Assembly: GCA_963666975.2 (NCBI GenBank) | Contig: CAXVYR010000003.1 | Location: 832,001-896,000, forward strand | Origin: Terriglobia bacterium | Lineage (GTDB): Bacteria > Acidobacteriota > Terriglobia > 2-12-FULL-54-10 | Length of the DNA: 64,000 nucleotides | Reading direction: 5' to 3' | Part shown: piece by piece, positions 1 through 64,000 of the stretch | How positions within the stretch are numbered: the first letter of the stretch is position 1 | How the letters are laid out: each line of letters starts with the position of its first letter | Made by a program: the position numbers and the translations under genes | Notes under the pieces: generated by a model | Seen by the model: only the letters and a program-made list of their open reading frames with translations | The model's database searches: none | Told to the model about the DNA's origin: nothing

Positions 1-107
1 AAGTCAAAAAACATTCGTATTATCTAAAACCGGGCGAGAAACGACGAGTCAAGGCAGCATTAGCGCGCAAGCGAAACCGCAAAAAGACCAGACGCGACTT
101 CGACTAA
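1..107 (+). CDS. rpsU: 30S ribosomal protein S21, 3' part (runs off window start)
   Basis: Frame from nt 3 reads VKKHSYYLKPGEKRRVKAALARKRNRKKTRRDFD*, a typical bS21 C-terminus; not in the ORF track. Confidence 0.85.
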   Translation, partial: VKKHSYYLKPGEKRRVKAALARKRNRKKTRRDFD

Positions 108-262
108 TCTCCGATGGTGCAGTTGGACGGAATACTCTTTGGCTCAGTTTGAGCGGGCCAAGGGGGAACCGTCAGATGGTTTTCCGAGGTCCTGATCCAG
201 TTAGGCTGCTGGCGTTACCGGCACGTCGAAACTCTGGGAATTTCGGGGGGGGACTCAAATCC

Positions 263-583
263 ATGGCGGAAAATGCGGAATATCAAGATCGAACCTTGAA
301 GTGCGTGGACTGCGGTGAGGATTTCGTCTTCACGGCAGGAGAACAGACTTTCTTCGCCGATAAGCATTTCCGGAATGATCCGAAGCGGTGCAAGACCTGC
401 AAGGCGAAGCGGAATCAATCGGCATCGGGCGGCGGCCAGCGGGCGGAGACCACTACGGTCTGTTCGCAATGCGGGAAAGAAACTACAGTGCCCTTCCGGC
501 CAACACAGGGCCGGCCGGTTTTTTGCAGGGAGTGTTTCCAGCAACATCGGGTGGCATCCGCTTCGGCCGGGCAGATCCAATAA
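263..583 (+). CDS. Zinc-ribbon / CxxC-x17-CxxC domain protein
   Basis: DRTLKCVDCGEDFVFTAGEQ..PKRCKTC plus CSQCG-x-VPFRP-x-RPVFCRECF; ATG at 263. Confidence 0.85.
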   Translation: MAENAEYQDRTLKCVDCGEDFVFTAGEQTFFADKHFRNDPKRCKTCKAKRNQSASGGGQRAETTTVCSQCGKETTVPFRPTQGRPVFCRECFQQHRVASASAGQIQ

Positions 584-739
584 TTGATTGAGCACGTCGC
601 TACGTCTCGTTCCCTCCCCTGTGGGTTTATGTATCGGGATGGCGGGTGCATTGTGTGCCCGAAGCGCCTGTTGCGCATTTTTTCGCACCTTCCTCAATAA
701 TTCCCTGCAATTCTCTGCTCGGTTCATTCAAGCTAAGGG

Positions 740-2182
740 ATGCCCAGTTTTCATACCATCAACTACGGATGCCGCGCCAATCAGGCGGACGGAGCCGCGC
801 TGGAAAAGGATCTCTCCAACCGCGGCTTCCAAGCCGTCAGCGACCGTTCCCGCGCGGACATCGTAGTCGTGAATAGCTGTACCGTGACGGCTGCCGCTGA
901 CTATGACGTGCGGAAGACGGTGCGAAGGATTCAGCGCGAAAACCCTGCGGCACAAATCCTGGTGACCGGCTGTTATGCCCAGCGCAGCCCGCAGGAGTTG
1001 GCCGCTTTGCCCGGCGTCCAATGGATCATGGGCAATTCCCATAAAACAAAGATCGGGCCCATTCTCTCCCGCGAATTCCCTTCCGCCAGCCCGGATCATC
1101 ATTTCCTGCCCTTGCAAGCGCTGAATGCTCCCGCTTTGGAGGGTGAATCCGGATTGAACGATGACCTCCAAAAGCTGGGGACCACGGCTCCTGCCAGCAC
1201 CCCCTTCGCCCCAAAGATTTTTGCCGGTGATATCCAGTCGCAGTACCAGCTTCTGATGGCCCCCGTCTTCGGCGCCGCCGGGGAGCGGACCCGTCCCAAC
1301 CTGAAGCTTCAGGATGGCTGTAACAATCGCTGCTCATTTTGCATTATCCCCTCCGTGCGCGGACGCAGCCGCAGCCTGCCGCTCACAGCCGTCCTGGAGC
1401 ATGTCGGCTCGCTCTGCAAGGCTGGCTACCGGGAGGTGGTCCTTTCGGGCATTAACCTGGGCCGCTACGGACGCGACCTGCCGGGAAACCACGGCTTGCG
1501 TCAAATGGTTCGCACCATCCTGGATGAAACTCCCGTCGAGCGGCTGCGGCTAAGCTCTGTGGAGCCGATGGATTTCAGCAACGCGCTGCTCGACCTGATG
1601 GCATCCTCTCCCCGCATTGCCAAACACGTCCACGCTCCGTTGCAGAGCGGCTCGGACCGAATCCTGCGGCTGATGTACCGCAAATACCATCCGCACAACT
1701 ATCGGGACCGTATCCTGGCCGCTTATCAGTTCATGCCGAACGCCGCCTTTGGCGCCGACGTAATGGTGGGATTTCCGGGCGAGTCGGAAGAGGACTTTGA
1801 ACTAACGCGCAGCTTTATCGACTCCCTTCCCTTTACCTATCTGCACGTCTTTCCCTTTTCCCGGCGTCCCGGCACGCTGGCCGACAAAATGGCCGGTCAG
1901 GTCAACGGCGCCCTCATACGGAAGCGGGGCCGCATCCTGCGCGAGTTGGCGGCGGAAAAGAATTGCCAGTTTCGGCAACGGCAGGCAGGCCGAACCCTTT
2001 CGGCAATCACCCTGGGGGAGGAGACTCCCGGCGGCACCATCGCGCTGAGCGATAATTACCTGAAGGTATTGATTGCGGGCAAGCGGTTAGCTGCGAACAG
2101 AATCGTTTCTGTCAGAATTTCCGGCCTGACTGCGGATGGCTTGCTAGGCGAGTTGGAACCAGCCGAACCTTCCCGGACTTAA
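740..2182 (+). CDS. mtaB: tRNA t6A37 methylthiotransferase (MiaB-family radical SAM)
   Basis: GCRANQAD, VVNSCTVT, VTGCYAQ, QDGCNNRCSFC motifs; DVMVGFPGE. Confidence 0.85.
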   Translation: MPSFHTINYGCRANQADGAALEKDLSNRGFQAVSDRSRADIVVVNSCTVTAAADYDVRKTVRRIQRENPAAQILVTGCYAQRSPQELAALPGVQWIMGNSHKTKIGPILSREFPSASPDHHFLPLQALNAPALEGESGLNDDLQKLGTTAPASTPFAPKIFAGDIQSQYQLLMAPVFGAAGERTRPNLKLQDGCNNRCSFCIIPSVRGRSRSLPLTAVLEHVGSLCKAGYREVVLSGINLGRYGRDLPGNHGLRQMVRTILDETPVERLRLSSVEPMDFSNALLDLMASSPRIAKHVHAPLQSGSDRILRLMYRKYHPHNYRDRILAAYQFMPNAAFGADVMVGFPGESEEDFELTRSFIDSLPFTYLHVFPFSRRPGTLADKMAGQVNGALIRKRGRILRELAAEKNCQFRQRQAGRTLSAITLGEETPGGTIALSDNYLKVLIAGKRLAANRIVSVRISGLTADGLLGELEPAEPSRT

Positions 2183-2210
2183 CCCTTCCAGGATTTAACC
2201 CTTCCAGGAC

Positions 2211-2606
2211 TTAACCCTCTGCCGGACTTTTTCCTTCGATCATTACTTCCGCCAGAGCAATAGTGCGGGTGTGGGTGATGGAGAGAACGATATGGGCACC
2301 GCCCATGCCCTGGAAGACTTCCAGAGCCCGGCCGGAGAGCTTCAGGATCGGTTTTCCCCCTTTCCTATTGGCGATCTCCATGTCACGCCATGTGATGCCG
2401 CGCCGTAATCCGGTCCCCAGGGCTTTCATAGTCGCTTCCTTGGCTGCAAAGCGGGCGGCAAAACGCTCGTAGGAATTGCGGCGGCTCCGGCAATAGGCGA
2501 TTTCAGTTTGTGTGAACACACGGTTCAGGAACCGCTCGCCGTGGCGCTCCACGGCAGCCTTTATCCGCGAAACCTCCGCAATGTCCACGCCCAAGCCAAG
2601 GATCAT
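2211..2606 (-). CDS. acpS: Holo-[acyl-carrier-protein] synthase
   Basis: MILGLGVDI, ARFAAKEA..KALGTG, LSITH motifs. Confidence 0.93.
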   Translation of the reverse strand: MILGLGVDIAEVSRIKAAVERHGERFLNRVFTQTEIAYCRSRRNSYERFAARFAAKEATMKALGTGLRRGITWRDMEIANRKGGKPILKLSGRALEVFQGMGGAHIVLSITHTRTIALAEVMIEGKSPAEG

Positions 2607-2779
2607 AAAAGGCTGCCGTGCCCTCACTAACCGCCTGAATCTGTGCCTAACCGAAACTGACCCGCTACCCGCTTCTTTGACGGCTGCTCCGGCCAAAGTA
2701 TACCATTTAGGTGGAGCGGGGCATGGTATGTGGAATATCCGCCGCGTTTGCCCCGCCCGGTAACGAAAGGTCTCTGCAG

Positions 2780-3709
2780 ATGCTGCTTCAAGTTCCCCGA
2801 TTGGCTCGACTGCCATGGCTCGTCCACGGCTTCAGCACACGGCGCGGAGGCGTAAGCCGCCTGCCTAACTCCCGAACAGGTTCCGCTCCCGGCAAAGAGT
2901 TGAACCTCGCAAAGATCATAGGAGACAGTGCGCGGAACGTAGCCGAAAACCGGCGGCGGCTGATGGTCCGGCTCCGGGCAAAAAAAATGCAACTCGTGAC
3001 ACAGCGGCAGGTCCATTCGGATTTGATCCACGTAGTGAACTCTTCTCTTCCCTCAGATTTTCCCTCGGCAGGCGACGGATTGCTGACGGACCGCGCCGGG
3101 CTGTTGCTCTCGGTAGTGGTGGCCGACTGCCTGCCGATTCTGTTAGTCGACACAAAACAGCGAGTGGTCGCGGCGCTCCACTGCGGCTGGAGAGGAACGG
3201 TGCGGCGCATCGCACAAAAGGGCGTGGGACTGATGAAACAAACCTACGGCTCGCGCGAGCGGGACCTGCGGGCCGCCATCGGGCCGGGCATCCGGGTCTG
3301 CTGCTACAGGGTCGGCGAGGAGGTGCGGGATGAGTTTGAAGGACAGTTTTCCTACGCCTCGCAGCTTTTTGTGATTTGCAAGGAACCGAGCCCCTTGCAA
3401 ATAAGGTATCCGCTTCTTTTCCACTACAACCCGGAGTCGCACGCCGCCTTTGACAATCCGTTGTATCTCGACTTGGTACAGGCCAACATTCTTCAGCTCC
3501 GGGAGGCCGGTGTTCCTGCCACCCACATTTACGCCGACGCCCCCTGCACCAGTTGCAACCCGCAGTTGTTTTTTTCCCACCGCCGCGACGCCGGGCAAAC
3601 GAACCGCCCAACAGGCCGAATGATGGGGGTGGTGGGCATCCGGGACATGCCGGCACGCAAAGCAATATCTGCCCGGGAGAAAAGTTGGAGCATCATAGTT
3701 TGTCTATAG
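2780..3709 (+). CDS. pgeF: Peptidoglycan editing factor / YfiH-family nucleoside phosphorylase
   Basis: HGFSTRRGG, QVHS, ADCLPIL, HCGWRG, IGPGI..CCY, CTSC..FFSHRR; start chosen by GAAAGG RBS. Confidence 0.88.
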   Translation: MLLQVPRLARLPWLVHGFSTRRGGVSRLPNSRTGSAPGKELNLAKIIGDSARNVAENRRRLMVRLRAKKMQLVTQRQVHSDLIHVVNSSLPSDFPSAGDGLLTDRAGLLLSVVVADCLPILLVDTKQRVVAALHCGWRGTVRRIAQKGVGLMKQTYGSRERDLRAAIGPGIRVCCYRVGEEVRDEFEGQFSYASQLFVICKEPSPLQIRYPLLFHYNPESHAAFDNPLYLDLVQANILQLREAGVPATHIYADAPCTSCNPQLFFSHRRDAGQTNRPTGRMMGVVGIRDMPARKAISAREKSWSIIVCL

Positions 3710-3721
3710 TGTTCGTGTATA

Positions 3722-3846
3722 GTCAGAGCCGCGCGCGTCTGTCCCGCCTGCCCTGAGCGAAGCCGAGGGATCAGCATACGGTCTCCGAATACCCGGTGAA
3801 CAAGTAAAGCTTGGTTGACCGCTCCCTCGCGGTCGCGGCTCGGATG
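3722..3846. repeat. REP-like imperfect palindrome
   Basis: agagccgcgcgcgtc ... cgctccctcgcggtcgcggctc arms with an internal cctgagcgaagccgaggg motif, between convergent genes. Confidence 0.5.
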
Positions 3847-3899
3847 ACTCACCAACAACACGCTTTACAGCAACTCTGAAGGTCTAGTTTGTGGTGAAA

Positions 3900-4445
3900 T
3901 TAGAACAGGTTGTCAATCTTGATCTGAAAACCAGACAGCAGGTGGCTCTCGAAGGTGTCGCCGGAAGCAAACTGCCGGGCGAGTTGAAGGCCTTCCCCGC
4001 TCCGCCGGTAGAGTTCCATGGTCCGTGTCTCCGGGTCCGCAATCCAGTATTCCTGAACGCCGAACTGCGAGTACACGGCCAGCTTCCGTCTGCGGTCCTT
4101 ATCGGCGGTGCTTGGAGAAAGAACCTCCACCAACAGGTCGGGAGCGCCTTCGATTCTTTCTTTCGCCACTTCGCTGACCCGCTCCTTGCTCACAAACAGA
4201 ATATCCGGCTGCAGCACCGTATACTGGTTGAAGATGGTGTCCAGCGGCGCAATGTAAACCTTGCCAAGCGATTTCTGCTCCACATAGGCCAATAGCCAAG
4301 CATAGAGTTTCCCGACAATCTCCTGATGGTGCGCTGTAGGCGAAGGCGTCATAACCAATTCTCCGTCGAAGAGCTCGTACTGGTTCCGGTCCTCGGGCAG
4401 GAGGCAATACTCGTCGTAGGTCATCTTTGTGGCGGAGGATTTCAT
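3900..4445 (-). CDS. Uma2 (DUF820) family endonuclease
   Basis: YELFDGEL..PSP..HQ, QPDILF, APDLLVEVLSPST..D..K..Y..GVQEYWI. Confidence 0.92.
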   Translation of the reverse strand: MKSSATKMTYDEYCLLPEDRNQYELFDGELVMTPSPTAHHQEIVGKLYAWLLAYVEQKSLGKVYIAPLDTIFNQYTVLQPDILFVSKERVSEVAKERIEGAPDLLVEVLSPSTADKDRRRKLAVYSQFGVQEYWIADPETRTMELYRRSGEGLQLARQFASGDTFESHLLSGFQIKIDNLF

Positions 4446-4512
4446 GAAACCAATTGTAGCATGGCGGAACGCAAGTCGATTGGGCTGAGCTTCTTTTGAA
4501 CTGCCAGGAACG

Positions 4513-5547
4513 CTAGACCTCGGCAAGCTTCAACTGCCCACAGGCGGCGAAGATATCCCGGCCACGCGGCTTGCGGATGTAGGCGGGCACTCCCTTACGA
4601 ATCAGTATCTGCTGAAAGCGGACAATCAGTTCATCCGGAGGTGTCTTGAACGGCAGTTCCGGACCTGGATTCATGCCGATCAGATTTACCTTGCAGGAGA
4701 TTCCCTGCACCAGCCGGCACAGACGCCTGGCATCGTCTGTGGTGTCGTTGACTCCCGCAAGCAGGACGTACTCAAACGTCAATTTCTCCCTGGCGCGCAG
4801 TGGAAACTCGCGGCAAGCCCGCAGCAACTCCTGAAGCGGCCATTTCCGGTTGATCGGTATGAGGCTGTCTCGCATCACATCGGTCGTGGCGCTCAGGGAG
4901 ACGGCAAGTTGTGGGCGGACTCTCTCCATACCAAGTTTCTCGATACCGGGAACAATACCGGAGGTGGAAAGCGTCATCCGCCGGGTGGAAAGGCCTATAC
5001 CTTCCGTGTCCGACAGTAACCGCACTGCCTCCAGCGTATTCTCATAGTTCAAAAGCGGTTCGCCCATCCCCATGAAAACCAGGTTCAGCCGTTCTGTTGA
5101 CCGGGAAGCATTCTTCTCGGTTAGCAGCAACACTTGGCCGGCAATCTCTCCCGGCGTCAAGTTCCGGCTGAAGCCCATCAACCCCGTCAGGCAAAATTGG
5201 CAGTCCACCGCGCATCCAACCTGGGTGGAGAGACAGATCGTCGTCCGCGCCGGCTCGGGCATCCGCACCGCTTCAATCCGGCTGCCATCGGCTAGCCGCA
5301 GCAGATAGCGGGAGGTTCCATCGGCGCTTTGGAACTTTTTCTCCAACTGCGGCAGAGTAGCTTGAAACTCGTGAGCCAATCGCTCCCGCAAAGCGGCCGG
5401 AAGGGGCAATATCTTTTTCATGTCCCATTGCTGCTCGTGATAGAGGGCGTGATAAAGCTGGCGGCCCCGGTAAGGCGGCTCACCTATGGCAGTCAAGAGT
5501 TGCTGCATCTGCTGTGCGGAGAGACCGATTAGTTCTTTCTTTGGCAT
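4513..5547 (-). CDS. rlmN: 23S rRNA (A2503)-C2 methyltransferase
   Basis: CLSTQVGCAVDCQFC, MGMGEPL, FEYVLL, AACGQL. Confidence 0.95.
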   Translation of the reverse strand: MPKKELIGLSAQQMQQLLTAIGEPPYRGRQLYHALYHEQQWDMKKILPLPAALRERLAHEFQATLPQLEKKFQSADGTSRYLLRLADGSRIEAVRMPEPARTTICLSTQVGCAVDCQFCLTGLMGFSRNLTPGEIAGQVLLLTEKNASRSTERLNLVFMGMGEPLLNYENTLEAVRLLSDTEGIGLSTRRMTLSTSGIVPGIEKLGMERVRPQLAVSLSATTDVMRDSLIPINRKWPLQELLRACREFPLRAREKLTFEYVLLAGVNDTTDDARRLCRLVQGISCKVNLIGMNPGPELPFKTPPDELIVRFQQILIRKGVPAYIRKPRGRDIFAACGQLKLAEV

Positions 5548-5868
5548 ATAAATCCCGCTTTTGATTCTAACAGATGCCGGAACCTGCGACCGGCAGAAGC
5601 CGCCCGGCCAATTTTCTGCATCTCATGAATATGCGTATAGGAGTTTTGATCCGGGAGGCTGAAATTAAGAAAATCCACATAACTCATTGCAAACAAAATG
5701 ATTAAATCTCTGTAGATTTACTGGTATTTGCAGGTATGGGTGGGAGATAATAGTATTGTAGGGTTGGACCTGGAAGCGCACCACTGGAAGCGCACCAGAA
5801 GTTACTTCCTGGCGGAACAGTATCCCAGCCTACTCCCTGATTGAAGACCCCCCATCGGAGACAATGCT

Positions 5869-7134
5869 ATGCGAAATATTCAGAAAGCAATCCTTCCCAA
5901 CGGCCTGGCCGTTCTCACCGAGTCCATGCCCCATGTGCGTTCCGTCTCCGTGGGCATCTGGCTCGGCACAGGTTCGCGCCAGGAGCAGCCGGAGAGAAAC
6001 GGCATTTCCCATTTTATCGAGCACATGGTCTTCAAGGGAACCAAAACCCGGACAGCCGAGCAGATTGCTCGTTCGGTGGATTCGATTGGCGGGCACATGG
6101 ATGCCTTTACCGCCAAGGAATGCGTCAGCTTCAACGCCGTTGTTCTGGATGATCAACTGGAGACGGCATTTGATGTTCTGAGCGACTTGGTGCTGCATCC
6201 CCTTTTCCAGCAAGAAGAAATCAGCCGGGAACGCGGCGTGATCCTCGAAGAGATCAAATCGGAACAAGACAACCCGGACTATCTGCTGCACGAGATTTTT
6301 ACGCAGAATTTCTGGAAAGGACATGCTATCGGCAAGCCCATCCTGGGCACTCGGGAAACCGTCGGCCGGTTGAAGCAAGATGTGATCCAGGAACAGTTTG
6401 CGCGGATTTACAGGCCGAACAACATGGTCATTTCCGCTGCCGGACATCTGGAGCATTCCCATCTGCTGCAATTGGCCGAGCAACGCTTTCATTCCTTAAA
6501 GAAACAGGAGATGCAACTGCCGGACTCGCAACCGGCTACCCATTCCCGGATCACCTTGCGCAATAAAAAATCCCTGGAGCAGGTGCATCTCTGCTTGGGG
6601 GTACCCTCCTATCCCATGTCGCACGATGGCCGGTATGCGTGCTATGTATTGAACACGCTTCTCGGCGGCGGCATGAGTTCCCGCCTGTTCCAAAACATCC
6701 GCGAAAGACAGGGCCTCGCCTACTCGGTGTTCTCCGATCTGGTCCCTTATAAAGACACAGGATGTCTTTTCGTCTACGCCGGCACCTCTCCGGAAACGGC
6801 CGCACAGGTAGTCCGCAGCATCGTGCAGGAATTCCGGGAGTTGAAAGAAAACGCCGTCGATCCGGAAGAACTGCGCCGTGCCAAGGACCATCTCAAGGGA
6901 AGCCTGATGCTGGGCCTGGAATCCACCGGCAGCCGCATGTACAGCTTGGCCCGCCAGTATATGAATTTCGGCAAGTTCTTCACTCTGGATGAAATTATTG
7001 CTAAGATCGAAGCCGTCACCGCCGAGGATCTGACCCGGATCGCCCGGATGTTTTTCCGGACCGATGACATTGCCCTTACCGTTCTCGGCAGGCTGGATGG
7101 ACTCAAGATCGACAGGGAGATGCTGGTCTGCTAA
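5869..7134 (+). CDS. M16 family zinc peptidase
   Basis: HFIEH inverted zinc motif; GGGMSSRLFQ.IRE..GLAYSV. Confidence 0.93.
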   Translation: MRNIQKAILPNGLAVLTESMPHVRSVSVGIWLGTGSRQEQPERNGISHFIEHMVFKGTKTRTAEQIARSVDSIGGHMDAFTAKECVSFNAVVLDDQLETAFDVLSDLVLHPLFQQEEISRERGVILEEIKSEQDNPDYLLHEIFTQNFWKGHAIGKPILGTRETVGRLKQDVIQEQFARIYRPNNMVISAAGHLEHSHLLQLAEQRFHSLKKQEMQLPDSQPATHSRITLRNKKSLEQVHLCLGVPSYPMSHDGRYACYVLNTLLGGGMSSRLFQNIRERQGLAYSVFSDLVPYKDTGCLFVYAGTSPETAAQVVRSIVQEFRELKENAVDPEELRRAKDHLKGSLMLGLESTGSRMYSLARQYMNFGKFFTLDEIIAKIEAVTAEDLTRIARMFFRTDDIALTVLGRLDGLKIDREMLVC

Positions 7135-7332
7135 GTTTGGAGGCGTCTCCGAACTTCCGCCAGCAGCTTCCGATTGTTTTGACGACTAGCCGGTCGAGTC
7201 CTGCGCGGTGTTCCGTCCGGGGTCTCTGCCGGTCGCAGAGGAAACCGCTTGTCGCTTTGTCCATGAACGATCCATGAGGGTTTTTCTCGGTAATCTTTCC
7301 GAGGTCGGTTAGGAGGAGCCATTAGCATTCGC

Positions 7333-8097
7333 ATGGCCGTGCTGGGAAGCGGCAGTTCCGGCAATTGCACTTTCCTGGCGACAGAGCGTGTCAAGGTCTT
7401 GATCGACGCCGGACTCAGCGGACGGGATACCTTACGGCGGCTGGCTTCTATCGGTGAGAAACCGGAATCTCTCCAGGCAATTCTGGTTACCCACGAGCAC
7501 TCGGACCACATCAGCGGCTTAGCCCGTTTGGCGAGCCATTACAAGATTCCGGTTTACATTTCTACCCAAACGCAGGCCGTGCTGCCGCCGCGAGTGAAAC
7601 TCCCGGCGGTCGAAACCATCCAGGCCGGCAAGCAATTCGAGATCGGCGACCTCACCATCGAGCCATTCACCATTCCCCACGACGCCGCTGATCCGGTCGC
7701 TTTCCGTCTCACCGCGGACGGGATACGCGTAGCGGTGGTGACCGATCTGGGCTACATCCCGGAGAACGTGAAATACTATCTCCGTAGCTGCCATTGTCTG
7801 GTCATGGAAGCCAACCACGACCTGGAAATGCTCCGCAACGGCCCCTACCCATGGTTCGTCAAGCAGCGGGTGATGAGCCGGGACGGCCATCTTTCGAATC
7901 ACGCGCTCAGCGACTTCCTGAGCAACGACTTTGACGGCGCCGCGCAGGTGCTGGTGCTGGCCCACTTGAGCGAATGCAACAATCACCCGGAGATCGCGCG
8001 CATGGCGGCGACCTCGGCGCTGGAGGCGCAAAACGGCCGCGAGACCAAGCTGGCCGTCAGCTCGCAGCAACAGCCGACCGCGATGTTCCGGTTTTGA
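7333..8097 (+). CDS. MBL-fold metallohydrolase (YycJ/WalJ-like)
   Basis: SGSSGN, THEHSDH, PHDA, EANHD, GHLSN, LAHLS. Confidence 0.9.
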   Translation: MAVLGSGSSGNCTFLATERVKVLIDAGLSGRDTLRRLASIGEKPESLQAILVTHEHSDHISGLARLASHYKIPVYISTQTQAVLPPRVKLPAVETIQAGKQFEIGDLTIEPFTIPHDAADPVAFRLTADGIRVAVVTDLGYIPENVKYYLRSCHCLVMEANHDLEMLRNGPYPWFVKQRVMSRDGHLSNHALSDFLSNDFDGAAQVLVLAHLSECNNHPEIARMAATSALEAQNGRETKLAVSSQQQPTAMFRF

Positions 8098-8107
8098 GGA
8101 ATCCCCA

Positions 8108-9424
8108 TTGATCGATCGCTACACACGCCCGCCGATGGCCCAAATCTGGGCGGAGGAGAATAAGTTCCGCAAGTGGCTGGAGGTGGAGCTTGCCGCAGCG
8201 GATGTTCTGGCCGAGCACGGAGAAATTCCCGCCGAGGCGGCCCGCACCATGCGCCAGGGCGCGCGGTTTGAGCTGAAACGCATCGAAGAGATCGAGGCCG
8301 AGGTAAAACACGACGTAGTGGCCTTCACCACGGCAGTGGCGGAAAATCTGGGCCCGGAGTCCCGCTACCTGCACTTCGGCCTGACCTCGAACGACGTGGT
8401 GGACACGGCGCAGGCGCTCCGTGTGCAAAGCGCCTCCCAACTCATCCTCGAAGGTCTTCGCAAATTGGGAGAGGTCCTGCAGCGGCGCGCGCTGGAGTTC
8501 AAAGATACCGTCATGGTGGGCCGTACCCACGGCGTTCACGCCGAACCGATTACTTTCGGCTTGAAGCTCGCCAACTGGTATTCGGAAAACTCCCGCAACT
8601 TGGCCCGCATGGAGCGCGCGGCTGAGGAGATGGCGGTGGGGAAAATCTCCGGCGCGGTGGGCACCTTTGCGCACGTAGGACCGGAGATCGAAACCGCCAT
8701 CTGCCGGAAGCTGGGGCTGCGTCCGGCGGCGATCTCCAGCCAGGTGATCCAGCGCGACCGTCACGCCCATTACTTGGCGACACTGGCTGTGCTGGCATCG
8801 TCGCTGGATAAGATCGCCACCGAGATTCGTTCGCTCCAGCGCACCGAGGTCCGCGAGGCGGAAGAGTACTTCGGAGGCTCGCAAAAAGGCTCCTCAGCGA
8901 TGCCGCACAAGCGGAATCCGGTCGGCTGCGAGCAGATCAGCGGCTTGGCACGCGTGGTGAGGTCCAATGCACAGGCGGCGTTTGAAAACGTGGCGCTGTG
9001 GCACGAGCGCGATATCTCCCACTCCTCGGTGGAGCGCGTCATCCTGCCCGACAGCACCATCCTGGCGGACTACCTGCTCGACCGCACCTGCCGGATCGTG
9101 GAAAAGCTGCGAGTTTACCCCGAGCGGATGCGGGCCAACCTGGAAATGACGCGCGGCCTGGTCTTCTCCGGCCAGTTGCTGCTGGACCTGGCAGCCAAAG
9201 GCGTCTTGCGGGAAGAGGCATATCTCTGGGTACAGCGCAACGCCATGCGCGCCTGGGAAAACGGAGACGACTTCCGCAAGCTGGTGGAGGCAGACGCCGA
9301 TATCTCCCGCGCGCTTTCCTCCGGAGAAATCGCAGCGTCGTTTGATCTGCGCCGCCACCTCCGCCACGTGGACGCCATCTTCGCCAGGGTGTTTGCAAAA
9401 CAGAGCCCGACGCAGAGCTTCTGA
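8108..9424 (+). CDS. purB: Adenylosuccinate lyase
   Basis: MIDRY, KHDVVAF, GRTHGVHAEP, GSSAMPHKRNP signature; TTG start. Confidence 0.96.
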   Translation: MIDRYTRPPMAQIWAEENKFRKWLEVELAAADVLAEHGEIPAEAARTMRQGARFELKRIEEIEAEVKHDVVAFTTAVAENLGPESRYLHFGLTSNDVVDTAQALRVQSASQLILEGLRKLGEVLQRRALEFKDTVMVGRTHGVHAEPITFGLKLANWYSENSRNLARMERAAEEMAVGKISGAVGTFAHVGPEIETAICRKLGLRPAAISSQVIQRDRHAHYLATLAVLASSLDKIATEIRSLQRTEVREAEEYFGGSQKGSSAMPHKRNPVGCEQISGLARVVRSNAQAAFENVALWHERDISHSSVERVILPDSTILADYLLDRTCRIVEKLRVYPERMRANLEMTRGLVFSGQLLLDLAAKGVLREEAYLWVQRNAMRAWENGDDFRKLVEADADISRALSSGEIAASFDLRRHLRHVDAIFARVFAKQSPTQSF

Positions 9425-9499
9425 GGATCATGGCGTGCTGTTTTCCCTGCTCCGCCTGTTTTACTCCTGTACCCGTGCCAAGAAACCAACGATGAAAAA

Positions 9500-9695
9500 G
9501 TAGTGGGTCAATTTCCATGTCAGGGCACGGTTTTAACCGTGCCGATCACGAGGCACCGAAGAGCGGCTTTAGCCGCTGAGGTTGATTTCCCTCAGGGGCT
9601 AAAGCCCTTCTGGTAACGGCTATCTAACGGCACGGTTAAAACCGTGCCCTGACAAATCGTGTGACGCTGTGCCTAACGGAAACTGACCCGCTACC
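9500..9695. repeat. Nested palindromic REP/MITE-like element
   Basis: Outer IR gtagtgggtcaatttc/gaaactgacccgctac; perfect IR tgtcagggcacggttttaaccgtgccg/cggcacggttaaaaccgtgccctgaca; inner ggctttagcc..ctgagg/cctcag..ggctaaagcc. Confidence 0.8.
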
Positions 9696-9765
9696 GGTTC
9701 AAAGATTCAGATGACACCGAACCTTTTTTTTACTAAAATTTCATAATAAGTCTTTTGGTGATTGT

Positions 9766-11100
9766 ATGAGCTTTCGCTTCACGCTGTTTCTCGGCTTTCT
9801 ATTGCTCAACTTGATGGCCTACCTCTCCCTGCGCCGCTCGGTATCGGTGTGGGTGAGTCCGGGCCGCCGCCGGAGAGTGCTTGACTTGGTAAGCCTGGCC
9901 GTTTGCCTGCTGAACATTCCCTTGCTCGTGTTTTTCATTCGCCAGGCGAGCGGCACCCTGCACTTGGTCTCCCCTGCGGTGCTCCAGATTGTCTTCTACC
10001 CCGCCATGGCGTGGCTGACTACCATCATCATTTTCTTTTTCATTGCCGGACCCTCCATGCTGATTTGGTCCATAGGAAAGGCCCTGGTTGGCTTGGTCCG
10101 CAAGGGAAAGCATGTGCTCTCCGGACCGCCGCCGCCCACCCTGACCTCCCGTGCGCCCGCCGTATCGCGGCGCAGCTTTATCGCCGGAAGCACCGGCCTG
10201 ATGATCCCCGCAATCTACGGCATGGCGGCATACGGAGCTTACGGCAGTATGGGCGAGATCGATATCTCCGAGGAGATCGCCATCCCCCTGCCCCATTTGC
10301 CAAGATCGTTGGATGGATTGACGATTGTTCAGCTTTCCGATCTTCACGTGGGTCCTTACATTCGCGAGAAGGAGTTGCAGCACGTCGTCAGTCTCACCAA
10401 CGATCTGCGCCCCGACGTGGTGGTCATCACCGGGGACATACTCGACCGGAGCCTTTCCAGCCTGCCGGATGCGGTGCGCGGGTTGACGGGAATCAAGGCT
10501 CCGCTGGGCGTGTTCACCGTCCTGGGAAACCACGATATTTCCTCCGACCGGTTTAGCTACTCAGAAAATTTTCGCGGCGGGGTCAACATTGACAACGGAC
10601 TCCAGTCCATCGGCATCCGGACCTTGCGGAACCAGGTGATTCGCATAGGCTCCGGCCAGGACCAACTGGCGCTGCTCGGCCTCGACTGGCTTTCGACGCC
10701 CGGTTCCAGAAGTTTCTACAGCTATCAGCGCAGCGAATCCCAGCGGCAACTGGCCCGCATGACGGAAGAGGCCGGCCCGGAAACGCCTACCGTTTTGCTG
10801 GCTCATCACCCCCACACTTTTATGGACGCAGCGCCGCTCGGCATCGGCCTGACGCTCTCCGGGCATACGCATGGCGGCGGACAGATCATCTTGGCCACCG
10901 TGGACGGCGTCCCCATCGGCATCGCCACCCTCCGCTTCAAATACTTGAGCGGCCTGTATAAGGAAAACGGCTGCTCACTCTATGTCAATCGCGGCATTGG
11001 GTATCTCGGCATTCCTATTCGGATCAACTGCCCGCCGGAGATCAGCCGGTTCAAAGTGATCTCTGCCGCTTCGGCTGAGAGCGAACCGCTGCCTTCCTAG
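9766..11100 (+). CDS. Membrane-anchored metallophosphoesterase (YkuE/YaeI-like)
   Basis: N-terminal TM helices, SRRSF, DLH, GD, GNHD, HHP, SGHTHGG, VNRGIG. Confidence 0.9.
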   Translation: MSFRFTLFLGFLLLNLMAYLSLRRSVSVWVSPGRRRRVLDLVSLAVCLLNIPLLVFFIRQASGTLHLVSPAVLQIVFYPAMAWLTTIIIFFFIAGPSMLIWSIGKALVGLVRKGKHVLSGPPPPTLTSRAPAVSRRSFIAGSTGLMIPAIYGMAAYGAYGSMGEIDISEEIAIPLPHLPRSLDGLTIVQLSDLHVGPYIREKELQHVVSLTNDLRPDVVVITGDILDRSLSSLPDAVRGLTGIKAPLGVFTVLGNHDISSDRFSYSENFRGGVNIDNGLQSIGIRTLRNQVIRIGSGQDQLALLGLDWLSTPGSRSFYSYQRSESQRQLARMTEEAGPETPTVLLAHHPHTFMDAAPLGIGLTLSGHTHGGGQIILATVDGVPIGIATLRFKYLSGLYKENGCSLYVNRGIGYLGIPIRINCPPEISRFKVISAASAESEPLPS

Positions 11101-11754
11101 GAAGAAGTCTTTGGCCGGTAGTCACGGCGATCTACGCAGGTGTCGTAGGTAGTCCGGTCAATTCTAATCCAGTCAGTTTTTTCGATACCACGGCGATTGC
11201 GCATCGTCGGGCTGGATGGAAACGCGGAGGCCACCTTAATCCATCTGCCTTGCTCCCGAGCGATTGCACGGATTTCTTCCGCCACTTCCGACAGGTCCTG
11301 GTCCTGGCTGAAAATAAGCGCCACATCATACTCATTCTGGTGGGCCATGCGGATGCTGTCCAGGGCGATACGGACGTCGATTCCTTTTTCCTCGCCGGTT
11401 AAAAAGGTGTGTGTGCGCCGGTTAAAAAGGTGTGTGTACCGTCCGGCAACTTGATGACTCTGTTCTGGTAACGCAAGGAGCGCGAGAATACCTGGACCCC
11501 TGACGGCCCATAACTGCCAGTTTTGAGGACCAGAAAGAGTGCCAAAAAGGATCGTCTGCCGGATCAGGAATGCCCGTGTAGAACCACATCTGGCTCACAT
11601 TCCATCCGGCAGCTCCAGCGACAGCCCGAGACAGAGCGGCTACATCGTAGTTTGGGTAGGTATAGTCGAAAGATTCCCTGACGGAGTGGAACAGATTCTG
11701 TCCATCTACGAAGATGACGGCGCTCTTGACGGTTGGTTCAGGGGACAACTCCAT
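11097..11754 (-). pseudogene. NYN/LabA (PIN-like) domain nuclease, frameshifted in this sequence
   Basis: IFVDGQNL..; EEKGIDVRIALD; FSQDQDL across frames; missing G near 11497 and a 23-bp-period duplication at 11393-11437. Confidence 0.8.
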
Positions 11755-11827
11755 CCCCCCCCCCCCTCAAATAAATAACCCCGCCCGAGGCCTTACGGCA
11801 TGTCGAGCGGGGAGCAAGTGCACTTCC

Positions 11828-11855
11828 ATGTTAGCAAGCCCCGGTTCCTTGTCAA
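11828..11855 (-). promoter_or_regulatory. Sigma70-like promoter for NYN gene
   Basis: TTGACA-16 nt-TAACAT with TG extension on the minus strand. Confidence 0.55.
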
Positions 11856-11874
11856 GCCTCATCTTGGACAGGTT

Positions 11875-12646
11875 TTACAACCGGTTAATCATGCTGGCGA
11901 TGCAGGCGGCTCCGAAGCCGTTGTCGATGTTGACCACGCCTCATCTTGGCCACGTTGCTGGCGCAGCTATTCAACATTCCGAGCAGCGCCGCCAAGCCGT
12001 GGAAACTCGATCCGTAGCCGATGCTGGTGGGAACGGCGATGACCGGAACGGCTACGAGACCCGCCACCACGCTGGGCAACGCCCCCTCCATCCCCGCCAC
12101 GCAGACAATTACCCGCGCCGATGCCAGCTCGCTCCGGCTGTTCATCAAGCGATGGATCCCGGCTACGCCTACGTCATAGAGATGCCCCACAGGGTTCCCC
12201 ATCACCTCGGCTGTGACCAGCGCTTCTTCGGCTACGGGGATGTCGGAGGAACCGGCGGAGACGACCAGGATTTTTCCCTTGCCATACTGGGTGCGGTCGC
12301 GGCAGATGGCGATGGTACCCGAAAGAGGATGGAAGATGGCTGCCCTGGCGACCCGCTTCACCCTGGCCGCCACGGCGCGGTCGGCCCGGGTGATGAGGAC
12401 GTTTTTCGTGCTCTTCAGCATCTGCCGGACGATCTGCTCGACCTGCTGCGGCGTTTTCCCGGCGGCATACACCGTCTCCGGCATTCCCTGCCGCAGTTGC
12501 CGGTGGTGATCGATCTTGGCGAAGCCCAGGTCTTCAAACGGCAGATGCTTCAGCCGCTCGACGGCATCCTCCGGCTTCATCTTTCCTTTTTGGACAGCCT
12601 CAAACAGTCGTTGGATTTGCTGCTGGTTCAATACTGTTTCCGCCAC
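11875..12646 (-). CDS. larB: Nickel-pincer cofactor biosynthesis protein LarB (apparent frameshift near 3' end)
   Basis: FAKIDHHR..G.PE, AGSSDIPVAEEA, DVGVAGIHRL, AGMEGALPS, PTSIGYG; C-terminal VVNIDNGFGAA lies in another frame after a ~10-nt insertion. Confidence 0.88.
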
Positions 12647-12815
12647 TTATCGCTTTTTAGTGTTTTCCTGTTAGTGCTTGCCTGTTTTCGTCGCTTGCCT
12701 TCGTCCGTACTGCGTCCGTACTGCGGAGAATCAGTTTAACAACCCTCTCGGATGAGACCAAGCGATTTGCGAGGCTGACGTATAATGGATTGATTTTTTC
12801 TGGTGCTTCAAGCCA

Positions 12816-13736
12816 ATGGCTGATTCTTTGTCAAAAGAAACAAACGGCTCTCCCTTCTCCCTCTTGCGGAGCCTCCGCACCACTTTGGAGATGATCCGAA
12901 TCGAGCACTCCCTCTTTGCCCTGCCGTTCGCCTTGATGGGAGCATTGCTCGCCGCCCGCGGCCTGCCCCATGGTCTGCCAACGACACAGCAGCTCCTGTG
13001 GATTGTGGTAGCAATGGTCGGGGCGCGCTCCGCCGCCATGAGCTTCAACCGCCTGATCGACCGGCATCTCGACGCACGGAACCCTCGCACCGCCGGATGG
13101 GCACTGCCCGCCGGCGCGCTCAGCGTTCGCTTTGTCGTTTATTTTGCGCTCCTTTCTTCGGCGCTGCTCGTGATCGCGGCCCACCAGTTGAACCCCCTGG
13201 CGTTCCGGCTTTCTCCCGTCGCGCTGGCTATCCTGTTTGTCTATTCCTATACGAAACGGTTCACTGTTTTGTCCCACCTCGTGCTTGGCTTCTGCCTGGG
13301 GATGGCGCCCGCAGCCGCATGGATCGCCATCCGGGGAACTCTGGAGCCGAGCATCCTGCTGCTGACGGCCGCTGTGACGCTGTGGACTGCCGGGTTCGAC
13401 ATTCTGTACTCCTGCCAGGACGCGAGGTTTGACGCGCAAGCCGGACTGCACAGCGTACCCCAGCGATGGGGCATCGCACGCGCCTTGCAGATCTCCTCGG
13501 CCCTGCATTTTCTGATGGCGATCCTGCTGATCTGGCTGGCGCGGCTCGAACATCTGGGCTGGATGAGCTTGGCCGGGGTTGCAGTCACCGCGCTGCTGCT
13601 GATCTATGAACACCGCTTGGTCAAGCCTGCCGACCTTTCCCGCCTCAACGCAGCTTTCTTTACGGCCAATGGGTGGATCGGAATTCTTCTCCTGCTCTTT
13701 TGGGGATTTGATATAGTCGTCCAAGGGCAGCGTTAA
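12816..13736 (+). CDS. UbiA-family polyprenyltransferase (MqnP-like)
   Basis: EHSLFALPFA, NRLIDRHLDARNPRT, YSYTKRFT, FDILYSCQD..FD. Confidence 0.9.
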   Translation: MADSLSKETNGSPFSLLRSLRTTLEMIRIEHSLFALPFALMGALLAARGLPHGLPTTQQLLWIVVAMVGARSAAMSFNRLIDRHLDARNPRTAGWALPAGALSVRFVVYFALLSSALLVIAAHQLNPLAFRLSPVALAILFVYSYTKRFTVLSHLVLGFCLGMAPAAAWIAIRGTLEPSILLLTAAVTLWTAGFDILYSCQDARFDAQAGLHSVPQRWGIARALQISSALHFLMAILLIWLARLEHLGWMSLAGVAVTALLLIYEHRLVKPADLSRLNAAFFTANGWIGILLLLFWGFDIVVQGQR

Positions 13737-13763
13737 AAGAACCCGCCACAAAACCGCAGAGCT

Positions 13764-15098
13764 TCAGGGCTGCGCCTTCGCGCGATATTTGCCGGCGATA
13801 GCTCCTCCGATGAGCAGGGCGTAAAAAGGGATGTACTCCAGCAGCCGGAAGAAAGTCTCCTCTTCCCACAATCCGAGCGTGCGATAGGGAATCAAAACGT
13901 GGTAGAAAAGAAATGTCGTAACGGTAAGCAGCAGCCAGGCCGGGTTCGGATAAATCGCCAGCAGCGGCACAATCCATGTTACATACCAGGGGAAACAGTT
14001 CGGCGAAACAAGCAGAACCGTCCCCAGAATCAAGAAGGAGGCCCGCTCCGGCCTTAGCTTTCGCATGACTGCATAAAGGATGACCGCCGCAACAATCGAA
14101 AGATATATCCGCCAGCCCACGGTTGCCGACCCCGTGAACTCCCAAATCAAGGCGTAAAGACTATCGTTGTTTCGCCAGTTTTCCGTGTAGCCCGCAAGGT
14201 CATCGCCCAGGTGCCGCCACGCCCCGGCGTAGGGAGCGAATGCAACGGCAGCGACGAGCACCGGCACCCAAAGAAATTTCCAGGAAGTCCGAAAGAGGAA
14301 CACCGGTAGCAAGAAGGCAGCATAGAGCTTGGATAGCGCCGAGGCAGCCACGCCCGCCATCGACAGCTTCCCCTGCCCTTTCTGATACCACAGCAGCGCC
14401 AGAACAAAGGCAAAGACCGGGAGCGAGTCATTGTGGCCGCTCGCGCCGAAGACGACCACCGTCAATGGACTCCACGCATAAACGACCGCCCGCAGGGGCG
14501 AAACTCCCAGCGCAGGCAACAAACGAAACAGCAGAAGCACCACACCCAGGTCGAAGAAAAGATAGGGCAGCTTCAGGAGAATCACCCAATCGGTGAGAAG
14601 AAACGACAGCCAATAGAGTTCTTCGAGCAACGGGCCATAGACGGTCGCAAAGTCCCGTCCAGGGATGGCCGTGTAAGTCTCATCGCGCAAAAAAGCGAGG
14701 TCCGGATCGGAAGGGCGGGCCAGGTAAGGATTGTAGCCGGCCTGCTGCACCTTCCCCTCCCAGCGGTAACGGTACAGGTCATCGGAAAGCGAGGGATACA
14801 GGGGAAGCAGGGTGAGGCGAAATGCCGCTGCGGCCACGAAAACAAATACCAGCAGCGAGCGCTGCGGCGAGATTTTCTCCGAAAGATAGATCGAAACCAA
14901 GTACAATATTCCCACTAGGAGAATCAGCAGAATGAACGTCTCAACCTGCTCTTTCAGGTTGTTGAGACGAAGGATGAAAAGGTAGAAAAGCTCCATCGCT
15001 CCGGCCAGCGCCGCAAGCATCCAGATGAGCCGCCGGGAAGCGGGTTTGCCGTCCGCTGGTGTTGAGTTGTTGTGAATCATCTGACCGTTGTGAGGCAT
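13764..15098 (-). CDS. Polytopic GT-C fold glycosyltransferase (DUF2029/GT87-like)
   Basis: LSDDLYRYRWEG..G.NPY, YGPL, YAWSPL..GHND, PWY; many TM segments. Confidence 0.75.
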   Translation of the reverse strand: MPHNGQMIHNNSTPADGKPASRRLIWMLAALAGAMELFYLFILRLNNLKEQVETFILLILLVGILYLVSIYLSEKISPQRSLLVFVFVAAAAFRLTLLPLYPSLSDDLYRYRWEGKVQQAGYNPYLARPSDPDLAFLRDETYTAIPGRDFATVYGPLLEELYWLSFLLTDWVILLKLPYLFFDLGVVLLLFRLLPALGVSPLRAVVYAWSPLTVVVFGASGHNDSLPVFAFVLALLWYQKGQGKLSMAGVAASALSKLYAAFLLPVFLFRTSWKFLWVPVLVAAVAFAPYAGAWRHLGDDLAGYTENWRNNDSLYALIWEFTGSATVGWRIYLSIVAAVILYAVMRKLRPERASFLILGTVLLVSPNCFPWYVTWIVPLLAIYPNPAWLLLTVTTFLFYHVLIPYRTLGLWEEETFFRLLEYIPFYALLIGGAIAGKYRAKAQP

Positions 15099-15120
15099 CT
15101 AATAGTTTGGTCTGATTCCT

Positions 15121-16752
15121 ATGACGTATCCCGCAACGATTTTAGCAGCAGAAAACCCCCTGCTCCTCTACTTTGAGCGTCTCTTCATTGCGGACCCTTT
15201 CAGCGGGATGTACCAAGTCAATGCCTTCGATCTGCTTTTATTGATCCCTTACTTCCTGGTGCTGGCCATCTTGTCCGTCTACGGACTCCACCGTTACTAT
15301 CTGGTGTACACCTATTATCGCTACCGCCGCAACCTGCCCAAACGCGAGCCGGGCCAGATGAATCCCCTTCCCCGCGTCACCGTTCAATTGCCCGTCTACA
15401 ATGAACGCTACGTGGTGGAACGGCTGATTGATGCAGTCTGCCGCTTGGAATATCCCTCCGAGCTGCTGGAGATTCAGGTCCTGGACGATTCCACCGATGA
15501 CACCTCCACCGCAGCCCGCCACTGCGTGGAACGTCATGCCGCCCTCGGCTTTCCCATTGGCTACTTTCACCGGAACAACCGGCAGGGATTCAAAGCAGGC
15601 GCTCTGGCTGCGGGGTTGCAAATTGCCCGGGGCGAGTTCGTGGCCATCTTCGACGCCGACTTCCTGCCGCCGCCGAACTTCCTGCAAACCACGCTTCCTT
15701 GCTTTCGCGACCGCACGGTCGGCATGGTACAAACTCGCTGGAGCTATATCAACCGCAATTATTCCCTGCTGACCCGCGTGCAGTCCATCCTGCTCGACGG
15801 CCATTTTATCCTGGAGCACGGCGCGCGATCCCGTTCCGGCTGTTTCTTCAACTTCAACGGAACGGCCGGCATCTGGCGCCGACAAGCCATTGAAGAGGCC
15901 GGCGGCTGGCAGCACGACACGCTGACCGAGGATACAGACCTCAGCTACCGCGCCCAGTTGCGCGGATGGAAGTTTCTTTACTTGCAGGAGGTCGAGTGTC
16001 CGAGCGAATTGCCGGTGGAGATGAACGCCTTCAAGTCCCAGCAGGCCCGCTGGGCGAAAGGGTTGATTCAGACAGCGCGCAAATTGCTTCCCACGCTGTG
16101 GCGCAGCCCGCTCCCCTGGCACGTCAAGATGGAGGCTTTTTTTCATCTGACCGCCAACATCTGCTACCCCTTGATGGCGGTCCTGGCCGCGCTGTTGTTG
16201 CCTGCCATGATCGTGCGATTTTACCAGGGCTGGTTTCAGATGCTCTATATCGACCTGCCGCTTTTGCTGGCCGCCACTTGCTCAATTTCCGCCTTCTATC
16301 TGGTCTCGCAGCGCGAACTGTTTCCCGGAGAATGGAAGCAAACCATCAAGTTCCTTCCGCTCCTGATGGCCACCGGCATCGGGCTGACCCTCAGCAACTC
16401 ACGGGCGGTGATGGAAGCCCTGTTCGGCGTCCCTTCCCCATTTGTCCGAACGGCGAAGTACCGCATTGAATCGAGCTCCGACCGCATCGCGAACAAAAAA
16501 TACCGGCACCGCGCCAACTGGATTGCTCTGCTTGAAATGCTGGCTGGCTGTTATTTCGTCTTTACGGTTTACTACGCGGTCGAAAACGAAAACTATGCGA
16601 CGGTCCCCTTCCTTTGCCTGTTTGCGTGTGGATATTTGGGAATGGGATTGCTCTCCGCCTTTCAGGGAAAAGGGGAGAAACTGCTGGGCGTGCTGTACAG
16701 CCGCCTGGCGCTGTTGCTGCGGCCCATCGCAAAGGGTTTGCAGGAATCTTGA
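15121..16752 (+). CDS. Cellulose-synthase-like GT2 glycosyltransferase
   Basis: QLPVYNE, DDSTD, KAGAL, FDADF, TEDTD, QQARW motifs. Confidence 0.92.
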
Positions 16753-16823
16753 GGCGGATAGCATCTGTCTCACAATCGGGCGGCGGTTTGCAAAGAGCAA
16801 TCACTCCAAGAACGATCAATCCA

Positions 16824-18209
16824 GTGCAACGATTTGTCGACTTTCCGGCTGCCTGCCTTCTAGCGATCCATTTTCTGTCTGCATTTCTGGCTTGCATGGC
16901 GGCAGCGGGGCAAGCTGGGGCGCAAGAGCGCGAGCCCCTGGCGATGTACCGGGAACGCCGTGCGGCTCTCCGGGAAAAGCTCAAAGACGGGATCATTGTT
17001 CTCTTCGGGAACCAAGAGGGACCGGGGTCAGAAGCATTCCACGTTTTTCGCCAGGAAAATAATTTCTACTACCTGACCGGCCTCAACGAGCCGGGCGCCG
17101 CGCTTCTGCTGGCTCCGCCGCTCCAGGACCGGCGTTCTCCTTACTGGAAACAATTCTCGAAACTCCCCCGCGAAATTCTTTTCCTGCCCCAGCCCAACCC
17201 GCAGCAGGAAAAATGGACCGGCCCCAAACCGGACCTCTACGACGATTCCATTCATGCTCAAGTCGGGTTCGCAGCCGTCCAGGGAATGGAAACGCTCGGG
17301 AGCGAGGTCCGCCGGCTTGCTCCGGGCTACCGTGCAGTCTATACCCTGCTGCCTTCGGCGCACGCATCCGAGATGGAGACGGCCTTGTACAAAGGACGCC
17401 TGGAAAAGCTGGAAGCAATCTTACCCCTCGCCAGAATCCGCGACGCCCGCAGAGCCCTGGCCAGCCTGCGCCAGATAAAGTCAGAGAGCGAACTGGGACT
17501 GATCCGCCGCGCCGTAGACTGTTCCATCGATGCGCACTTGGTGGCGGCGCGCGACTTGCGGGAGGGTCTGTTTGAATATGAAATTGCGGCCTTGATGAAA
17601 TACACCTTTGAGCGCGCTGGCTGCGAGCGGCCCTCATTCGCTCCCATGGTTGGCTCCGGAGAGCGCTCCACCATCCTGCACTACAACCGCAACCGGGGAC
17701 AGCTCGAAACCGGAGACTTGGTGGTCATTGATGTGGGCGGAGAATACGGGCACTACGCAGCCGACATCACGCGGACCTTGCCTGTCAGCGGCCGCTTCAC
17801 GCCCCGGCAACGGGAAATCTACGAGATTGTTCTCGGAGCTCAACAGGCCGCCATGGAAGCCGTCAAGCCCGGCGTCAATCTCACCGGACGTGATCCCGGC
17901 AGCCTCTACCAAACCGCCTACGAGTACATCAATACCCACGGCAAGGACCGGCACGGCAAGCCCCTCGGGAAATATTTCACCCACGGGGTGGGGCACCACG
18001 TCGGCCTGGACGTGCACGACGCAGCGGTCCCCAGGACGACGCTCGAAGCCGGGATGGTGATCGCCATTGAGCCCGGCATCTATCTGCCGGAGGAAAACCT
18101 CGGGGTCCGCATAGAGGATATGGTGCTGGTGACATCAGACGGGTATCTGCTCCTCACGGAACGATTGCCCCGCACAGTAAAGCAGATTGAAAGCTTGCTG
18201 CAAAAGTGA
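16824..18209 (+). CDS. Xaa-Pro aminopeptidase (M24B), probably exported
   Basis: RQENNFYYLTG, LHY, DVGGE..ADITRT, HGVGHHVGLDVHD, EPGIY, GVRIED; start uncertain. Confidence 0.9.
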   Translation: MQRFVDFPAACLLAIHFLSAFLACMAAAGQAGAQEREPLAMYRERRAALREKLKDGIIVLFGNQEGPGSEAFHVFRQENNFYYLTGLNEPGAALLLAPPLQDRRSPYWKQFSKLPREILFLPQPNPQQEKWTGPKPDLYDDSIHAQVGFAAVQGMETLGSEVRRLAPGYRAVYTLLPSAHASEMETALYKGRLEKLEAILPLARIRDARRALASLRQIKSESELGLIRRAVDCSIDAHLVAARDLREGLFEYEIAALMKYTFERAGCERPSFAPMVGSGERSTILHYNRNRGQLETGDLVVIDVGGEYGHYAADITRTLPVSGRFTPRQREIYEIVLGAQQAAMEAVKPGVNLTGRDPGSLYQTAYEYINTHGKDRHGKPLGKYFTHGVGHHVGLDVHDAAVPRTTLEAGMVIAIEPGIYLPEENLGVRIEDMVLVTSDGYLLLTERLPRTVKQIESLLQK

Positions 18210-18408
18210 GCACTACAAAAACCTCGCCGCAATCGTTCCTAGTCATCGCACCAGATTGACGGGGTTTCCCTCCTTCCCTATAATAAAAGCACCGCAGCCT
18301 TCTCATTTGCTCTGGAGCAACCGGGATCAGCCCGACGAAAGTAAAGCGTTTGCGACATTGGGATCGGGAGCTTTCGCGGAAATAAAACTTAAAGGAATTC
18401 CCTGAGAA

Positions 18409-18969
18409 ATGATACCAGCGACCCAGTTGCGGCCAGGCAACGTCATCAAGCATGAAGGAGAGCTGTGTTCCGTTTTTGGAGTCTCTCACCGGACGCCCGG
18501 AAATAAACGCGGCTTTGTGCAAGCCAAGCTCCGCAACCTGCGCTCCGGCTCCATGATGGAGCACCGCTTCCGGTCCGAGGATACTGTCGAGTTGGCCATC
18601 ATCGATAAGCAGGATATGGAGTACCTCTACAACGACGGCGATGATTTCCATTTTATGAACACCGAGACCTTCGAGCAGATCCAACTGTCGCGGTCGGTCC
18701 TGGGCGAGGGCGCGAACTACCTGACGCCTAACGTGCAGATCAAGGTGGAGTTTTTTGAAGGGAATCCCGTCGGCATTGAGTTGCCCACTACGGTGGACAT
18801 GACGGTAGTGGAAACCGAACCCGGATTGAAAAGCGCCACCGCCAGCAGCGTCACCAAACCCGCCAAGCTCGAAACGGGTTTCGTGGTGCAGGTTCCTCCC
18901 TTTATCAGCACGGGGGAAAAGATTCGCGTGGATACCGCAGAAGGCAAATACTTGGAAAGAGCAAAGTAA
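18409..18969 (+). CDS. efp: Elongation factor P
   Basis: HRTPGNKRG loop, [20 protein letters not shown]. Confidence 0.96.
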
Positions 18970-19008
18970 AAACAGGTCCGCCCGGCCCGATCGAATGGTC
19001 CGGGAGAA

Positions 19009-19206
19009 ATGACCGCTCCCCTGAATGGGCAGAACTGGGTGACCTGTGAATTATTGCTTCCCTTCTCCGGGCTGGCTCCGAGCTTTGCGGGATTGTATCA
19101 GGTCAACGCCGTGGTCCCGGCGGGCGTGACACCCGGCAACGACGTGCCGGTGGTCCTCAGCGTCTCCGGGCAGGACAACCCCCCCCGGTGACTATGCCGT
19201 GCAGTC
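19009..19206 (+). pseudogene. Remnant of Solibacter-type (TIGR03437-like) C-terminal domain
   Basis: FSGLAPSFAGLYQVNAVVPAGVTPGNDVPVVLSV with no preceding protein body. Confidence 0.6.
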
Positions 19207-19334
19207 AGGGGGCAGCGCAGTAAGAAGGCCGTGCAGTGATCTGATTGAGGAGCAATCCGGCAGAGACGCGCCAGCAGGGGACGGTTAGCATCAGGATGGC
19301 CACGATTTCCGGAAGAGGCATCCCGCGCCTTAGG

Positions 19335-20579
19335 TCAGGCAGCTTCCGGCTGGCTCTCCAAGGCATTCAGCAATTCAATGGCGCGCTGGAAGGGAGCATC
19401 TTCACGGGGTTGTTGCGGCGCGGGCGGCTCTTCCCCTTCGGCAGATCCTTCATCCACCCCTTCATCCGCCCCTTCACCAGATAAAGAAACAAACTCCCGC
19501 TCTTCCGCAACCAGCACATTGGGCGTAATGCCGTTGCCCTGGATTTCCTTGCCGGACGGGGTAAAGTACTTGGCAATGGAGAGGATCAGCGCCGAGCCGT
19601 CGTCCATCGGGATCAGTTTCTGAATCGCGCCAATCCCGTAAGTTTTCTCTCCCACCACATCGCCCCTGCGGTTATCCATAATGGCTGCGGCCAGGACCTC
19701 CGCGCCGCCGCCGGAAAATTGATTGACCAGCACAACCAGCGGTTCCTCTGAAAAGGCTTTATTGGGATCGGCAATGAAGCTCCGGCGGGGATATTGCTGC
19801 CCGCTGAGGTAGCTGATGAGCCCGCGCTTCAAAAATAGGTTCGCCGCAGCAATTGCTTCTTCGATCTCCCCCGAGGCGTTGTCGCGCAGGTCCAGCACGA
19901 ATTTCTCGGCTCCGCTTTCCCGCAACTCCTGAATCAGGGTTGCGATTTGCCCTGACGCGCCCTCCGGGAAAGCTTCCACGCGCAGGTAGCCGATTCCAGG
20001 ACTCACGATGCGGCCCACCACGTCCGGGAGAAGCGTTACCGCCCGCTCCAGTTGGAACAGTTTTGGATCCGCAGCGCGTTCCCGGACGACGGCGATCTCC
20101 ACCAGGGAACCTCCCGGCCCTGCCAGAATGGAGTTTACTTCCGCCAAAGACATCTCGCGGGTGCTTTGCCGGTTGACGGATTCAATCATGTCGCCCGGCC
20201 GCAGGCCGGCCTTTTGCACGGGGCTATTGGGCAGCACGGCCACAATGCTTACGAAGCCGAAGCGTTTGGAAAGCATGGCTCCAATCGAGGCCTCGCCCTG
20301 CTCCCTGCCTTGATACTCGCGATATTCCTCCGGGGTCAGGTAGCTGCTGTAAGGGTCCAGCGACTCGAGCAGCCCGTGCAGCGCTCCCTCGGTCACTCTT
20401 GTTAAATTGGCGTCTTCCACGTAATCACTTTCAATCCGGGAAAGAACCTCGCTTAAGACGGCAAGGGGGCGATACGGTTCCTGGGAACTTCTTTCCTGCC
20501 CCAGCAAAGCGCCGATGACCAGCGACAGGGTCAGCACTGTAGAAAATAAAACGACTGTGATTTTTCCGGGAAGTTTCAT
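19335..20579 (-). CDS. ctpA: S41 family carboxyl-terminal protease (PDZ)
   Basis: LDPYSSY, PDZ domain, LDLRDN, AEVLAAA..D..R, GEKTYG, AKYFTPSG; the usual SASASE motif reads SGGGAE. Confidence 0.82.
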   Translation of the reverse strand: MKLPGKITVVLFSTVLTLSLVIGALLGQERSSQEPYRPLAVLSEVLSRIESDYVEDANLTRVTEGALHGLLESLDPYSSYLTPEEYREYQGREQGEASIGAMLSKRFGFVSIVAVLPNSPVQKAGLRPGDMIESVNRQSTREMSLAEVNSILAGPGGSLVEIAVVRERAADPKLFQLERAVTLLPDVVGRIVSPGIGYLRVEAFPEGASGQIATLIQELRESGAEKFVLDLRDNASGEIEEAIAAANLFLKRGLISYLSGQQYPRRSFIADPNKAFSEEPLVVLVNQFSGGGAEVLAAAIMDNRRGDVVGEKTYGIGAIQKLIPMDDGSALILSIAKYFTPSGKEIQGNGITPNVLVAEEREFVSLSGEGADEGVDEGSAEGEEPPAPQQPREDAPFQRAIELLNALESQPEAA

Positions 20580-20691
20580 GGATCAATGCACCCCGCGTCT
20601 GCCATACAAAAACTAGGCTCATTATATCACGGCTGCTTTCCGGATTCGGGTTGAGCTTGTGCCCCTTCCCCGCAACGAGTTTGCCTGACCG

Positions 20692-22356
20692 CTATTCGAC
20701 GTAGCGCTGGGCAACCGGCAACCTGCGTCCGATGCCGAAGGCCTTGGAGGTGACCCGCAGTCCGGGGGCGGACTGCTGCCGCTTGTACTCGTTGCCATCC
20801 ACAAGCCCGATGATGCTGCGCACCAGCTCCAGGGGAACGCCGTACTTCTCCACGATCTGCGCCGGCGTTTCGTACTCCTCAATATAGGCTTTCAGCACAA
20901 CATCCAAAACCTCGTAAGGCGGCAGGCTGTCGGTGTCCTTCTGGTTGGGACGCAACTCGGCGGATGGCGCTTTCTCCAGGATCGCTTGGGGAATCACCTG
21001 CCGGTCCCGGTTGGCCACCGCCGCCAGTTTGTAAACCATCGTTTTGGGGATGTCGGAGATCACTCCCAACCCCCCGACCATGTCGCCGTACAAGGTGCAG
21101 TAGCCCACAGCCAGCTCGCTTTTGTTGCCGGTAGAGAGCACCAGCGAATGGAACTTGTTGGAGAGAGCCATCAGCAGGTTGCCGCGAATACGCGCTTGCA
21201 GGTTTTCCTCAGTTACATTACTGGTTACATTACTAGTTACATCGCTCGCCGTCCCCTCAAAGGCCGGGCACAACGTCTCCCGATAAGCGCGGAAAATATC
21301 GGAGATCGGAAGCACCTGGAACCGGATTCCCAGGTTGGCAGCTAAAGCCCGCGAGTCCTCAATGCTGCCCGGAGAAGAATAAGGACCCGGCATGCCGACC
21401 CCCAGCACATTTTCCTTCCCCAGCGCCTCCGCAGCAATGGCGGCGGTGAGCGCAGAGTCAATCCCGCCGCTCAAGCCGATCAGCACTCGCTGAAATCCGC
21501 ACTTCTGTACGTAATCGCGCGTGCCCAGAATCAGCGCTTGATAAACGGCTTCTTCCGGCTGGCTGGCTTGCGGGTGGATGTCGCCCTGCTGGGTGGAGGT
21601 GTCAAAACAAATGAGGTCCTCTGCAAAAGAGAGGGCCTGGGCACGAACGTTTCCTTCCGCATCCAGGGCCATGCTGGAGCCATCAAAGACCAGACTGTCA
21701 TTTCCGCCCACCAGGTTGACGAACACGACCGGCATGCGATGGCGCAGCGCAAAGGCTTGCAACATTTCCCGGCGAAAGGGGCGCTTTCCTGTCGAGTATG
21801 GCGAGGCGGCAATCGTGACCAGCAGGTTGGCGCCTTGCTGCACCAGTTCCTCCACCGGGTCCCGCGTATAAAATCGCTTCTTCCAGAAAGCCTTGTCGTT
21901 CCAAATGTCCTCGCAGATAGTCAGCGCTACCTGTTTGCCGCAAAAAGGCAGCACCGCCTGCTGCTGGGCCGGCGCAAAGTGACGCATCTCATCAAAAACG
22001 TCGTAGGCAGGCAGCAGCATTTTCGACTGCACAAACCGAACCTGCCCGCCGGAGAGCAATGCCGCGCTGTTGGAGGCGGCCTTGCCGGTATCATTCTCTG
22101 CCTTGCTGACGAAACCGCAGATCAAAGGGATGTCGGGCACTTCCCGCGCCAGCCGCTCCAGCTCTTGCCGGTTTCGCTCCACGAAGCCTGGTTTCTCCAC
22201 CAAGTCCAGCGGAGGGTAACCGCACACGGAAAGCTCCGGGAAAATCACCAACTCAGCCCCAGCCTGCCGGGCCTGCCGCGCAAAGCGGATGATCTTTGCC
22301 GCATTGCCCGGCAAGTCGCCAACTGTGGTATTCACTTGAGCCAGCGCGATCTTCAT
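20692..22356 (-). CDS. nadE: Glutamine-dependent NAD+ synthetase
   Basis: Nitrilase domain FPEL..GYPP, ICEDIW; GLSGGIDS, ENLQARIRG, TGNKSE, PSAELRPNQKD. Confidence 0.95.
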   Translation of the reverse strand: MKIALAQVNTTVGDLPGNAAKIIRFARQARQAGAELVIFPELSVCGYPPLDLVEKPGFVERNRQELERLAREVPDIPLICGFVSKAENDTGKAASNSAALLSGGQVRFVQSKMLLPAYDVFDEMRHFAPAQQQAVLPFCGKQVALTICEDIWNDKAFWKKRFYTRDPVEELVQQGANLLVTIAASPYSTGKRPFRREMLQAFALRHRMPVVFVNLVGGNDSLVFDGSSMALDAEGNVRAQALSFAEDLICFDTSTQQGDIHPQASQPEEAVYQALILGTRDYVQKCGFQRVLIGLSGGIDSALTAAIAAEALGKENVLGVGMPGPYSSPGSIEDSRALAANLGIRFQVLPISDIFRAYRETLCPAFEGTASDVTSNVTSNVTEENLQARIRGNLLMALSNKFHSLVLSTGNKSELAVGYCTLYGDMVGGLGVISDIPKTMVYKLAAVANRDRQVIPQAILEKAPSAELRPNQKDTDSLPPYEVLDVVLKAYIEEYETPAQIVEKYGVPLELVRSIIGLVDGNEYKRQQSAPGLRVTSKAFGIGRRLPVAQRYVE

Positions 22357-22586
22357 AAACTTCCTTTGTTCCTATTATAAACCTCCGAGAGAACCGATGA
22401 GGTATTACCGCGCAGGAACGCGCCGTGCTTGTTGATTGAGTTGAAACAACACCCGTTGCAAATCTTTCCAGAGTCAATGATAATATGCCGGGAATCCGCT
22501 TGGTCCCGGTTGCAGGCGGCTTACTGTAATAATCGATTGTGGCATACTATGCGGTAAGGCAGTCCTCTGCCATTGGTGGAGACCCT

Positions 22587-23072
22587 ATGAGCGCCGAGGA
22601 AGATCAAAAGCTATCGCGCGAGTACTTCCAGCGCGCCTACGCCCGTCAGATGAAGGGCGAGTTGGAGGATGCGGCAGAGCTGTACAAAAAGTCAATCGAA
22701 GCGCTTCCTACCGCGGAGGCTCACACTTTCCTTGGCTGGACCTACAGCTTTATGGGACGCCCGCAGGACGCCATCGCCGAATGCCACCGGGCGATTGAGA
22801 TCGATCCGGACTTCGGGAACCCGTACAACGACATCGGAGCCTACCTGATCGAGCAGGGGTCGCTCGATGAGGCCATCCCCTGGCTGGAAAAGGCAACGCG
22901 CGCGCGCCGGTATGAAAGCTATTGTTTCCCCCATTTCAATCTCGGACGAATCTACGAGCAAAAGCGCCTGTGGAGAAAAGCCATCGACTGCTACCGCGCA
23001 TCCCTGGGCCACAACCCTCAATACATGCTGGCAAAAGCGGCCCTGCGCCGCCTGCAGGCGATGATGAATTAG
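22587..23072 (+). CDS. Tetratricopeptide repeat protein
   Basis: AEAHTFLGW, GNPYNDIGAYL, PHFNLGRIY repeats. Confidence 0.85.
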   Translation: MSAEEDQKLSREYFQRAYARQMKGELEDAAELYKKSIEALPTAEAHTFLGWTYSFMGRPQDAIAECHRAIEIDPDFGNPYNDIGAYLIEQGSLDEAIPWLEKATRARRYESYCFPHFNLGRIYEQKRLWRKAIDCYRASLGHNPQYMLAKAALRRLQAMMN

Positions 23073-23149
23073 CGCGAAGGAGGCAGTAAATAGGAGTCTG
23101 AGTGAACTGCCTGTGTCACTGTGCTTTCCTGGCTCCTGATTTCCTCCGC

Positions 23150-23719
23150 TCAAGGTTTCTGCGCAATGATCTGGGCTATGCCGCGCTCCTTCACAGTTTC
23201 CTGGTAGGCAAGAATCCGGAAGTCGCGAAACAGTTCCAGTAACTCCTGACGTTCGAGCAGGTGCATCGAATGGCGGGGACGTCCCGGAAAGCGCCGCTGA
23301 TCCACCGTATAGGTTTTGTAAACAATCAATCCTTGCGGCTTCAGGGCAGCCTTGAGCACGGGAAACAGGTCGCGCTGGAGGTAAAAGAAACCGATCAGCA
23401 AGTCAAAACAGCTCGTTCCCAGCGAAACTGTTTCGAGGTCCTGACAGAAAAGCTCCAGCCGAACGCCGCGCTCTACAGCCAGCGCCTTCGCCCTGCGCAG
23501 CGCTTCCAGGGAAACGTCGCAGGCCGTGACGTTCCAACCTTTTTCCGCCAGATACACTGCATTGCGGCCCGCTCCGCAGGCTACGTCCAGCGCGCGGCGT
23601 TTCTCAGGAAACAGACCGGAGTACTCCTCCAACTGCTCTAAGAAAGGGTCTGGCTCTCTGGCGGCGTGGTCTCCCGACCGGAATCGCTCGTCCCACTTAG
23701 CCCGCTCTTGTTGTGACAT
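23150..23719 (-). CDS. Class I SAM-dependent methyltransferase (TehB-like)
   Basis: KWDERF, ALDVACGAGRNAVYLA, LKPQG. Confidence 0.85.
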   Translation of the reverse strand: MSQQERAKWDERFRSGDHAAREPDPFLEQLEEYSGLFPEKRRALDVACGAGRNAVYLAEKGWNVTACDVSLEALRRAKALAVERGVRLELFCQDLETVSLGTSCFDLLIGFFYLQRDLFPVLKAALKPQGLIVYKTYTVDQRRFPGRPRHSMHLLERQELLELFRDFRILAYQETVKERGIAQIIAQKP

Positions 23720-23735
23720 GGCGTGATTCCCGAGG

Positions 23736-24503
23736 CTATAGCCTGCCCGAAAAGCCGGAAGGCTGCTCCGCCAGCCAGTTGAGCATTGCCCGCAGAGCCC
23801 GTCCACGGTGGCTTCTCTGTAATTTTTCTTCCGAAGAATATTCCGCGAAGGTTCTGTTGCTCTCAGGGTCCAGAAAAAGAGGGTCATAACCAAAGCCTCC
23901 AGCGCCCCGGGGCGAAGCCAGGATGATTCCCTCTGCTACGCCACGAAACTCGGCCAGCACTCGACCTGCCTGCGCCACGGCGATGACGCAGACAAACCGG
24001 GCGGTTCGTTTCGAGGCCGTGATGTGAGACAGATCCCGGAGCAGTTTGCCGTTGTTTTCCGCGTCGCTGGCAGCCTGCCCCGCGAAACGCCGGGAGCGCA
24101 CGCCGGGAGCGCCTCCGAGGGCGTCCACTTCCAGTCCTGAATCGTCAGCCAGCACCAGCCCGCCGACCAACCGGCTGTAATGGAGGGCCTTTTTTCGTGC
24201 GTTGACCAGAAAGGTTTCTCCATCCTCTTCACAAGAGGGGAGAACATCCAGGCTGGCCACTGGCTCGGCTACCAAGCGGGCGGAACGGCCGCAGCCGGCA
24301 AGCCATAGGCGAGCACCCAGGCGAAACTCCTCAATTTTTCCGGCATTCGAGGAAGCAATCTGTACTGTGGGAAAAGGAGGGGGTGTATCGGCAGCTTGGG
24401 GTGAACTCAATGAGGTAGGGCTTTCTTTCGGGATACGCATGAACCTTCTGGGCGCATGGCCGAATCGTATCCTTGGTAATCCGACATCGGGGGAATCCGG
24501 CAT
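23736..24503 (-). CDS. rdgB: Non-canonical purine NTP pyrophosphatase (HAM1)
   Basis: ASSNAGK, EEDGETF..NA.KKA, ADDSGL, GFGYDPLF, SHRGRA. Confidence 0.92.
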   Translation of the reverse strand: MPDSPDVGLPRIRFGHAPRRFMRIPKESPTSLSSPQAADTPPPFPTVQIASSNAGKIEEFRLGARLWLAGCGRSARLVAEPVASLDVLPSCEEDGETFLVNARKKALHYSRLVGGLVLADDSGLEVDALGGAPGVRSRRFAGQAASDAENNGKLLRDLSHITASKRTARFVCVIAVAQAGRVLAEFRGVAEGIILASPRGAGGFGYDPLFLDPESNRTFAEYSSEEKLQRSHRGRALRAMLNWLAEQPSGFSGRL

Positions 24504-24898
24504 CAGGCCGGAGCGCGGGCCGGAGAAGCTGCCGTCCCCACCCCTTGTTCCTGCAGCTTGAGCAAGAAACTAAACTGAGGCTTCGGGTCGCCTCGTCCCC
24601 AGCGGTTCAATTCCCATTTGGCTTTCAAGAAACGCACGCCGGGCTGTCCGCTCAAATCCAGCAGGAGTTGGTGGATGCCTTTGTAGAATTTCTGAGGGAA
24701 CGCCGCCAATGCTTTCTCGCTCCACGTCTGGCCGTCTTCCGAGCCCCACACGCTCACGTCCAGCGACTCCTGCTCGATGATCTTCGTAATGGCCAGCGTG
24801 AGCAGCGCGCTCTTTCCCTGCGCCGAGCCCAACTCAACCGGAGCACTTTCACCATTGGCCTCGACCGTGATTTCAGATACCAGAAAAACGTCCAGCAT
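24503..24898 (-). CDS. Hypothetical protein
   Basis: GGAG RBS; stop overlaps rdgB start (TGATG). Confidence 0.7.
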   Translation of the reverse strand: MLDVFLVSEITVEANGESAPVELGSAQGKSALLTLAITKIIEQESLDVSVWGSEDGQTWSEKALAAFPQKFYKGIHQLLLDLSGQPGVRFLKAKWELNRWGRGDPKPQFSFLLKLQEQGVGTAASPARAPA

Positions 24899-25094
24899 GC
24901 CGCATTTACTCCTTCCGCTCCTTCGCTCCTGATTCAGCAGTCCTTCATTTCAAAGCTGATATTGTAACATCCGAAGGACCCGGCGTAACCCGGCAGTTGC
25001 CGGCAGTTTCTAATCTCAAGACCGGAGCCGTTATTCCACTACCACATCCACGCGGAAGATTACCTCTCAACCGTCAGTGCCCGCCGGGGATTCT

Positions 25095-26306
25095 CTACTT
25101 CCGGCGCGTTTTGAGTTTCCGCAGCCGCCGAGCGGCCTCGCCGAGCGTATCTTCTTTTTTGCAGAATGTGAAGCGGACTTGCTGGCGGCCATCGGCCGGG
25201 TCGCTGTAGAAGCTCGATCCGGGTACGGCTGCGACGCCGACATCCTGAATCAGATACTCCACAAAACTGGCATCATCCGGGAAGCCGAACCGGGAGATAT
25301 CCGTCATGATGTAGTAAGCCCCCAAGGGGCGAAAGCAGGTGAAGCCGCACTCTTCGAGGACGCTTAACAGGCAGTCCCTTCGCTTAGCATAATCGGCTGC
25401 CAGCTTTTGGTAATAGCTCTCAGGCAGCCCAACGGCGGTGACTCCGGCCTCCTGTAAGGGAGCGGCAGCGCCGACGGTGAGGAAATCGTGAACCTTGCGG
25501 ATGCTGTTGGTCAACTCCCGGCAGGCAATAGTCCATCCCACGCGCCAGCCTGTGACACTGTAAGTTTTAGAAAGGCTGCTGATGGTAACGGTACGCTCCC
25601 TCATTCCCTCCAGGCTGGCGATGGAGATGTGCCGGCTGCCCTCATATAAGATGTGCTCGTATATCTCGTCGGTGATGGCCAGCGCCTCCCACTTGCGGCA
25701 CAGCGCGGCGATTGTTTCCATCTCATCTCGGGTAAAGACCTTGCCAGTGGGATTGTTCGGGGTATTGAGGATCACGGCGCGGGTGCGCTCGTTGAAGGCG
25801 GCCGCCAGCTCATCAGGCGAAAACCGCCAATCGGGAGGCTTCAGGCGTACAAAACGCGGGACGGCCCCTGTGAGCGCGCAATCCGGTCCGTAGTTCTCAT
25901 AGAAGGGCTCAAAGATGACGACCTCGTCGCCGGGATTTAGCAGGCTGAGCAGCGCGGCGAACATGGCCTCGGTGGAACCGCAGCAGACCGTTATCTCCGT
26001 CTCCGGGTCCACCTGCCATCCCAGGCTGCGGGAGGCCTTCCGGGCCAGCGCGTCGCGAAAATTCTTGGCTCCCCAGGTGATGGCGTACTGATTGATGTCG
26101 GCGTCGATGGCTTGCTTGGCGGCTTGTTTCACCTCCTCCGGCGCAGGAAAATCAGGATAGCCCTGCGAAAGATTTACCGCGCCGTGCTGCAAGGCCAGCC
26201 GCGTCATCTCCCGGATGACGGATTCGACCAGCCCGGACGCACGCTCGGATGTGGTGAGGCTCCGCGAAGCTCGATTGGCCCCGGACACCGGGATGGGATT
26301 AGCCAT
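25095..26306 (-). CDS. PLP-dependent aminotransferase class I/II
   Basis: NLSQGYPD, NTPNNPTGKV, DEIY, SLSKTYSVTGWRVG. Confidence 0.93.
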   Translation of the reverse strand: MANPIPVSGANRASRSLTTSERASGLVESVIREMTRLALQHGAVNLSQGYPDFPAPEEVKQAAKQAIDADINQYAITWGAKNFRDALARKASRSLGWQVDPETEITVCCGSTEAMFAALLSLLNPGDEVVIFEPFYENYGPDCALTGAVPRFVRLKPPDWRFSPDELAAAFNERTRAVILNTPNNPTGKVFTRDEMETIAALCRKWEALAITDEIYEHILYEGSRHISIASLEGMRERTVTISSLSKTYSVTGWRVGWTIACRELTNSIRKVHDFLTVGAAAPLQEAGVTAVGLPESYYQKLAADYAKRRDCLLSVLEECGFTCFRPLGAYYIMTDISRFGFPDDASFVEYLIQDVGVAAVPGSSFYSDPADGRQQVRFTFCKKEDTLGEAARRLRKLKTRRK

Positions 26307-26391
26307 GCGGGACTATCCTCTTCATCTTCATCCCTCTTCATCAGTTTATTGTCCCTTAGTCTATTGTCCCATGTTCTGTATTCTTGAAGCT

Positions 26392-28647
26392 CTATGGACC
26401 GCCGCGCTCAGCAGTCTTGTTGTTTCCTAAAGTTGGGCTGGAATCCCGCTCACGGTAAATTCTGCGGTACAACTCCGCATTGCGCAGAACCGATTGAACG
26501 TACCCCCGGGTCTCGGTAAAGGGAATGCTCTCGATGAACTCGGTCGGCTCATCAAATTTCGTATCATTGCGATTCGCTTCGCTCAGCCATTCTTTCACCC
26601 TGTTTTCGCCGGCATTATACGCCGCCAAGCCAAGCTCCGGCTTGCCCTCAAACAGATCCAAAACCTTCTTCAAAAAGTGGGTTCCCCAGGTCAGGTTATA
26701 TTCCGGCAGATACAACCGGGAAAGCCGGTACTGGCGCGCGCTGCGATTGGGAACCCCGCGCGCCACACGGCGGGCGGTGGAAGGAAGCAACTGCATCAAT
26801 CCCCGCGCATTGGCGCGGGAGCGGGCTTGCGGATTGAATTCGGATTCCTGCCGGATCAGTCCGGCCACCAAATAAGGATCGAGCTTCGCGGCTTCCGCTT
26901 GCTCCTTTACCTGCTCCCACCACGGCAAAGGAAACAGCAATTCCCACTCTTCGCGAGGCAACTCGGAGAGTTGAGAAGTGAGATAACCATTCAAAAACCG
27001 CTTGGCGTACCGAAGCGCCAGATGATGGTGGCCCCGCTCTTTTTCCAGCTGCGCCAGCTCCCTGCCCAGAAAACGGGAGGACCGGTCGCGAGCAAGCGCC
27101 GCCTGCAGTTCGCCCAAGGCCAGATCCATCAGCCAGACCGACTCCAGCAACTTCGCCTTCTTCCAATGCCGCTCGGCAGAAGCTGCGAGACTTTCCGTTT
27201 GCGAGGACCCTGAAGTTCTCTCCCGGAATTTACCGAGAGGCACAGGCGCTTCGGGCTGCATCAGTGCCGGAACCGCCAGCATGGACGCCAGACGCCGACG
27301 GCCGAGATGACCGTAATAGAAATTCGGAAACAACTCGACCAGCCTGCGATAATACGTCGCCGCCCGTGCGGGAAATTCCTTCTCCGCCATGCGTCCCAGC
27401 CAGTACAAGGAAGCGGCAGACTGAGAGCCAGTGGGATAATTCCGCACGTGCTCTTCAAACAGCCGCTGGGCTTCCGGCAAGCGGCGTTCCCGGTAATGCC
27501 ACCAAGCTACCTTCCAGTGGCTTAGCTCGGCGTACTCGCCCTGGGGAAAGCGCTCGTACAGCATCCTGTAGTAGCGGTGCGCGCGCTCCAGGTCGGGGAG
27601 CAGTAAATAATAATTCCCCGCCAGAAAAAGCGCTTGCTCATACCAGGGGGAGCGCGGATATTTCTTCGAGAGTAAATCAATCTGCTGGAAAACAAGCTTT
27701 TCGCGCCGTACCCGGCGGTACAGCGCCGCCAGCGTGTACAGGCGTTCCGCATCCTCTTCCGGGACGGAGAGTTTGAGCTTGGCAAGCGTCGATAGCGCCG
27801 GCCAATTGGCTCTGCCCCGATACTGGGAAACACCCATCCGCAGCTGGTAACTCGCCCGCTCCGCTCCCTTGCTCCGGGCCACGAGCGCTTGATATGCCCT
27901 TCGCGCGCTCTGCCAGCGGCCCCGCGCGAAGAGCCGCTCGGCCCGCCGTTTTCTCATCTCCAGCGAGGGCTGCGGAAAATTCTTTTTAAGTTGCTGCTGC
28001 AACCGCTCCAACTGCTTCTCTGCCTTGGACGCTTGCCCGGAAGTTGGGAAAAAGTAAAAAACCTCCTGATAAGCACGCGCTGCCTGGGTAAACTGTTTCT
28101 CTTGCATGTACGCCTCGGCCAGCAGAGCTTGTGCTTCCGGTTTCGGAAGAAAACTCGGAGGAGACGCGAACCGGGCAATCACCCCGGCTGGCTGTTCCAT
28201 CTCCAGCAGACTCTCCGCCCACCTCAGCGTGGCTGGCACAGCGAGAGCGCTCTCCGGATAGTTTTCCGCAAAGCCGTCAAGCAGTTCGGCAGCGGCGGCG
28301 TGTTCTTCCCCGGCCAGTTCAGCTAATGCCAGGTAGTATTCGCCATAATCCTGCAACGGAGTCCGGGGAACACGGGCGGCATCGAAATACGTTTTAGACT
28401 TGGCGTACTGTTCTTCCTGGTAGGCATGAACCCCCAGCACAAGGTAGGCCAGCACGCCGCTGACATCGTTCCGGTTTTCCCCGGCAAACTGTTCGAGGAG
28501 GGCAAGCTGGGAAACCGACTTTTCTTCCAGCAATGTTCTGCTGACCGCTCGCAGCACGGCGGGGACTGCTGCCGGGGCCTGCGCAGCGCGGCCCGCGCTG
28601 GGGATACTCACCAGCACACAGAGTAGGATGCCTGCCAGAAAACTCAT
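26392..28647 (-). CDS. slt: Soluble lytic transglycosylase with TPR N-terminus
   Basis: IRQESEF, ARGLMQL, AAYNAG, FIESIPFTETRGYV. Confidence 0.9.
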   Translation of the reverse strand: MSFLAGILLCVLVSIPSAGRAAQAPAAVPAVLRAVSRTLLEEKSVSQLALLEQFAGENRNDVSGVLAYLVLGVHAYQEEQYAKSKTYFDAARVPRTPLQDYGEYYLALAELAGEEHAAAAELLDGFAENYPESALAVPATLRWAESLLEMEQPAGVIARFASPPSFLPKPEAQALLAEAYMQEKQFTQAARAYQEVFYFFPTSGQASKAEKQLERLQQQLKKNFPQPSLEMRKRRAERLFARGRWQSARRAYQALVARSKGAERASYQLRMGVSQYRGRANWPALSTLAKLKLSVPEEDAERLYTLAALYRRVRREKLVFQQIDLLSKKYPRSPWYEQALFLAGNYYLLLPDLERAHRYYRMLYERFPQGEYAELSHWKVAWWHYRERRLPEAQRLFEEHVRNYPTGSQSAASLYWLGRMAEKEFPARAATYYRRLVELFPNFYYGHLGRRRLASMLAVPALMQPEAPVPLGKFRERTSGSSQTESLAASAERHWKKAKLLESVWLMDLALGELQAALARDRSSRFLGRELAQLEKERGHHHLALRYAKRFLNGYLTSQLSELPREEWELLFPLPWWEQVKEQAEAAKLDPYLVAGLIRQESEFNPQARSRANARGLMQLLPSTARRVARGVPNRSARQYRLSRLYLPEYNLTWGTHFLKKVLDLFEGKPELGLAAYNAGENRVKEWLSEANRNDTKFDEPTEFIESIPFTETRGYVQSVLRNAELYRRIYRERDSSPTLGNNKTAERGGP

Positions 28648-28870
28648 ATGTCTTTGACCCTGGAAACTATAGTTGAGAGTCTTTGCAAAGCTCATCCGCA
28701 CACACACCGCCGGACACGCGCCAGGAAAGTCCTGCATTCCCCCGCTCCTTCATTATCGGCGACCGGGCTGCCGCCTACAATTTATTTTTCCTGTGATCTG
28801 GCTATGAGCTTCTATGGAACACACGACGCAAGTTCGCCACGACGGTACTAGGGGCGGTACTGGGAGAGAT

Positions 28871-30022
28871 TTACTCGCTCTCGAACGGTCCGGGATATTG
28901 ATCGCCCAGCACGGAAGGATCGTTCCCTGCCAGCTTCAGAACCAACTCGTAATGCAGGTAGTCAAAGGAGCGCGCGGCGGTCTCTCCAAAACGTTTCTGG
29001 TAGTTCTGGCGGGTCTTATCAATATCTTCCTTGATGGCCGCATATGCGTTTTTGTTTTTCCGTCCCTCTTCAATCTTTCCCTTGTGGTAGGAGAGCAGAT
29101 CTTGCACCGCGACGCGAGCGAACCGATGCGCTTTTTTATGCGCATCCTTCTCTTCCTTCGGCAAGGAACTTGTATCCGGTGGCGGCGGCAAAGCGTCTTC
29201 GCCTTCCCCGGCGGCCGGTATGCTGGCGGCAAAGGATCCCGGCGGCGGACCCTGCTCGACGGCCGGCACCTCCGCTGGAGTCTCCAGCAGAGGTGCTGCC
29301 TCTTCTGCAACTGCCTCGTCCGCAGCCGCTGCGGAGGGTTCGGCAGCGGGCGCTTCGGCTGCTGCTGCCGGTGCGGTGCTGGCGGATTGCCTTGCCGGGG
29401 CCGTCTCCAGGCTGAGGCCCGTGACCTGAGCCAATATCTCCAGAGCCGACGGCTCCGCCGACCCGGCGACAGTCCCTGCATCCGCATAGAGAGCTGCAAC
29501 CACGCGCCCGCGAACCACCACCGGCAACAGGCATAGGTTCTCATCCGCAGACTCTCCGACAGCTTGCCCGAGCGCCTCCGGCATATTCTCTCCAGAACGC
29601 TGGCCGATGAAGGCCCGCTGGCGGCTCACTATATCCTGGAAGATTCCCGCTTTCCCGGCCGAGATGGCGACGGAGCGCAAACTTTTCGCATCCTTTGCCG
29701 TAAAGCCTTCGGCGCGCCAAAAAGAAAAGTCGTCTCCGCGTTGCACAAACAACGCGCAACGGCCCGAATATTCCACCGCGCCTTTCAAAAAAGCCGTCAT
29801 GATCTCGCTTTGTCCGGACGCCTGGAGGATGCTCGATACGGCTTGATTCAGCGCCGCCAGGGCGGGCGCAGCGGACGCCCCGCCTCCCTCCCCTTTCGGC
29901 ATGCGCGCCATAGCATTGGTGATCTCCCTCCGAAGCTCCTGCTGCAGCGAGGCCAGCCGGTTATCCAGCGCCCGCTGGATCAGCTCCTCGAGTGCCCGTT
30001 CCAATGAACCGCTATTCGCCAT
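28871..30022 (-). CDS. Hypothetical protein with GAF-like domain and Ala/Pro/Glu linker
   Basis: LLPVVVRGRVVAALYAD GAF-like strand; C-terminal AHRFARV helix domain. Confidence 0.7.
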   Translation of the reverse strand: MANSGSLERALEELIQRALDNRLASLQQELRREITNAMARMPKGEGGGASAAPALAALNQAVSSILQASGQSEIMTAFLKGAVEYSGRCALFVQRGDDFSFWRAEGFTAKDAKSLRSVAISAGKAGIFQDIVSRQRAFIGQRSGENMPEALGQAVGESADENLCLLPVVVRGRVVAALYADAGTVAGSAEPSALEILAQVTGLSLETAPARQSASTAPAAAAEAPAAEPSAAAADEAVAEEAAPLLETPAEVPAVEQGPPPGSFAASIPAAGEGEDALPPPPDTSSLPKEEKDAHKKAHRFARVAVQDLLSYHKGKIEEGRKNKNAYAAIKEDIDKTRQNYQKRFGETAARSFDYLHYELVLKLAGNDPSVLGDQYPGPFESE

Positions 30023-30355
30023 CGCAGCTCCTCAATACGATACCTTCGTATCCTTAAGAATTTTTCCCGGCCAGGATATCTTCCGTCCAAGCCATACGCT
30101 CCAGTCCCAACGGACCGCTGCCTGTTTTGCTCTCCAAAATACCTGCCTTCGGAAATTAATGCCGCCGGCAGGCCCATGTCAAATAGTTTCTATGATTTCC
30201 CCAAATCTCGCAAGGGCACATACAAGATACACTCGGCCCCGCGCGGATCCTTCCACCGTTCGCGGGGAACTGCTCTCGCACTGTGCAGGTTTCCCTGCCT
30301 CCGTTGCCGAGAGACTATGGTAAAATGGAGATGTTTGAGAATTATTCTCCCTCAT

Positions 30356-30706
30356 GGGGGCGAAACGGATTCGACGGAAAGGAAAAGGGCTAGAAGGCAT
30401 ACCGGGGTCCATGCACCCGTAATCGCGTGGACAAAAACACAATTGCCAATCCTGAATTGGCTCTCGCTGCTTAATTAAGTGGCGCGTCGCGCTGCTCCAG
30501 CCCGTGGGAGTGGATGCGGCGACGTTGAACGGGCTAGTTCTTCCTTTTCGGTCCGTGAAGGAAGGGCGAAATTTTCCGGACTAGCGGCTGGTAATTCTTG
30601 TCGGTTCGACGTTGCCGGCGGTGAAGTTTTTCGAACACGACTAAGTATGTAGGCTTTTAGCCAAGTGCCTTTTCGGACGGGGGTTCGACTCCCCCCGCCT
30701 CCACCA
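30356..30706 (+). ncRNA. ssrA: tmRNA
   Basis: 5' GGGGGCGAAACGGATTCGAC, 3' GGGTTCGACTCCCCCCGCCTCCACCA; tag ORF 30445-30474 encodes ANPELALAA*. Confidence 0.95.
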
Positions 30707-30727
30707 AGATTAACTTGTTTATTTAGA

Positions 30728-31898
30728 TCAGTTTAGGATTCCACTACTCCCGCCGCGTACCTCTCGCGTACCCTTCGTCGCGGGAGTGGCCGTCGATAGA
30801 TTACCCCAAACACGTCGAACGTCCGCTTCCAATTGCTCCTGGCGAGCACGCACCCAAGGGGCGTAATGTTTCTCCGTAACCTTTATACTTTGGTGCCCCA
30901 GCAAGACCGAAACCCTTTCCAGCGGTACCCCAGCTAACAACAACTCAACCGCAAAGCTGTGACGGAATCGGTGAGCATGCCCTTCTGGTATGCCTGCATT
31001 CTGGAACAGCTTTTTCAGGCTACGTTGCCAATTGCCAACTGCGCTCTTGGGTTTCGATTCTCCGCTCCAGAAAAAATACCGGCGGTTTGTCTGTGATATC
31101 GCCTCCAAAGCTTCGATTACAGAATTAGGGAGGGGACAATAGACTTGCGTTCCGGTCTTTGCTGTACAGAGGAACAGCTTGTCGTCGACAACCCGCTCTT
31201 TAGAAATCGTCACAGCATCTTGGATCCGCAACCCGCTATAGCGAAGCAACAAAACCAACGCCTTCAGTCGTCGCCCATTTTCCTGCCCGGTGCGGCCGTA
31301 ATTGTCAGGGTAGCGGTCGCAGGCTGCGAGAGTGCGGATCACCTCTTCCCTGGTAAAAGGCATGGTTGGTGAGGCTGACACTTTTGGATTCTTTAGTTTG
31401 CTCGCAGGATTACCAGCAATCCAGTCGCTTTCGTGAGCAAAACGGAAAAAAGCTCTCAAGCAATCTAGTTTTTTTGTGGCGGAGAGGTTACGATTTGGCC
31501 ACGACGCTCGAAACTCCCGAAGCAGATCCAATGTGAATTCTTTGACAAATCGAAGTCCTTTGGCCTGCACGAATGCCTGCGTCTGCCGAAACAGCAGCCG
31601 GTATTTGTAGATCGTTGGCTCACGTAAATTCCTAGCTTCGGCGTCTTGAAGAAACTTTTGGAAGGAATCTTCAATTGTCACGGGTTGGGGCTTATCGGGT
31701 TCCGCAGTTCGGCAACCTTCGGATTCCCACTTGCGGATCAACTCCTGGGCTTTTTCCCAGTCACGTAGTCCAAGGGATTCACGCATTTCCCGCCCCTGGA
31801 GGAATCCGTCCACCCAAAGCGGGCACCGGCACCGGCGGTACCGGCGGCCCCCCCCGGTGGCGGCAGCGCTTTATATGGCGGCGGTAAACGGTAAGCAT
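30728..31898 (-). CDS. Tyrosine recombinase/integrase of tmRNA-inserted island
   Basis: YSGLRI, HAHRFRH, LGH, HY catalytic motifs; the N-terminus MLTVYRRH..C..H..CRCPLW joins after a frameshift in a G8 run (31848-31855). Confidence 0.9.
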
Positions 31899-31994
31899 GG
31901 CGAACAAATATCAAATAAATAGCGAACAAATAGCGTAATTATATTATAACATGTTTAGGCCAATGAACAAGCAGTGTACGTCGTCAGATAATGT

Positions 31995-33443
31995 GAGGGT
32001 GTCCCATACATAGTTGAAGGTTGAACGGCGGTTCGGCCCGAATCGAATAGAATCGGGCCAAGCCTAAATCCTATAGAAGGAGAACCGCCGAATGAAGGGA
32101 AAATATCACGTTTTGGAACTGGGTTCCAAGGGAGCCGAAGAAACCATCCAGAAGTTTTGCCAAACCAACGGACAGATGCTGTTGCCGGTGGTGGATCTGA
32201 TCACGGAGGCGCGTCTGGCGGTGGATGAGGTGATTGATCGGGCCGGGCGAGGTTTGATTGAAACGATTCTGAGCATGAGCGCAGAGCAAATCGCGGGGCC
32301 AAAGAGTCCCGGGAAGGCGAGCGGAGAGGTGCGCTGGCATGGCCGGCAATTGGGGAGGGTGAAACTGGCCGATCGCCAGCTGCGGGTGGAGCGGCCCCGG
32401 CTGCGCCGGAAGGGCGGAGGGGAAGAAGCGGTGCCGGCCTACGAAGCGCTGCGGAAAAGCGAGAAGACGGGCGAGGAGATGTTCGTGGCACTGTTGAAAG
32501 GGGTTTCGACGCGGAACTACCGCGAGGTGATCCCGGAGATGGCCAACAGCGCTGGGGTGTCGAAGTCTCAGGTGAGCCGGGAAGCGGCCGAGCAAGGAGC
32601 GCGGCGGCTGGAAGAACTGTTGGCGCGGCGCTGGGAGGAGGTCGAGATTCTGGTGATTTACCTGGACGGAATGCGGTTCGGCTCCCACCACGTCATCAGC
32701 GCCGTGGGCGTGGACATCGAGGGCCGCAAGCATGTGCTGGGGATTCAACTGGGCGCGACCGAAAACGCCGCTGCGGTGAAAGACCTTCTCACCCGCCTGC
32801 GCCAGCAAGGTTTGCGCACGGATCAGCGCTATCTGTTTGTGATCGACGGCGCCAAAGCGCTCCGCGCGGGGATCGAGGAAGTATTCGGCAGCAATCAGCT
32901 GGTGCAGCGTTGCCGTACTCATAAGCTGCGCAACGTGGCTGAGCGGTTACCAAAGGGCGACAAAATGCTGGCGAATCAGGTGCGGTCGCTGATGCGCGCC
33001 GCCTGGCGATTGCCCCAAGCCGAGGAAGGCATCGTGCGCATAAAAAAGCTCGCTGGGATGATCGAGTGCGATCATCCGGCAGCAGCCGCCAGTTTGCGCG
33101 AAGGGTTGGAGGAGACCTTTACGATCAATCGAGCCGACGTTCCTCCCAGCCTCCACCGCTGCCTGGCAACCACGAACCTCATCGAGAGCCCGCAGTCGGG
33201 CGTGCGGAAAAAGACTGGCAATGTTTGCCGCTGGCGCGACGGCGAGATGACGTTGCGCTGGGTGGCAGGAGCGTTTCTGCTGACCGAGAAGAATTTCCGG
33301 AAGATCATGGGTTATCACGATCTCTGGGCTTTGGCATCGATTCTCGGCCGAAGTCCAAACGCTGCTTCCTCTCACAAGGAGAAAGTGGCGTAATATGAAC
33401 TCAACCCGCCGTCCCAACCTGCAACTGAGTTTGGGACACCTTC
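31995..33443 (+). mobile_element. IS256-family element copy 1
   Basis: IR gagggtgtccca/tgggacaccttc; 8-bp TSD GATAATGT at 31987-31994 and 33444-33451. Confidence 0.92.
32092..33393 (+). CDS. IS256-family transposase
   Basis: GVSTRNY, YLDG, GATEN, VIDG.KAL, QRCRTHKLRN, TTNLIES. Confidence 0.93.
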   Translation: MKGKYHVLELGSKGAEETIQKFCQTNGQMLLPVVDLITEARLAVDEVIDRAGRGLIETILSMSAEQIAGPKSPGKASGEVRWHGRQLGRVKLADRQLRVERPRLRRKGGGEEAVPAYEALRKSEKTGEEMFVALLKGVSTRNYREVIPEMANSAGVSKSQVSREAAEQGARRLEELLARRWEEVEILVIYLDGMRFGSHHVISAVGVDIEGRKHVLGIQLGATENAAAVKDLLTRLRQQGLRTDQRYLFVIDGAKALRAGIEEVFGSNQLVQRCRTHKLRNVAERLPKGDKMLANQVRSLMRAAWRLPQAEEGIVRIKKLAGMIECDHPAAAASLREGLEETFTINRADVPPSLHRCLATTNLIESPQSGVRKKTGNVCRWRDGEMTLRWVAGAFLLTEKNFRKIMGYHDLWALASILGRSPNAASSHKEKVA

Positions 33444-33593
33444 GATAATGTTGACACAGAGCATAAAAAGATAAGGTGGCGTTCAGGCTCCTCTGGGTTG
33501 ATGTTAGGCTGCCCTTCTTTTGAAGTGCAACCGTTTTCTTCAAGACACAGAGCATAAAAAGATAGGTGGCGTTCAGGCTCCTCTGGGTTGATG

Positions 33594-34577
33594 TTAGGCT
33601 GCCCTTCTTTTGAAGTGCAACCGTTTTCTTAAGATCATAGTTTTCTCTTTGATGCGATCCCGTTTTTGCAGGATGGCACTGCCTTGGCCTGTAAAAACGT
33701 CATACGGTGTCAGGTTGTTCAGGCTTTCATGGTATCGGTTGGTGTTGTAGTGGTTGACGAAGGCATCGATCTGCCGCTCCAGCTCTTCTGGCAGGTAATA
33801 GTTGTTGAGCAGGATGCGGTCTTTCAGAGTTCGGTGCCAGCGTTCGATCTTGCCCTGCGTCATGGGGTGATAGGGCTTGCCGCGAGTATGCGGCACGCTG
33901 TTTTCTGCCAGCCATGATTGCAGTTCGGAAGAGACGTAGCACGGCCCGTTGTCGCTCAGGAGGCGAGGTCTGTGCCGGGCGCCCACGCGGTCGAGGCCGG
34001 TGGCTTGCAAAGCATCCCGCAACGTGGCCGAGACGTCACTTGCGCTCATGGTTTTGCACAGCCGCCAGGCGATGATATAGCGCGAGAAGTCGTCCAGCAC
34101 CGTGGACAGGTAGAACCAGCCCCAACCGATGACTTTCAGGTAGGTGAAGTCGGTCTGCCAGAGCTGGTTGACCGCCGTGGTCGGGTTGGCGAACCGTTCC
34201 GCCGCTTTCAGGACAATAAAGGCTGGCGCGGTAATCAGGTCATGGCTTTTCAGGACGCGGTAAACCGTCGATTCAGAAAGGTAATACCGCCTTTCCTCGG
34301 TAAAACGCACCGCCAGCTCGCGTGACGACAGATCGGGCTCGGCCAGGGCTAACGTCACCAACTGCTGAGTTATCTCCTCCGGCACCTTGTTCCAGACAGG
34401 GCCAGGATCGGGTTTTTTGTCTTCCAGCCCATCAAAGCCTTCCGACACATAGCGGTCGTACCAGTTGTAAAACGTCGATCTGGGAATGCCAACCTGCTGC
34501 AGCGTCCGGCGCACCCCCAGGGCAGATTGCTCCACCGTGCAGATGATCTCCAGCTTCTCCGAGGCAGGGTATCTCAT
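33594..34577 (-). CDS. IS3-family transposase OrfB (DDE)
   Basis: WQTDFTY, LDDFSR, LSDNG, HPMTQGKIERWH. Confidence 0.92.
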   Translation of the reverse strand: MRYPASEKLEIICTVEQSALGVRRTLQQVGIPRSTFYNWYDRYVSEGFDGLEDKKPDPGPVWNKVPEEITQQLVTLALAEPDLSSRELAVRFTEERRYYLSESTVYRVLKSHDLITAPAFIVLKAAERFANPTTAVNQLWQTDFTYLKVIGWGWFYLSTVLDDFSRYIIAWRLCKTMSASDVSATLRDALQATGLDRVGARHRPRLLSDNGPCYVSSELQSWLAENSVPHTRGKPYHPMTQGKIERWHRTLKDRILLNNYYLPEELERQIDAFVNHYNTNRYHESLNNLTPYDVFTGQGSAILQKRDRIKEKTMILRKRLHFKRRAA

Positions 34578-34945
34578 GTATGTTCCTCCCCATCCCCGAT
34601 CACGCTTTTTTTTAGCAGGCGATTTTCCAGCATAGCCTCGGCCAGGGCCTCTTTCAGCTGTACGGCCTGCTCCCGCAGAGTCTTGACTTCGCCACTGGTT
34701 GCCTCACGGTCTATGTCGCCCGCCAGCCGCTTGCGGCCAGCCTCCAGAAACTCCTTGCTCCAGCGGTAATACTGGTTCTGGTGCAGCCCCTCGCGGCGGC
34801 ACAGCTCCGCGATGCTGTCCTCGCCGCGAAGTCCCTGCAATACAATGCGGATTTTGTCTTCCGGGCTGAACCTGCGCCGCGTCCTGCGTTTGATCTCCCG
34901 GACGGCCTTCTCGACCGCCCCCCTGTCGTCTTGTTTTTGTCTCAT
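34574..34945 (-). CDS. IS3-family transposase OrfA (HTH)
   Basis: RRRFSPEDKIRIVL..SIAELCRREG; A8G slippery run at ~34605-34613. Confidence 0.9.
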   Translation of the reverse strand: MRQKQDDRGAVEKAVREIKRRTRRRFSPEDKIRIVLQGLRGEDSIAELCRREGLHQNQYYRWSKEFLEAGRKRLAGDIDREATSGEVKTLREQAVQLKEALAEAMLENRLLKKSVIGDGEEHT

Positions 34946-35040
34946 CTTCGTTCCTTTCAGTCTCTACGATGAGCCAAAAACATCACCTTAACTATTACCC
35001 TCTACCTGTCCAACAAGCCCTGACGGGGCACACTAAAAAG

Positions 35041-35186
35041 ATGAGTTCCGAGCAGGAGACGGCAAGGCGCCGTCAGTAATGACTTAAGTGTTTTTTCCTG
35101 GAGAGTCGGCGACATGAGTTCCGAGCAGGAGACGGCAAGGCGCCGTCAGTAATGACTTAAGTGTTTTTTCCTGGAGAGTCGGCGAC
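35041..35186. repeat. 73-bp perfect tandem duplication
   Basis: atgagttccgagcagg...gagtcggcgac occurs twice. Confidence 0.85.
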
Positions 35187-35574
35187 AATACGTCCCATTG
35201 AAAGGCGGATCGGTAAACACTACGCCGTTACAGAGGATCTATCGCCGTTGCTGGGCGAGATCGACTCTTCCCAGAACCGGACTGGGAGACCGCTTTGCAA
35301 GATTCTGGCGAGAGCGTCGATTCCGCTGCACTGGATCGGCGGATAGTTTCCGAGTACTCCGTTATCCGGACGGAATGGATCGTCGGTAAACATAAGGCGA
35401 CTTTCGAGGACCTATTTCCTCGAACGCCGTATCGGGACTGCAGACGACTAAGGCGGCAGGCCGCACTATTGTTTCCGAGTGGGCGACCACTCGGACAGAA
35501 TCACGCCCTTCACATTTGCGGTCTTGACCGATCAAACAACACGCTGCTTCAGCTCTTCAAACCAGTTATTCCAG

Positions 35575-36918
35575 TCAGTCCACCAGAAGAAGCCCGCGGA
35601 TTTCGACCGCGGTGCGCCACAAATTCTCCAACGCGCCGACGTAGTCCACCTGCAACTGAGAGAGCGTCCGCTGAGCGATGAGCACTTGCGGGTAGGCAGC
35701 AGCCATCTGTCTGTAGCTGCTCAAATACAGGTCGTAGGCTTGTTGCACCCGGGGAAGCATTTCGTTCCGATACTTGTCCACAAGGGCCACGGAGTCGCCA
35801 TAGTTCCTGTAGGCGACCGCCAGGCGCGCCCGCAAAGACAGCTTTACCCGCTCGACCTCCAGTCTGGCGCGTTCCAACTCGGCCCGCGCCGATTCCACGT
35901 TTCCCTGGTTGCGGTCAAACAGCGGTATCCGTATGCCAGCATCGACAAAACCTTCCAGACCCACCGGCCGACGCCCGATCTCGAGCAGTTCCCGGTTGTT
36001 GCGAAGCCCTCCGCGCACAACGAGGTTGGGAATCCACTCCACCCGGGCACGCTGCAAGGCTTGTTCGGCTCGCGCCACACCCGCTTGAGCGATTTGGACT
36101 TCTGGGCTTTCCCGAAAAAGGGTCTCCAGAGCGCTGTCGAATTCCACCTCTGGCACAGGGTCTTCCAGGCTTCCCGCCAACGGGGCCGAACGCAGTGAGT
36201 GAACCCCCACAGCGGCAGCTAACTCGCGCCAGATGCGTCCGCGATCATTTTGCGCTGCGATCAAAGCCAGCTCTGCCAGTTGCGACTCCACCTCCGCCGC
36301 TAAAAAGTCAGGTCGGTCCGCCTGGCCGACGTTGTAAAGTTGTTGCGAGATATTCACTGCCTCGCGAGTAAGGTCAGCGAGGTTGCCCCGCAGCTCGACC
36401 AACCGCTCGGCTCCCAAGGCTTGGTAGTAGAGGATACGGACTCTATTCAGCACCCGGTACTGCTGCATTTCCGCTGCGGCCTCGGCCCGTATCTCTTCCT
36501 GGGCGAAGACACTACGGCTGAGTCGAAGTTTGCCGCCCGTGACGATCTCCTGCTCCAGGAAGAAACCGTGCTCACCGCCTCGAATAGTTGGCCCCGTGGC
36601 GACCTCGTCGGCCGTGTAACCCACGCTGGGGTTGGGGTAGAGGCCCGCCTGGATCGTTTGCCCGCGCGCCGCTCGGACTCGGGCGGCCGCCTGGGCCACC
36701 GTCGGGTTGTGCTGCAGGGCCATCTGTTCCAACTCTTCGAGGCGCAAAGCAGGGCTGGCAGGTTCCTGCTGGTTTCCCCCAGCTACATCAGCCTGCATAG
36801 CCACCTCAACTCCGTCTTTGGCCGGCGAACCGCTGCCGGCGGCCTTCCCCGGCAATGGGGCACCCATGCTCATGTAGGCAACACACAACACCAACAACAT
36901 TCCTGACCAGCATTTCAT
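35575..36918 (-). CDS. TolC-family outer-membrane efflux protein (heavy-metal type)
   Basis: Signal peptide, AGLYPNP, QEIVTGGKL, IPLFDRNQG; start chosen by GAGGAG RBS. Confidence 0.88.
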   Translation of the reverse strand: MKCWSGMLLVLCVAYMSMGAPLPGKAAGSGSPAKDGVEVAMQADVAGGNQQEPASPALRLEELEQMALQHNPTVAQAAARVRAARGQTIQAGLYPNPSVGYTADEVATGPTIRGGEHGFFLEQEIVTGGKLRLSRSVFAQEEIRAEAAAEMQQYRVLNRVRILYYQALGAERLVELRGNLADLTREAVNISQQLYNVGQADRPDFLAAEVESQLAELALIAAQNDRGRIWRELAAAVGVHSLRSAPLAGSLEDPVPEVEFDSALETLFRESPEVQIAQAGVARAEQALQRARVEWIPNLVVRGGLRNNRELLEIGRRPVGLEGFVDAGIRIPLFDRNQGNVESARAELERARLEVERVKLSLRARLAVAYRNYGDSVALVDKYRNEMLPRVQQAYDLYLSSYRQMAAAYPQVLIAQRTLSQLQVDYVGALENLWRTAVEIRGLLLVD

Positions 36919-37034
36919 TGGGGATCTCCTCTTCGTTATGCATGCAATGTTTCGCTTGTAGATGACGCCCCTATGTTCAGCGGTTCGCATCGATATTCTT
37001 TTCCCACCAAGGATTTTTGGGAGCGCCTTCCCGC

Positions 37035-38470
37035 TCACATGCTGTGTTGATGCTCGGGTGGCATGGGTGACGGGGCCTCTTTGCGCCCCTGGGCTTGAAG
37101 TTCCTTCACCTTTTCATACAAATCGGGTGGCAGAACACGGACGAGGGTCATCATCCCCTGCACGCCGCCGCTCCAAGTCGGCCGCAGACCGTAGGTCTCG
37201 GGTTTGGCGACCATCTCGTCCATGGGCATGAACATGTCCTGCGGATAGCCGGGCACCATTTGCGGCTCGCCGTGCTGCATGTCGTGTTGCATCCCCTGTC
37301 CAGCGCTTTGTTGAGGCTGGAGTGGCAGGTTGGTGGTGGCCTTCTCGAAGGCTGCGCCCAGGCCGATGGCCCGCCCCAAACTGGGCCCGAGTTCCTCCGC
37401 CAAGGCGTGTCCTTGCTGCACCATGCCCATGCCATCCTCCATGCCCATGCCTGTGTGCATGCCCTGTCCGACGTGCGACATGGGACCGACCATCGAGGCC
37501 ATTTGGTTCATCATGTGGTGAGGCAGGTGGCAGTGGAAAATCCAGTCGCCCGAATACTTGGCGTCGAACTCGATGTCCCGGGCCTGGGCGACGCCCAAGA
37601 GCACTGTATTGGTCGGATACCAGGCCGACTCCGGAATGCGTCCTCCCTCTGTACCTGTTATGTTGAACTGGTGGCCGTGCAGGTGAATGGGGGATGGTCC
37701 ATTCCCAGATTGACCAAGCGGATGCGCACCCGCTCCCCCTGCTTCACGATGATCGGAGTGGTCGCGGGACCGGCCTTCCCGTTCATGGTGAGCCAGTTGA
37801 ACTCCATCGACAGAGTATTGGGCACGGGATTGTTGGGAAGGATCGCCCATTCTTGGACGATGATCCCGAAGTCCTTGTGCACGCGTGGCCGGTAGGACTC
37901 CTTGGGATGCATGATGAAGAGGCCGATCATCCCCAGCATTTCCTGCATCGCCATGTGGGAGTGGTAGAAGAACGTTCCATGCTGGTGCAGCGTGAACTCA
38001 TAAATGAACCGCCCGCCCGGAGGGATGGGGTCTTGGGTCACCCCGGGCACGCCGTCCATCTCCACCGGAATCTCGAAGCCGTGCCAATGCACGGAGGTTG
38101 GCTCGGGCAGGTGATTGTCCACGATGATCCGCACCCGGTCGCCCTGGTCAACCTCGATGGTAGGGCCGGGCATAGAGCCGTTAAAACCCCAAACGTCGAA
38201 TGTTTTTCCCGGCAGAAACTCCCGCTTCACCACCTCGGCGACCAGGTGGAAGACCTTGACGCCGTTCTCGATCCGCGACGGAAGCTTCGGGAGATCGGGC
38301 GTTTCGACGGGCAGCGGCAGCGGTCCTGACACCGACTGCTCCGTAGCCCCCCTGCTGTTTTCCTGGGGGTCCTGGCCGGCTTGGTTGTTCTTTGCGATGG
38401 CCCGGCCGGAGAATAATCCGGTTGCCAAGAACGCGCCTCCACGGAGAAAGTCTCGTCTGCTTGCTTTCAT
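37035..38470 (-). CDS. Tat-exported multicopper oxidase with Met/His-rich tail (frameshift near 37695)
   Basis: SRRDFL Tat motif, VHWHG, FYHSH, PIHLHGH, WIFHCHLPHHM across two ORFs. Confidence 0.85.
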
Positions 38471-38533
38471 CTTTTTTCCATCTCCTTTCGTCCAATCACA
38501 AACCGCTAGAGCGGTGGTTGTTTAGAATTGTGT

Positions 38534-39073
38534 TTAGTGATGATCCGGCTGCGATTCGGCGGCAGCGCCGCCGGATTGTCCGGCCGCTAGCTGTCCAAGG
38601 AACTCCAGCTCTTCAGGGGAAAGGCTCGGCAGCCGCCGGATGAACGAGACCAACTGCCAGATCTCTTCGGGGCTGTCTCCGTCAGCCGAGGCAGGCATCC
38701 CCGTAAAACGAATGCCGTTGCTGATGATGTAGTAGAGCTCACCATCGCTCAGCTCCTGTGTGTTTGCCTCCCTCAAGTCTGGCACTTTAGGGTAGAGGTT
38801 CCTGCCGATGACGGTGTCACCGCTTCCCTCCAGAGCGTGGCAGCTGGCACAGTGATCCACCCAATGCTTGCGCGCTGACTCCAGGCTCTCAGCCGTATCC
38901 GGGTTGGGATTCTTTTGTTCTTTTGCGCCGGCTGGAGTAGCGAGCTTCCGTGCGTGTCGCGCTAAAAACTCCTCCAACCGGGATGGTTCTTCTCGAGCGC
39001 TGAAGCCATAGCGGAGGGTGGTCACACCCAAATACGTCAGCCCGGCCAATACCGCCAGGGCTATTGCAATCAT
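38534..39073 (-). CDS. c-type cytochrome
   Basis: CASCH; SDGELYYIISNGIRFTGMP. Confidence 0.88.
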   Translation of the reverse strand: MIAIALAVLAGLTYLGVTTLRYGFSAREEPSRLEEFLARHARKLATPAGAKEQKNPNPDTAESLESARKHWVDHCASCHALEGSGDTVIGRNLYPKVPDLREANTQELSDGELYYIISNGIRFTGMPASADGDSPEEIWQLVSFIRRLPSLSPEELEFLGQLAAGQSGGAAAESQPDHH

Positions 39074-39127
39074 GACCTTTGTTCGCTAACGCATAGATTT
39101 TCCTTTCTTTGGGAGATATCCACACCC

Positions 39128-39617
39128 TTACAAGGTCCGAAGATAGGCTATCAGGTCGTCAATCTGCTCTTTGGAGAGAACGTCCTTCATAGGAGGCATC
39201 GAGCCGGTACCCTCTTCAATCTGCTTCCGAATGGTTGGCTCGTCATGATGGGCCATTTCCGTTCCGTCGGCCCTCTTGTGCGCAGCCATGTGGAACAGGC
39301 CCTTCAATCCCGGTCCCACTTTCGCCGTGTTGGATTCCGCTTCATGACAGAGCTCGCAATGTTGCTGGAAAAGCTCTTTGCCTTTCGATGCATTTCCTTT
39401 GCTGGCCACCGTCGCAGTCTTCTTTGCCTCACTCCCCTTTTGGGCCGTAGCGGCCTTGGAGGTCTCGTCATGGGAGTGCGTAGAACCCTCATCATGAGAG
39501 TGCGTAGCGCCCTCATTGTGAGAGTGATCTTCTTGGAGTCGCGCCGCGCCCACAGTTAAAACGAAAAAAAAATACAAACGCTCCAATAGAAAAACAACTC
39601 AGTCTTCTCAGACCCAT
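39128..39617 (-). CDS. c-type cytochrome with His-rich N-terminal repeats
   Basis: HSH repeated three times, CELCH, SMPPM; likely ATG at 39617 separated by an A10 homopolymer frameshift. Confidence 0.8.
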
Positions 39618-39697
39618 TTCTTCCTCCAGATGAAAAAATGCCAAGCCTTGCTGCCAAAGCAAAGCTTCCAATTTGAACGGGAATTTCCTGTTTTTAG

Positions 39698-40120
39698 CTA
39701 GATTCGGAGGACGAGGGGGATTGGCTTTGGAGAGGACAAGCGGGACAATTCGACTGGGGCGATGCGTTCTACGGGACCGCTGTGCCCCACTTCCAGTTCA
39801 CTTTCCGGTAATCCCAGCAGATCAACCGCCGTTAGAAACTGTACCGAGACCACTGCATGTTGCTGGGCGATACATTGCGTCTCCAGCCCGGATGGGGAAT
39901 GATGGTCTGCTGGCGAGGCCGGGATGCCGTGATGATGATTTTCTTTCTCGTGTGAGGACAGATCTGCCAAAGACGAGGACGCCGTTTGCACGGGCTCGCT
40001 GTGGAATTCACACGCAAGTGCGGATAATGGGCTCACCGCCATCACTACCGCTACCAGCGAATTGACTAGTTTCCACTGCATCTTGATATATGAAGAGAGG
40101 TTACCAGTTGCGGTTGCCAT
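39698..40120 (-). CDS. Hypothetical His/Cys-containing exported protein
   Basis: Signal-like N-terminus, ACEFH, HHHG, ends LVLRI; first gene of the metal cluster. Confidence 0.5.
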
Positions 40121-40395
40121 TGTCCAAAAAATTTGAGTAGCCTTAGAGAGAGGTCCCTCAGATAAGCGATGCGAACTAAATGAAGGCCTCTTGTCGGAGC
40201 CGTGGGCCCGGCGGCAGCCCGGCGAGAACGCTCCCGCAGTTGAGGTTTATCTACAAGGTGAGAGGGCAGGACCTTGATGGCGACTGTTCTGTCCAGGCGG
40301 GTGTCTTTGGCTTTGTAGACCTCTCCCATGCCACCCGCACCTAGCGGGCTGAGGACCTCGTATGAGCCAAGACGAGCACCTGGGGATATGGGCAC
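40066..40395 (-). pseudogene. Ser/Thr protein kinase N-terminal fragment
   Basis: [26 protein letters not shown], then similarity is lost after ~55 aa. Confidence 0.85.
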
Positions 40396-40579
40396 GCTTT
40401 AACCCTGCCTAACTGAGAATAATGGGGAAAGATTACACGAGGGGAAAGGGGAAAGCCATTGGAACAACTGATGCGAAAAGGGATTGAACTAAGCGGAGGT
40501 GGCGTATACTTTATTCCCGGATTAAGTTAAAAACGGAAATTCTGGCTTAACCTGCGAACAAAAGCTGAGGGGGTAAATC

Positions 40580-42478
40580 ATGAAAAGCCAATGGGTTTGG
40601 CGAGTTGTGCTGATGGTGTGTGTCATTTGGGCTGGACAGGGCCTCGGCTGGGCTCAACAAGCCCCGGATACCGTTCTCTACAATGGCAAGATCGTGACCG
40701 TGGATGATCCTAGTTACACTTCCCGATTGGGCACAATCGCCCAGGCCATGCATGTCCGGGATGGCAAGATACTTCACGTGGGGACCAATGCACAGATTCG
40801 GGCTATGGCGGGGCCCAATACCAAGTTGATGGACCTGAAGGGGCGCACGGTGATTCCGGGACTGATTCTGACTCACGAACATCCTTATGACTGGAACCTG
40901 GTAGAACCTTGGCCCCTGAAAAAAGTTCTGGGAAATGACGACAAGGTCATCGTTCGGTTTCTAGAAGGCAGCCCGGAGGAAAACATTCAGGCCTTTCCCA
41001 GAGCGCTGGAGGAGGCTGTGCTAAAGGCTAGGCCGGGTCAATGGATCTATATCGTCTTTACCTTTGGCGAAAACTACGAGTGGGCTCCTGGTGGCAACAT
41101 CGGAATGGGACGGGGCGGCATGGATCCCAGGGTCTTCAACATCATGACGGAAAAACGGATCACCAAGCAAATGTTGGATATGGCGGCCCCGAACAATCCT
41201 GTCCTGTTGCGAGATGTCTTTACATCCATGATCTTTAACCAGAAGGGGCTGGAGGAAAGCCGCAAGGTGTTTCCGGAGGAGGACGTCAATAGTATCAAGG
41301 ACGAAGACGGACTCGGTGGCGCCAACCAGATGCGTTGGGCTTTTGCCGATGTGGTGATGAAAGACTTCTACCCCGAATTAGTGGAGATCATCCGTTTGGG
41401 GCATGAATGGTGGGCCGGCTATGGAATGACGAGTTACTCTTCCAATGCTTACAATCCGGGTACCCACAGAGTGTACGGGGACCTGGACCGACGAGGCCAA
41501 ATGCCGGTGCGAGTCGCCTGGACCTGGAACTGGAGGGCAGGTCACTACTATCCGGACGAGTACTTTCTCTATGACATGGCCAACCGTCTCGGCCAAGGTA
41601 CGGATTACTATTGGAATGTCGGTGGCAGAAACGGAGCAGGCGGCCGCTGCACCACCTTGGTGCCAATCAAGGATGTTCCGGTCGTAGAGGGAGTGATGGG
41701 CAGTTTGACTGATTGCGTCTACGACCCGGGCAACAGGGCTGCCCAGTTCCTTTACGATTGGATCAAAGCAGGAAATCGTTACGCTGGTGCTCATCATGGA
41801 GCTGACAAGGATGTAGATAACGTCATGGACATCATCGAACGAGCCAGCAAGGATGCCGGGCTTACGGAGGAGCAAATCCGTGCCAAGCGGCACACGGTGG
41901 ACCACAGCGGGTTGTTTCCGCGGCCCGACCAGGTGGACCGGCTAAAGAGACTGAACATGGCCCTCGATGGGAATGCATTTGAAATTTATCAGGCTTCCCC
42001 CGCCGTTTTTGAGACATTCGGAGAAAGAGCACTCGGCTGGGTGGTACCAAAGAAACGGCTCAACGAGGCGGGAATTATTAACACGTTTGAGATGGATCGA
42101 GCCCTTGGAACCACCAACATCACCCTCTTTGAGGGACTTTCTTGGTTCATGACTCGGAAAGCCTGGGATGGAAAAGTCTACTCACCAGACCAAGCCATTG
42201 ATCGTCAGACGGTTCTGAAAGTCGCCACCATTCGTGGGGCTGAATTTGTGCTGCGCGAGGACTTGTTGGGTTCGTTGGAGCCGGGCAAATGGGCCGACTT
42301 CCTGGTCCTGGACCGGGATTACCTGACGGTGCCGGAAGAGGACATCGAGAACATTCGTGTCCTGATGACGGTGCTCGGTGGCAAGACCATTCATCTGGCT
42401 CCCTCCCTGGCGCGGGAGATCGGGATGCCGCCTGCGGGCGCTCAGGTGACGCTCGGTGGACCGGCTGCGCAATGGTAA
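40580..42478 (+). CDS. Secreted amidohydrolase-3 (YtcJ-like), paralog A
   Basis: Signal peptide, YNGKIVT, DLKGRTVIPG..THEH, GSLEPGKWADF.VLDRD. Confidence 0.85.
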   Translation: MKSQWVWRVVLMVCVIWAGQGLGWAQQAPDTVLYNGKIVTVDDPSYTSRLGTIAQAMHVRDGKILHVGTNAQIRAMAGPNTKLMDLKGRTVIPGLILTHEHPYDWNLVEPWPLKKVLGNDDKVIVRFLEGSPEENIQAFPRALEEAVLKARPGQWIYIVFTFGENYEWAPGGNIGMGRGGMDPRVFNIMTEKRITKQMLDMAAPNNPVLLRDVFTSMIFNQKGLEESRKVFPEEDVNSIKDEDGLGGANQMRWAFADVVMKDFYPELVEIIRLGHEWWAGYGMTSYSSNAYNPGTHRVYGDLDRRGQMPVRVAWTWNWRAGHYYPDEYFLYDMANRLGQGTDYYWNVGGRNGAGGRCTTLVPIKDVPVVEGVMGSLTDCVYDPGNRAAQFLYDWIKAGNRYAGAHHGADKDVDNVMDIIERASKDAGLTEEQIRAKRHTVDHSGLFPRPDQVDRLKRLNMALDGNAFEIYQASPAVFETFGERALGWVVPKKRLNEAGIINTFEMDRALGTTNITLFEGLSWFMTRKAWDGKVYSPDQAIDRQTVLKVATIRGAEFVLREDLLGSLEPGKWADFLVLDRDYLTVPEEDIENIRVLMTVLGGKTIHLAPSLAREIGMPPAGAQVTLGGPAAQW

Positions 42479-42552
42479 GCGGCCCCGGGCACCGGTTTGT
42501 CGCTGAAGTTCGGCGAAGATGAGGGACGATCCCTGGAGGAAAGCGACCCGAC

Positions 42553-43410
42553 TCAGTGGCCGGAACGTATGGCTTGTGCGCGGGCTAACAGTTTCTTTCC
42601 CTCGGAAACCCTCCCCAGCGCCATGTGGATACGTGCCATTTTTTCCAACATTCCGGCCACACGGGGATGGTGCGGTCCGAGCTGTTTTTCCACAATAGCG
42701 AGAGATTGTTTCACAAGGGGTTCTGGTGCGTGATAGTCCCGCTGTTGCTCATAAGCCGTGGCTAAGTTGTTCAGCGATTGGGCAACATCGAGATGATCCG
42801 AGCCGAGGAACTTTTCTCGGAGCTCCAGTGCTTGTCGGTAAAGAGGCTCCGCCTCCGCGGGTTTTCCTTGATCCTGGAACGTTCTCGCTTTTCGGTCCAG
42901 GGATTCAGCAATTGCCAGAGCGCGGGATCGGACGGCAATGCTGCGCGTCCGCACTTGTTCGGCTTCAATCTCCCGTCCCATGGCTCCATAAATTTGAGCC
43001 AGTTTTTCCAGAGTCGGTCCGACATTGGGATCGTCCGGACCGAAAATCGCCTCTCCGATGGCGAGCACGCGCCGATACAAAAGCTCCGCTTCTGCATGTC
43101 GGCGCTGCGAACCGTATAGTTCAGCCAAGTTCTTCAGGGCCGTAGCCAGATTATGCCTCTCCAGCTCTCCCGCGTTTTCCCAAATGGTGGCAGCCTGCTG
43201 ATAGAGGGGCACCGCTTCTTTACTCCCCCCCAGCGCTGTATAAATGTGTGCCAAGTTGTTTAGCGATTGTGCCACTTCGGGGTGGTTGGGCCCGAGAAGC
43301 TTTTTCTGAATGGCCAGAGCCTGCTCTTGGTAGGTTTCGGCACGCATGTAGTGCTGCCGGGCTTCTGACTCTCCAGAGGCGGGATTCATCCAGCACTGGT
43401 CCCCTTGCAC
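42553..43410 (-). pseudogene. Kinesin-light-chain-type TPR protein, probably N-truncated
   Basis: GPNHPEVAQSLNNLA repeats; 5' end abuts the truncated MTase. Confidence 0.75.
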
Positions 43411-46400
43411 TTCGTGCAGATGGGCGAGCCGGTCGATATCGTCGCCATCGAGGACCTACCGCGCCGCTATCCCGCCCTGAACTTCCTGTTTCCCGACAAC
43501 CCCGAGCCGGTCTTCGGCAACGACCTAGAGGCCGTGTCCCGCGATGCCGCCGATAAGGTAGCACGGCTTTTTAATATGCTCATAGAGCGTGGGGTGGACA
43601 GGGCCGAGGCACAACGCTTTGTCCTACAGGTCGTCATTGCCATGTTCGCCGAAGATATCGGCTTGCTCCCGGCAAGCATCGTCTACAACCTCGTGGATGA
43701 CTGTCTCCACAAAGGCCAGAGCGCCTATGACCTCTTCGGGTCGCTATTCCACCAGATGAATAGCACAAAGCCTGCCACCGGAGGACGCTTCCAGCATGTG
43801 CCGTATTTTGACGGCGGCATATTTCAGACGATTAATTTTATCGACCTGCAACCACCGGAGCTGCAGCTGATTGGCGGTGACGGTGGCGCGGCCACAAAGG
43901 ACTGGTCGAAGGTCAATCCCGCGATCTTCGGTACAATCTTCCAACAAAGCATGGATACTACAGAGCGCCATGCCTATGGCGCTCATTTCACATCCGAAGC
44001 AGACATCTTGCGCATTGTCACGCCCACCATTGCGCGTCCCTGGCGCGAGCGAATTGCAAAAGCATCGACAATGAAGAAACTGCTGGCGCTGCGCGCCCAG
44101 CTAATGAACTTCAAGGTGCTCGATCCAGCTTGCGGCAGCGGCAACTTCCTGTACCTGTCTTACCGCGAGCTGGTGCGCGTGGAGATCGCGCTCATGGCCA
44201 AGCTCAAGGATATGGTCAGTGAAAAGAATTTCCGTGAGCAGGCGAAAACCGTCTCTCTCATTAGCCCGCGCCAGTTCTATGGCATCGACCGCGATTCATT
44301 CGGTGTTGAGCTTGCAAAGGTCACCTTGATGCTCGCCAAAAAGCTGGCGCTCGATGAGGCAATCGAAGTCCTGAAACGCGAGCAGATCGAACTGCCGCTG
44401 TATGGCGATGAAGCCCTGCCGCTCGATAATCTCGACGCCAATGTGATCTGCGACGACGCGCTCTTTGCCGACTGGCCGGAGGTGGATGCCATCATCGGCA
44501 ATCCGCCGTATCAGAGCAAGAATAAGATGCAGCAGGAGCTGGGGCGGGCTTACGTGAACGAGGTGCGCGAGCACTTTCCTGATGTCGATGGCCGGGCGGA
44601 TTACTGCGTCTACTGGTTCCGTAAGGCTCACAATCACCTGAAAAAAGGACAGCGGGCGGGACTCGTTGGCACAAACACGATCCGCCAGAATTATTCGCGT
44701 ACCGGCGGCCTGGATTATATCGTCGGTAATGGCGGCACGATCACCGACGCCGTCTCCAGCATGAAATGGTCAGGCGAAGCCGTTGTGTTCGTGTCCATCG
44801 TAAACTGGATCAATGCCTCTCAGCCGGGCAACAAACGCCTTTACATGCAAGAGGGTAATGACCCCTCCCAGGGCTGGAGCTATAGCGATGTTGATACCAT
44901 CGGCCCAGCGCTATCGTTCGTCAAAGACGTAACTCAGGCCCGGATCATTCAAGCTAACGCAGCCCGCGGCGGCTGCTATCAAGGACAGACCCACGGACAT
45001 CAGGGGTTTCTCTTGACCCTCGAAGAGGCTAACGCAGAAATCTCAACCAACAAGCCCAGTGCCGACGTTCTGTTTCCGTATCTGATTGCCAATGAGCTGA
45101 TTGGCAAGAAGGACTCACTCCCCACGCGCTGTGTGATTGACTTTTACCCGCGTGAATTGCTCGAAGCTCAAACCTACAAGAGCCTCTTTGCACGCATTCA
45201 GAAACTTGTATTGCCTGATCGACAAAGTGCTGCGGACAAAGAGGAAGAGCGCAACACGGAAGCGCTAGCGGTCAATCCTGCCGCCAAGATCAATCACCAC
45301 CACGCGAACTTTCTTAAACGATGGTGGCAGCTTGCCTACCCACGGGACGATATGATCCATAGCGATTTCGCCACTTTCAATATATTGTTGTGAGGGAAGC
45401 AGCGTTTGGACTTCGTATCGAGAATCGTCCCATGCCAAAGCCCATTAGATCGTGAGGAACCCATGATCTTCCGGAAATTCTTCTCGGTCAGCAGAAACGC
45501 TCCTGCCACCCAGCGCAACGTCATCTCGCCGTCGCGCCAGCGGCAAACATTGCCAGTCTTTTTCCGCACGCCCGACTGCGGGCTCTCGATGAGGTTCGTG
45601 GTTGCCAGGCAGCGGTGGAGGCTGGGAGGAACGTCGGCTCGATTGATCGTAAAGGTCTCCTCCAACCCTTCGCGCAAGCTGGCGGCTGCTGCCGGATGAT
45701 CGCACTCGATCATCCCAGCGAGCTTTTTTATGCGCACGATGCCTTCCTCGGCTTGGGGCAATCGCCAGGCGGCGCGCATCAGCGACCGCACCTGATTCGC
45801 CAGCATTTTGTCGCCCTTTGGTAACCGCTCAGCCACGTTGCGCAGCTTATGAGTACGGCAACGCTGCACCAGCTGATTGCTGCCGAATACTTCCTCGATC
45901 CCCGCGCGGAGCGCTTTGGCGCCGTCGATCACAAACAGATAGCGCTGATCCGTGCGCAAACCTTGCTGGCGCAGGCGGGTGAGAAGGTCTTTCACCGCAG
46001 CGGCGTTTTCGGTCGCGCCCAGTTGAATCCCCAGCACATGCTTGCGGCCCTCGCTGTCCACGCCCACGGCGCTGATGACGTGGTGGGAGCCGAACCGCAT
46101 TCCGTCCAGGTAAATCACCAGAATCTCGACCTCCTCCCAGCGCCGCGCCAACAGTTCTTCCAGCCGCCGCGCTCCTTGCTCGGCCGCTTCCCGGCTCACC
46201 TGAGACTTCGACACCCCAGCGCTGTTGGCCATCTCCGGGATCACCTCGCGGTAGTTCCGCGTCGAAACCCCTTTCAACAGTGCCTCGAACATCTCCTCGC
46301 CCGTCTTCTCGCTTTTCCGCAGTGCTTCGTAGGCCGGCACCGCTTCTTCCCCTCCGCCCTTCCGGCGCAGCCGGGGCCGCTCCACCCGCAGCTGGCGATC

Positions 46401-47470
46401 GGCCAGTTTCACCCTCCCCAATTGCCGGCCATGCCAGCGCACCTCTCCGCTCGCCTTCCCGGGACTCTTTGGCCCCGCGATTTGCTCTGCGCTCATGCTC
46501 AGAATCGTTTCAATCAAACCTCGCCCGGCCCGATCAATCACCTCATCCACCGCCAGACGCGCCTCCGTGATCAGATCCACCACCGGCAACAGCATCTGTC
46601 CGTTGGTTTGGCAAAACTTCTGGATGGTTTCTTCGGCTCCCTTGGAACCCAGTTCCAAAACGTGATATTTTCCCTTCATTCGGCGGTTCTCCTTCTATAG
46701 GATTTAGGCTTGGCCCGATTCTATTCGATTCGGGCCGAACCGCCGTTCAACCTTCAACTATGTATGGCGACACCCTCAACTTTCTTAAACGATGGTGGCA
46801 GCTTGCCTACCCACGGGACGATATGATCCAAGCGATTTCAGCTCTTGATCAATATATTGTATGTGGCCGGGTCACATCTAGGCCTATCTTTGAGTTTGTA
46901 TCAACGACAATCCGTCCGAACGACGCGCTGATGGTGTTCCCTTATGATGATGACTATTCGTTCGGAATATTACAGTCAGAGATTCACTGGCTCTGGTTCG
47001 TTAATCGCTGTTCAACGCTAAAAGGCGACCCGCGCTACACGTCAAACACTGTCTTTGACTCTTTTCCCCGGCCTCAAGGCCCCACGGTCAAAGCAGTGCA
47101 AAGGGCCGCTCAGGCAGGCGCTGAATTGCGGGCGCTGCGGAGGGAACTGAAACACCAGCATGACATGTCATTTCGGGAGCTTTACCGGACGCTTGAACTG
47201 CCCGGAGCGTCACCGCTCAAGGATGCGCACGGGAAGCTGGACCATGCGGTGCGCGATTGCTACGGCATGAAGAAGTCAGATGATCCGCTCGCCTTTCTGC
47301 TCGACCTCAATCAGACCGTAGCCAACCGGGAGGACGCCGGAGATTCCGTGGTCGGACCCGGCCTTCCGCCGGTCGTGAAGGACAATTCCAAATTGGTGAC
47401 GGATGACTGCATCAGAATGCCGAATGGTGTAATTGAACCCGACGCTGCTACCCTCGCGGAAGGATCGTAA
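43405..47470 (+). pseudogene. MmeI-like (type IIL/IIG) adenine methyltransferase / R-M enzyme, N-truncated and IS256-interrupted
   Basis: W.KVNPAIFG.IFQ, GAHFT, VLDPACGSGNFL, IIGNPPY; C-terminal RYT..VFDSFP..LKDAH.KLD.AV resumes at 46778. Confidence 0.85.
45315..46777 (-). mobile_element. IS256-family element copy 2 (transposase 45336-46679; right end garbled)
   Basis: Near-identical to copy 1; left end at 46777; candidate TSD AACTTTCT at 45307-45314 and 46778-46785. Confidence 0.88.
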
Positions 47471-47475
47471 TGTTA

Positions 47476-47911
47476 GAAGCTGCAGCGGTGGCCTCTCTTG
47501 GTGCTTCAACACCTTGCGAAAGAAGCGCTTGGCGGCTCTCTTGTCTCGGTGGCGTGTGACCAAAATATCCAGGACATCGCCGTCCTGGTCCACCGCTCTC
47601 CAAAGATAATGCCGCTCGCCGCGGATCGTGATGAACAGCTCGTCCACATGCCAGATGTCACCGAGACGACCTTGTCGCCGCCGCAGAGTTCGGGTGTACT
47701 CCGGTCCAAACTTCCGGCACCAAGATCGGATGGCTTCGTAGGACACCGTGACGCCACGCTCGGCGAGAAGGTCCTCGCAATCGCGAAAGCTGAGCGTGAA
47801 CCGATGATACAGCCAAACGGCATGGCTGATGATTTCGGGTGGAAACCGGTGCCGTCGATACAGTGATCCCATCGGTCGATTGTCGCCGACGGACGTTAAC
47901 TTGACAATGCC
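47476..47911 (-). mobile_element. Truncated IS6-family element
   Basis: YRRHRFPPEII..VWLY, WHVDE, YLWRAVDQDG; end ggcattgtcaagtt at 47898-47911. Confidence 0.85.
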
Positions 47912-48074
47912 CCGCGAGGGGCGCTCCTGACTGATCCTGCACTGTACCTCGCAGCGTCGCTATGCTCCCCTGTGCCAACGCCCCCACACTTGCCCAGAAA
48001 TGCAGCGTGATCAGAAGCACTGCCGAAAGAATCAAACCTTGCGCTACTGACTTGGATGCGTGCATGCTCCGCAC
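47912..48074 (-). pseudogene. N-terminal stub of a TonB-dependent receptor / carboxypeptidase-regulatory domain, cut by IS6
   Basis: Signal peptide plus AQGSIATLRGTVQDQSGAPL ending at the IS6 end. Confidence 0.65.
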
Positions 48075-48272
48075 TTCCTCGAAAAGGCTGGCCTCAATCT
48101 ATAAAAACTAGAGACGCTCTAATGGGAGCACTTGATAGGTGACGGTGTGAACGAATCTGCCACCGGACCGTCCATGGCTCTGTTCATACGATCTGTGAGG
48201 CGTACAAAACGTCTTTCGGTCCACGAGTCTCGGGACCTGCCATCAATAATCAACCCAGAGTAATAGCACTAA

Positions 48273-48402
48273 CAGCTTGTTGAAAAATCATTTTCGCCTG
48301 CCCGAAAACCACTTTTCTGAAATGCCGTCGAACGAAGAATCAATGGGTTACAACGATTTACGTGCTCGTAGCGTCGTTCAAAATTCTTTTTTCAACAAGC
48401 TG
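48273..48402. mobile_element. 130-bp MITE (IS5-like ends)
   Basis: Perfect 15-bp TIR cagcttgttgaaaaa/tttttcaacaagctg flanked by CTAA on both sides. Confidence 0.8.
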
Positions 48403-48556
48403 CTAAGGCTCGTTTCCCATCTACACAGTTCGTTGAAAAATGGTTTCGAAAGGGCTCACAAGACACTGTCAATTCTTGCACGTTGTTGATTCTTTGTTCA
48501 ACGGACACCGGGAAACACTGATTTCGAGCCATTCCAAATAGTTTTCCAACAAACTC

Positions 48557-50392
48557 CTAGAAGATCGGAGAGCGGTAAACTACCCGACCGTCCACTGCGG
48601 TTAGTAGGGTGTTGATATTGACGATTTCTCTTTCCGGAATCGAAAAATAATCCTTATCAATAACGATAAAATCAGCCAATTTCCCTGGCTCGAGAGAACC
48701 CAGCCGGTCGCCGCGAAGAAGGAATTCTGCGGGCCAATTCGTCCAAGCCCGCAAAGCTGTAATGCGGTCGATTCTTTCTTCCGGACTGTAAACTCTTCCA
48801 TTGATCTCTCGGGTCACCCAGGTACCCACCCAAGGCCAAACAGAGTTCCGGTAACTTCGCGGCCAGTTATTGGACCACAAAGATTCACCTATAAATACTT
48901 CTTCGGTGTCGGCATCGGGTGCCAGGCCTATGTGGGCATCTGATGATAAGAAGATGCGTGCGCCGGCGTCCAAGAAACTTTTAACCGGCATTACCCATTT
49001 TAAGTATTGCTCTCCATAATCTTCAATGACCCCGGGTGCCGTACTCGCAAGCTGGGTGGCTTGAAAATTCATCCAGAAGCCATAATGAGCAAAAATTGGA
49101 ATTTGATCTGGCCTGATGATATTGGCGTGATCGAAGCCCATCTTCAGATCTCGAATCTGCTCCAAGGTCGTGCTTTTGTTTCTGATCGCCGTTTCCATGA
49201 TTCGAAAAGCGGCGTCCAAAGCCCGGTCGGTCATCGCATGAACATTGGCCAGCCTCAAGCCGGTCTCCACCGCCGCTAAATGCCCCTGATAATATTTGGA
49301 CTGCGGCAAAATCCCCTGGCAGGCACCCTGAATACGTTTTCGGTCTCGTTCTTGGAGTTCAGGAGTCTTGGCAGGTGCTGTAGGCGGACATCCGGTGCTG
49401 GCCCAGCCCTCATACCCGACGCCGAAATTCCATAGATAATCACTGCCCTGACCGAGAAAGTTGCCGAGCAGTTTGTAATACTCGGCTGGATCTTTCCCCA
49501 AAAATCCACTTTGGTGGTTCCACGCCCAACGCACGGGCATTCTTCCTTGCCGGTCCAAGAGGTTTAACGCATTGTAGATTCCCACATTCTCTTCGCTGTG
49601 GCTAGCTATCGTAGTAACTCCAAAGGATGCCGTTTCTTTCAATTCGTGCAATAACATGTCACCAATTTTCTGCGGATCTGCCCCCAGAATAATGCCGTAA
49701 ACAGTGTCGTACCAGATCCGAAGTCCTGTCTGCTCATATCCCAATTTGTCGAGCATGATCTGTTTAGCTTTGGAATTTGCATACCCGGTGAAAAAGCCTG
49801 CCGTCAGTGCCACCGGGGTGTCGGGAGCTATTCGGTCCAGATCCGCGCGTGCAAGCCCTTCCGGCGATTCAACCAAAAGCTCGTCCATTTCGTGAGGGAT
49901 AGCAACCATAATCCACTTTTCTGGACCGTTCTGTTGGATTCGGCGTCGAATTGCCGGTCCCAATTTCTCTGCCACCTCAGCGATCGTCTTGCCGGGAATA
50001 TAGAGCGGGATGAGACTTTCATCATATTGGCCTCCCCATTGCCACAGACCCCATAAGTGAGGGTGTGAATGGGCGTCGATCATCCCTGGGAGCACCGTTC
50101 TTCCTCTCGCGTTGATCAATTCTGTTTGTGGTCCGGCCAGTTCTTTGATTTCCTGATCGGTGCCCAGCTTCCAGATCTTATTACCCCGGACGGCCATCGC
50201 CTGATGATTGGCTAGATTCTGATCCATAGTGGCAATCTTTCCGTTATGCACAATCAAGGTGGGATAGACCGCCAACTTCTCCAAGGTAGCCATAGATGGG
50301 GTTTGAGCTTGAACTTTTGCCGGTGCCAGCAGAAAAATCATGACAATTGCCAGCCAGGTCGAAGCAGTTGATAAAGTTCCTTCTTTTTTCAT
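48557..50392 (-). CDS. Secreted amidohydrolase-3 (YtcJ-like), paralog B
   Basis: Signal peptide VQA, HNGKIATMD, PGMIDAHSH, HAMTD, FDH, SSDAH, GSLEPGKLADF. Confidence 0.88.
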   Translation of the reverse strand: MKKEGTLSTASTWLAIVMIFLLAPAKVQAQTPSMATLEKLAVYPTLIVHNGKIATMDQNLANHQAMAVRGNKIWKLGTDQEIKELAGPQTELINARGRTVLPGMIDAHSHPHLWGLWQWGGQYDESLIPLYIPGKTIAEVAEKLGPAIRRRIQQNGPEKWIMVAIPHEMDELLVESPEGLARADLDRIAPDTPVALTAGFFTGYANSKAKQIMLDKLGYEQTGLRIWYDTVYGIILGADPQKIGDMLLHELKETASFGVTTIASHSEENVGIYNALNLLDRQGRMPVRWAWNHQSGFLGKDPAEYYKLLGNFLGQGSDYLWNFGVGYEGWASTGCPPTAPAKTPELQERDRKRIQGACQGILPQSKYYQGHLAAVETGLRLANVHAMTDRALDAAFRIMETAIRNKSTTLEQIRDLKMGFDHANIIRPDQIPIFAHYGFWMNFQATQLASTAPGVIEDYGEQYLKWVMPVKSFLDAGARIFLSSDAHIGLAPDADTEEVFIGESLWSNNWPRSYRNSVWPWVGTWVTREINGRVYSPEERIDRITALRAWTNWPAEFLLRGDRLGSLEPGKLADFIVIDKDYFSIPEREIVNINTLLTAVDGRVVYRSPIF

Positions 50393-50460
50393 AATTCACC
50401 TTCCTACGCAATGTGATTTCGTTCAATCGCTAACCAGACGAACCAAATTTGTGGAGACAA

Positions 50461-52326
50461 TTAATAACCGGGATCTTTGAAGACTACCCTCCCCCCAATT
50501 ACTGTCATCAGTGTCTTGATATTGAGAATTTCCTCTTCAGGGATCGTGAAGTAATCCTTGTCGATGACCACAAAATCGGCGAGCTTGCCCGGTTCCAATG
50601 ATCCAAGTAGATCCCAACGCAGCAGGTACTGTGCGCCTCCGTTTGTCCAGCCTCGCAGGGCAGTAATCCGGTCGATTCTTTCCTCCGGTACCCATACCTG
50701 TCCGTCAAGTTCCCGCGTCACCCACCAGCCCACCCACGGCCAAACAGAGTCCCGATAGGGAAACCCCGCAGCCAAGTCGTTCCAAAACCGCTCCCCTTTG
50801 TCCGGAAGTGTACCGACGTGAGTATCGGTTCCAAAAACCACCCGCGCGCCCGCGTCGATCAGACTCTTAAGCGGTGCCCTCCACTTCAAATGGTCCTCGT
50901 CCCACAGATTCTCAACAGTTGACCATGCAACTTGGCTCGCTGATCCTGCAAAATGGCACGGTTGAAAATTCAACCAAAAACCGTATTTCACTAAGTTGGG
51001 AATTTGATCTGGCCGAATCCACATATTATGATCAAAGCCCCACCCGGGCTCTCGAATGTTCTTAAGGGTGGTCGCTCCTGAACGAATCAGCTCATCCGCG
51101 AGAGCAATGGCCCTTTCATAACCCAGGTCCCCCGTCAGAGCGTGCACGTCGACCAGACGCAAGCCCGCTTTTGCCGCAGCCAAGTGGCCTTGGTAGCTCT
51201 TCGACTCTCTCGGGATGCACGGATTGTACTTCAAGCGATCTTCTACCTGCTGGGCAGTTTCATTCTTCCGCTTGGCTGACAGGCAGTCTCCAAACGCATC
51301 CCAAGGTTCCCAACCAACTCCGAAATTCCACAGATAGTCGCTGCCTTGGCCAGCAAAATTGCCAAGAAGACGATAGAATTCCGCCGGATCCTTGCCAAAA
51401 AACCCGCTTTCGTGTGACCAAGCAAAGCGGTGTGGCAGGCTACCTTGCTTATCCATCATGTTGAGAGCATTGAAGACTTCAACGTTCAGTTCACCATGCG
51501 TCCCAATCGTCGTAATGCCATACCCAGCAAATTCCTTCATTTCTCGGCCTATCAGGTCGGCCGCCTTTTCAGTCTGGCCAGCCAGGATAATGCCGTAAGT
51601 GGTGTCGTATTCCACACGAACGCCAACCTGCTCATAACCCAGCTTCTCAATCATGATTTCTTTCGCCTTGGTGTTGCCGAAAGCCTGGCAACAACCCGAT
51701 ATCACCACGGTAGGGGTGTTGGGCGCGATCTCATCCATGATGTCACGTGTAATAAGGCCCCCACCAGAACGCGGGGTAGAGTCCGCATTGATGGGATGGC
51801 TGATCAGATTGCTTGCTCGGAACTTATGCGGCACCACGGTGTAGACCCACTTGTCCTCTCCCCGTTGCTGGATGCGCGCTTTCAATGCCGACGCATAGTT
51901 TTCCACTACCTCTTCCGGAGTCTCTCCGTCCACGTACACGGGCTCCAATTGTGGGTCGATGTCTCCCCCATGATGCCACAAGGCCCACATCTGAGGGTGT
52001 GTGTGCACATCAATCAGACCGGGCGTCACCGTCCGGCCTTTTAGGTCAATCAATTGTGTTTGCGGTCCAGCCAGTTCTTTGATCTCCTGGTCTGTCCCGA
52101 GCCTCCAAATCTTGTCGTCCCGAATAGCCATGGCTTGATAAAAGGTCAGGTTCTGGTCCATCGTGGCGATCTTCCCGTTGTACACAATCAGGGTGGGAAA
52201 GACGGCTAACTTATCTAAGACGGCCCTGGACGGGGATTGCGCCTGAGCACTCTTCGCCGCCAAGTAGCTCACGGAGACAAGAAGTAAGAAAGTTATGAGA
52301 GTTGGAACCAAGCTAGATTTTCTCAT
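50461..52326 (-). CDS. Secreted amidohydrolase-3, paralog C
   Basis: MRKSS signal peptide AQA, PGLIDVHTH, HALTGD, FDH, GTDTH, GSLEPGKLADF. Confidence 0.88.
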   Translation of the reverse strand: MRKSSLVPTLITFLLLVSVSYLAAKSAQAQSPSRAVLDKLAVFPTLIVYNGKIATMDQNLTFYQAMAIRDDKIWRLGTDQEIKELAGPQTQLIDLKGRTVTPGLIDVHTHPQMWALWHHGGDIDPQLEPVYVDGETPEEVVENYASALKARIQQRGEDKWVYTVVPHKFRASNLISHPINADSTPRSGGGLITRDIMDEIAPNTPTVVISGCCQAFGNTKAKEIMIEKLGYEQVGVRVEYDTTYGIILAGQTEKAADLIGREMKEFAGYGITTIGTHGELNVEVFNALNMMDKQGSLPHRFAWSHESGFFGKDPAEFYRLLGNFAGQGSDYLWNFGVGWEPWDAFGDCLSAKRKNETAQQVEDRLKYNPCIPRESKSYQGHLAAAKAGLRLVDVHALTGDLGYERAIALADELIRSGATTLKNIREPGWGFDHNMWIRPDQIPNLVKYGFWLNFQPCHFAGSASQVAWSTVENLWDEDHLKWRAPLKSLIDAGARVVFGTDTHVGTLPDKGERFWNDLAAGFPYRDSVWPWVGWWVTRELDGQVWVPEERIDRITALRGWTNGGAQYLLRWDLLGSLEPGKLADFVVIDKDYFTIPEEEILNIKTLMTVIGGRVVFKDPGY

Positions 52327-52456
52327 GATTTTTCCTCCTAACAAGTTGTTGTGCTAGTAGAGTTGGAAGAGAAGGCAAAGCGACACGCTGACGCCACGTT
52401 TTCCTGCCCTTCTTCGGAGCTACACTAATAACCGCTTATTCTGGGTGGCTGCGATT

Positions 52457-54337
52457 TCAGTAGTTCGGAGCCTTGAACACTGTCTTCCCTCCCACGGCGG
52501 TCAACAGGTTCTGGATAGTGTGGATTTGGTCCTCGGGAATCGTGAAATAGTCCTTGTCAATAACGATGAAATCGGCCAGCTTCCCCACCTCCAGCGAACC
52601 AATATCTTTCTCTCGTAACACTTGGTAAGCTGGGTTGATAGTCACCGCCTTCATCAGATCAACCCGATCCATCCGCTCATTTTGGTCGTAAGTAACCCCC
52701 TCATTAGGCATCCGGCGGGTCAGAAAGAACTCCACATAGGGCCAAATCGAGCCATCCCACTCATTGGCGTAGTTCATGTCCTTGAACTCAATAGGAACTT
52801 TGGTTAAGTGCGCATCGGTAGACATCACTACCCGAACCCCCGCGTCTGCCATGGCCTTCATCGGTTCCAGCCAGCCCATGTATTTCTCGCCATAGGTTTG
52901 CAGAAACGGCCCACCATAACTGGACTGCTGAACCCGAAAGCCGCTAAAATTGGGTATGATCCCATACTTAGCTAACGTGGGGCCCTGCTCGGGGCGGATC
53001 ACCGCATTGTGCTCAAACTGAATCCGCGCGGCTTGGACTTCCTCCAGGGTAAGCTTGCCCTCGGCTATCAGACCCTCCAGCATTCGGAATACGATATCGT
53101 AAGTCCCATCGGTGTAGTTGTGCATATACGCCATTCGTAGACCCGCTTCCAACCCTGCCCGCACATTGCGGTAACCCCCAGTGTTCTCATAATCTCTGGA
53201 GTCAGAACAGGGACCGGGACCACTTATCGGTTTGTTGGAGTCGAGGGGCTGGGCTTTGGTACAGCGAAGACCAGGAATACCACCTTCCCAACCTTCATTG
53301 GAAACTCCGGCATTCCAAATATAATCGTTCCCGATCCCCCGGAAGTCGCCCAGGTTGCGATAAAAGAAACTGAGATCGTTGTCATCATTGTTCCAAAGGG
53401 TGCCCACGTACCAAGCCCATCGCACGGGCAGCTCGCCCCGCTGGTAGAGCAGATTGTAGATTTTCATGATGGAGGGGGTACCGTAATAATGGTTGGCGAA
53501 GGTCGTGACTCCTTTAGCAGCCACACATTGCAACAGTTCCCGCTTCAGGAAGTCCATCTTCTCCTCTGTTCGCCCCCGGAAAAGAATGTCATAAGTGACT
53601 GGAGTCCGCGCCCTTAAGCCTACTTCTTCCCGACCCAGGAACTTTATCATCTCCTCCTTGGCTTTGGTGTTGTTGGCCGCAGGCCCAACAGCCTGTCCGG
53701 TCATCACCATGAGGGGGTTGTTCGGTGCCAGCGTGTCCAAATACTCTCTGGTAATTGTGCCCCGAAAGAGAGGGTCTACAATCTCTCGTGATTTGGGCAG
53801 GCTGTCCTTGCCGGCAAACACGAAAACCCAAATCCACTTGCCGGGGCCTAATTCTTGTGCCCTCTGTCGAACTACCCGTTCCAAGGACCGCAGCACTTCA
53901 GCTTGGTCCTTCCCCTTGGCGGCAACAATCTTCAGTTGGGGATCGTTGTATTTCTTGGAGATAAACTCCCCTTCCGCGCCCAACCAGTGCCCCACAGCCC
54001 AGACATGTGGATGGGTGTGGCCTTCAATCAAGCCCGGGAGCACTGTCCGGCCCTTCGCGTCCAGGACCTCAGTGTTCGGACCAGCCAGAAACCGGATGTC
54101 ATTATTGCGGCCCAGCGCCAGAATCCGGTTATTCCTGACCGCCATGGCCTCTACCTCGGTTAGCTGTTCATCCATAGTGGCAATCTTGCCATTGACCACA
54201 ATGAGGTCTGGATAGGCGTTGAGCCGCTCCAGTTTACTCATCAAATCGGCCGCACTTTGCCCGTGCACCCTCCCGGGCACGAGAAGAATAACAAGGGCCA
54301 ACAAAATCGACCCGCTCAAAGAGCCCATTTTTTTCAT
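52457..54337 (-). CDS. Secreted amidohydrolase-3, paralog D
   Basis: Signal peptide, PGLIEGHTH, HNYTD, FEH, STDAH, GSLEVGKLADF. Confidence 0.88.
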   Translation of the reverse strand: MKKMGSLSGSILLALVILLVPGRVHGQSAADLMSKLERLNAYPDLIVVNGKIATMDEQLTEVEAMAVRNNRILALGRNNDIRFLAGPNTEVLDAKGRTVLPGLIEGHTHPHVWAVGHWLGAEGEFISKKYNDPQLKIVAAKGKDQAEVLRSLERVVRQRAQELGPGKWIWVFVFAGKDSLPKSREIVDPLFRGTITREYLDTLAPNNPLMVMTGQAVGPAANNTKAKEEMIKFLGREEVGLRARTPVTYDILFRGRTEEKMDFLKRELLQCVAAKGVTTFANHYYGTPSIMKIYNLLYQRGELPVRWAWYVGTLWNNDDNDLSFFYRNLGDFRGIGNDYIWNAGVSNEGWEGGIPGLRCTKAQPLDSNKPISGPGPCSDSRDYENTGGYRNVRAGLEAGLRMAYMHNYTDGTYDIVFRMLEGLIAEGKLTLEEVQAARIQFEHNAVIRPEQGPTLAKYGIIPNFSGFRVQQSSYGGPFLQTYGEKYMGWLEPMKAMADAGVRVVMSTDAHLTKVPIEFKDMNYANEWDGSIWPYVEFFLTRRMPNEGVTYDQNERMDRVDLMKAVTINPAYQVLREKDIGSLEVGKLADFIVIDKDYFTIPEDQIHTIQNLLTAVGGKTVFKAPNY

Positions 54338-54492
54338 GCCTTTCCTCGTTTTTCAAACGTCTTTGAACGTAGTTAATCTCCCGAGAAGATCTTTTCGGAC
54401 TCCTCACGGTTTGCTGCAGGCACGCTTCCGATCCTCAGGACACGGAATTATGGTACTTTGTCAAGCCGATAACCACAGTTAGTAATCGGGAG

Positions 54493-56663
54493 TTAGTAAT
54501 CGGGGTCTTTGAAACCCACCCTCCCCCCAATTACTGTCATCAGTGTCTTAATATTCATTATTTCGGCTTCGGGAATCGTGAAGTAGTCCCTATCCAACAC
54601 GATAAAGTCGGCGAGCTTGCCCCGCTCCAATGATCCCAGTTTATCCCAACGGAGCAGGTACTTTGCGCCTTCGTTGGTCCAGCCTCGCAACGCCGTAATG
54701 CGGTCGATTCTTTCCTCCGGGACCCATACCCTTCCGTTCAGTTCCCGCGTCACCCACCAGCCCACCCACGGCCAAATGGAATCGCGATAGGGAAATCCCT
54801 GCGCTAAGTCGTTCCAAAACCGCTCCCCTTTGCCCGGAAGCGTACCGACGTGAGTATCAGTTGAAAAAACTACTCGGGCGCCCGCGTCGATTAGACTTTT
54901 AAGTGGTCCCCTCCACTTCAAATAGTCTGGGCCCCACAGATTCTCAACGTCCTCCCATCCCGCAAGCCCCGCTGATCGTGAGTAATGGCACGGTTGAAAA
55001 TTCAACCAAAATCCGTATTTCACTAAGTTGGGAATTTGATCTGGCCGAATCCACATATTGTGAGCAAAGCTCCATCCGGGATCGCGAATGTTCTCAAGGG
55101 TGGTTGCTCCTGAAAGAATCAACTCATCCGCAAGAGCAAAAGCCCGCTCGTAAAGGAGGTCTCCCGTCAGACCGTGCAGCTCGGCCAGACGCAAGCCCGC
55201 TTTTGCCGCAGCCAAATGGCCTTGGTAGCTCACCGACTCTCTCGGAATGCACAGATTGTACCTTAACCGATCTTCTACCTGCTGGGCCGTCTCATTCTTT
55301 CGCTTGGCGGATAGGCAATCTCCAAATGCATCCCAAATCTCCCAGCCAACTCCAAAGTTCCACAGATAGTCGCTGCCTTGGCCAGCAAAATTGCCAAGAA
55401 GACGATAGAATTCCGCCGGATCCTTGCCAAAAAATCCAGTTTCGTGTGTCCAGGCAACGCGCTGCGGCAGGGTACCCTTCCGGTCCATCATGTTGAAAGC
55501 ATTGAAGACTTCCACGTTCATTTCACCGTGCGTCGCAACCGTAGTAACACCATACTCGACAAATTCCCTCATTTCACGGCTTATCAGGTCGGCCGCCTTT
55601 TCAGTCTGCCCAGCCAGAATAATGCCGTAAGTGGTGTCGTATTCCACACGAACGCTCGTCTGCTCATAACCCAGCTTCTCAATCATGATTTCTTTCGCCT
55701 TGGTGTTGCCGAAAGCTCGGCAACACCCCGATATCACGACGACTGGTGTGTCGGGCGCGATCTCGTCCATGATGCTGCGGGTGATACCGCCAGGAGCTGG
55801 TGTATAGTCTTCGTTTTGGGGGAGCAGTTGGGTTTCGAACTTGTGCGGCACAATGGTGTAGATCCACTTGTCCTCTCCCCGTTGCTGGATGCGCGCTTTC
55901 AATGCCGACGCGTAGTTCTCCACTACCTCCTCTGGAGTCTCCCCATCCACATACACGGGCTCCAATTGTGGGTCAATGTCTCCCCCATGATGCCACAAGG
56001 CCCACATCTGAGGGTGTGTGTGCACATCAATCAGACCGGGCGTCACCGTCCGGCCTTTTAGGTCAATCAATTGTGTTTGTGGTCCAGCCGATTCTTTGAT
56101 CTCCTGGTCGGTCCCGAGCCTCCAAATCTTGTCGTCCCGAATAGCCATGGCTTGATAAAAGGTCAGGTTCTGGTCCATCGTGGCGATCTTCCCGTTGTAC
56201 ATCAATCAGGGTGGGATTCTTCGGACGGCTAACTTCGGCTCTAATTGACGTGTCCCTCCAACTGTTGGCGCGGCCATGCCAGCGCACCTCTTCGCCTTCC
56301 CGGGATTGCTGCCGTCAGATCTCCCCGTGAGCTATCTTGATCCACGGCGGCAACAGCGCTTTATTGGCACAGCCAAAACACCGGAATCGCCAGTCAGCGA
56401 CCGACTTCGAAGCATGTATGGGACACCCTTTGAAAGCCCATCCACTTGGTAAACGGATGGAATTTCTTCATGGTATGGCCCTCCTTGATAAAAGGTCAGG
56501 TTCTGGTCCATCGTGGCGATCTTCCCGTTGTACACAATCAGGGTGGGATAGACGGCTAACTTCTCTAAGATGGACGGGGATTGCGCCGTCAGACTCCCCA
56601 AGGACAGCCAAAACACCGGAATCAGTAGCAGACAAGTGAAAGCCGTGGTTGGAATTTCTTCAT
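54493..56663 (-). CDS. Secreted amidohydrolase-3, paralog E (5' end duplicated/garbled; intact ORF 54493-56205)
   Basis: Close paralog of C; GGAGG plus ATG AAG AAA at 56663 and again at 56471. Confidence 0.78.
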
Positions 56664-56794
56664 GGTATGGCCCTCCTCCATTATTTTGGGAAACAGGTTC
56701 CTCTGCGATTAGCGAAAAAGGATAAACTTCCCGAAGATAAATCTTCGGGAAGTTTAAAAGGTTTCGGTGCACAATCGGATCTTCGGCACTGGAG

Positions 56795-59700
56795 CTAGAA
56801 GATGAACTTCAACCCGAACTGGATCTGGCGTGAGGTATTGCTCGTTGTGGACACTCGTCCTGCTGTCGGATTTACACCTGAAGTGGCAGATGTAAAGACG
56901 TTGGGGTCTGGTTCGAAAAAGTTCGGGTGGTTCAAGATATTGAAGAATTCCGCCCGAAACTGTAGGTTTTTGCTCTCCCCCCAAAGGGTGTTCTTTACCA
57001 GCGAGAAGTCAAAGTTGGTCAATCCTGGCCCGATGATCGTGTTGCGCCCCGCGTTCCCAAAATAGCCCTCAGGCTGCAGCTCAAAAGCACTCGGATCAAA
57101 CCACTGGGCTGGATCGCCCAGGACCGGATTATTGCTCCTACCCGGCTTCAAATCGGGTCGGACCGCGTTGATGGTACCCGCCCACAGACCGGCAGCCCGG
57201 TCAAAGAACAGAGTGGCTGAAGTCGGCAGACCGGAATTCAGCGTGACAATTCCGGAAATATCCCACCCGCCGAGCAGTTTCCCCGCCACCCCTGTCAAAT
57301 TTCGACCCATGGGCAGCTCATAGGAGTAAGTGGCGTTGAAAACATGCGGTCGTTGAAAATCTGACAGGCCGCGTTCGCAAATCCGGCAATCTGTATTCTG
57401 AATATCCTGCTTTCGGTTTCCACCCGATTCCCCAATCCGGACGCTGGAGAAATCGTCAATGGACTTGGACCATGTGTAGTTGAGCGTCAGCATGAAACCG
57501 CGGCGCAACCTCTTGTTTAGAGACATCTGCAAAGACTGGTAGTTGGAATTGGCCTCAAAGAACCGCAGCCCGAGCTGGTCAAAGTTGGGATTGCGGCGTG
57601 TGCGAAAACTTCCCTCCTGGATGCCCCACCTTCCATCCGGCAATATGGTAGTTGGAGCGTAATTCGCATCTCGCCCCATCCCCAGGTGGCGACCCATAGA
57701 GCTTACGTAACCAATCTGGAAAGCCATTTCACCCGGCAATTGCCGCTGGATGTTCAGGTTATATTGCATCACACTGGGAGATGCGGTGGTATTGTAATCG
57801 CTCGGTTCGTCTATTCCAGCCAGCGACCTGGTCGGTTGGAATTCCGCCCACAAAAGGTTGTGGGAAGGGAGGGAAAAACTTACGAACACTGTGTAACTGC
57901 GGTGGCGCGTCTACCCAGAAGGTATAGATATGCGCCAGCATGGGTTCATAATATGCGCCAGCATGGGTTCATAAGATATACCAAACCCGCCTCGCACGGC
58001 TGTTTTTCCGTTGCCTGAAACGTCCCAGGCGAATCCAAACCGCGGAGCGATGTTTCTGAGCGTGGGATTGTTGCGGAAGGGTCTCCTCACCAAACTCCAG
58101 TCGGTGTCGTTCACCGGATCCGCCGCTACGCCGAACTGCCCATCATTACGTTTATTGGCGTTCGTTGCGTTAGTCTGGAATTCGTACCGCAGCCCTAGGT
58201 TCAAGGTGAGCCTGGAGTTCACCCGCCAATCATCCTGGAGGTAGAAGGCAGATAACCACTGGCGCCAATAAGCACTAGGGTCAGACCCCGGCGTGGCGCC
58301 AAGAAATAGCAGCGGCTTCGCCTCGAGAAAAGGATCCATATGCGTAAATATGTGAAATCCGGTGACCTGATATTCGTAAAAGAAGAAGTCTCGGAACCGC
58401 TCGAGGAGCCCCCCGAATTTGAGGGTATGTGAGCCTCGGTTTAAAGTAACATCGTCACTGAACTGGAAGGAATTTCGAAGAGTGACGCTGTTATTGGCCC
58501 AAGACCCCGTTCCCAGGGGACTTAAACCTCCTACAGAGAGATAGCCAATCCGCTTGTAGCTCGGAACAAACCGCATGAACTCTGGTTCTTCCGCAGAAAG
58601 TCCCACATGTCCAGTGCGCGTGTAACCAACCCGCACAGTATTCAGGAATTGCGGGGAGACAATAGCTGTCCATTGCAGAGTTGAGAAGTAGCTACCGCTG
58701 TTGGCGGATTTCGGGAAGCCAACAGTCTTTGCTGAATTAAACGGGGCCGTCGTGACCGCCCGGTCTTGGGTGTAGCGGCCGAATAGGCTGTGTTTTTCGG
58801 AGATTTGATGGTCAATCCGGACTTGCCAAAAATTCTGAGTGGTAGGTTGAGTTGCCGTACTCACGTGCTCTTGGATACCACCCCCGAGCAAAGGTCCATT
58901 CGGTTCCGCCGGATACAGATCTAGGAAGGGCTGAATCGCTGGACTCACGGTTACTGTTCTCCCTGGCAGAATCCCCTGCCGGGCCTCTTTCGAAGGTATA
59001 AAGCCCACGCTGGTTACTCCAAAGCGATCTCGTAAGCCCTCATAGACACCAAAGAAAAAGGTCCTGTCGGGCACGAGCGGCCCGCCTATCGAAGCGCCGA
59101 ATTGATTCCGCTTGAAGGGTGGGATAGGATCCTCTCCCCTATCGAAGAAGTTCTTCGCGTCCAGAGCGCTGTTCCGCAGGAACTCGAAAACGGATCCATG
59201 TATCGTGTTGGTCCCACTCCGTGTGGCCACATTGATGATCGCCCCGTTGGTTCTTCCATATTCGGCACTGTAGTTATTCGTCAACAGCCGAAACTCCCGA
59301 ATGGAATCCACTCCGAGATTTCGGCCTCCCACGCCGGAGCCGGCACGATAGAAGAAACTATTTATACTGGTGCCGTCTAACAGCGTGATGCTCTGGGTCG
59401 GCCGCGAACCGGCCGCCGAGAACCACATTGTAGATTGGGCGAAACCAGGAATACTCTGATCGCCGCCTGTTGCGTTAGGCCGGGCCAAAAACACGCCCGG
59501 TTGCAGCAGAACCAACTGATCGAAACTACGGCCATTCAGCGGGATGTCTCGAATGGTTGTTCCTTCTACCAACGCAGTGACAGCAGAGCTAGTTGTCTCA
59601 ACTATGGGGGCCTCCCCGGTCACCGTAACCGTTTCTGCCACGGCCCCTACCTGCAGAGTAAAATCCACCATCGCTTCCTGCCCCACCGCCAGCGTGATAC

Positions 59701-59983
59701 CAGTGCGCACCACGGTTCGGAAACCTGCGGACTCGGCTCTCACTTCATAACCGCCTAGCCCTATCTGGAGAGTCGTGTATCGACCCTCGCTACTCGTAGT
59801 GACTATCCGTTCGATTCCTGTTTCCAGGCTTCTGGCTGTCACCATTGCTCCGGGAATGACAGCTCCTGTCGAATCGGAGACGGTCCCACTGATCGTTCCA
59901 CCTGTACCTTGCCCCAGAACCTTACTGCCTGTAAGCACGATCAACACCACCACTAACCCCACACCCAAGAGTAGCTTAACCAT
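56795..59983 (-). CDS. TonB-dependent receptor, Oar-like (carboxypeptidase-regulatory N-domain); frameshifted near 57830-57970
   Basis: ISGTVSDSTGAVIPGA, IPLNGRSF, YSAEYG, YLQDDWRV..LTLNLGLRYE, APRFGFAWD, C-terminal RQIQFGLKFIF. Confidence 0.88.
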
Positions 59984-60145
59984 TGTTCCCTCCATATCTT
60001 AGGAAATTTTCTGCCCAGTCGGCGCCCCGCCTAACGATTAAGCCGGAATTCCCATTTTGGGTTCCCGAGTGGCTGTCAGTATGCACCCGGGAAAACCACC
60101 ACAAACTTCTAGGGGAATCAGCGTGTTCGGTATTCCCGAAAACAA

Positions 60146-61592
60146 GAGGGTGTCCCATACATAGTTGAAGGTTGAACGGCGGTTCGGCCCGAATCGAATA
60201 GAATCGGGCCAAGCCTAAAGTCCTATAGAAGGAGAACCGCCGAATGAAGGGAAAATATCACGTTTTGGAACTGGGTTCCAAGGGAGCCGAAGAAACCATC
60301 CAGAAGTTTTGCCAAACCAACGGACAGATGCTGTTGCCGGTGGTGGATCTGATCACGGAGGCGCGTCTGGCGGTGGATGAGGTGATTGATCGGGCCGGGC
60401 GAGGTTTGATTGAAACGATTCTGAGCATGAGCGCAGAGCAAATCGCGGGGCCAAAGAGTCCCGGGAAGGCGAGCGGAGAGGTGCGCTGGCATGGCCGGCA
60501 ATTGGGGAGGGTGAAACTGGCCGATCGCCAGCTGCGGGTGGAGCGGCCCCGGCTGCGCCGGAAGGGCGGAGGGGAAGAAGCGGTGCCGGCCTACGAAGCG
60601 CTGCGGAAAAGCGAGAAGACGGGCGAGGAGATGTTCGAGGCACTGTTGAAAGGGGTTTCGACGCGGAACTACCGCGAGGTGATCCCGGAGATGGCCAACA
60701 GCGCTGGGGTGTCGAAGTCTCAGGTGAGCCGGGAAGCGGCCGAGCAAGGAGCGCGGCGGCTGGAAGAACTGTTGGCGCGGCGCTGGGAGGAGGTCGAGAT
60801 TCTGGTGATTTACCTGGACGGAATGCGGTTCGGCTCCCACCACGTCATCAGCGCCGTGGGCGTGGACAGCGAGGGCCGCAAGCATGTGCTGGGGATTCAA
60901 CTGGGCGCGACCGAAAACGCCGCTGCGGTGAAAGACCTTCTCACCCGCCTGCGCCAGCAAGGTCTGCGCACGGATCAGCGCTATCTGTTTGTGATCGACG
61001 GCGCCAAAGCGCTCCGCGCGGGGATCGAGGAAGTATTCGGCAGCAATCAGCTGGTGCAGCGTTGCCGTACTCATAAGCTGCGCAACGTGGCTGAGCGGTT
61101 ACCAAAGGGCGACAAAATGCTGGCGAATCAGGTGCGGTCGCTGATGCGCGCCGCCTGGCGATTGCCCCAAGCCGAGGAAGGCATCGTGCGCATAAAAAAG
61201 CTCGCTGGGATGATCGAGTGCGATCATCCGGCAGCAGCCGCCAGCTTGCGCGAAGGGTTGGAGGAGACCTTTACGATCAATCGAGCCGACGTTCCTCCCA
61301 GCCTCCACCGCTGCCTGGCAACCACGAACCTCATCGAGAGCCCGCAGTCGGGCGTGCGGAAAAAGACTGGCAATGTTTGCCGCTGGCGCGACGGCGAGAT
61401 GACGTTGCGCTGGGTGGCAGGAGCGTTTCTGCTGACCGAGAAGAATTTCCGGAAGATCATGGGTTATCACGATCTCTGGGCTTTGGCATCGATTCTCGGC
61501 CGAAGTCCAAACGCTGCTTCCTCTCACAAGGAGAAAGTGGCGTAATATGAACTCAACCCGCCGTCCCAACCTGCAACTGAGTTTGGGACACC
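60146..61592 (+). mobile_element. IS256-family element copy 3 (transposase 60244-61545)
   Basis: Same IRs and transposase; flank GAAAACAA recurs on both sides (60138-60145, ~61615-61622). Confidence 0.9.
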
Positions 61593-61647
61593 GAGTGGCT
61601 GTCAGTATGCACCCGAAAACAAAAAGCCGACTTACCACTGATGGCTG

Positions 61648-61701
61648 TTAGCGATGCCACCTGCGACGAGTCGGCTCTTTTTGTTTTTGTCGGGGCTTCA
61701 T
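61648..61701 (-). CDS. Candidate 17-aa leader peptide MKPRQKQKEPTRRRWHR
   Basis: GGAGG RBS; overlaps the 5' arm of a hairpin followed by a U-tract. Confidence 0.35.
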   Translation of the reverse strand: MKPRQKQKEPTRRRWHR

Positions 61702-61867
61702 TTCGTGCCCCCTCCCGACTTTTACCCCTCTCTTACGCGGGGCTAGGTCGCGAACAAGATTTCGTTACCCGGTTTACGTTCCGAGCGAAACTTGGGCCTT
61801 GCCTCTGGTGAATTTGCGGTTGGACAACTGAGAGCGAAACCGCGACTCAGAGAGGCTAACTGCGGGG

Positions 61868-61896
61868 ATTCTGCTCCCTCCGGAGGAGGCTGTCAA
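61868..61896 (-). promoter_or_regulatory. Sigma70-like promoter facing the receptor-amidohydrolase operon
   Basis: TTGACA-17 nt-CAGAAT on the minus strand. Confidence 0.55.
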
Positions 61897-61912
61897 GGAC
61901 TTTTTAGGAAGG

Positions 61913-63331
61913 TGTCGTTAGCACATGATATGTCCGGTGGAAATAGCAAGTGAAGTGTCCGCTTTGAAGGCGGTCTAGGGTAAGAGCATCTATCCAGGAG
62001 GTGGAGATGGAGTCATACCCGAGGGCCGCGATGGAGCGGGCAATGAAGATACAAGAAGTAATCTTGCGAGCGATAGGGAAGCGGATCAACTGGTGGCAGG
62101 CAGCCGAGATCATCGGGATCAGCGACCGGCAGATGCGGCGGTGGCGCAGCCGGTAGGAGCAGTACGGCTACGAGGGGCTGTTTGACCGGCGGCGGGGAAA
62201 GCCGAGTCCGCGGCGGGTACCCCTGAGGACGGTGGAGAAGGTGCTGGGGCTGTATCAGGAGAAGTACTTTGACTTCAACGTGCGGCACTTTCACGAGAAG
62301 CTGCGGGAGGAGCACGGCCTCCGGCTGAGCTATACGTGGGTGAAGCTGGCGTTGCAGGGGGCGGGGTTGGTAAACAAGAGGCGGAAGCGGGGCGTGCACC
62401 GCCAGCGGCGGCCCCGGCGGCCGTTGCCGGGGATGCTGCTGCATCTGGATGGGAGCCAACATCAGTGGTTTGTCGATGATCGCTGGTATGACCTGCTGGT
62501 GGTTCTGGATGATGCCAGCAGCGAGATTTACTATGCGCAACTGGTGGAGCAGGAATCGACGCGGACGGTGCTGGCTGCCCTGCGGGAGGTGGTCGAGCAA
62601 CAGGGGGTCTTTTGCGCCCTTTATAGCGACCGGGCCAGTCATTTCTTCCTGACCCGGAAGGCGGGCGAGCCGGTGGATCGGCAACGGCCGACCCAGGTGG
62701 GCCGTGCACTGCGGGAGCTGGGCATTCAGATGATTCCGGCCTACTCGCCGCAGGCGCGAGGACGTGGCGAGCGGAATTTCGGGACCTGGCAAGGGCGGCT
62801 ACCACAAGAGTTGCGCCTGCGGGAGATTACTACGGTCGAGGCAGCGGATGGGTTCCTGCGGGAGGGCTATATCGGGGAGTTCAATCGGCGCTTTGCCGTG
62901 CCGACCGCCCAACCGGGCAGCGCCTTTTTGCCGCCAGCCAGACGGGAGTTAGACCGCATCTTCTCGATCCAGCACGAACGGGTGGTGAATCGGGACAATA
63001 CGGTCAGTCTGGAGAACCGCCTCCTCCAGATCGAGAAAACTCCTTGGCGCTGGACTCTGGCGGACTGCCGGGTGACCGTCTATGAACACCTGGATGGGAC
63101 GTTGAGCATTGGCTATGGAGCGCATACGGTGGGCCGCTACTCCTCCGAGGGGGTGGCAATCCGGTGCGGCGCTCGGCGGCGGAGCCCCGTGGCTTCCCGA
63201 CAACACCATTTGGCGCTCACCTCCGTCGCCCTACGGGCTCCTTCGGTCAGCGCCAAACCACTTTCGGTAGAATCATGAAACCGGACATTTCACTTGCTAC
63301 AAATACCGGACAGTTTAACTTGCTAACAACA
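61913..63331 (+). mobile_element. IS1202/ISNCY-type element; transposase 62007-63278 with in-frame TAG at 62154
   Basis: Long TGT..ACA IRs with repeated tagcaagt...tgtccg submotifs; LDGSQHQW, DDASS, YSDR, AYSPQARGRGER. Confidence 0.85.
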
Positions 63332-63737
63332 AGTGCGGCTGGGAGCCGGTGGGACAGTCTAGGAGAAAACCTTGCCCGGAGGGCTCCACTGGGGGCAAAC
63401 GGGTGTATATTCGTTACCGTCGGGAGGCCAAAAAGTTTATTCCGGGTAAGATGCTGCCCGGAAAGCCAGTTCTTTTCTGGGGTGAACCGCTTCCAGTGGC
63501 GGGACTGGAAGTTTTCCTTCCGGATAGCCCTGCTTTCATCATGAATGCCATCAGTATCGCAAATTGATCCCGACAGGACAATGATGCAGATACATCATTT
63601 TCAGAATGGCTGCCTTCCAGGTGTTCCTGTTTGCGCTGGAAGGGCTCGGTTGGAGGCTGATGGGTGTATACTCGCAACCGACGGAGGGTCAAAAAACTAA
63701 TTCCAGCTTATAGCTATAACTGAAAGGAGTCCAATCG

Positions 63738-64000
63738 ATGAAGCGAAGCCAAACAAAAAAGACATTCTATTCGTTAATCCTGTTTTGTTTCCTGACCGGG
63801 GCTGGGGCGGTTCCGGTTTCGCAGGCTCAATCACCGGAGATCTCCATGCTGGAGCAACTAGCCGTTTACCCCACCCTGATTGTCTACAACGGGAAGATTG
63901 CCACCATGGACCAGAACCTAACTTTTTTCCAAGCCATGGCGATTCGGGACGACAAGGTTTGGAGGTTAGGGACAGACCTAGAGATCAGAGAATTGGCCGG
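63738..64000 (+). CDS. Secreted amidohydrolase-3, paralog F (runs off window end)
   Basis: AGGAG RBS; MKRSQ..SQAQSP..LAVYPTLIVYNGKIATMDQNLTFFQAMAIRDDKVWRLG; not in the ORF track. Confidence 0.85.
   Translation, partial: MKRSQTKKTFYSLILFCFLTGAGAVPVSQAQSPEISMLEQLAVYPTLIVYNGKIATMDQNLTFFQAMAIRDDKVWRLGTDLEIRELA

Follow-up and report, generated by a model that had tools for sequence, protein, structure and literature searches.

Enzymes of the YtcJ-like amidohydrolase family, which we take to be the group named COG1574 and cd01300, share the Pfam domain Amidohydro_3 (PF07969) with the N-substituted formamide deformylase NfdA, presumably a characterized member of the same Pfam family. In Bilophila, bile-acid amides are hydrolyzed by secreted members of PF07969 that bear Sec signal peptides, according to the accessible part of a 2026 preprint (10.64898/2026.04.05.716592). 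Among Oar-class transporters, that of Myxococcus xanthus is required for the 50.8-kDa protease PopC to leave the periplasm, which occurs in an Oar- and TonB-dependent manner in the accessible text of the study (PMC6434023). Literature searches found no published description of receptor-linked arrays of secreted amidohydrolases, in agreement with an earlier note on the present locus that knew of no described system with such an architecture.

Here we describe an array of this type in a window of 64,000 nucleotides (the whole stretch of DNA analyzed) from a Terriglobia bacterium. The host is a soil-type Acidobacterium. The array is one copy of a recurrent module of an acidobacterial family.

Results

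Organization of the array

The features of the window that bear on the array are listed below.

30356-30706, plus strand: tmRNA gene (ARAGORN), left end of the island (attL)
30728-31813, minus strand: tyrosine (phage-type) integrase adjoining the tmRNA gene (Pfam Phage_integrase, E 1.4e-22)
40580-42478, plus strand: amidohydrolase F, 632 aa (PF07969, E 6e-34), signal-peptide-like N-terminus by a crude heuristic
47658-48074, minus strand: remnant 5′ end of a second Oar-like receptor gene, a 138-aa stub downstream of A
48557-50392, minus strand: amidohydrolase A, 611 aa, exported type (PF07969, E 7e-42), signal-peptide-like N-terminus by a crude heuristic
50461-52344, minus strand: amidohydrolase B, 627 aa, exported type (PF07969, E 6e-35), the protein chosen for modeling
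52457-54337, minus strand: amidohydrolase C, 626 aa, exported type (PF07969, E 1.3e-31)
54493-56205, minus strand: amidohydrolase D, gene body, an ORF of 570 aa (PF07969, E 1e-31), signal peptide absent as assembled
56206-56690, minus strand: disrupted 5′ region of D, as seen in the sequence itself
56723-56756, minus strand: hairpin with a 15-bp stem and a T-run, just past the receptor stop codon
56795-59995, minus strand: Oar-class TonB-dependent receptor, two ORFs (694 and 364 aa) in this assembly
57928-57973, minus strand: 23-bp tandem duplication in the receptor gene (copies 57951-57973 and 57928-57950), read from the sequence
60146-61592, plus strand: IS256-family insertion sequence, transposase at 60244-61545 (Transposase_mut, E 3.6e-35)
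61890-63331, plus strand: second insertion sequence, rve-type integrase ORF at 62232-63278 (rve, E 1.4e-5, under the Pfam cut-off)
63738-64000, plus strand: 5′ end of amidohydrolase E, which runs off the window, signal-peptide-like N-terminus by a crude heuristic

As the earlier note had proposed, four co-directional Amidohydro_3 genes encoding proteins of ~600 aa lie behind the receptor gene. ORFs A to D span 48557 to 56205 on the minus strand with the receptor upstream, and all four exceed the PF07969 cut-off of 29.7 bits (E 7e-42 to 1e-31). The fifth paralog predicted from position 63738 is also present, and the whole gene (G000:C3:~895738-897603, where G000 denotes this genome) encodes 621 aa with 75-76% identity to B. 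Its start is where the note placed it, but two insertion sequences part it from the receptor. The sixth paralog, F, was recovered at 40580 and falls in a distant clade with about 30% identity to A-E in the identity matrix.

The IS256-family element bounds the array upstream of the receptor and has 54 near-full-length copies genome-wide, and the second insertion sequence has about five near-full-length copies elsewhere in the genome (87-98% identity) plus fragments. The remnant receptor stub is cut off by an IS6-family fragment (47276-47872; DDE_Tnp_IS240 on an overlapping ORF), and over bases 47910-48097 the sequence shares 87-93% identity with six receptor genes of the genome at their 5′ ends.

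As had been suspected, the array also lies within a tmRNA island, which is 41 kb long and bears an integrase. Direct repeats of the final 20 nt of the tmRNA occur outside the window at G000:C3:903385 and 903964, which are 40.7 and 41.3 kb downstream. In a same-genus genome, the tmRNA and the corresponding flank are about 2.2 kb apart, as against 45.6 kb in the present genome. Because this copy rides on such an island, horizontal transfer offers a way to acquire the module.

Interrupted and intact forms of the receptor and D genes

The receptor upstream of the enzymes carries the Pfam domains CarboxypepD_reg (E 1.9e-18) and OMP_b-brl_4 (E 2e-95 and 8e-87), consistent with the Oar-like assignment made earlier, but it is not a single ORF in this assembly. 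Its ORFs of 694 and 364 aa are parted by an in-frame TAG behind a frame-shifting 23-bp tandem duplication. The N-terminal extension is followed by a TonB-box-like ETVTVTG, which we take to match the TonB-box consensus. Pfam Plug was absent from the window's receptor at E values up to 1 and was found in 15 of 20 paralogous N-termini, and a sequence comparison of the receptor with solved structures gave zero matches.

All contigs of runs X1, X4, and X6 that bridge this place lack one of the 23-bp copies. The contigs of X4 and X6, from two other public studies, restore a single receptor frame of 1057 codons whose product is 84% identical end to end with an intact paralog. The receptor frame is broken by an additional 1-nt deletion in X1, the run that best holds the stretch. 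An ATG and the signal-peptide coding for D, out of frame with each other, are found at 56483-56690, about 280 nt upstream of the D ORF, and positions 56206-56482 are a degenerate partial repeat of this signal-peptide stretch. The D start is intact in contigs of all three DNA-type runs (X1, X4, and X6; three studies), wherein 6- and 7-nt insertions behind 56570 and 56649 bring the ATG and the signal peptide into one frame. These intact forms of the receptor and of the D start suggest that the small indels clustered at 56.5-58.0 kb may be an assembly error.

Enzyme family, metal ligands, and export signals

The enzymes are classified by their sequences as exported-type YtcJ-like amidohydrolases with conserved metal ligands that make up a lineage-specific subfamily. 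A, B/D, and C are mutually 37-54% identical (C is 37-39% identical to A, B, and D), and D is 85% identical to B. An AlphaFold2 model of B (pLDDT 88.8) submitted to Foldseek best matched 3ICJ and 3IGH (E 2e-28 and 5e-28; TM 0.72-0.73 on target length), both uncharacterized and about 20% identical to the array enzymes. Among the 93 full-length paralogs of the genome over which motif conservation was counted, both His residues of the HxH motif are present in 93, His401 in 88, His439 in 87, and Asp507 in 89. A, B, and C each have the full length, a signal peptide, and the complete set of metal ligands, and the retained ligands make it likely that the enzymes are active. A Gly occupies, in 85 of the 93, the column aligned to the Lys of 3ICJ ‘GVKLFVDG’, which we take to be a carboxylated bridging ligand. 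The YtcJ-like identity assigned in the earlier note is thus upheld by the PF07969 matches, the nearest structures, and the metal ligands. Nor do the enzymes belong to any characterized clade; the best structures are uncharacterized, and no NCBIfam model reaches its cut-off on the enzymes.

By a crude signal-peptide heuristic, 87 of 100 paralogs pass, and by eye several of the 13 failures are also signal-peptide-like; a lipobox occurs in just 2 of the 100. A Cys pair kept in 80 and 82 of 93 paralogs, respectively, is consistent with a disulfide outside the cytoplasm. Sec signal peptides had been attributed to all six paralogs of the window, whereas D lacks one as assembled, and the crude heuristic therefore leaves five of the six with signal-peptide-like N-termini.

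Receptor linkage in this genome and in others

The 4.23-Mb genome encodes 100 full-length amidohydrolase paralogs (4.5% of its bases) and 35 Oar-like receptors. Of 85 amidohydrolase runs, 17 have a receptor as direct neighbor, compared with 2.2 expected (maximum of 9 in 2000 block permutations), although counts of adjacency, whether in one genome or among kin, do not represent independent events. This result places the linkage above chance in this genome and at the same time shows that the architecture is not singular, the array being one of 17 such clusters in the same genome. The receptor is upstream in 10 of the linked runs, downstream in 5, and on the opposite strand in 2, and the 68 runs that have no adjoining receptor include 61 single genes.

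Segmental duplicates of the module occur at two other places in the genome. The receptor and first enzyme gene have been duplicated as a unit at G000:C3:1359942-1365144, D is 96.7% identical in nucleotide sequence to an intact gene at G000:C3:1359942-1361661, and A has a 98.4% identical copy at G000:C4:773227-775776. A D-like gene at G000:C4:763-771 kb is interrupted by three IS256-like copies. Pairwise identities among the receptors show no correlation with those among their adjacent enzymes (Spearman r = -0.19 over 11 modules, a value reached in 4710 of 5000 permutations), and thus there is no sign of matched receptor-enzyme specificities.

The commonest neighbors of the arrays are transposases, and no recurring SusD-like partner, regulator, or inner-membrane transporter was found beside them among the ORFs scanned. 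The logic of a polysaccharide utilization locus (PUL) that the note ascribed to the array therefore holds as an analogy only. The strong hairpin and the T-run behind it, located between the receptor and D, form a possible terminator or attenuator separating the receptor from the enzyme genes, and a single transcript is thus not assured; the overall number of terminator-like sites does not exceed the shuffle expectation (13 versus 14.1).

Linkage in other genomes was seen within the family, where 20 arrays were fetched from seven genomes of at least five genera and 14 of them have a receptor within the fetched stretch. In two other acidobacterial lineages with many homologs, a receptor lies within about 8 kb at just one of seven loci (G148) and at none of six (G118).

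Discussion

We favor, with a probability of about 50%, a reading in which the receptor and the Sec-exported, metal-dependent YtcJ-like amidohydrolases constitute an uptake-and-cleavage module for amide-type compounds, and the clusters probably serve to harvest nitrogen-containing compounds. The transporter would take amide-, ureido-, or carbamoyl-linked organics too large for porins into the periplasm, where differently specialized hydrolases (A, B/D, and C) would cut C-N bonds and free amines, amino acids, or ammonia for uptake. Such chemistry has precedents in molinate hydrolase, phenylurea hydrolase B, and the secreted Bilophila enzymes that act on bile-acid amides. Roughly 100 paralogs would then span a wide substrate range. 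This model is built on the observed domains and fold, export-type N-termini, metal ligands, non-random adjacency, recurrence in related genera, and island; the substrate chemistry, transport direction, periplasmic site of action, and co-expression are its inferred parts.

The same genes could be neighbors for other reasons. Receptors (35) and amidohydrolases (100) may have expanded separately and been brought together by duplication, recombination, and IS shuffling, with the enzymes acting on whatever enters the periplasm, for instance by scavenging or by detoxifying xenobiotics or antibiotics of the amide type. Such a history would fit the uncorrelated divergences, the varying order and strand, the intervening hairpin, the 68 unlinked runs, the near absence of linkage in G148 and G118, the segmental duplicates, and the abundance of IS256-like copies, three of which cut the D-like gene. 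We nevertheless consider it doubtful, since the 17 adjacent runs are some eight times as many as the mean of 2.2 in the block permutations, and the pairing recurs in 14 of 20 arrays across the family. The array enzymes outside the B/D pair are, moreover, only 37-54% identical, and the paralog family extends down to about 30%. If this wide spread is also true of receptor-adjacent enzymes elsewhere, then adjacency has been long kept or has repeatedly arisen. The alternative that the locus is a nonfunctional remnant, inert in this strain, its receptor broken, its first enzyme gene truncated, and insertion sequences enclosing it, draws on the duplication and TAG of the assembled receptor, the missing signal peptide of D, the receptor frame broken in run X1 too, and the second receptor gene cut to a stub by the IS6 fragment. 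It is improbable given that A, B, and C are complete in length, signal peptides, and metal ligands, that X4 and X6 yield an uninterrupted receptor, and that the D start is intact in all three DNA-type runs; contigs of an RNA library, 95-99% identical to the portions of the receptor gene that they cover, add a weak hint only.

A further possibility concerns the direction of transport. An Oar-class transporter might move the periplasmic amidohydrolases across the outer membrane, as in the M. xanthus Oar/PopC case, such that the enzymes act outside the cell. To our knowledge, PopC is the sole known case of a protein exported by a TonB-dependent transporter, and here a single receptor would need to handle up to seven different enzymes, most enzyme runs have no adjoining receptor, and receptor-enzyme co-divergence is absent. 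The receptor does have the Oar architecture (a CarboxypepD_reg N-terminal extension and a barrel), its neighbors are predicted to be Sec-exported, soluble proteins of about 65 kDa that rarely carry a lipobox, and no inner-membrane importer recurs beside the arrays. The accessible text on PopC provides a precedent for Oar- and TonB-dependent secretion from the periplasm, but describes a protein without a signal peptide and unrelated to amidohydrolases (PMC6434023). We regard export as quite improbable and retain uptake followed by periplasmic cleavage as the preferred reading.

Comparison with known systems

The array enzymes share PF07969, the overall fold, and the order of HxH, two His, and Asp ligands with the YtcJ-like amidohydrolases of Pyrococcus (3ICJ and 3IGH), but are about 100-140 residues longer and have a Sec signal peptide and a conserved Cys pair. 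The characterized relatives in the PDB, molinate hydrolase (4UB9, 4WGX) and phenylurea hydrolase B (4WHB), are both weak partial matches, with profile E values of 6e-11 and 4e-6 over the C-terminal 50-65 residues alone. Together with NfdA and the Bilophila enzymes, which are compared by description only, they share with the array the superfamily and, by prediction, metal-dependent C-N hydrolysis; none is reported beside a TonB-dependent receptor in the parts of the literature accessible to us. The Bilophila metallo bile-salt hydrolases resemble the array in being Sec-exported and encoded by adjacent paralogs, and differ in their length of 945 aa and extra C-terminal domains, as described in the accessible part of that report (10.64898/2026.04.05.716592).

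With Oar of M. xanthus, the receptor shares the CarboxypepD_reg N-terminal extension, a plug region, and a large barrel, whereas its neighbors are amidohydrolases rather than a subtilisin. Compared with the PULs of Bacteroidota (SusC/SusD with glycoside hydrolases), the transporter is of the Oar subclass rather than SusC, and the hydrolases are amidohydrolases, the majority of whose genes have no linked receptor. The ORFs scanned yielded no SusD-like lipoprotein, CAZyme, sensor, or regulator. What the two have in common is a gene for an outer-membrane TonB-dependent transporter beside a set of exported hydrolases, an arrangement that each genome repeats in many diverged copies.

Layout of the receptor-amidohydrolase array

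The earlier note had placed four co-directional amidohydrolase genes behind a receptor gene, with a fifth paralogue starting at 63738 and a sixth at 40580. This order is borne out by open reading frames (ORFs) and Pfam domains, and both outlying paralogues are present:

56795-59995, minus strand, Oar-like TonB-dependent receptor gene (CarboxypepD_reg and OMP_b-brl_4 domains)
54493-56205, minus strand, amidohydrolase D (Pfam Amidohydro_3)
52457-54337, minus strand, amidohydrolase C (Pfam Amidohydro_3)
50461-52344, minus strand, amidohydrolase B (Pfam Amidohydro_3)
48557-50392, minus strand, amidohydrolase A (Pfam Amidohydro_3)
from 63738 past the window end, plus strand, amidohydrolase E (whole gene 621 aa in the genome)
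40580-42478, plus strand, amidohydrolase F (Pfam PF07969)

Enzymes A-D match Amidohydro_3 with E-values of 1e-31 to 7e-42, and A-D and F score 111-145 bits against PF07969, for which the gathering cut-off is 29.7 bits. B and D are 85% identical, B and E 75%, and A and B 52%; C is 37-39% identical to A, B and D, and F is approximately 30% identical to all others. Thus, the array consists of one recent duplicate pair alongside old paralogues. Its genes are separated by gaps of 68-155 nt, and a hairpin with a 15-bp stem and a T-run lies directly 3' of the receptor stop codon (56723-56756). As a class, terminator-like sites are not enriched (13 observed versus 14.1 in shuffles). The G+C content of the array is 0.50-0.53, and that of the three large contigs 0.57-0.58. 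We considered this low value as a mark of foreign origin and found it not decisive, because the whole paralogue family itself has a median of 0.553.

Receptor class

The receptor matches PF13620 (E 1.9e-18), PF25183 (E 2e-95 and 8e-87) and PF00593 (E 3e-7), and thus carries both the CarboxypepD_reg extension and the 22-strand-type barrel of the Oar subclass. No plug domain (PF07715) was detected within residues 101-260 of the window's copy at E-values up to 1, and 15 of 20 aligned paralogous N-termini match this domain (best E 1.4e-7). An alignment of receptor N-termini reveals an invariant P-L-N-G-R block in the plug region, and a TonB-box-like motif can be seen by eye. For residues 1-330, AlphaFold2 gave a model of too low quality to judge the plug (mean pLDDT 49, falling below 50 from residue 118). 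A phmmer search against PDB sequences gave zero matches at E-values up to 0.01.

Fold, active site and export of the enzymes

A model of B generated by AlphaFold2 from an alignment of 45 homologues (pLDDT 88.8, pTM 0.88) predicts the amidohydrolase TIM-barrel fold with YtcJ-type additions. Its top Foldseek matches in the PDB are two uncharacterised Pyrococcus hydrolases, 3ICJ (E 2e-28) and 3IGH (E 5e-28), both with a probability of 1.00 and 19-20% identity, followed by imidazolonepropionases, triazine hydrolases and molinate hydrolase (E approximately 1e-14 to 1e-16). The sequence profile likewise matches 3ICJ (E 8e-27). Molinate hydrolase (E 6e-11) and phenylurea hydrolase B (E 4e-6) differ in that they match the window's enzymes by profile at the C-terminus only. 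None of the NCBIfam amidohydrolase equivalogs scored above its cut-off, the best reaching 59 bits versus 391, and all matches are confined to short N- or C-terminal stretches. Homologues are named in public records only as 'amidohydrolase family protein', 'predicted amidohydrolase YtcJ' or 'hypothetical protein', and a search of the ESM Atlas returned only generic acidobacterial 'amidohydrolase family' clusters.

Across the 45 homologues, each metal ligand is either invariant or conserved in at least 90% of sequences. Among 93 full-length paralogues of the window's genome (hereafter G000, with contigs C2, C3 and C4), the HxH motif (H114 and H116) is present in all 93, H401 in 88, H439 in 87 and D507 in 89. 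By alignment to 3ICJ, these residues are assigned to positions after strand 1 (HxH), strands 5 and 6 (His) and strand 8 (Asp). Given the retention of these ligands, the family looks catalytically competent as judged by sequence. The enzymes depart from the YtcJ-like subgroup in the carboxylated lysine. In 3ICJ this residue lies in 'GVKLFVDG' after strand 4, and we take it to be the carboxylated bridging ligand of the binuclear centre. The equivalent column holds Gly in 85 of the 93 paralogues and Lys in none. If the lysine indeed serves as the bridging ligand, then the metal centre here would be unlike the canonical one. A pair of cysteines (354 and 376 in B) is kept in 80 and 82 of the 93 paralogues, respectively.

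Signal peptides had been proposed for all six of the window's amidohydrolases. Five have signal-peptide-like N-termini, none with a discernible twin-arginine motif, and D lacks a signal peptide as assembled. Genome-wide, a crude heuristic recognises a signal peptide in 87 of 100 paralogues; among the 13 that fail it, several look signal-peptide-like by eye or have over-long predicted starts. A lipobox occurs in only 2 of the 100.

The array resides in a tmRNA-associated island

Two features mark the left end of an integrated element:

30356-30706, tmRNA gene
30728-31813, tyrosine integrase gene, adjacent to the 3' end of the tmRNA

Exact repeats of the final 20 nt of this tmRNA occur at G000:C3:903385 and 903964, 40.7 and 41.3 kb away, each inside a partial copy, approximately 30 nt long, of its 3' end. 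In a genome of the same genus (G001), the tmRNA lies approximately 2.2 kb from sequence syntenic with G000:C3:908316-922566, a distance that is 45.6 kb in G000. The integrase, the far-side direct repeats and this difference in spacing together indicate that approximately 41 kb constitute an integrated element absent from G001, which substantiates the tmRNA island of the earlier note. The element carries six amidohydrolase genes, a single receptor gene and the stub of another, along with a copper-resistance-like cluster, a split MmeI-type gene and several further insertion sequences.

Several details of this region are recorded here in their own right. The two partial tmRNA copies at the right end (G000:C3:903373-903404 and 903953-903983) are 579 nt apart, which suggests either that integration took place twice in succession or that a small second element is present. 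The copper-resistance-like cluster (35575-39586) includes an outer-membrane efflux protein, two cytochromes c and a multicopper oxidase that is present as two overlapping ORFs (37035-37850 and 37658-38470), reflecting a frameshift or an assembly error. The MmeI-type (type IIL) restriction-modification gene (43405-45393 and 46760-47470) is split by an IS256-like insertion, with the N-terminal, helicase-spacer and methyltransferase domains on one side and the target-recognition and C-terminal domains on the other. This IS256-family element of approximately 1.4 kb (45388-46777 and 60146-61592 in the window) has 54 near-full-length copies (at least 95% identical) and 14 partial copies in G000, a number that points to a recent transposition burst. 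We had initially read the two copies flanking the array as a composite transposon, and dropped this reading because of the genome-wide abundance of the element. Three IS256-like copies also cut a close relative of D at G000:C4:763300-771200 (95-100% nucleotide identity in pieces), and a truncated B-like piece is located at G000:C4:775285-775742.

Disturbed receptor and D genes and their forms in public contigs

A receptor is present upstream of the enzymes, as had been claimed; in the assembly it is not one ORF but two (694 and 364 aa) with an in-frame TAG between them. Immediately 5' of the TAG lies a tandem duplication of 23 bp (57951-57973 and 57928-57950), which shifts the receptor frame. 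D as assembled begins at an internal Met. The stretch 56483-56690 holds the ATG and the signal-peptide coding sequence of D, mutually out of frame, followed by a degenerate partial repeat of the same stretch.

Contigs from four public runs, three of DNA type from three studies (X1, X4 and X6) and one RNA library (X12), were aligned to 55900-58400. Each of X1, X4 and X6 has a single bridging contig, which lacks one 23-bp copy as well as 3 + 1 nt at 57819/57823, and in all three there are insertions of 6 and 7 nt behind positions 56570 and 56649. When the X4/X6 differences were applied by script, a single open receptor frame of 1057 codons resulted, with 84% identity end to end to an intact paralogue (G000:C3:1361900-1365139). 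The two insertions bring the ATG of D into frame with its signal peptide. In X1, the run that represents this stretch best and may be the source sample itself, an additional 1-nt deletion (57785) breaks the receptor frame after approximately residue 732. The degenerate repeat upstream of D (56236-56487) has zero cover and no joining contig in the four runs, and the X12 contigs cover the receptor gene in parts only, a coverage that is not proof of transcription. Because the receptor frame is open with the X4 and X6 differences and the start of D is restored in all three DNA-type runs, intact receptor and D-start alleles occur in nature, and the interrupted genes of G000 may be either broken in this strain or mis-assembled.

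Genome-wide census and receptor linkage

A protein search of G000 (4.23 Mb, four contigs, 98.9% complete) with B returned 133 matches. A census was then made with an HMM built from the full-length matches. It identified 100 amidohydrolase ORFs of at least 550 aa, which occupy 189.7 kb or 4.48% of the genome, and 32 shorter ones that are fragments or shorter relatives. Full-length Oar-like receptors number 35 and take up 2.64% of the genome. The amidohydrolase genes fall into 85 runs, of which 61 are single genes, 14 are pairs and 10 contain three to seven genes; one of them is a seven-gene array at G000:C2:306638-330927.

A receptor directly adjoins 17 of the 85 runs (46 ORFs); 2000 block permutations of the runs averaged 2.2 such cases and never exceeded 9. 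In the 17 runs, the receptor is upstream and co-directional in 10, downstream and co-directional in five, and on the opposite strand in two. Several adjacencies stem from recent segmental duplication, so that they do not all count as independent: the window's receptor and D are 88-97% identical to G000:C3:1359942-1365144, and A together with the final part of B shows 98.4% identity to G000:C4:773227-775776. A Mantel-type test of receptor-enzyme co-divergence gave no signal (r = -0.19, n = 11; r = -0.10, n = 9 with recent duplicates left out).

When conserved accessory genes were sought near all amidohydrolase genes, only transposases proved frequent (families of 13, 12 and 11 members). Smaller neighbour sets, none of them consistent, comprise CarboxypepD_reg/beta-propeller proteins, NHL-repeat proteins, molybdenum hydroxylase subunits and acyl-CoA synthetases. 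Among the recurrent neighbour families, no inner-membrane transporter or regulator was found beside the arrays.

Three observations concern these neighbourhoods. Six shorter matches to the amidohydrolase HMM (487-509 aa) at G000:C4:198266-225812 adjoin another Oar-like receptor and probably represent a different amidohydrolase subfamily with the same linkage. Six proteins in which a CarboxypepD_reg domain is joined to a Vgb-lyase/SGL-type beta-propeller lie near amidohydrolase genes (C4:206971-208599, C4:2229108-2231210 and four more). Molybdenum hydroxylase (xanthine-dehydrogenase-family) large subunits (four) and FAD subunits (three) occur within four genes of amidohydrolase genes, a faint hint of N-heterocycle catabolism, at the following sites:

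G000:C2:293650-297369, molybdenum hydroxylase
G000:C2:69821-73262, molybdenum hydroxylase
G000:C3:320414-322627, molybdenum hydroxylase
G000:C4:227921-230419, molybdenum hydroxylase

Distribution in relatives

Matches with E-values of 1e-20 or lower were found in all 13 sampled genomes of the same family, many of them at the scoring cap, and in only one of 27 genomes that represent ten further families of the class. A public Terriglobia MAG record holds a relative with 50% identity. When a subfamily profile was applied to 151 genomes of the phylum (including the unpublished G063 and G086), G000 and one genome of a different family, G148, were the only two to score above approximately 480 bits; in 79 of the 151, general YtcJ-like proteins were matched more weakly, at up to 255 bits.

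Whether the linkage holds in other genomes, on which the earlier proposal depended, has a divided answer. In 20 arrays or top matches taken with their flanks from seven same-family genomes, an Oar-like receptor is present in 14; in two of the six without one, the array itself runs to the edge of the stretch covered. In contrast, a receptor lies within approximately 8 kb at only one of the seven best loci of G148, and at none of six loci inspected in G118, a genome whose lineage yielded more than 150 candidates at first look. Receptor linkage is accordingly characteristic of the family and not universal to the enzymes. Contig 9 of G001 (L031/L064) bears an amidohydrolase array with truncated copies and transposases; 5 kb away is an Oar-like receptor in two ORFs (233 and 832 aa), a disorder of the same kind as in the window.

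Proposed function and alternatives

Our best reading, to which we assign a probability of roughly one half, is uptake coupled with periplasmic hydrolysis. The Oar-class transporter would admit amide-type organic compounds, and exported hydrolases of differing specificity would cleave them in the periplasm. The proposed chemistry is suggested by the enzyme family: NfdA-type relatives hydrolyse formamide bonds, and characterised relatives hydrolyse thiocarbamate, phenylurea and N-acyl amide bonds. Secreted PF07969 enzymes hydrolyse bile-acid amides according to a 2026 preprint (10.64898/2026.04.05.716592).

There is substantial evidence against a tight coupling of receptor and enzymes, namely that the majority of enzyme genes lack receptor linkage, gene order is variable, a hairpin stands between the receptor and enzyme genes, receptors and enzymes show no co-divergence, no inner-membrane transporter or regulator recurs, and the linkage is near-absent in the G148 and G118 lineages. 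Most of these findings favour the mere co-location of two expanded families, an explanation that we consider less likely in view of the excess of adjoining runs over the permutations. That an Oar-class transporter exports the enzymes has a precedent in Myxococcus xanthus Oar, which is needed for PopC secretion; the loose association of receptor and enzyme genes weighs on this reading too, and we regard it as unlikely. It is also improbable that the locus is simply dead in this strain: the interrupted receptor and D genes speak for it, and the intact alleles in public contigs leave room for mis-assembly.

Comparison with known systems

Amide bonds hold a large share of the nitrogen in soil organic matter, and few soil bacteria are as abundant and as poorly understood as Acidobacteriota. 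Approximately 100 exported amidohydrolases in a 4-Mb genome, repeatedly beside outer-membrane transporters and at least once on a mobile island, would represent a large undescribed investment in C-N cleavage outside the cytoplasm. If the substrates were found, the enzymes would give access to how these bacteria turn over organic nitrogen, and would provide a new amidase set with an unusual metal centre and a test of whether Oar-class transporters serve in small-molecule import or protein export.

The text portions returned by a full-text literature search contain no description of receptor-linked amidohydrolase loci or of the family expansion, in line with the earlier note, whose author knew of no described system with this architecture. 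New here are the genome-wide census with its permutation test, the island context, the missing lysine, the negative co-divergence test, the negative results in other lineages, and the finding that the breaks in the window's copy are not common to public contigs.

The label PUL-like fits as an analogy only. Bacteroidota PULs feature a SusC/SusD-like pair, CAZymes and a regulator, and the array differs from them: neither the 17 ORFs of 40.5-64 kb nor 20 neighbour-family representatives include a SusD-family, CAZyme or regulator match. M. xanthus Oar is laid out as a signal peptide, CarboxypepD_reg extension, plug region and barrel (PMC6434023), and the window's receptor is of this type in its CarboxypepD_reg extension and barrel. 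More tentatively, the family may have radiated to approximately 100 Sec-exported YtcJ-type metallo-amidohydrolases without the lysine in each genome (4.5% of the DNA). With Oar-class transporters, these enzymes would make up modular, horizontally mobile 'amide utilisation loci', an organic-nitrogen counterpart of PULs that could mine amide-bound soil nitrogen; in a bolder variant, the transporters would export the enzymes.
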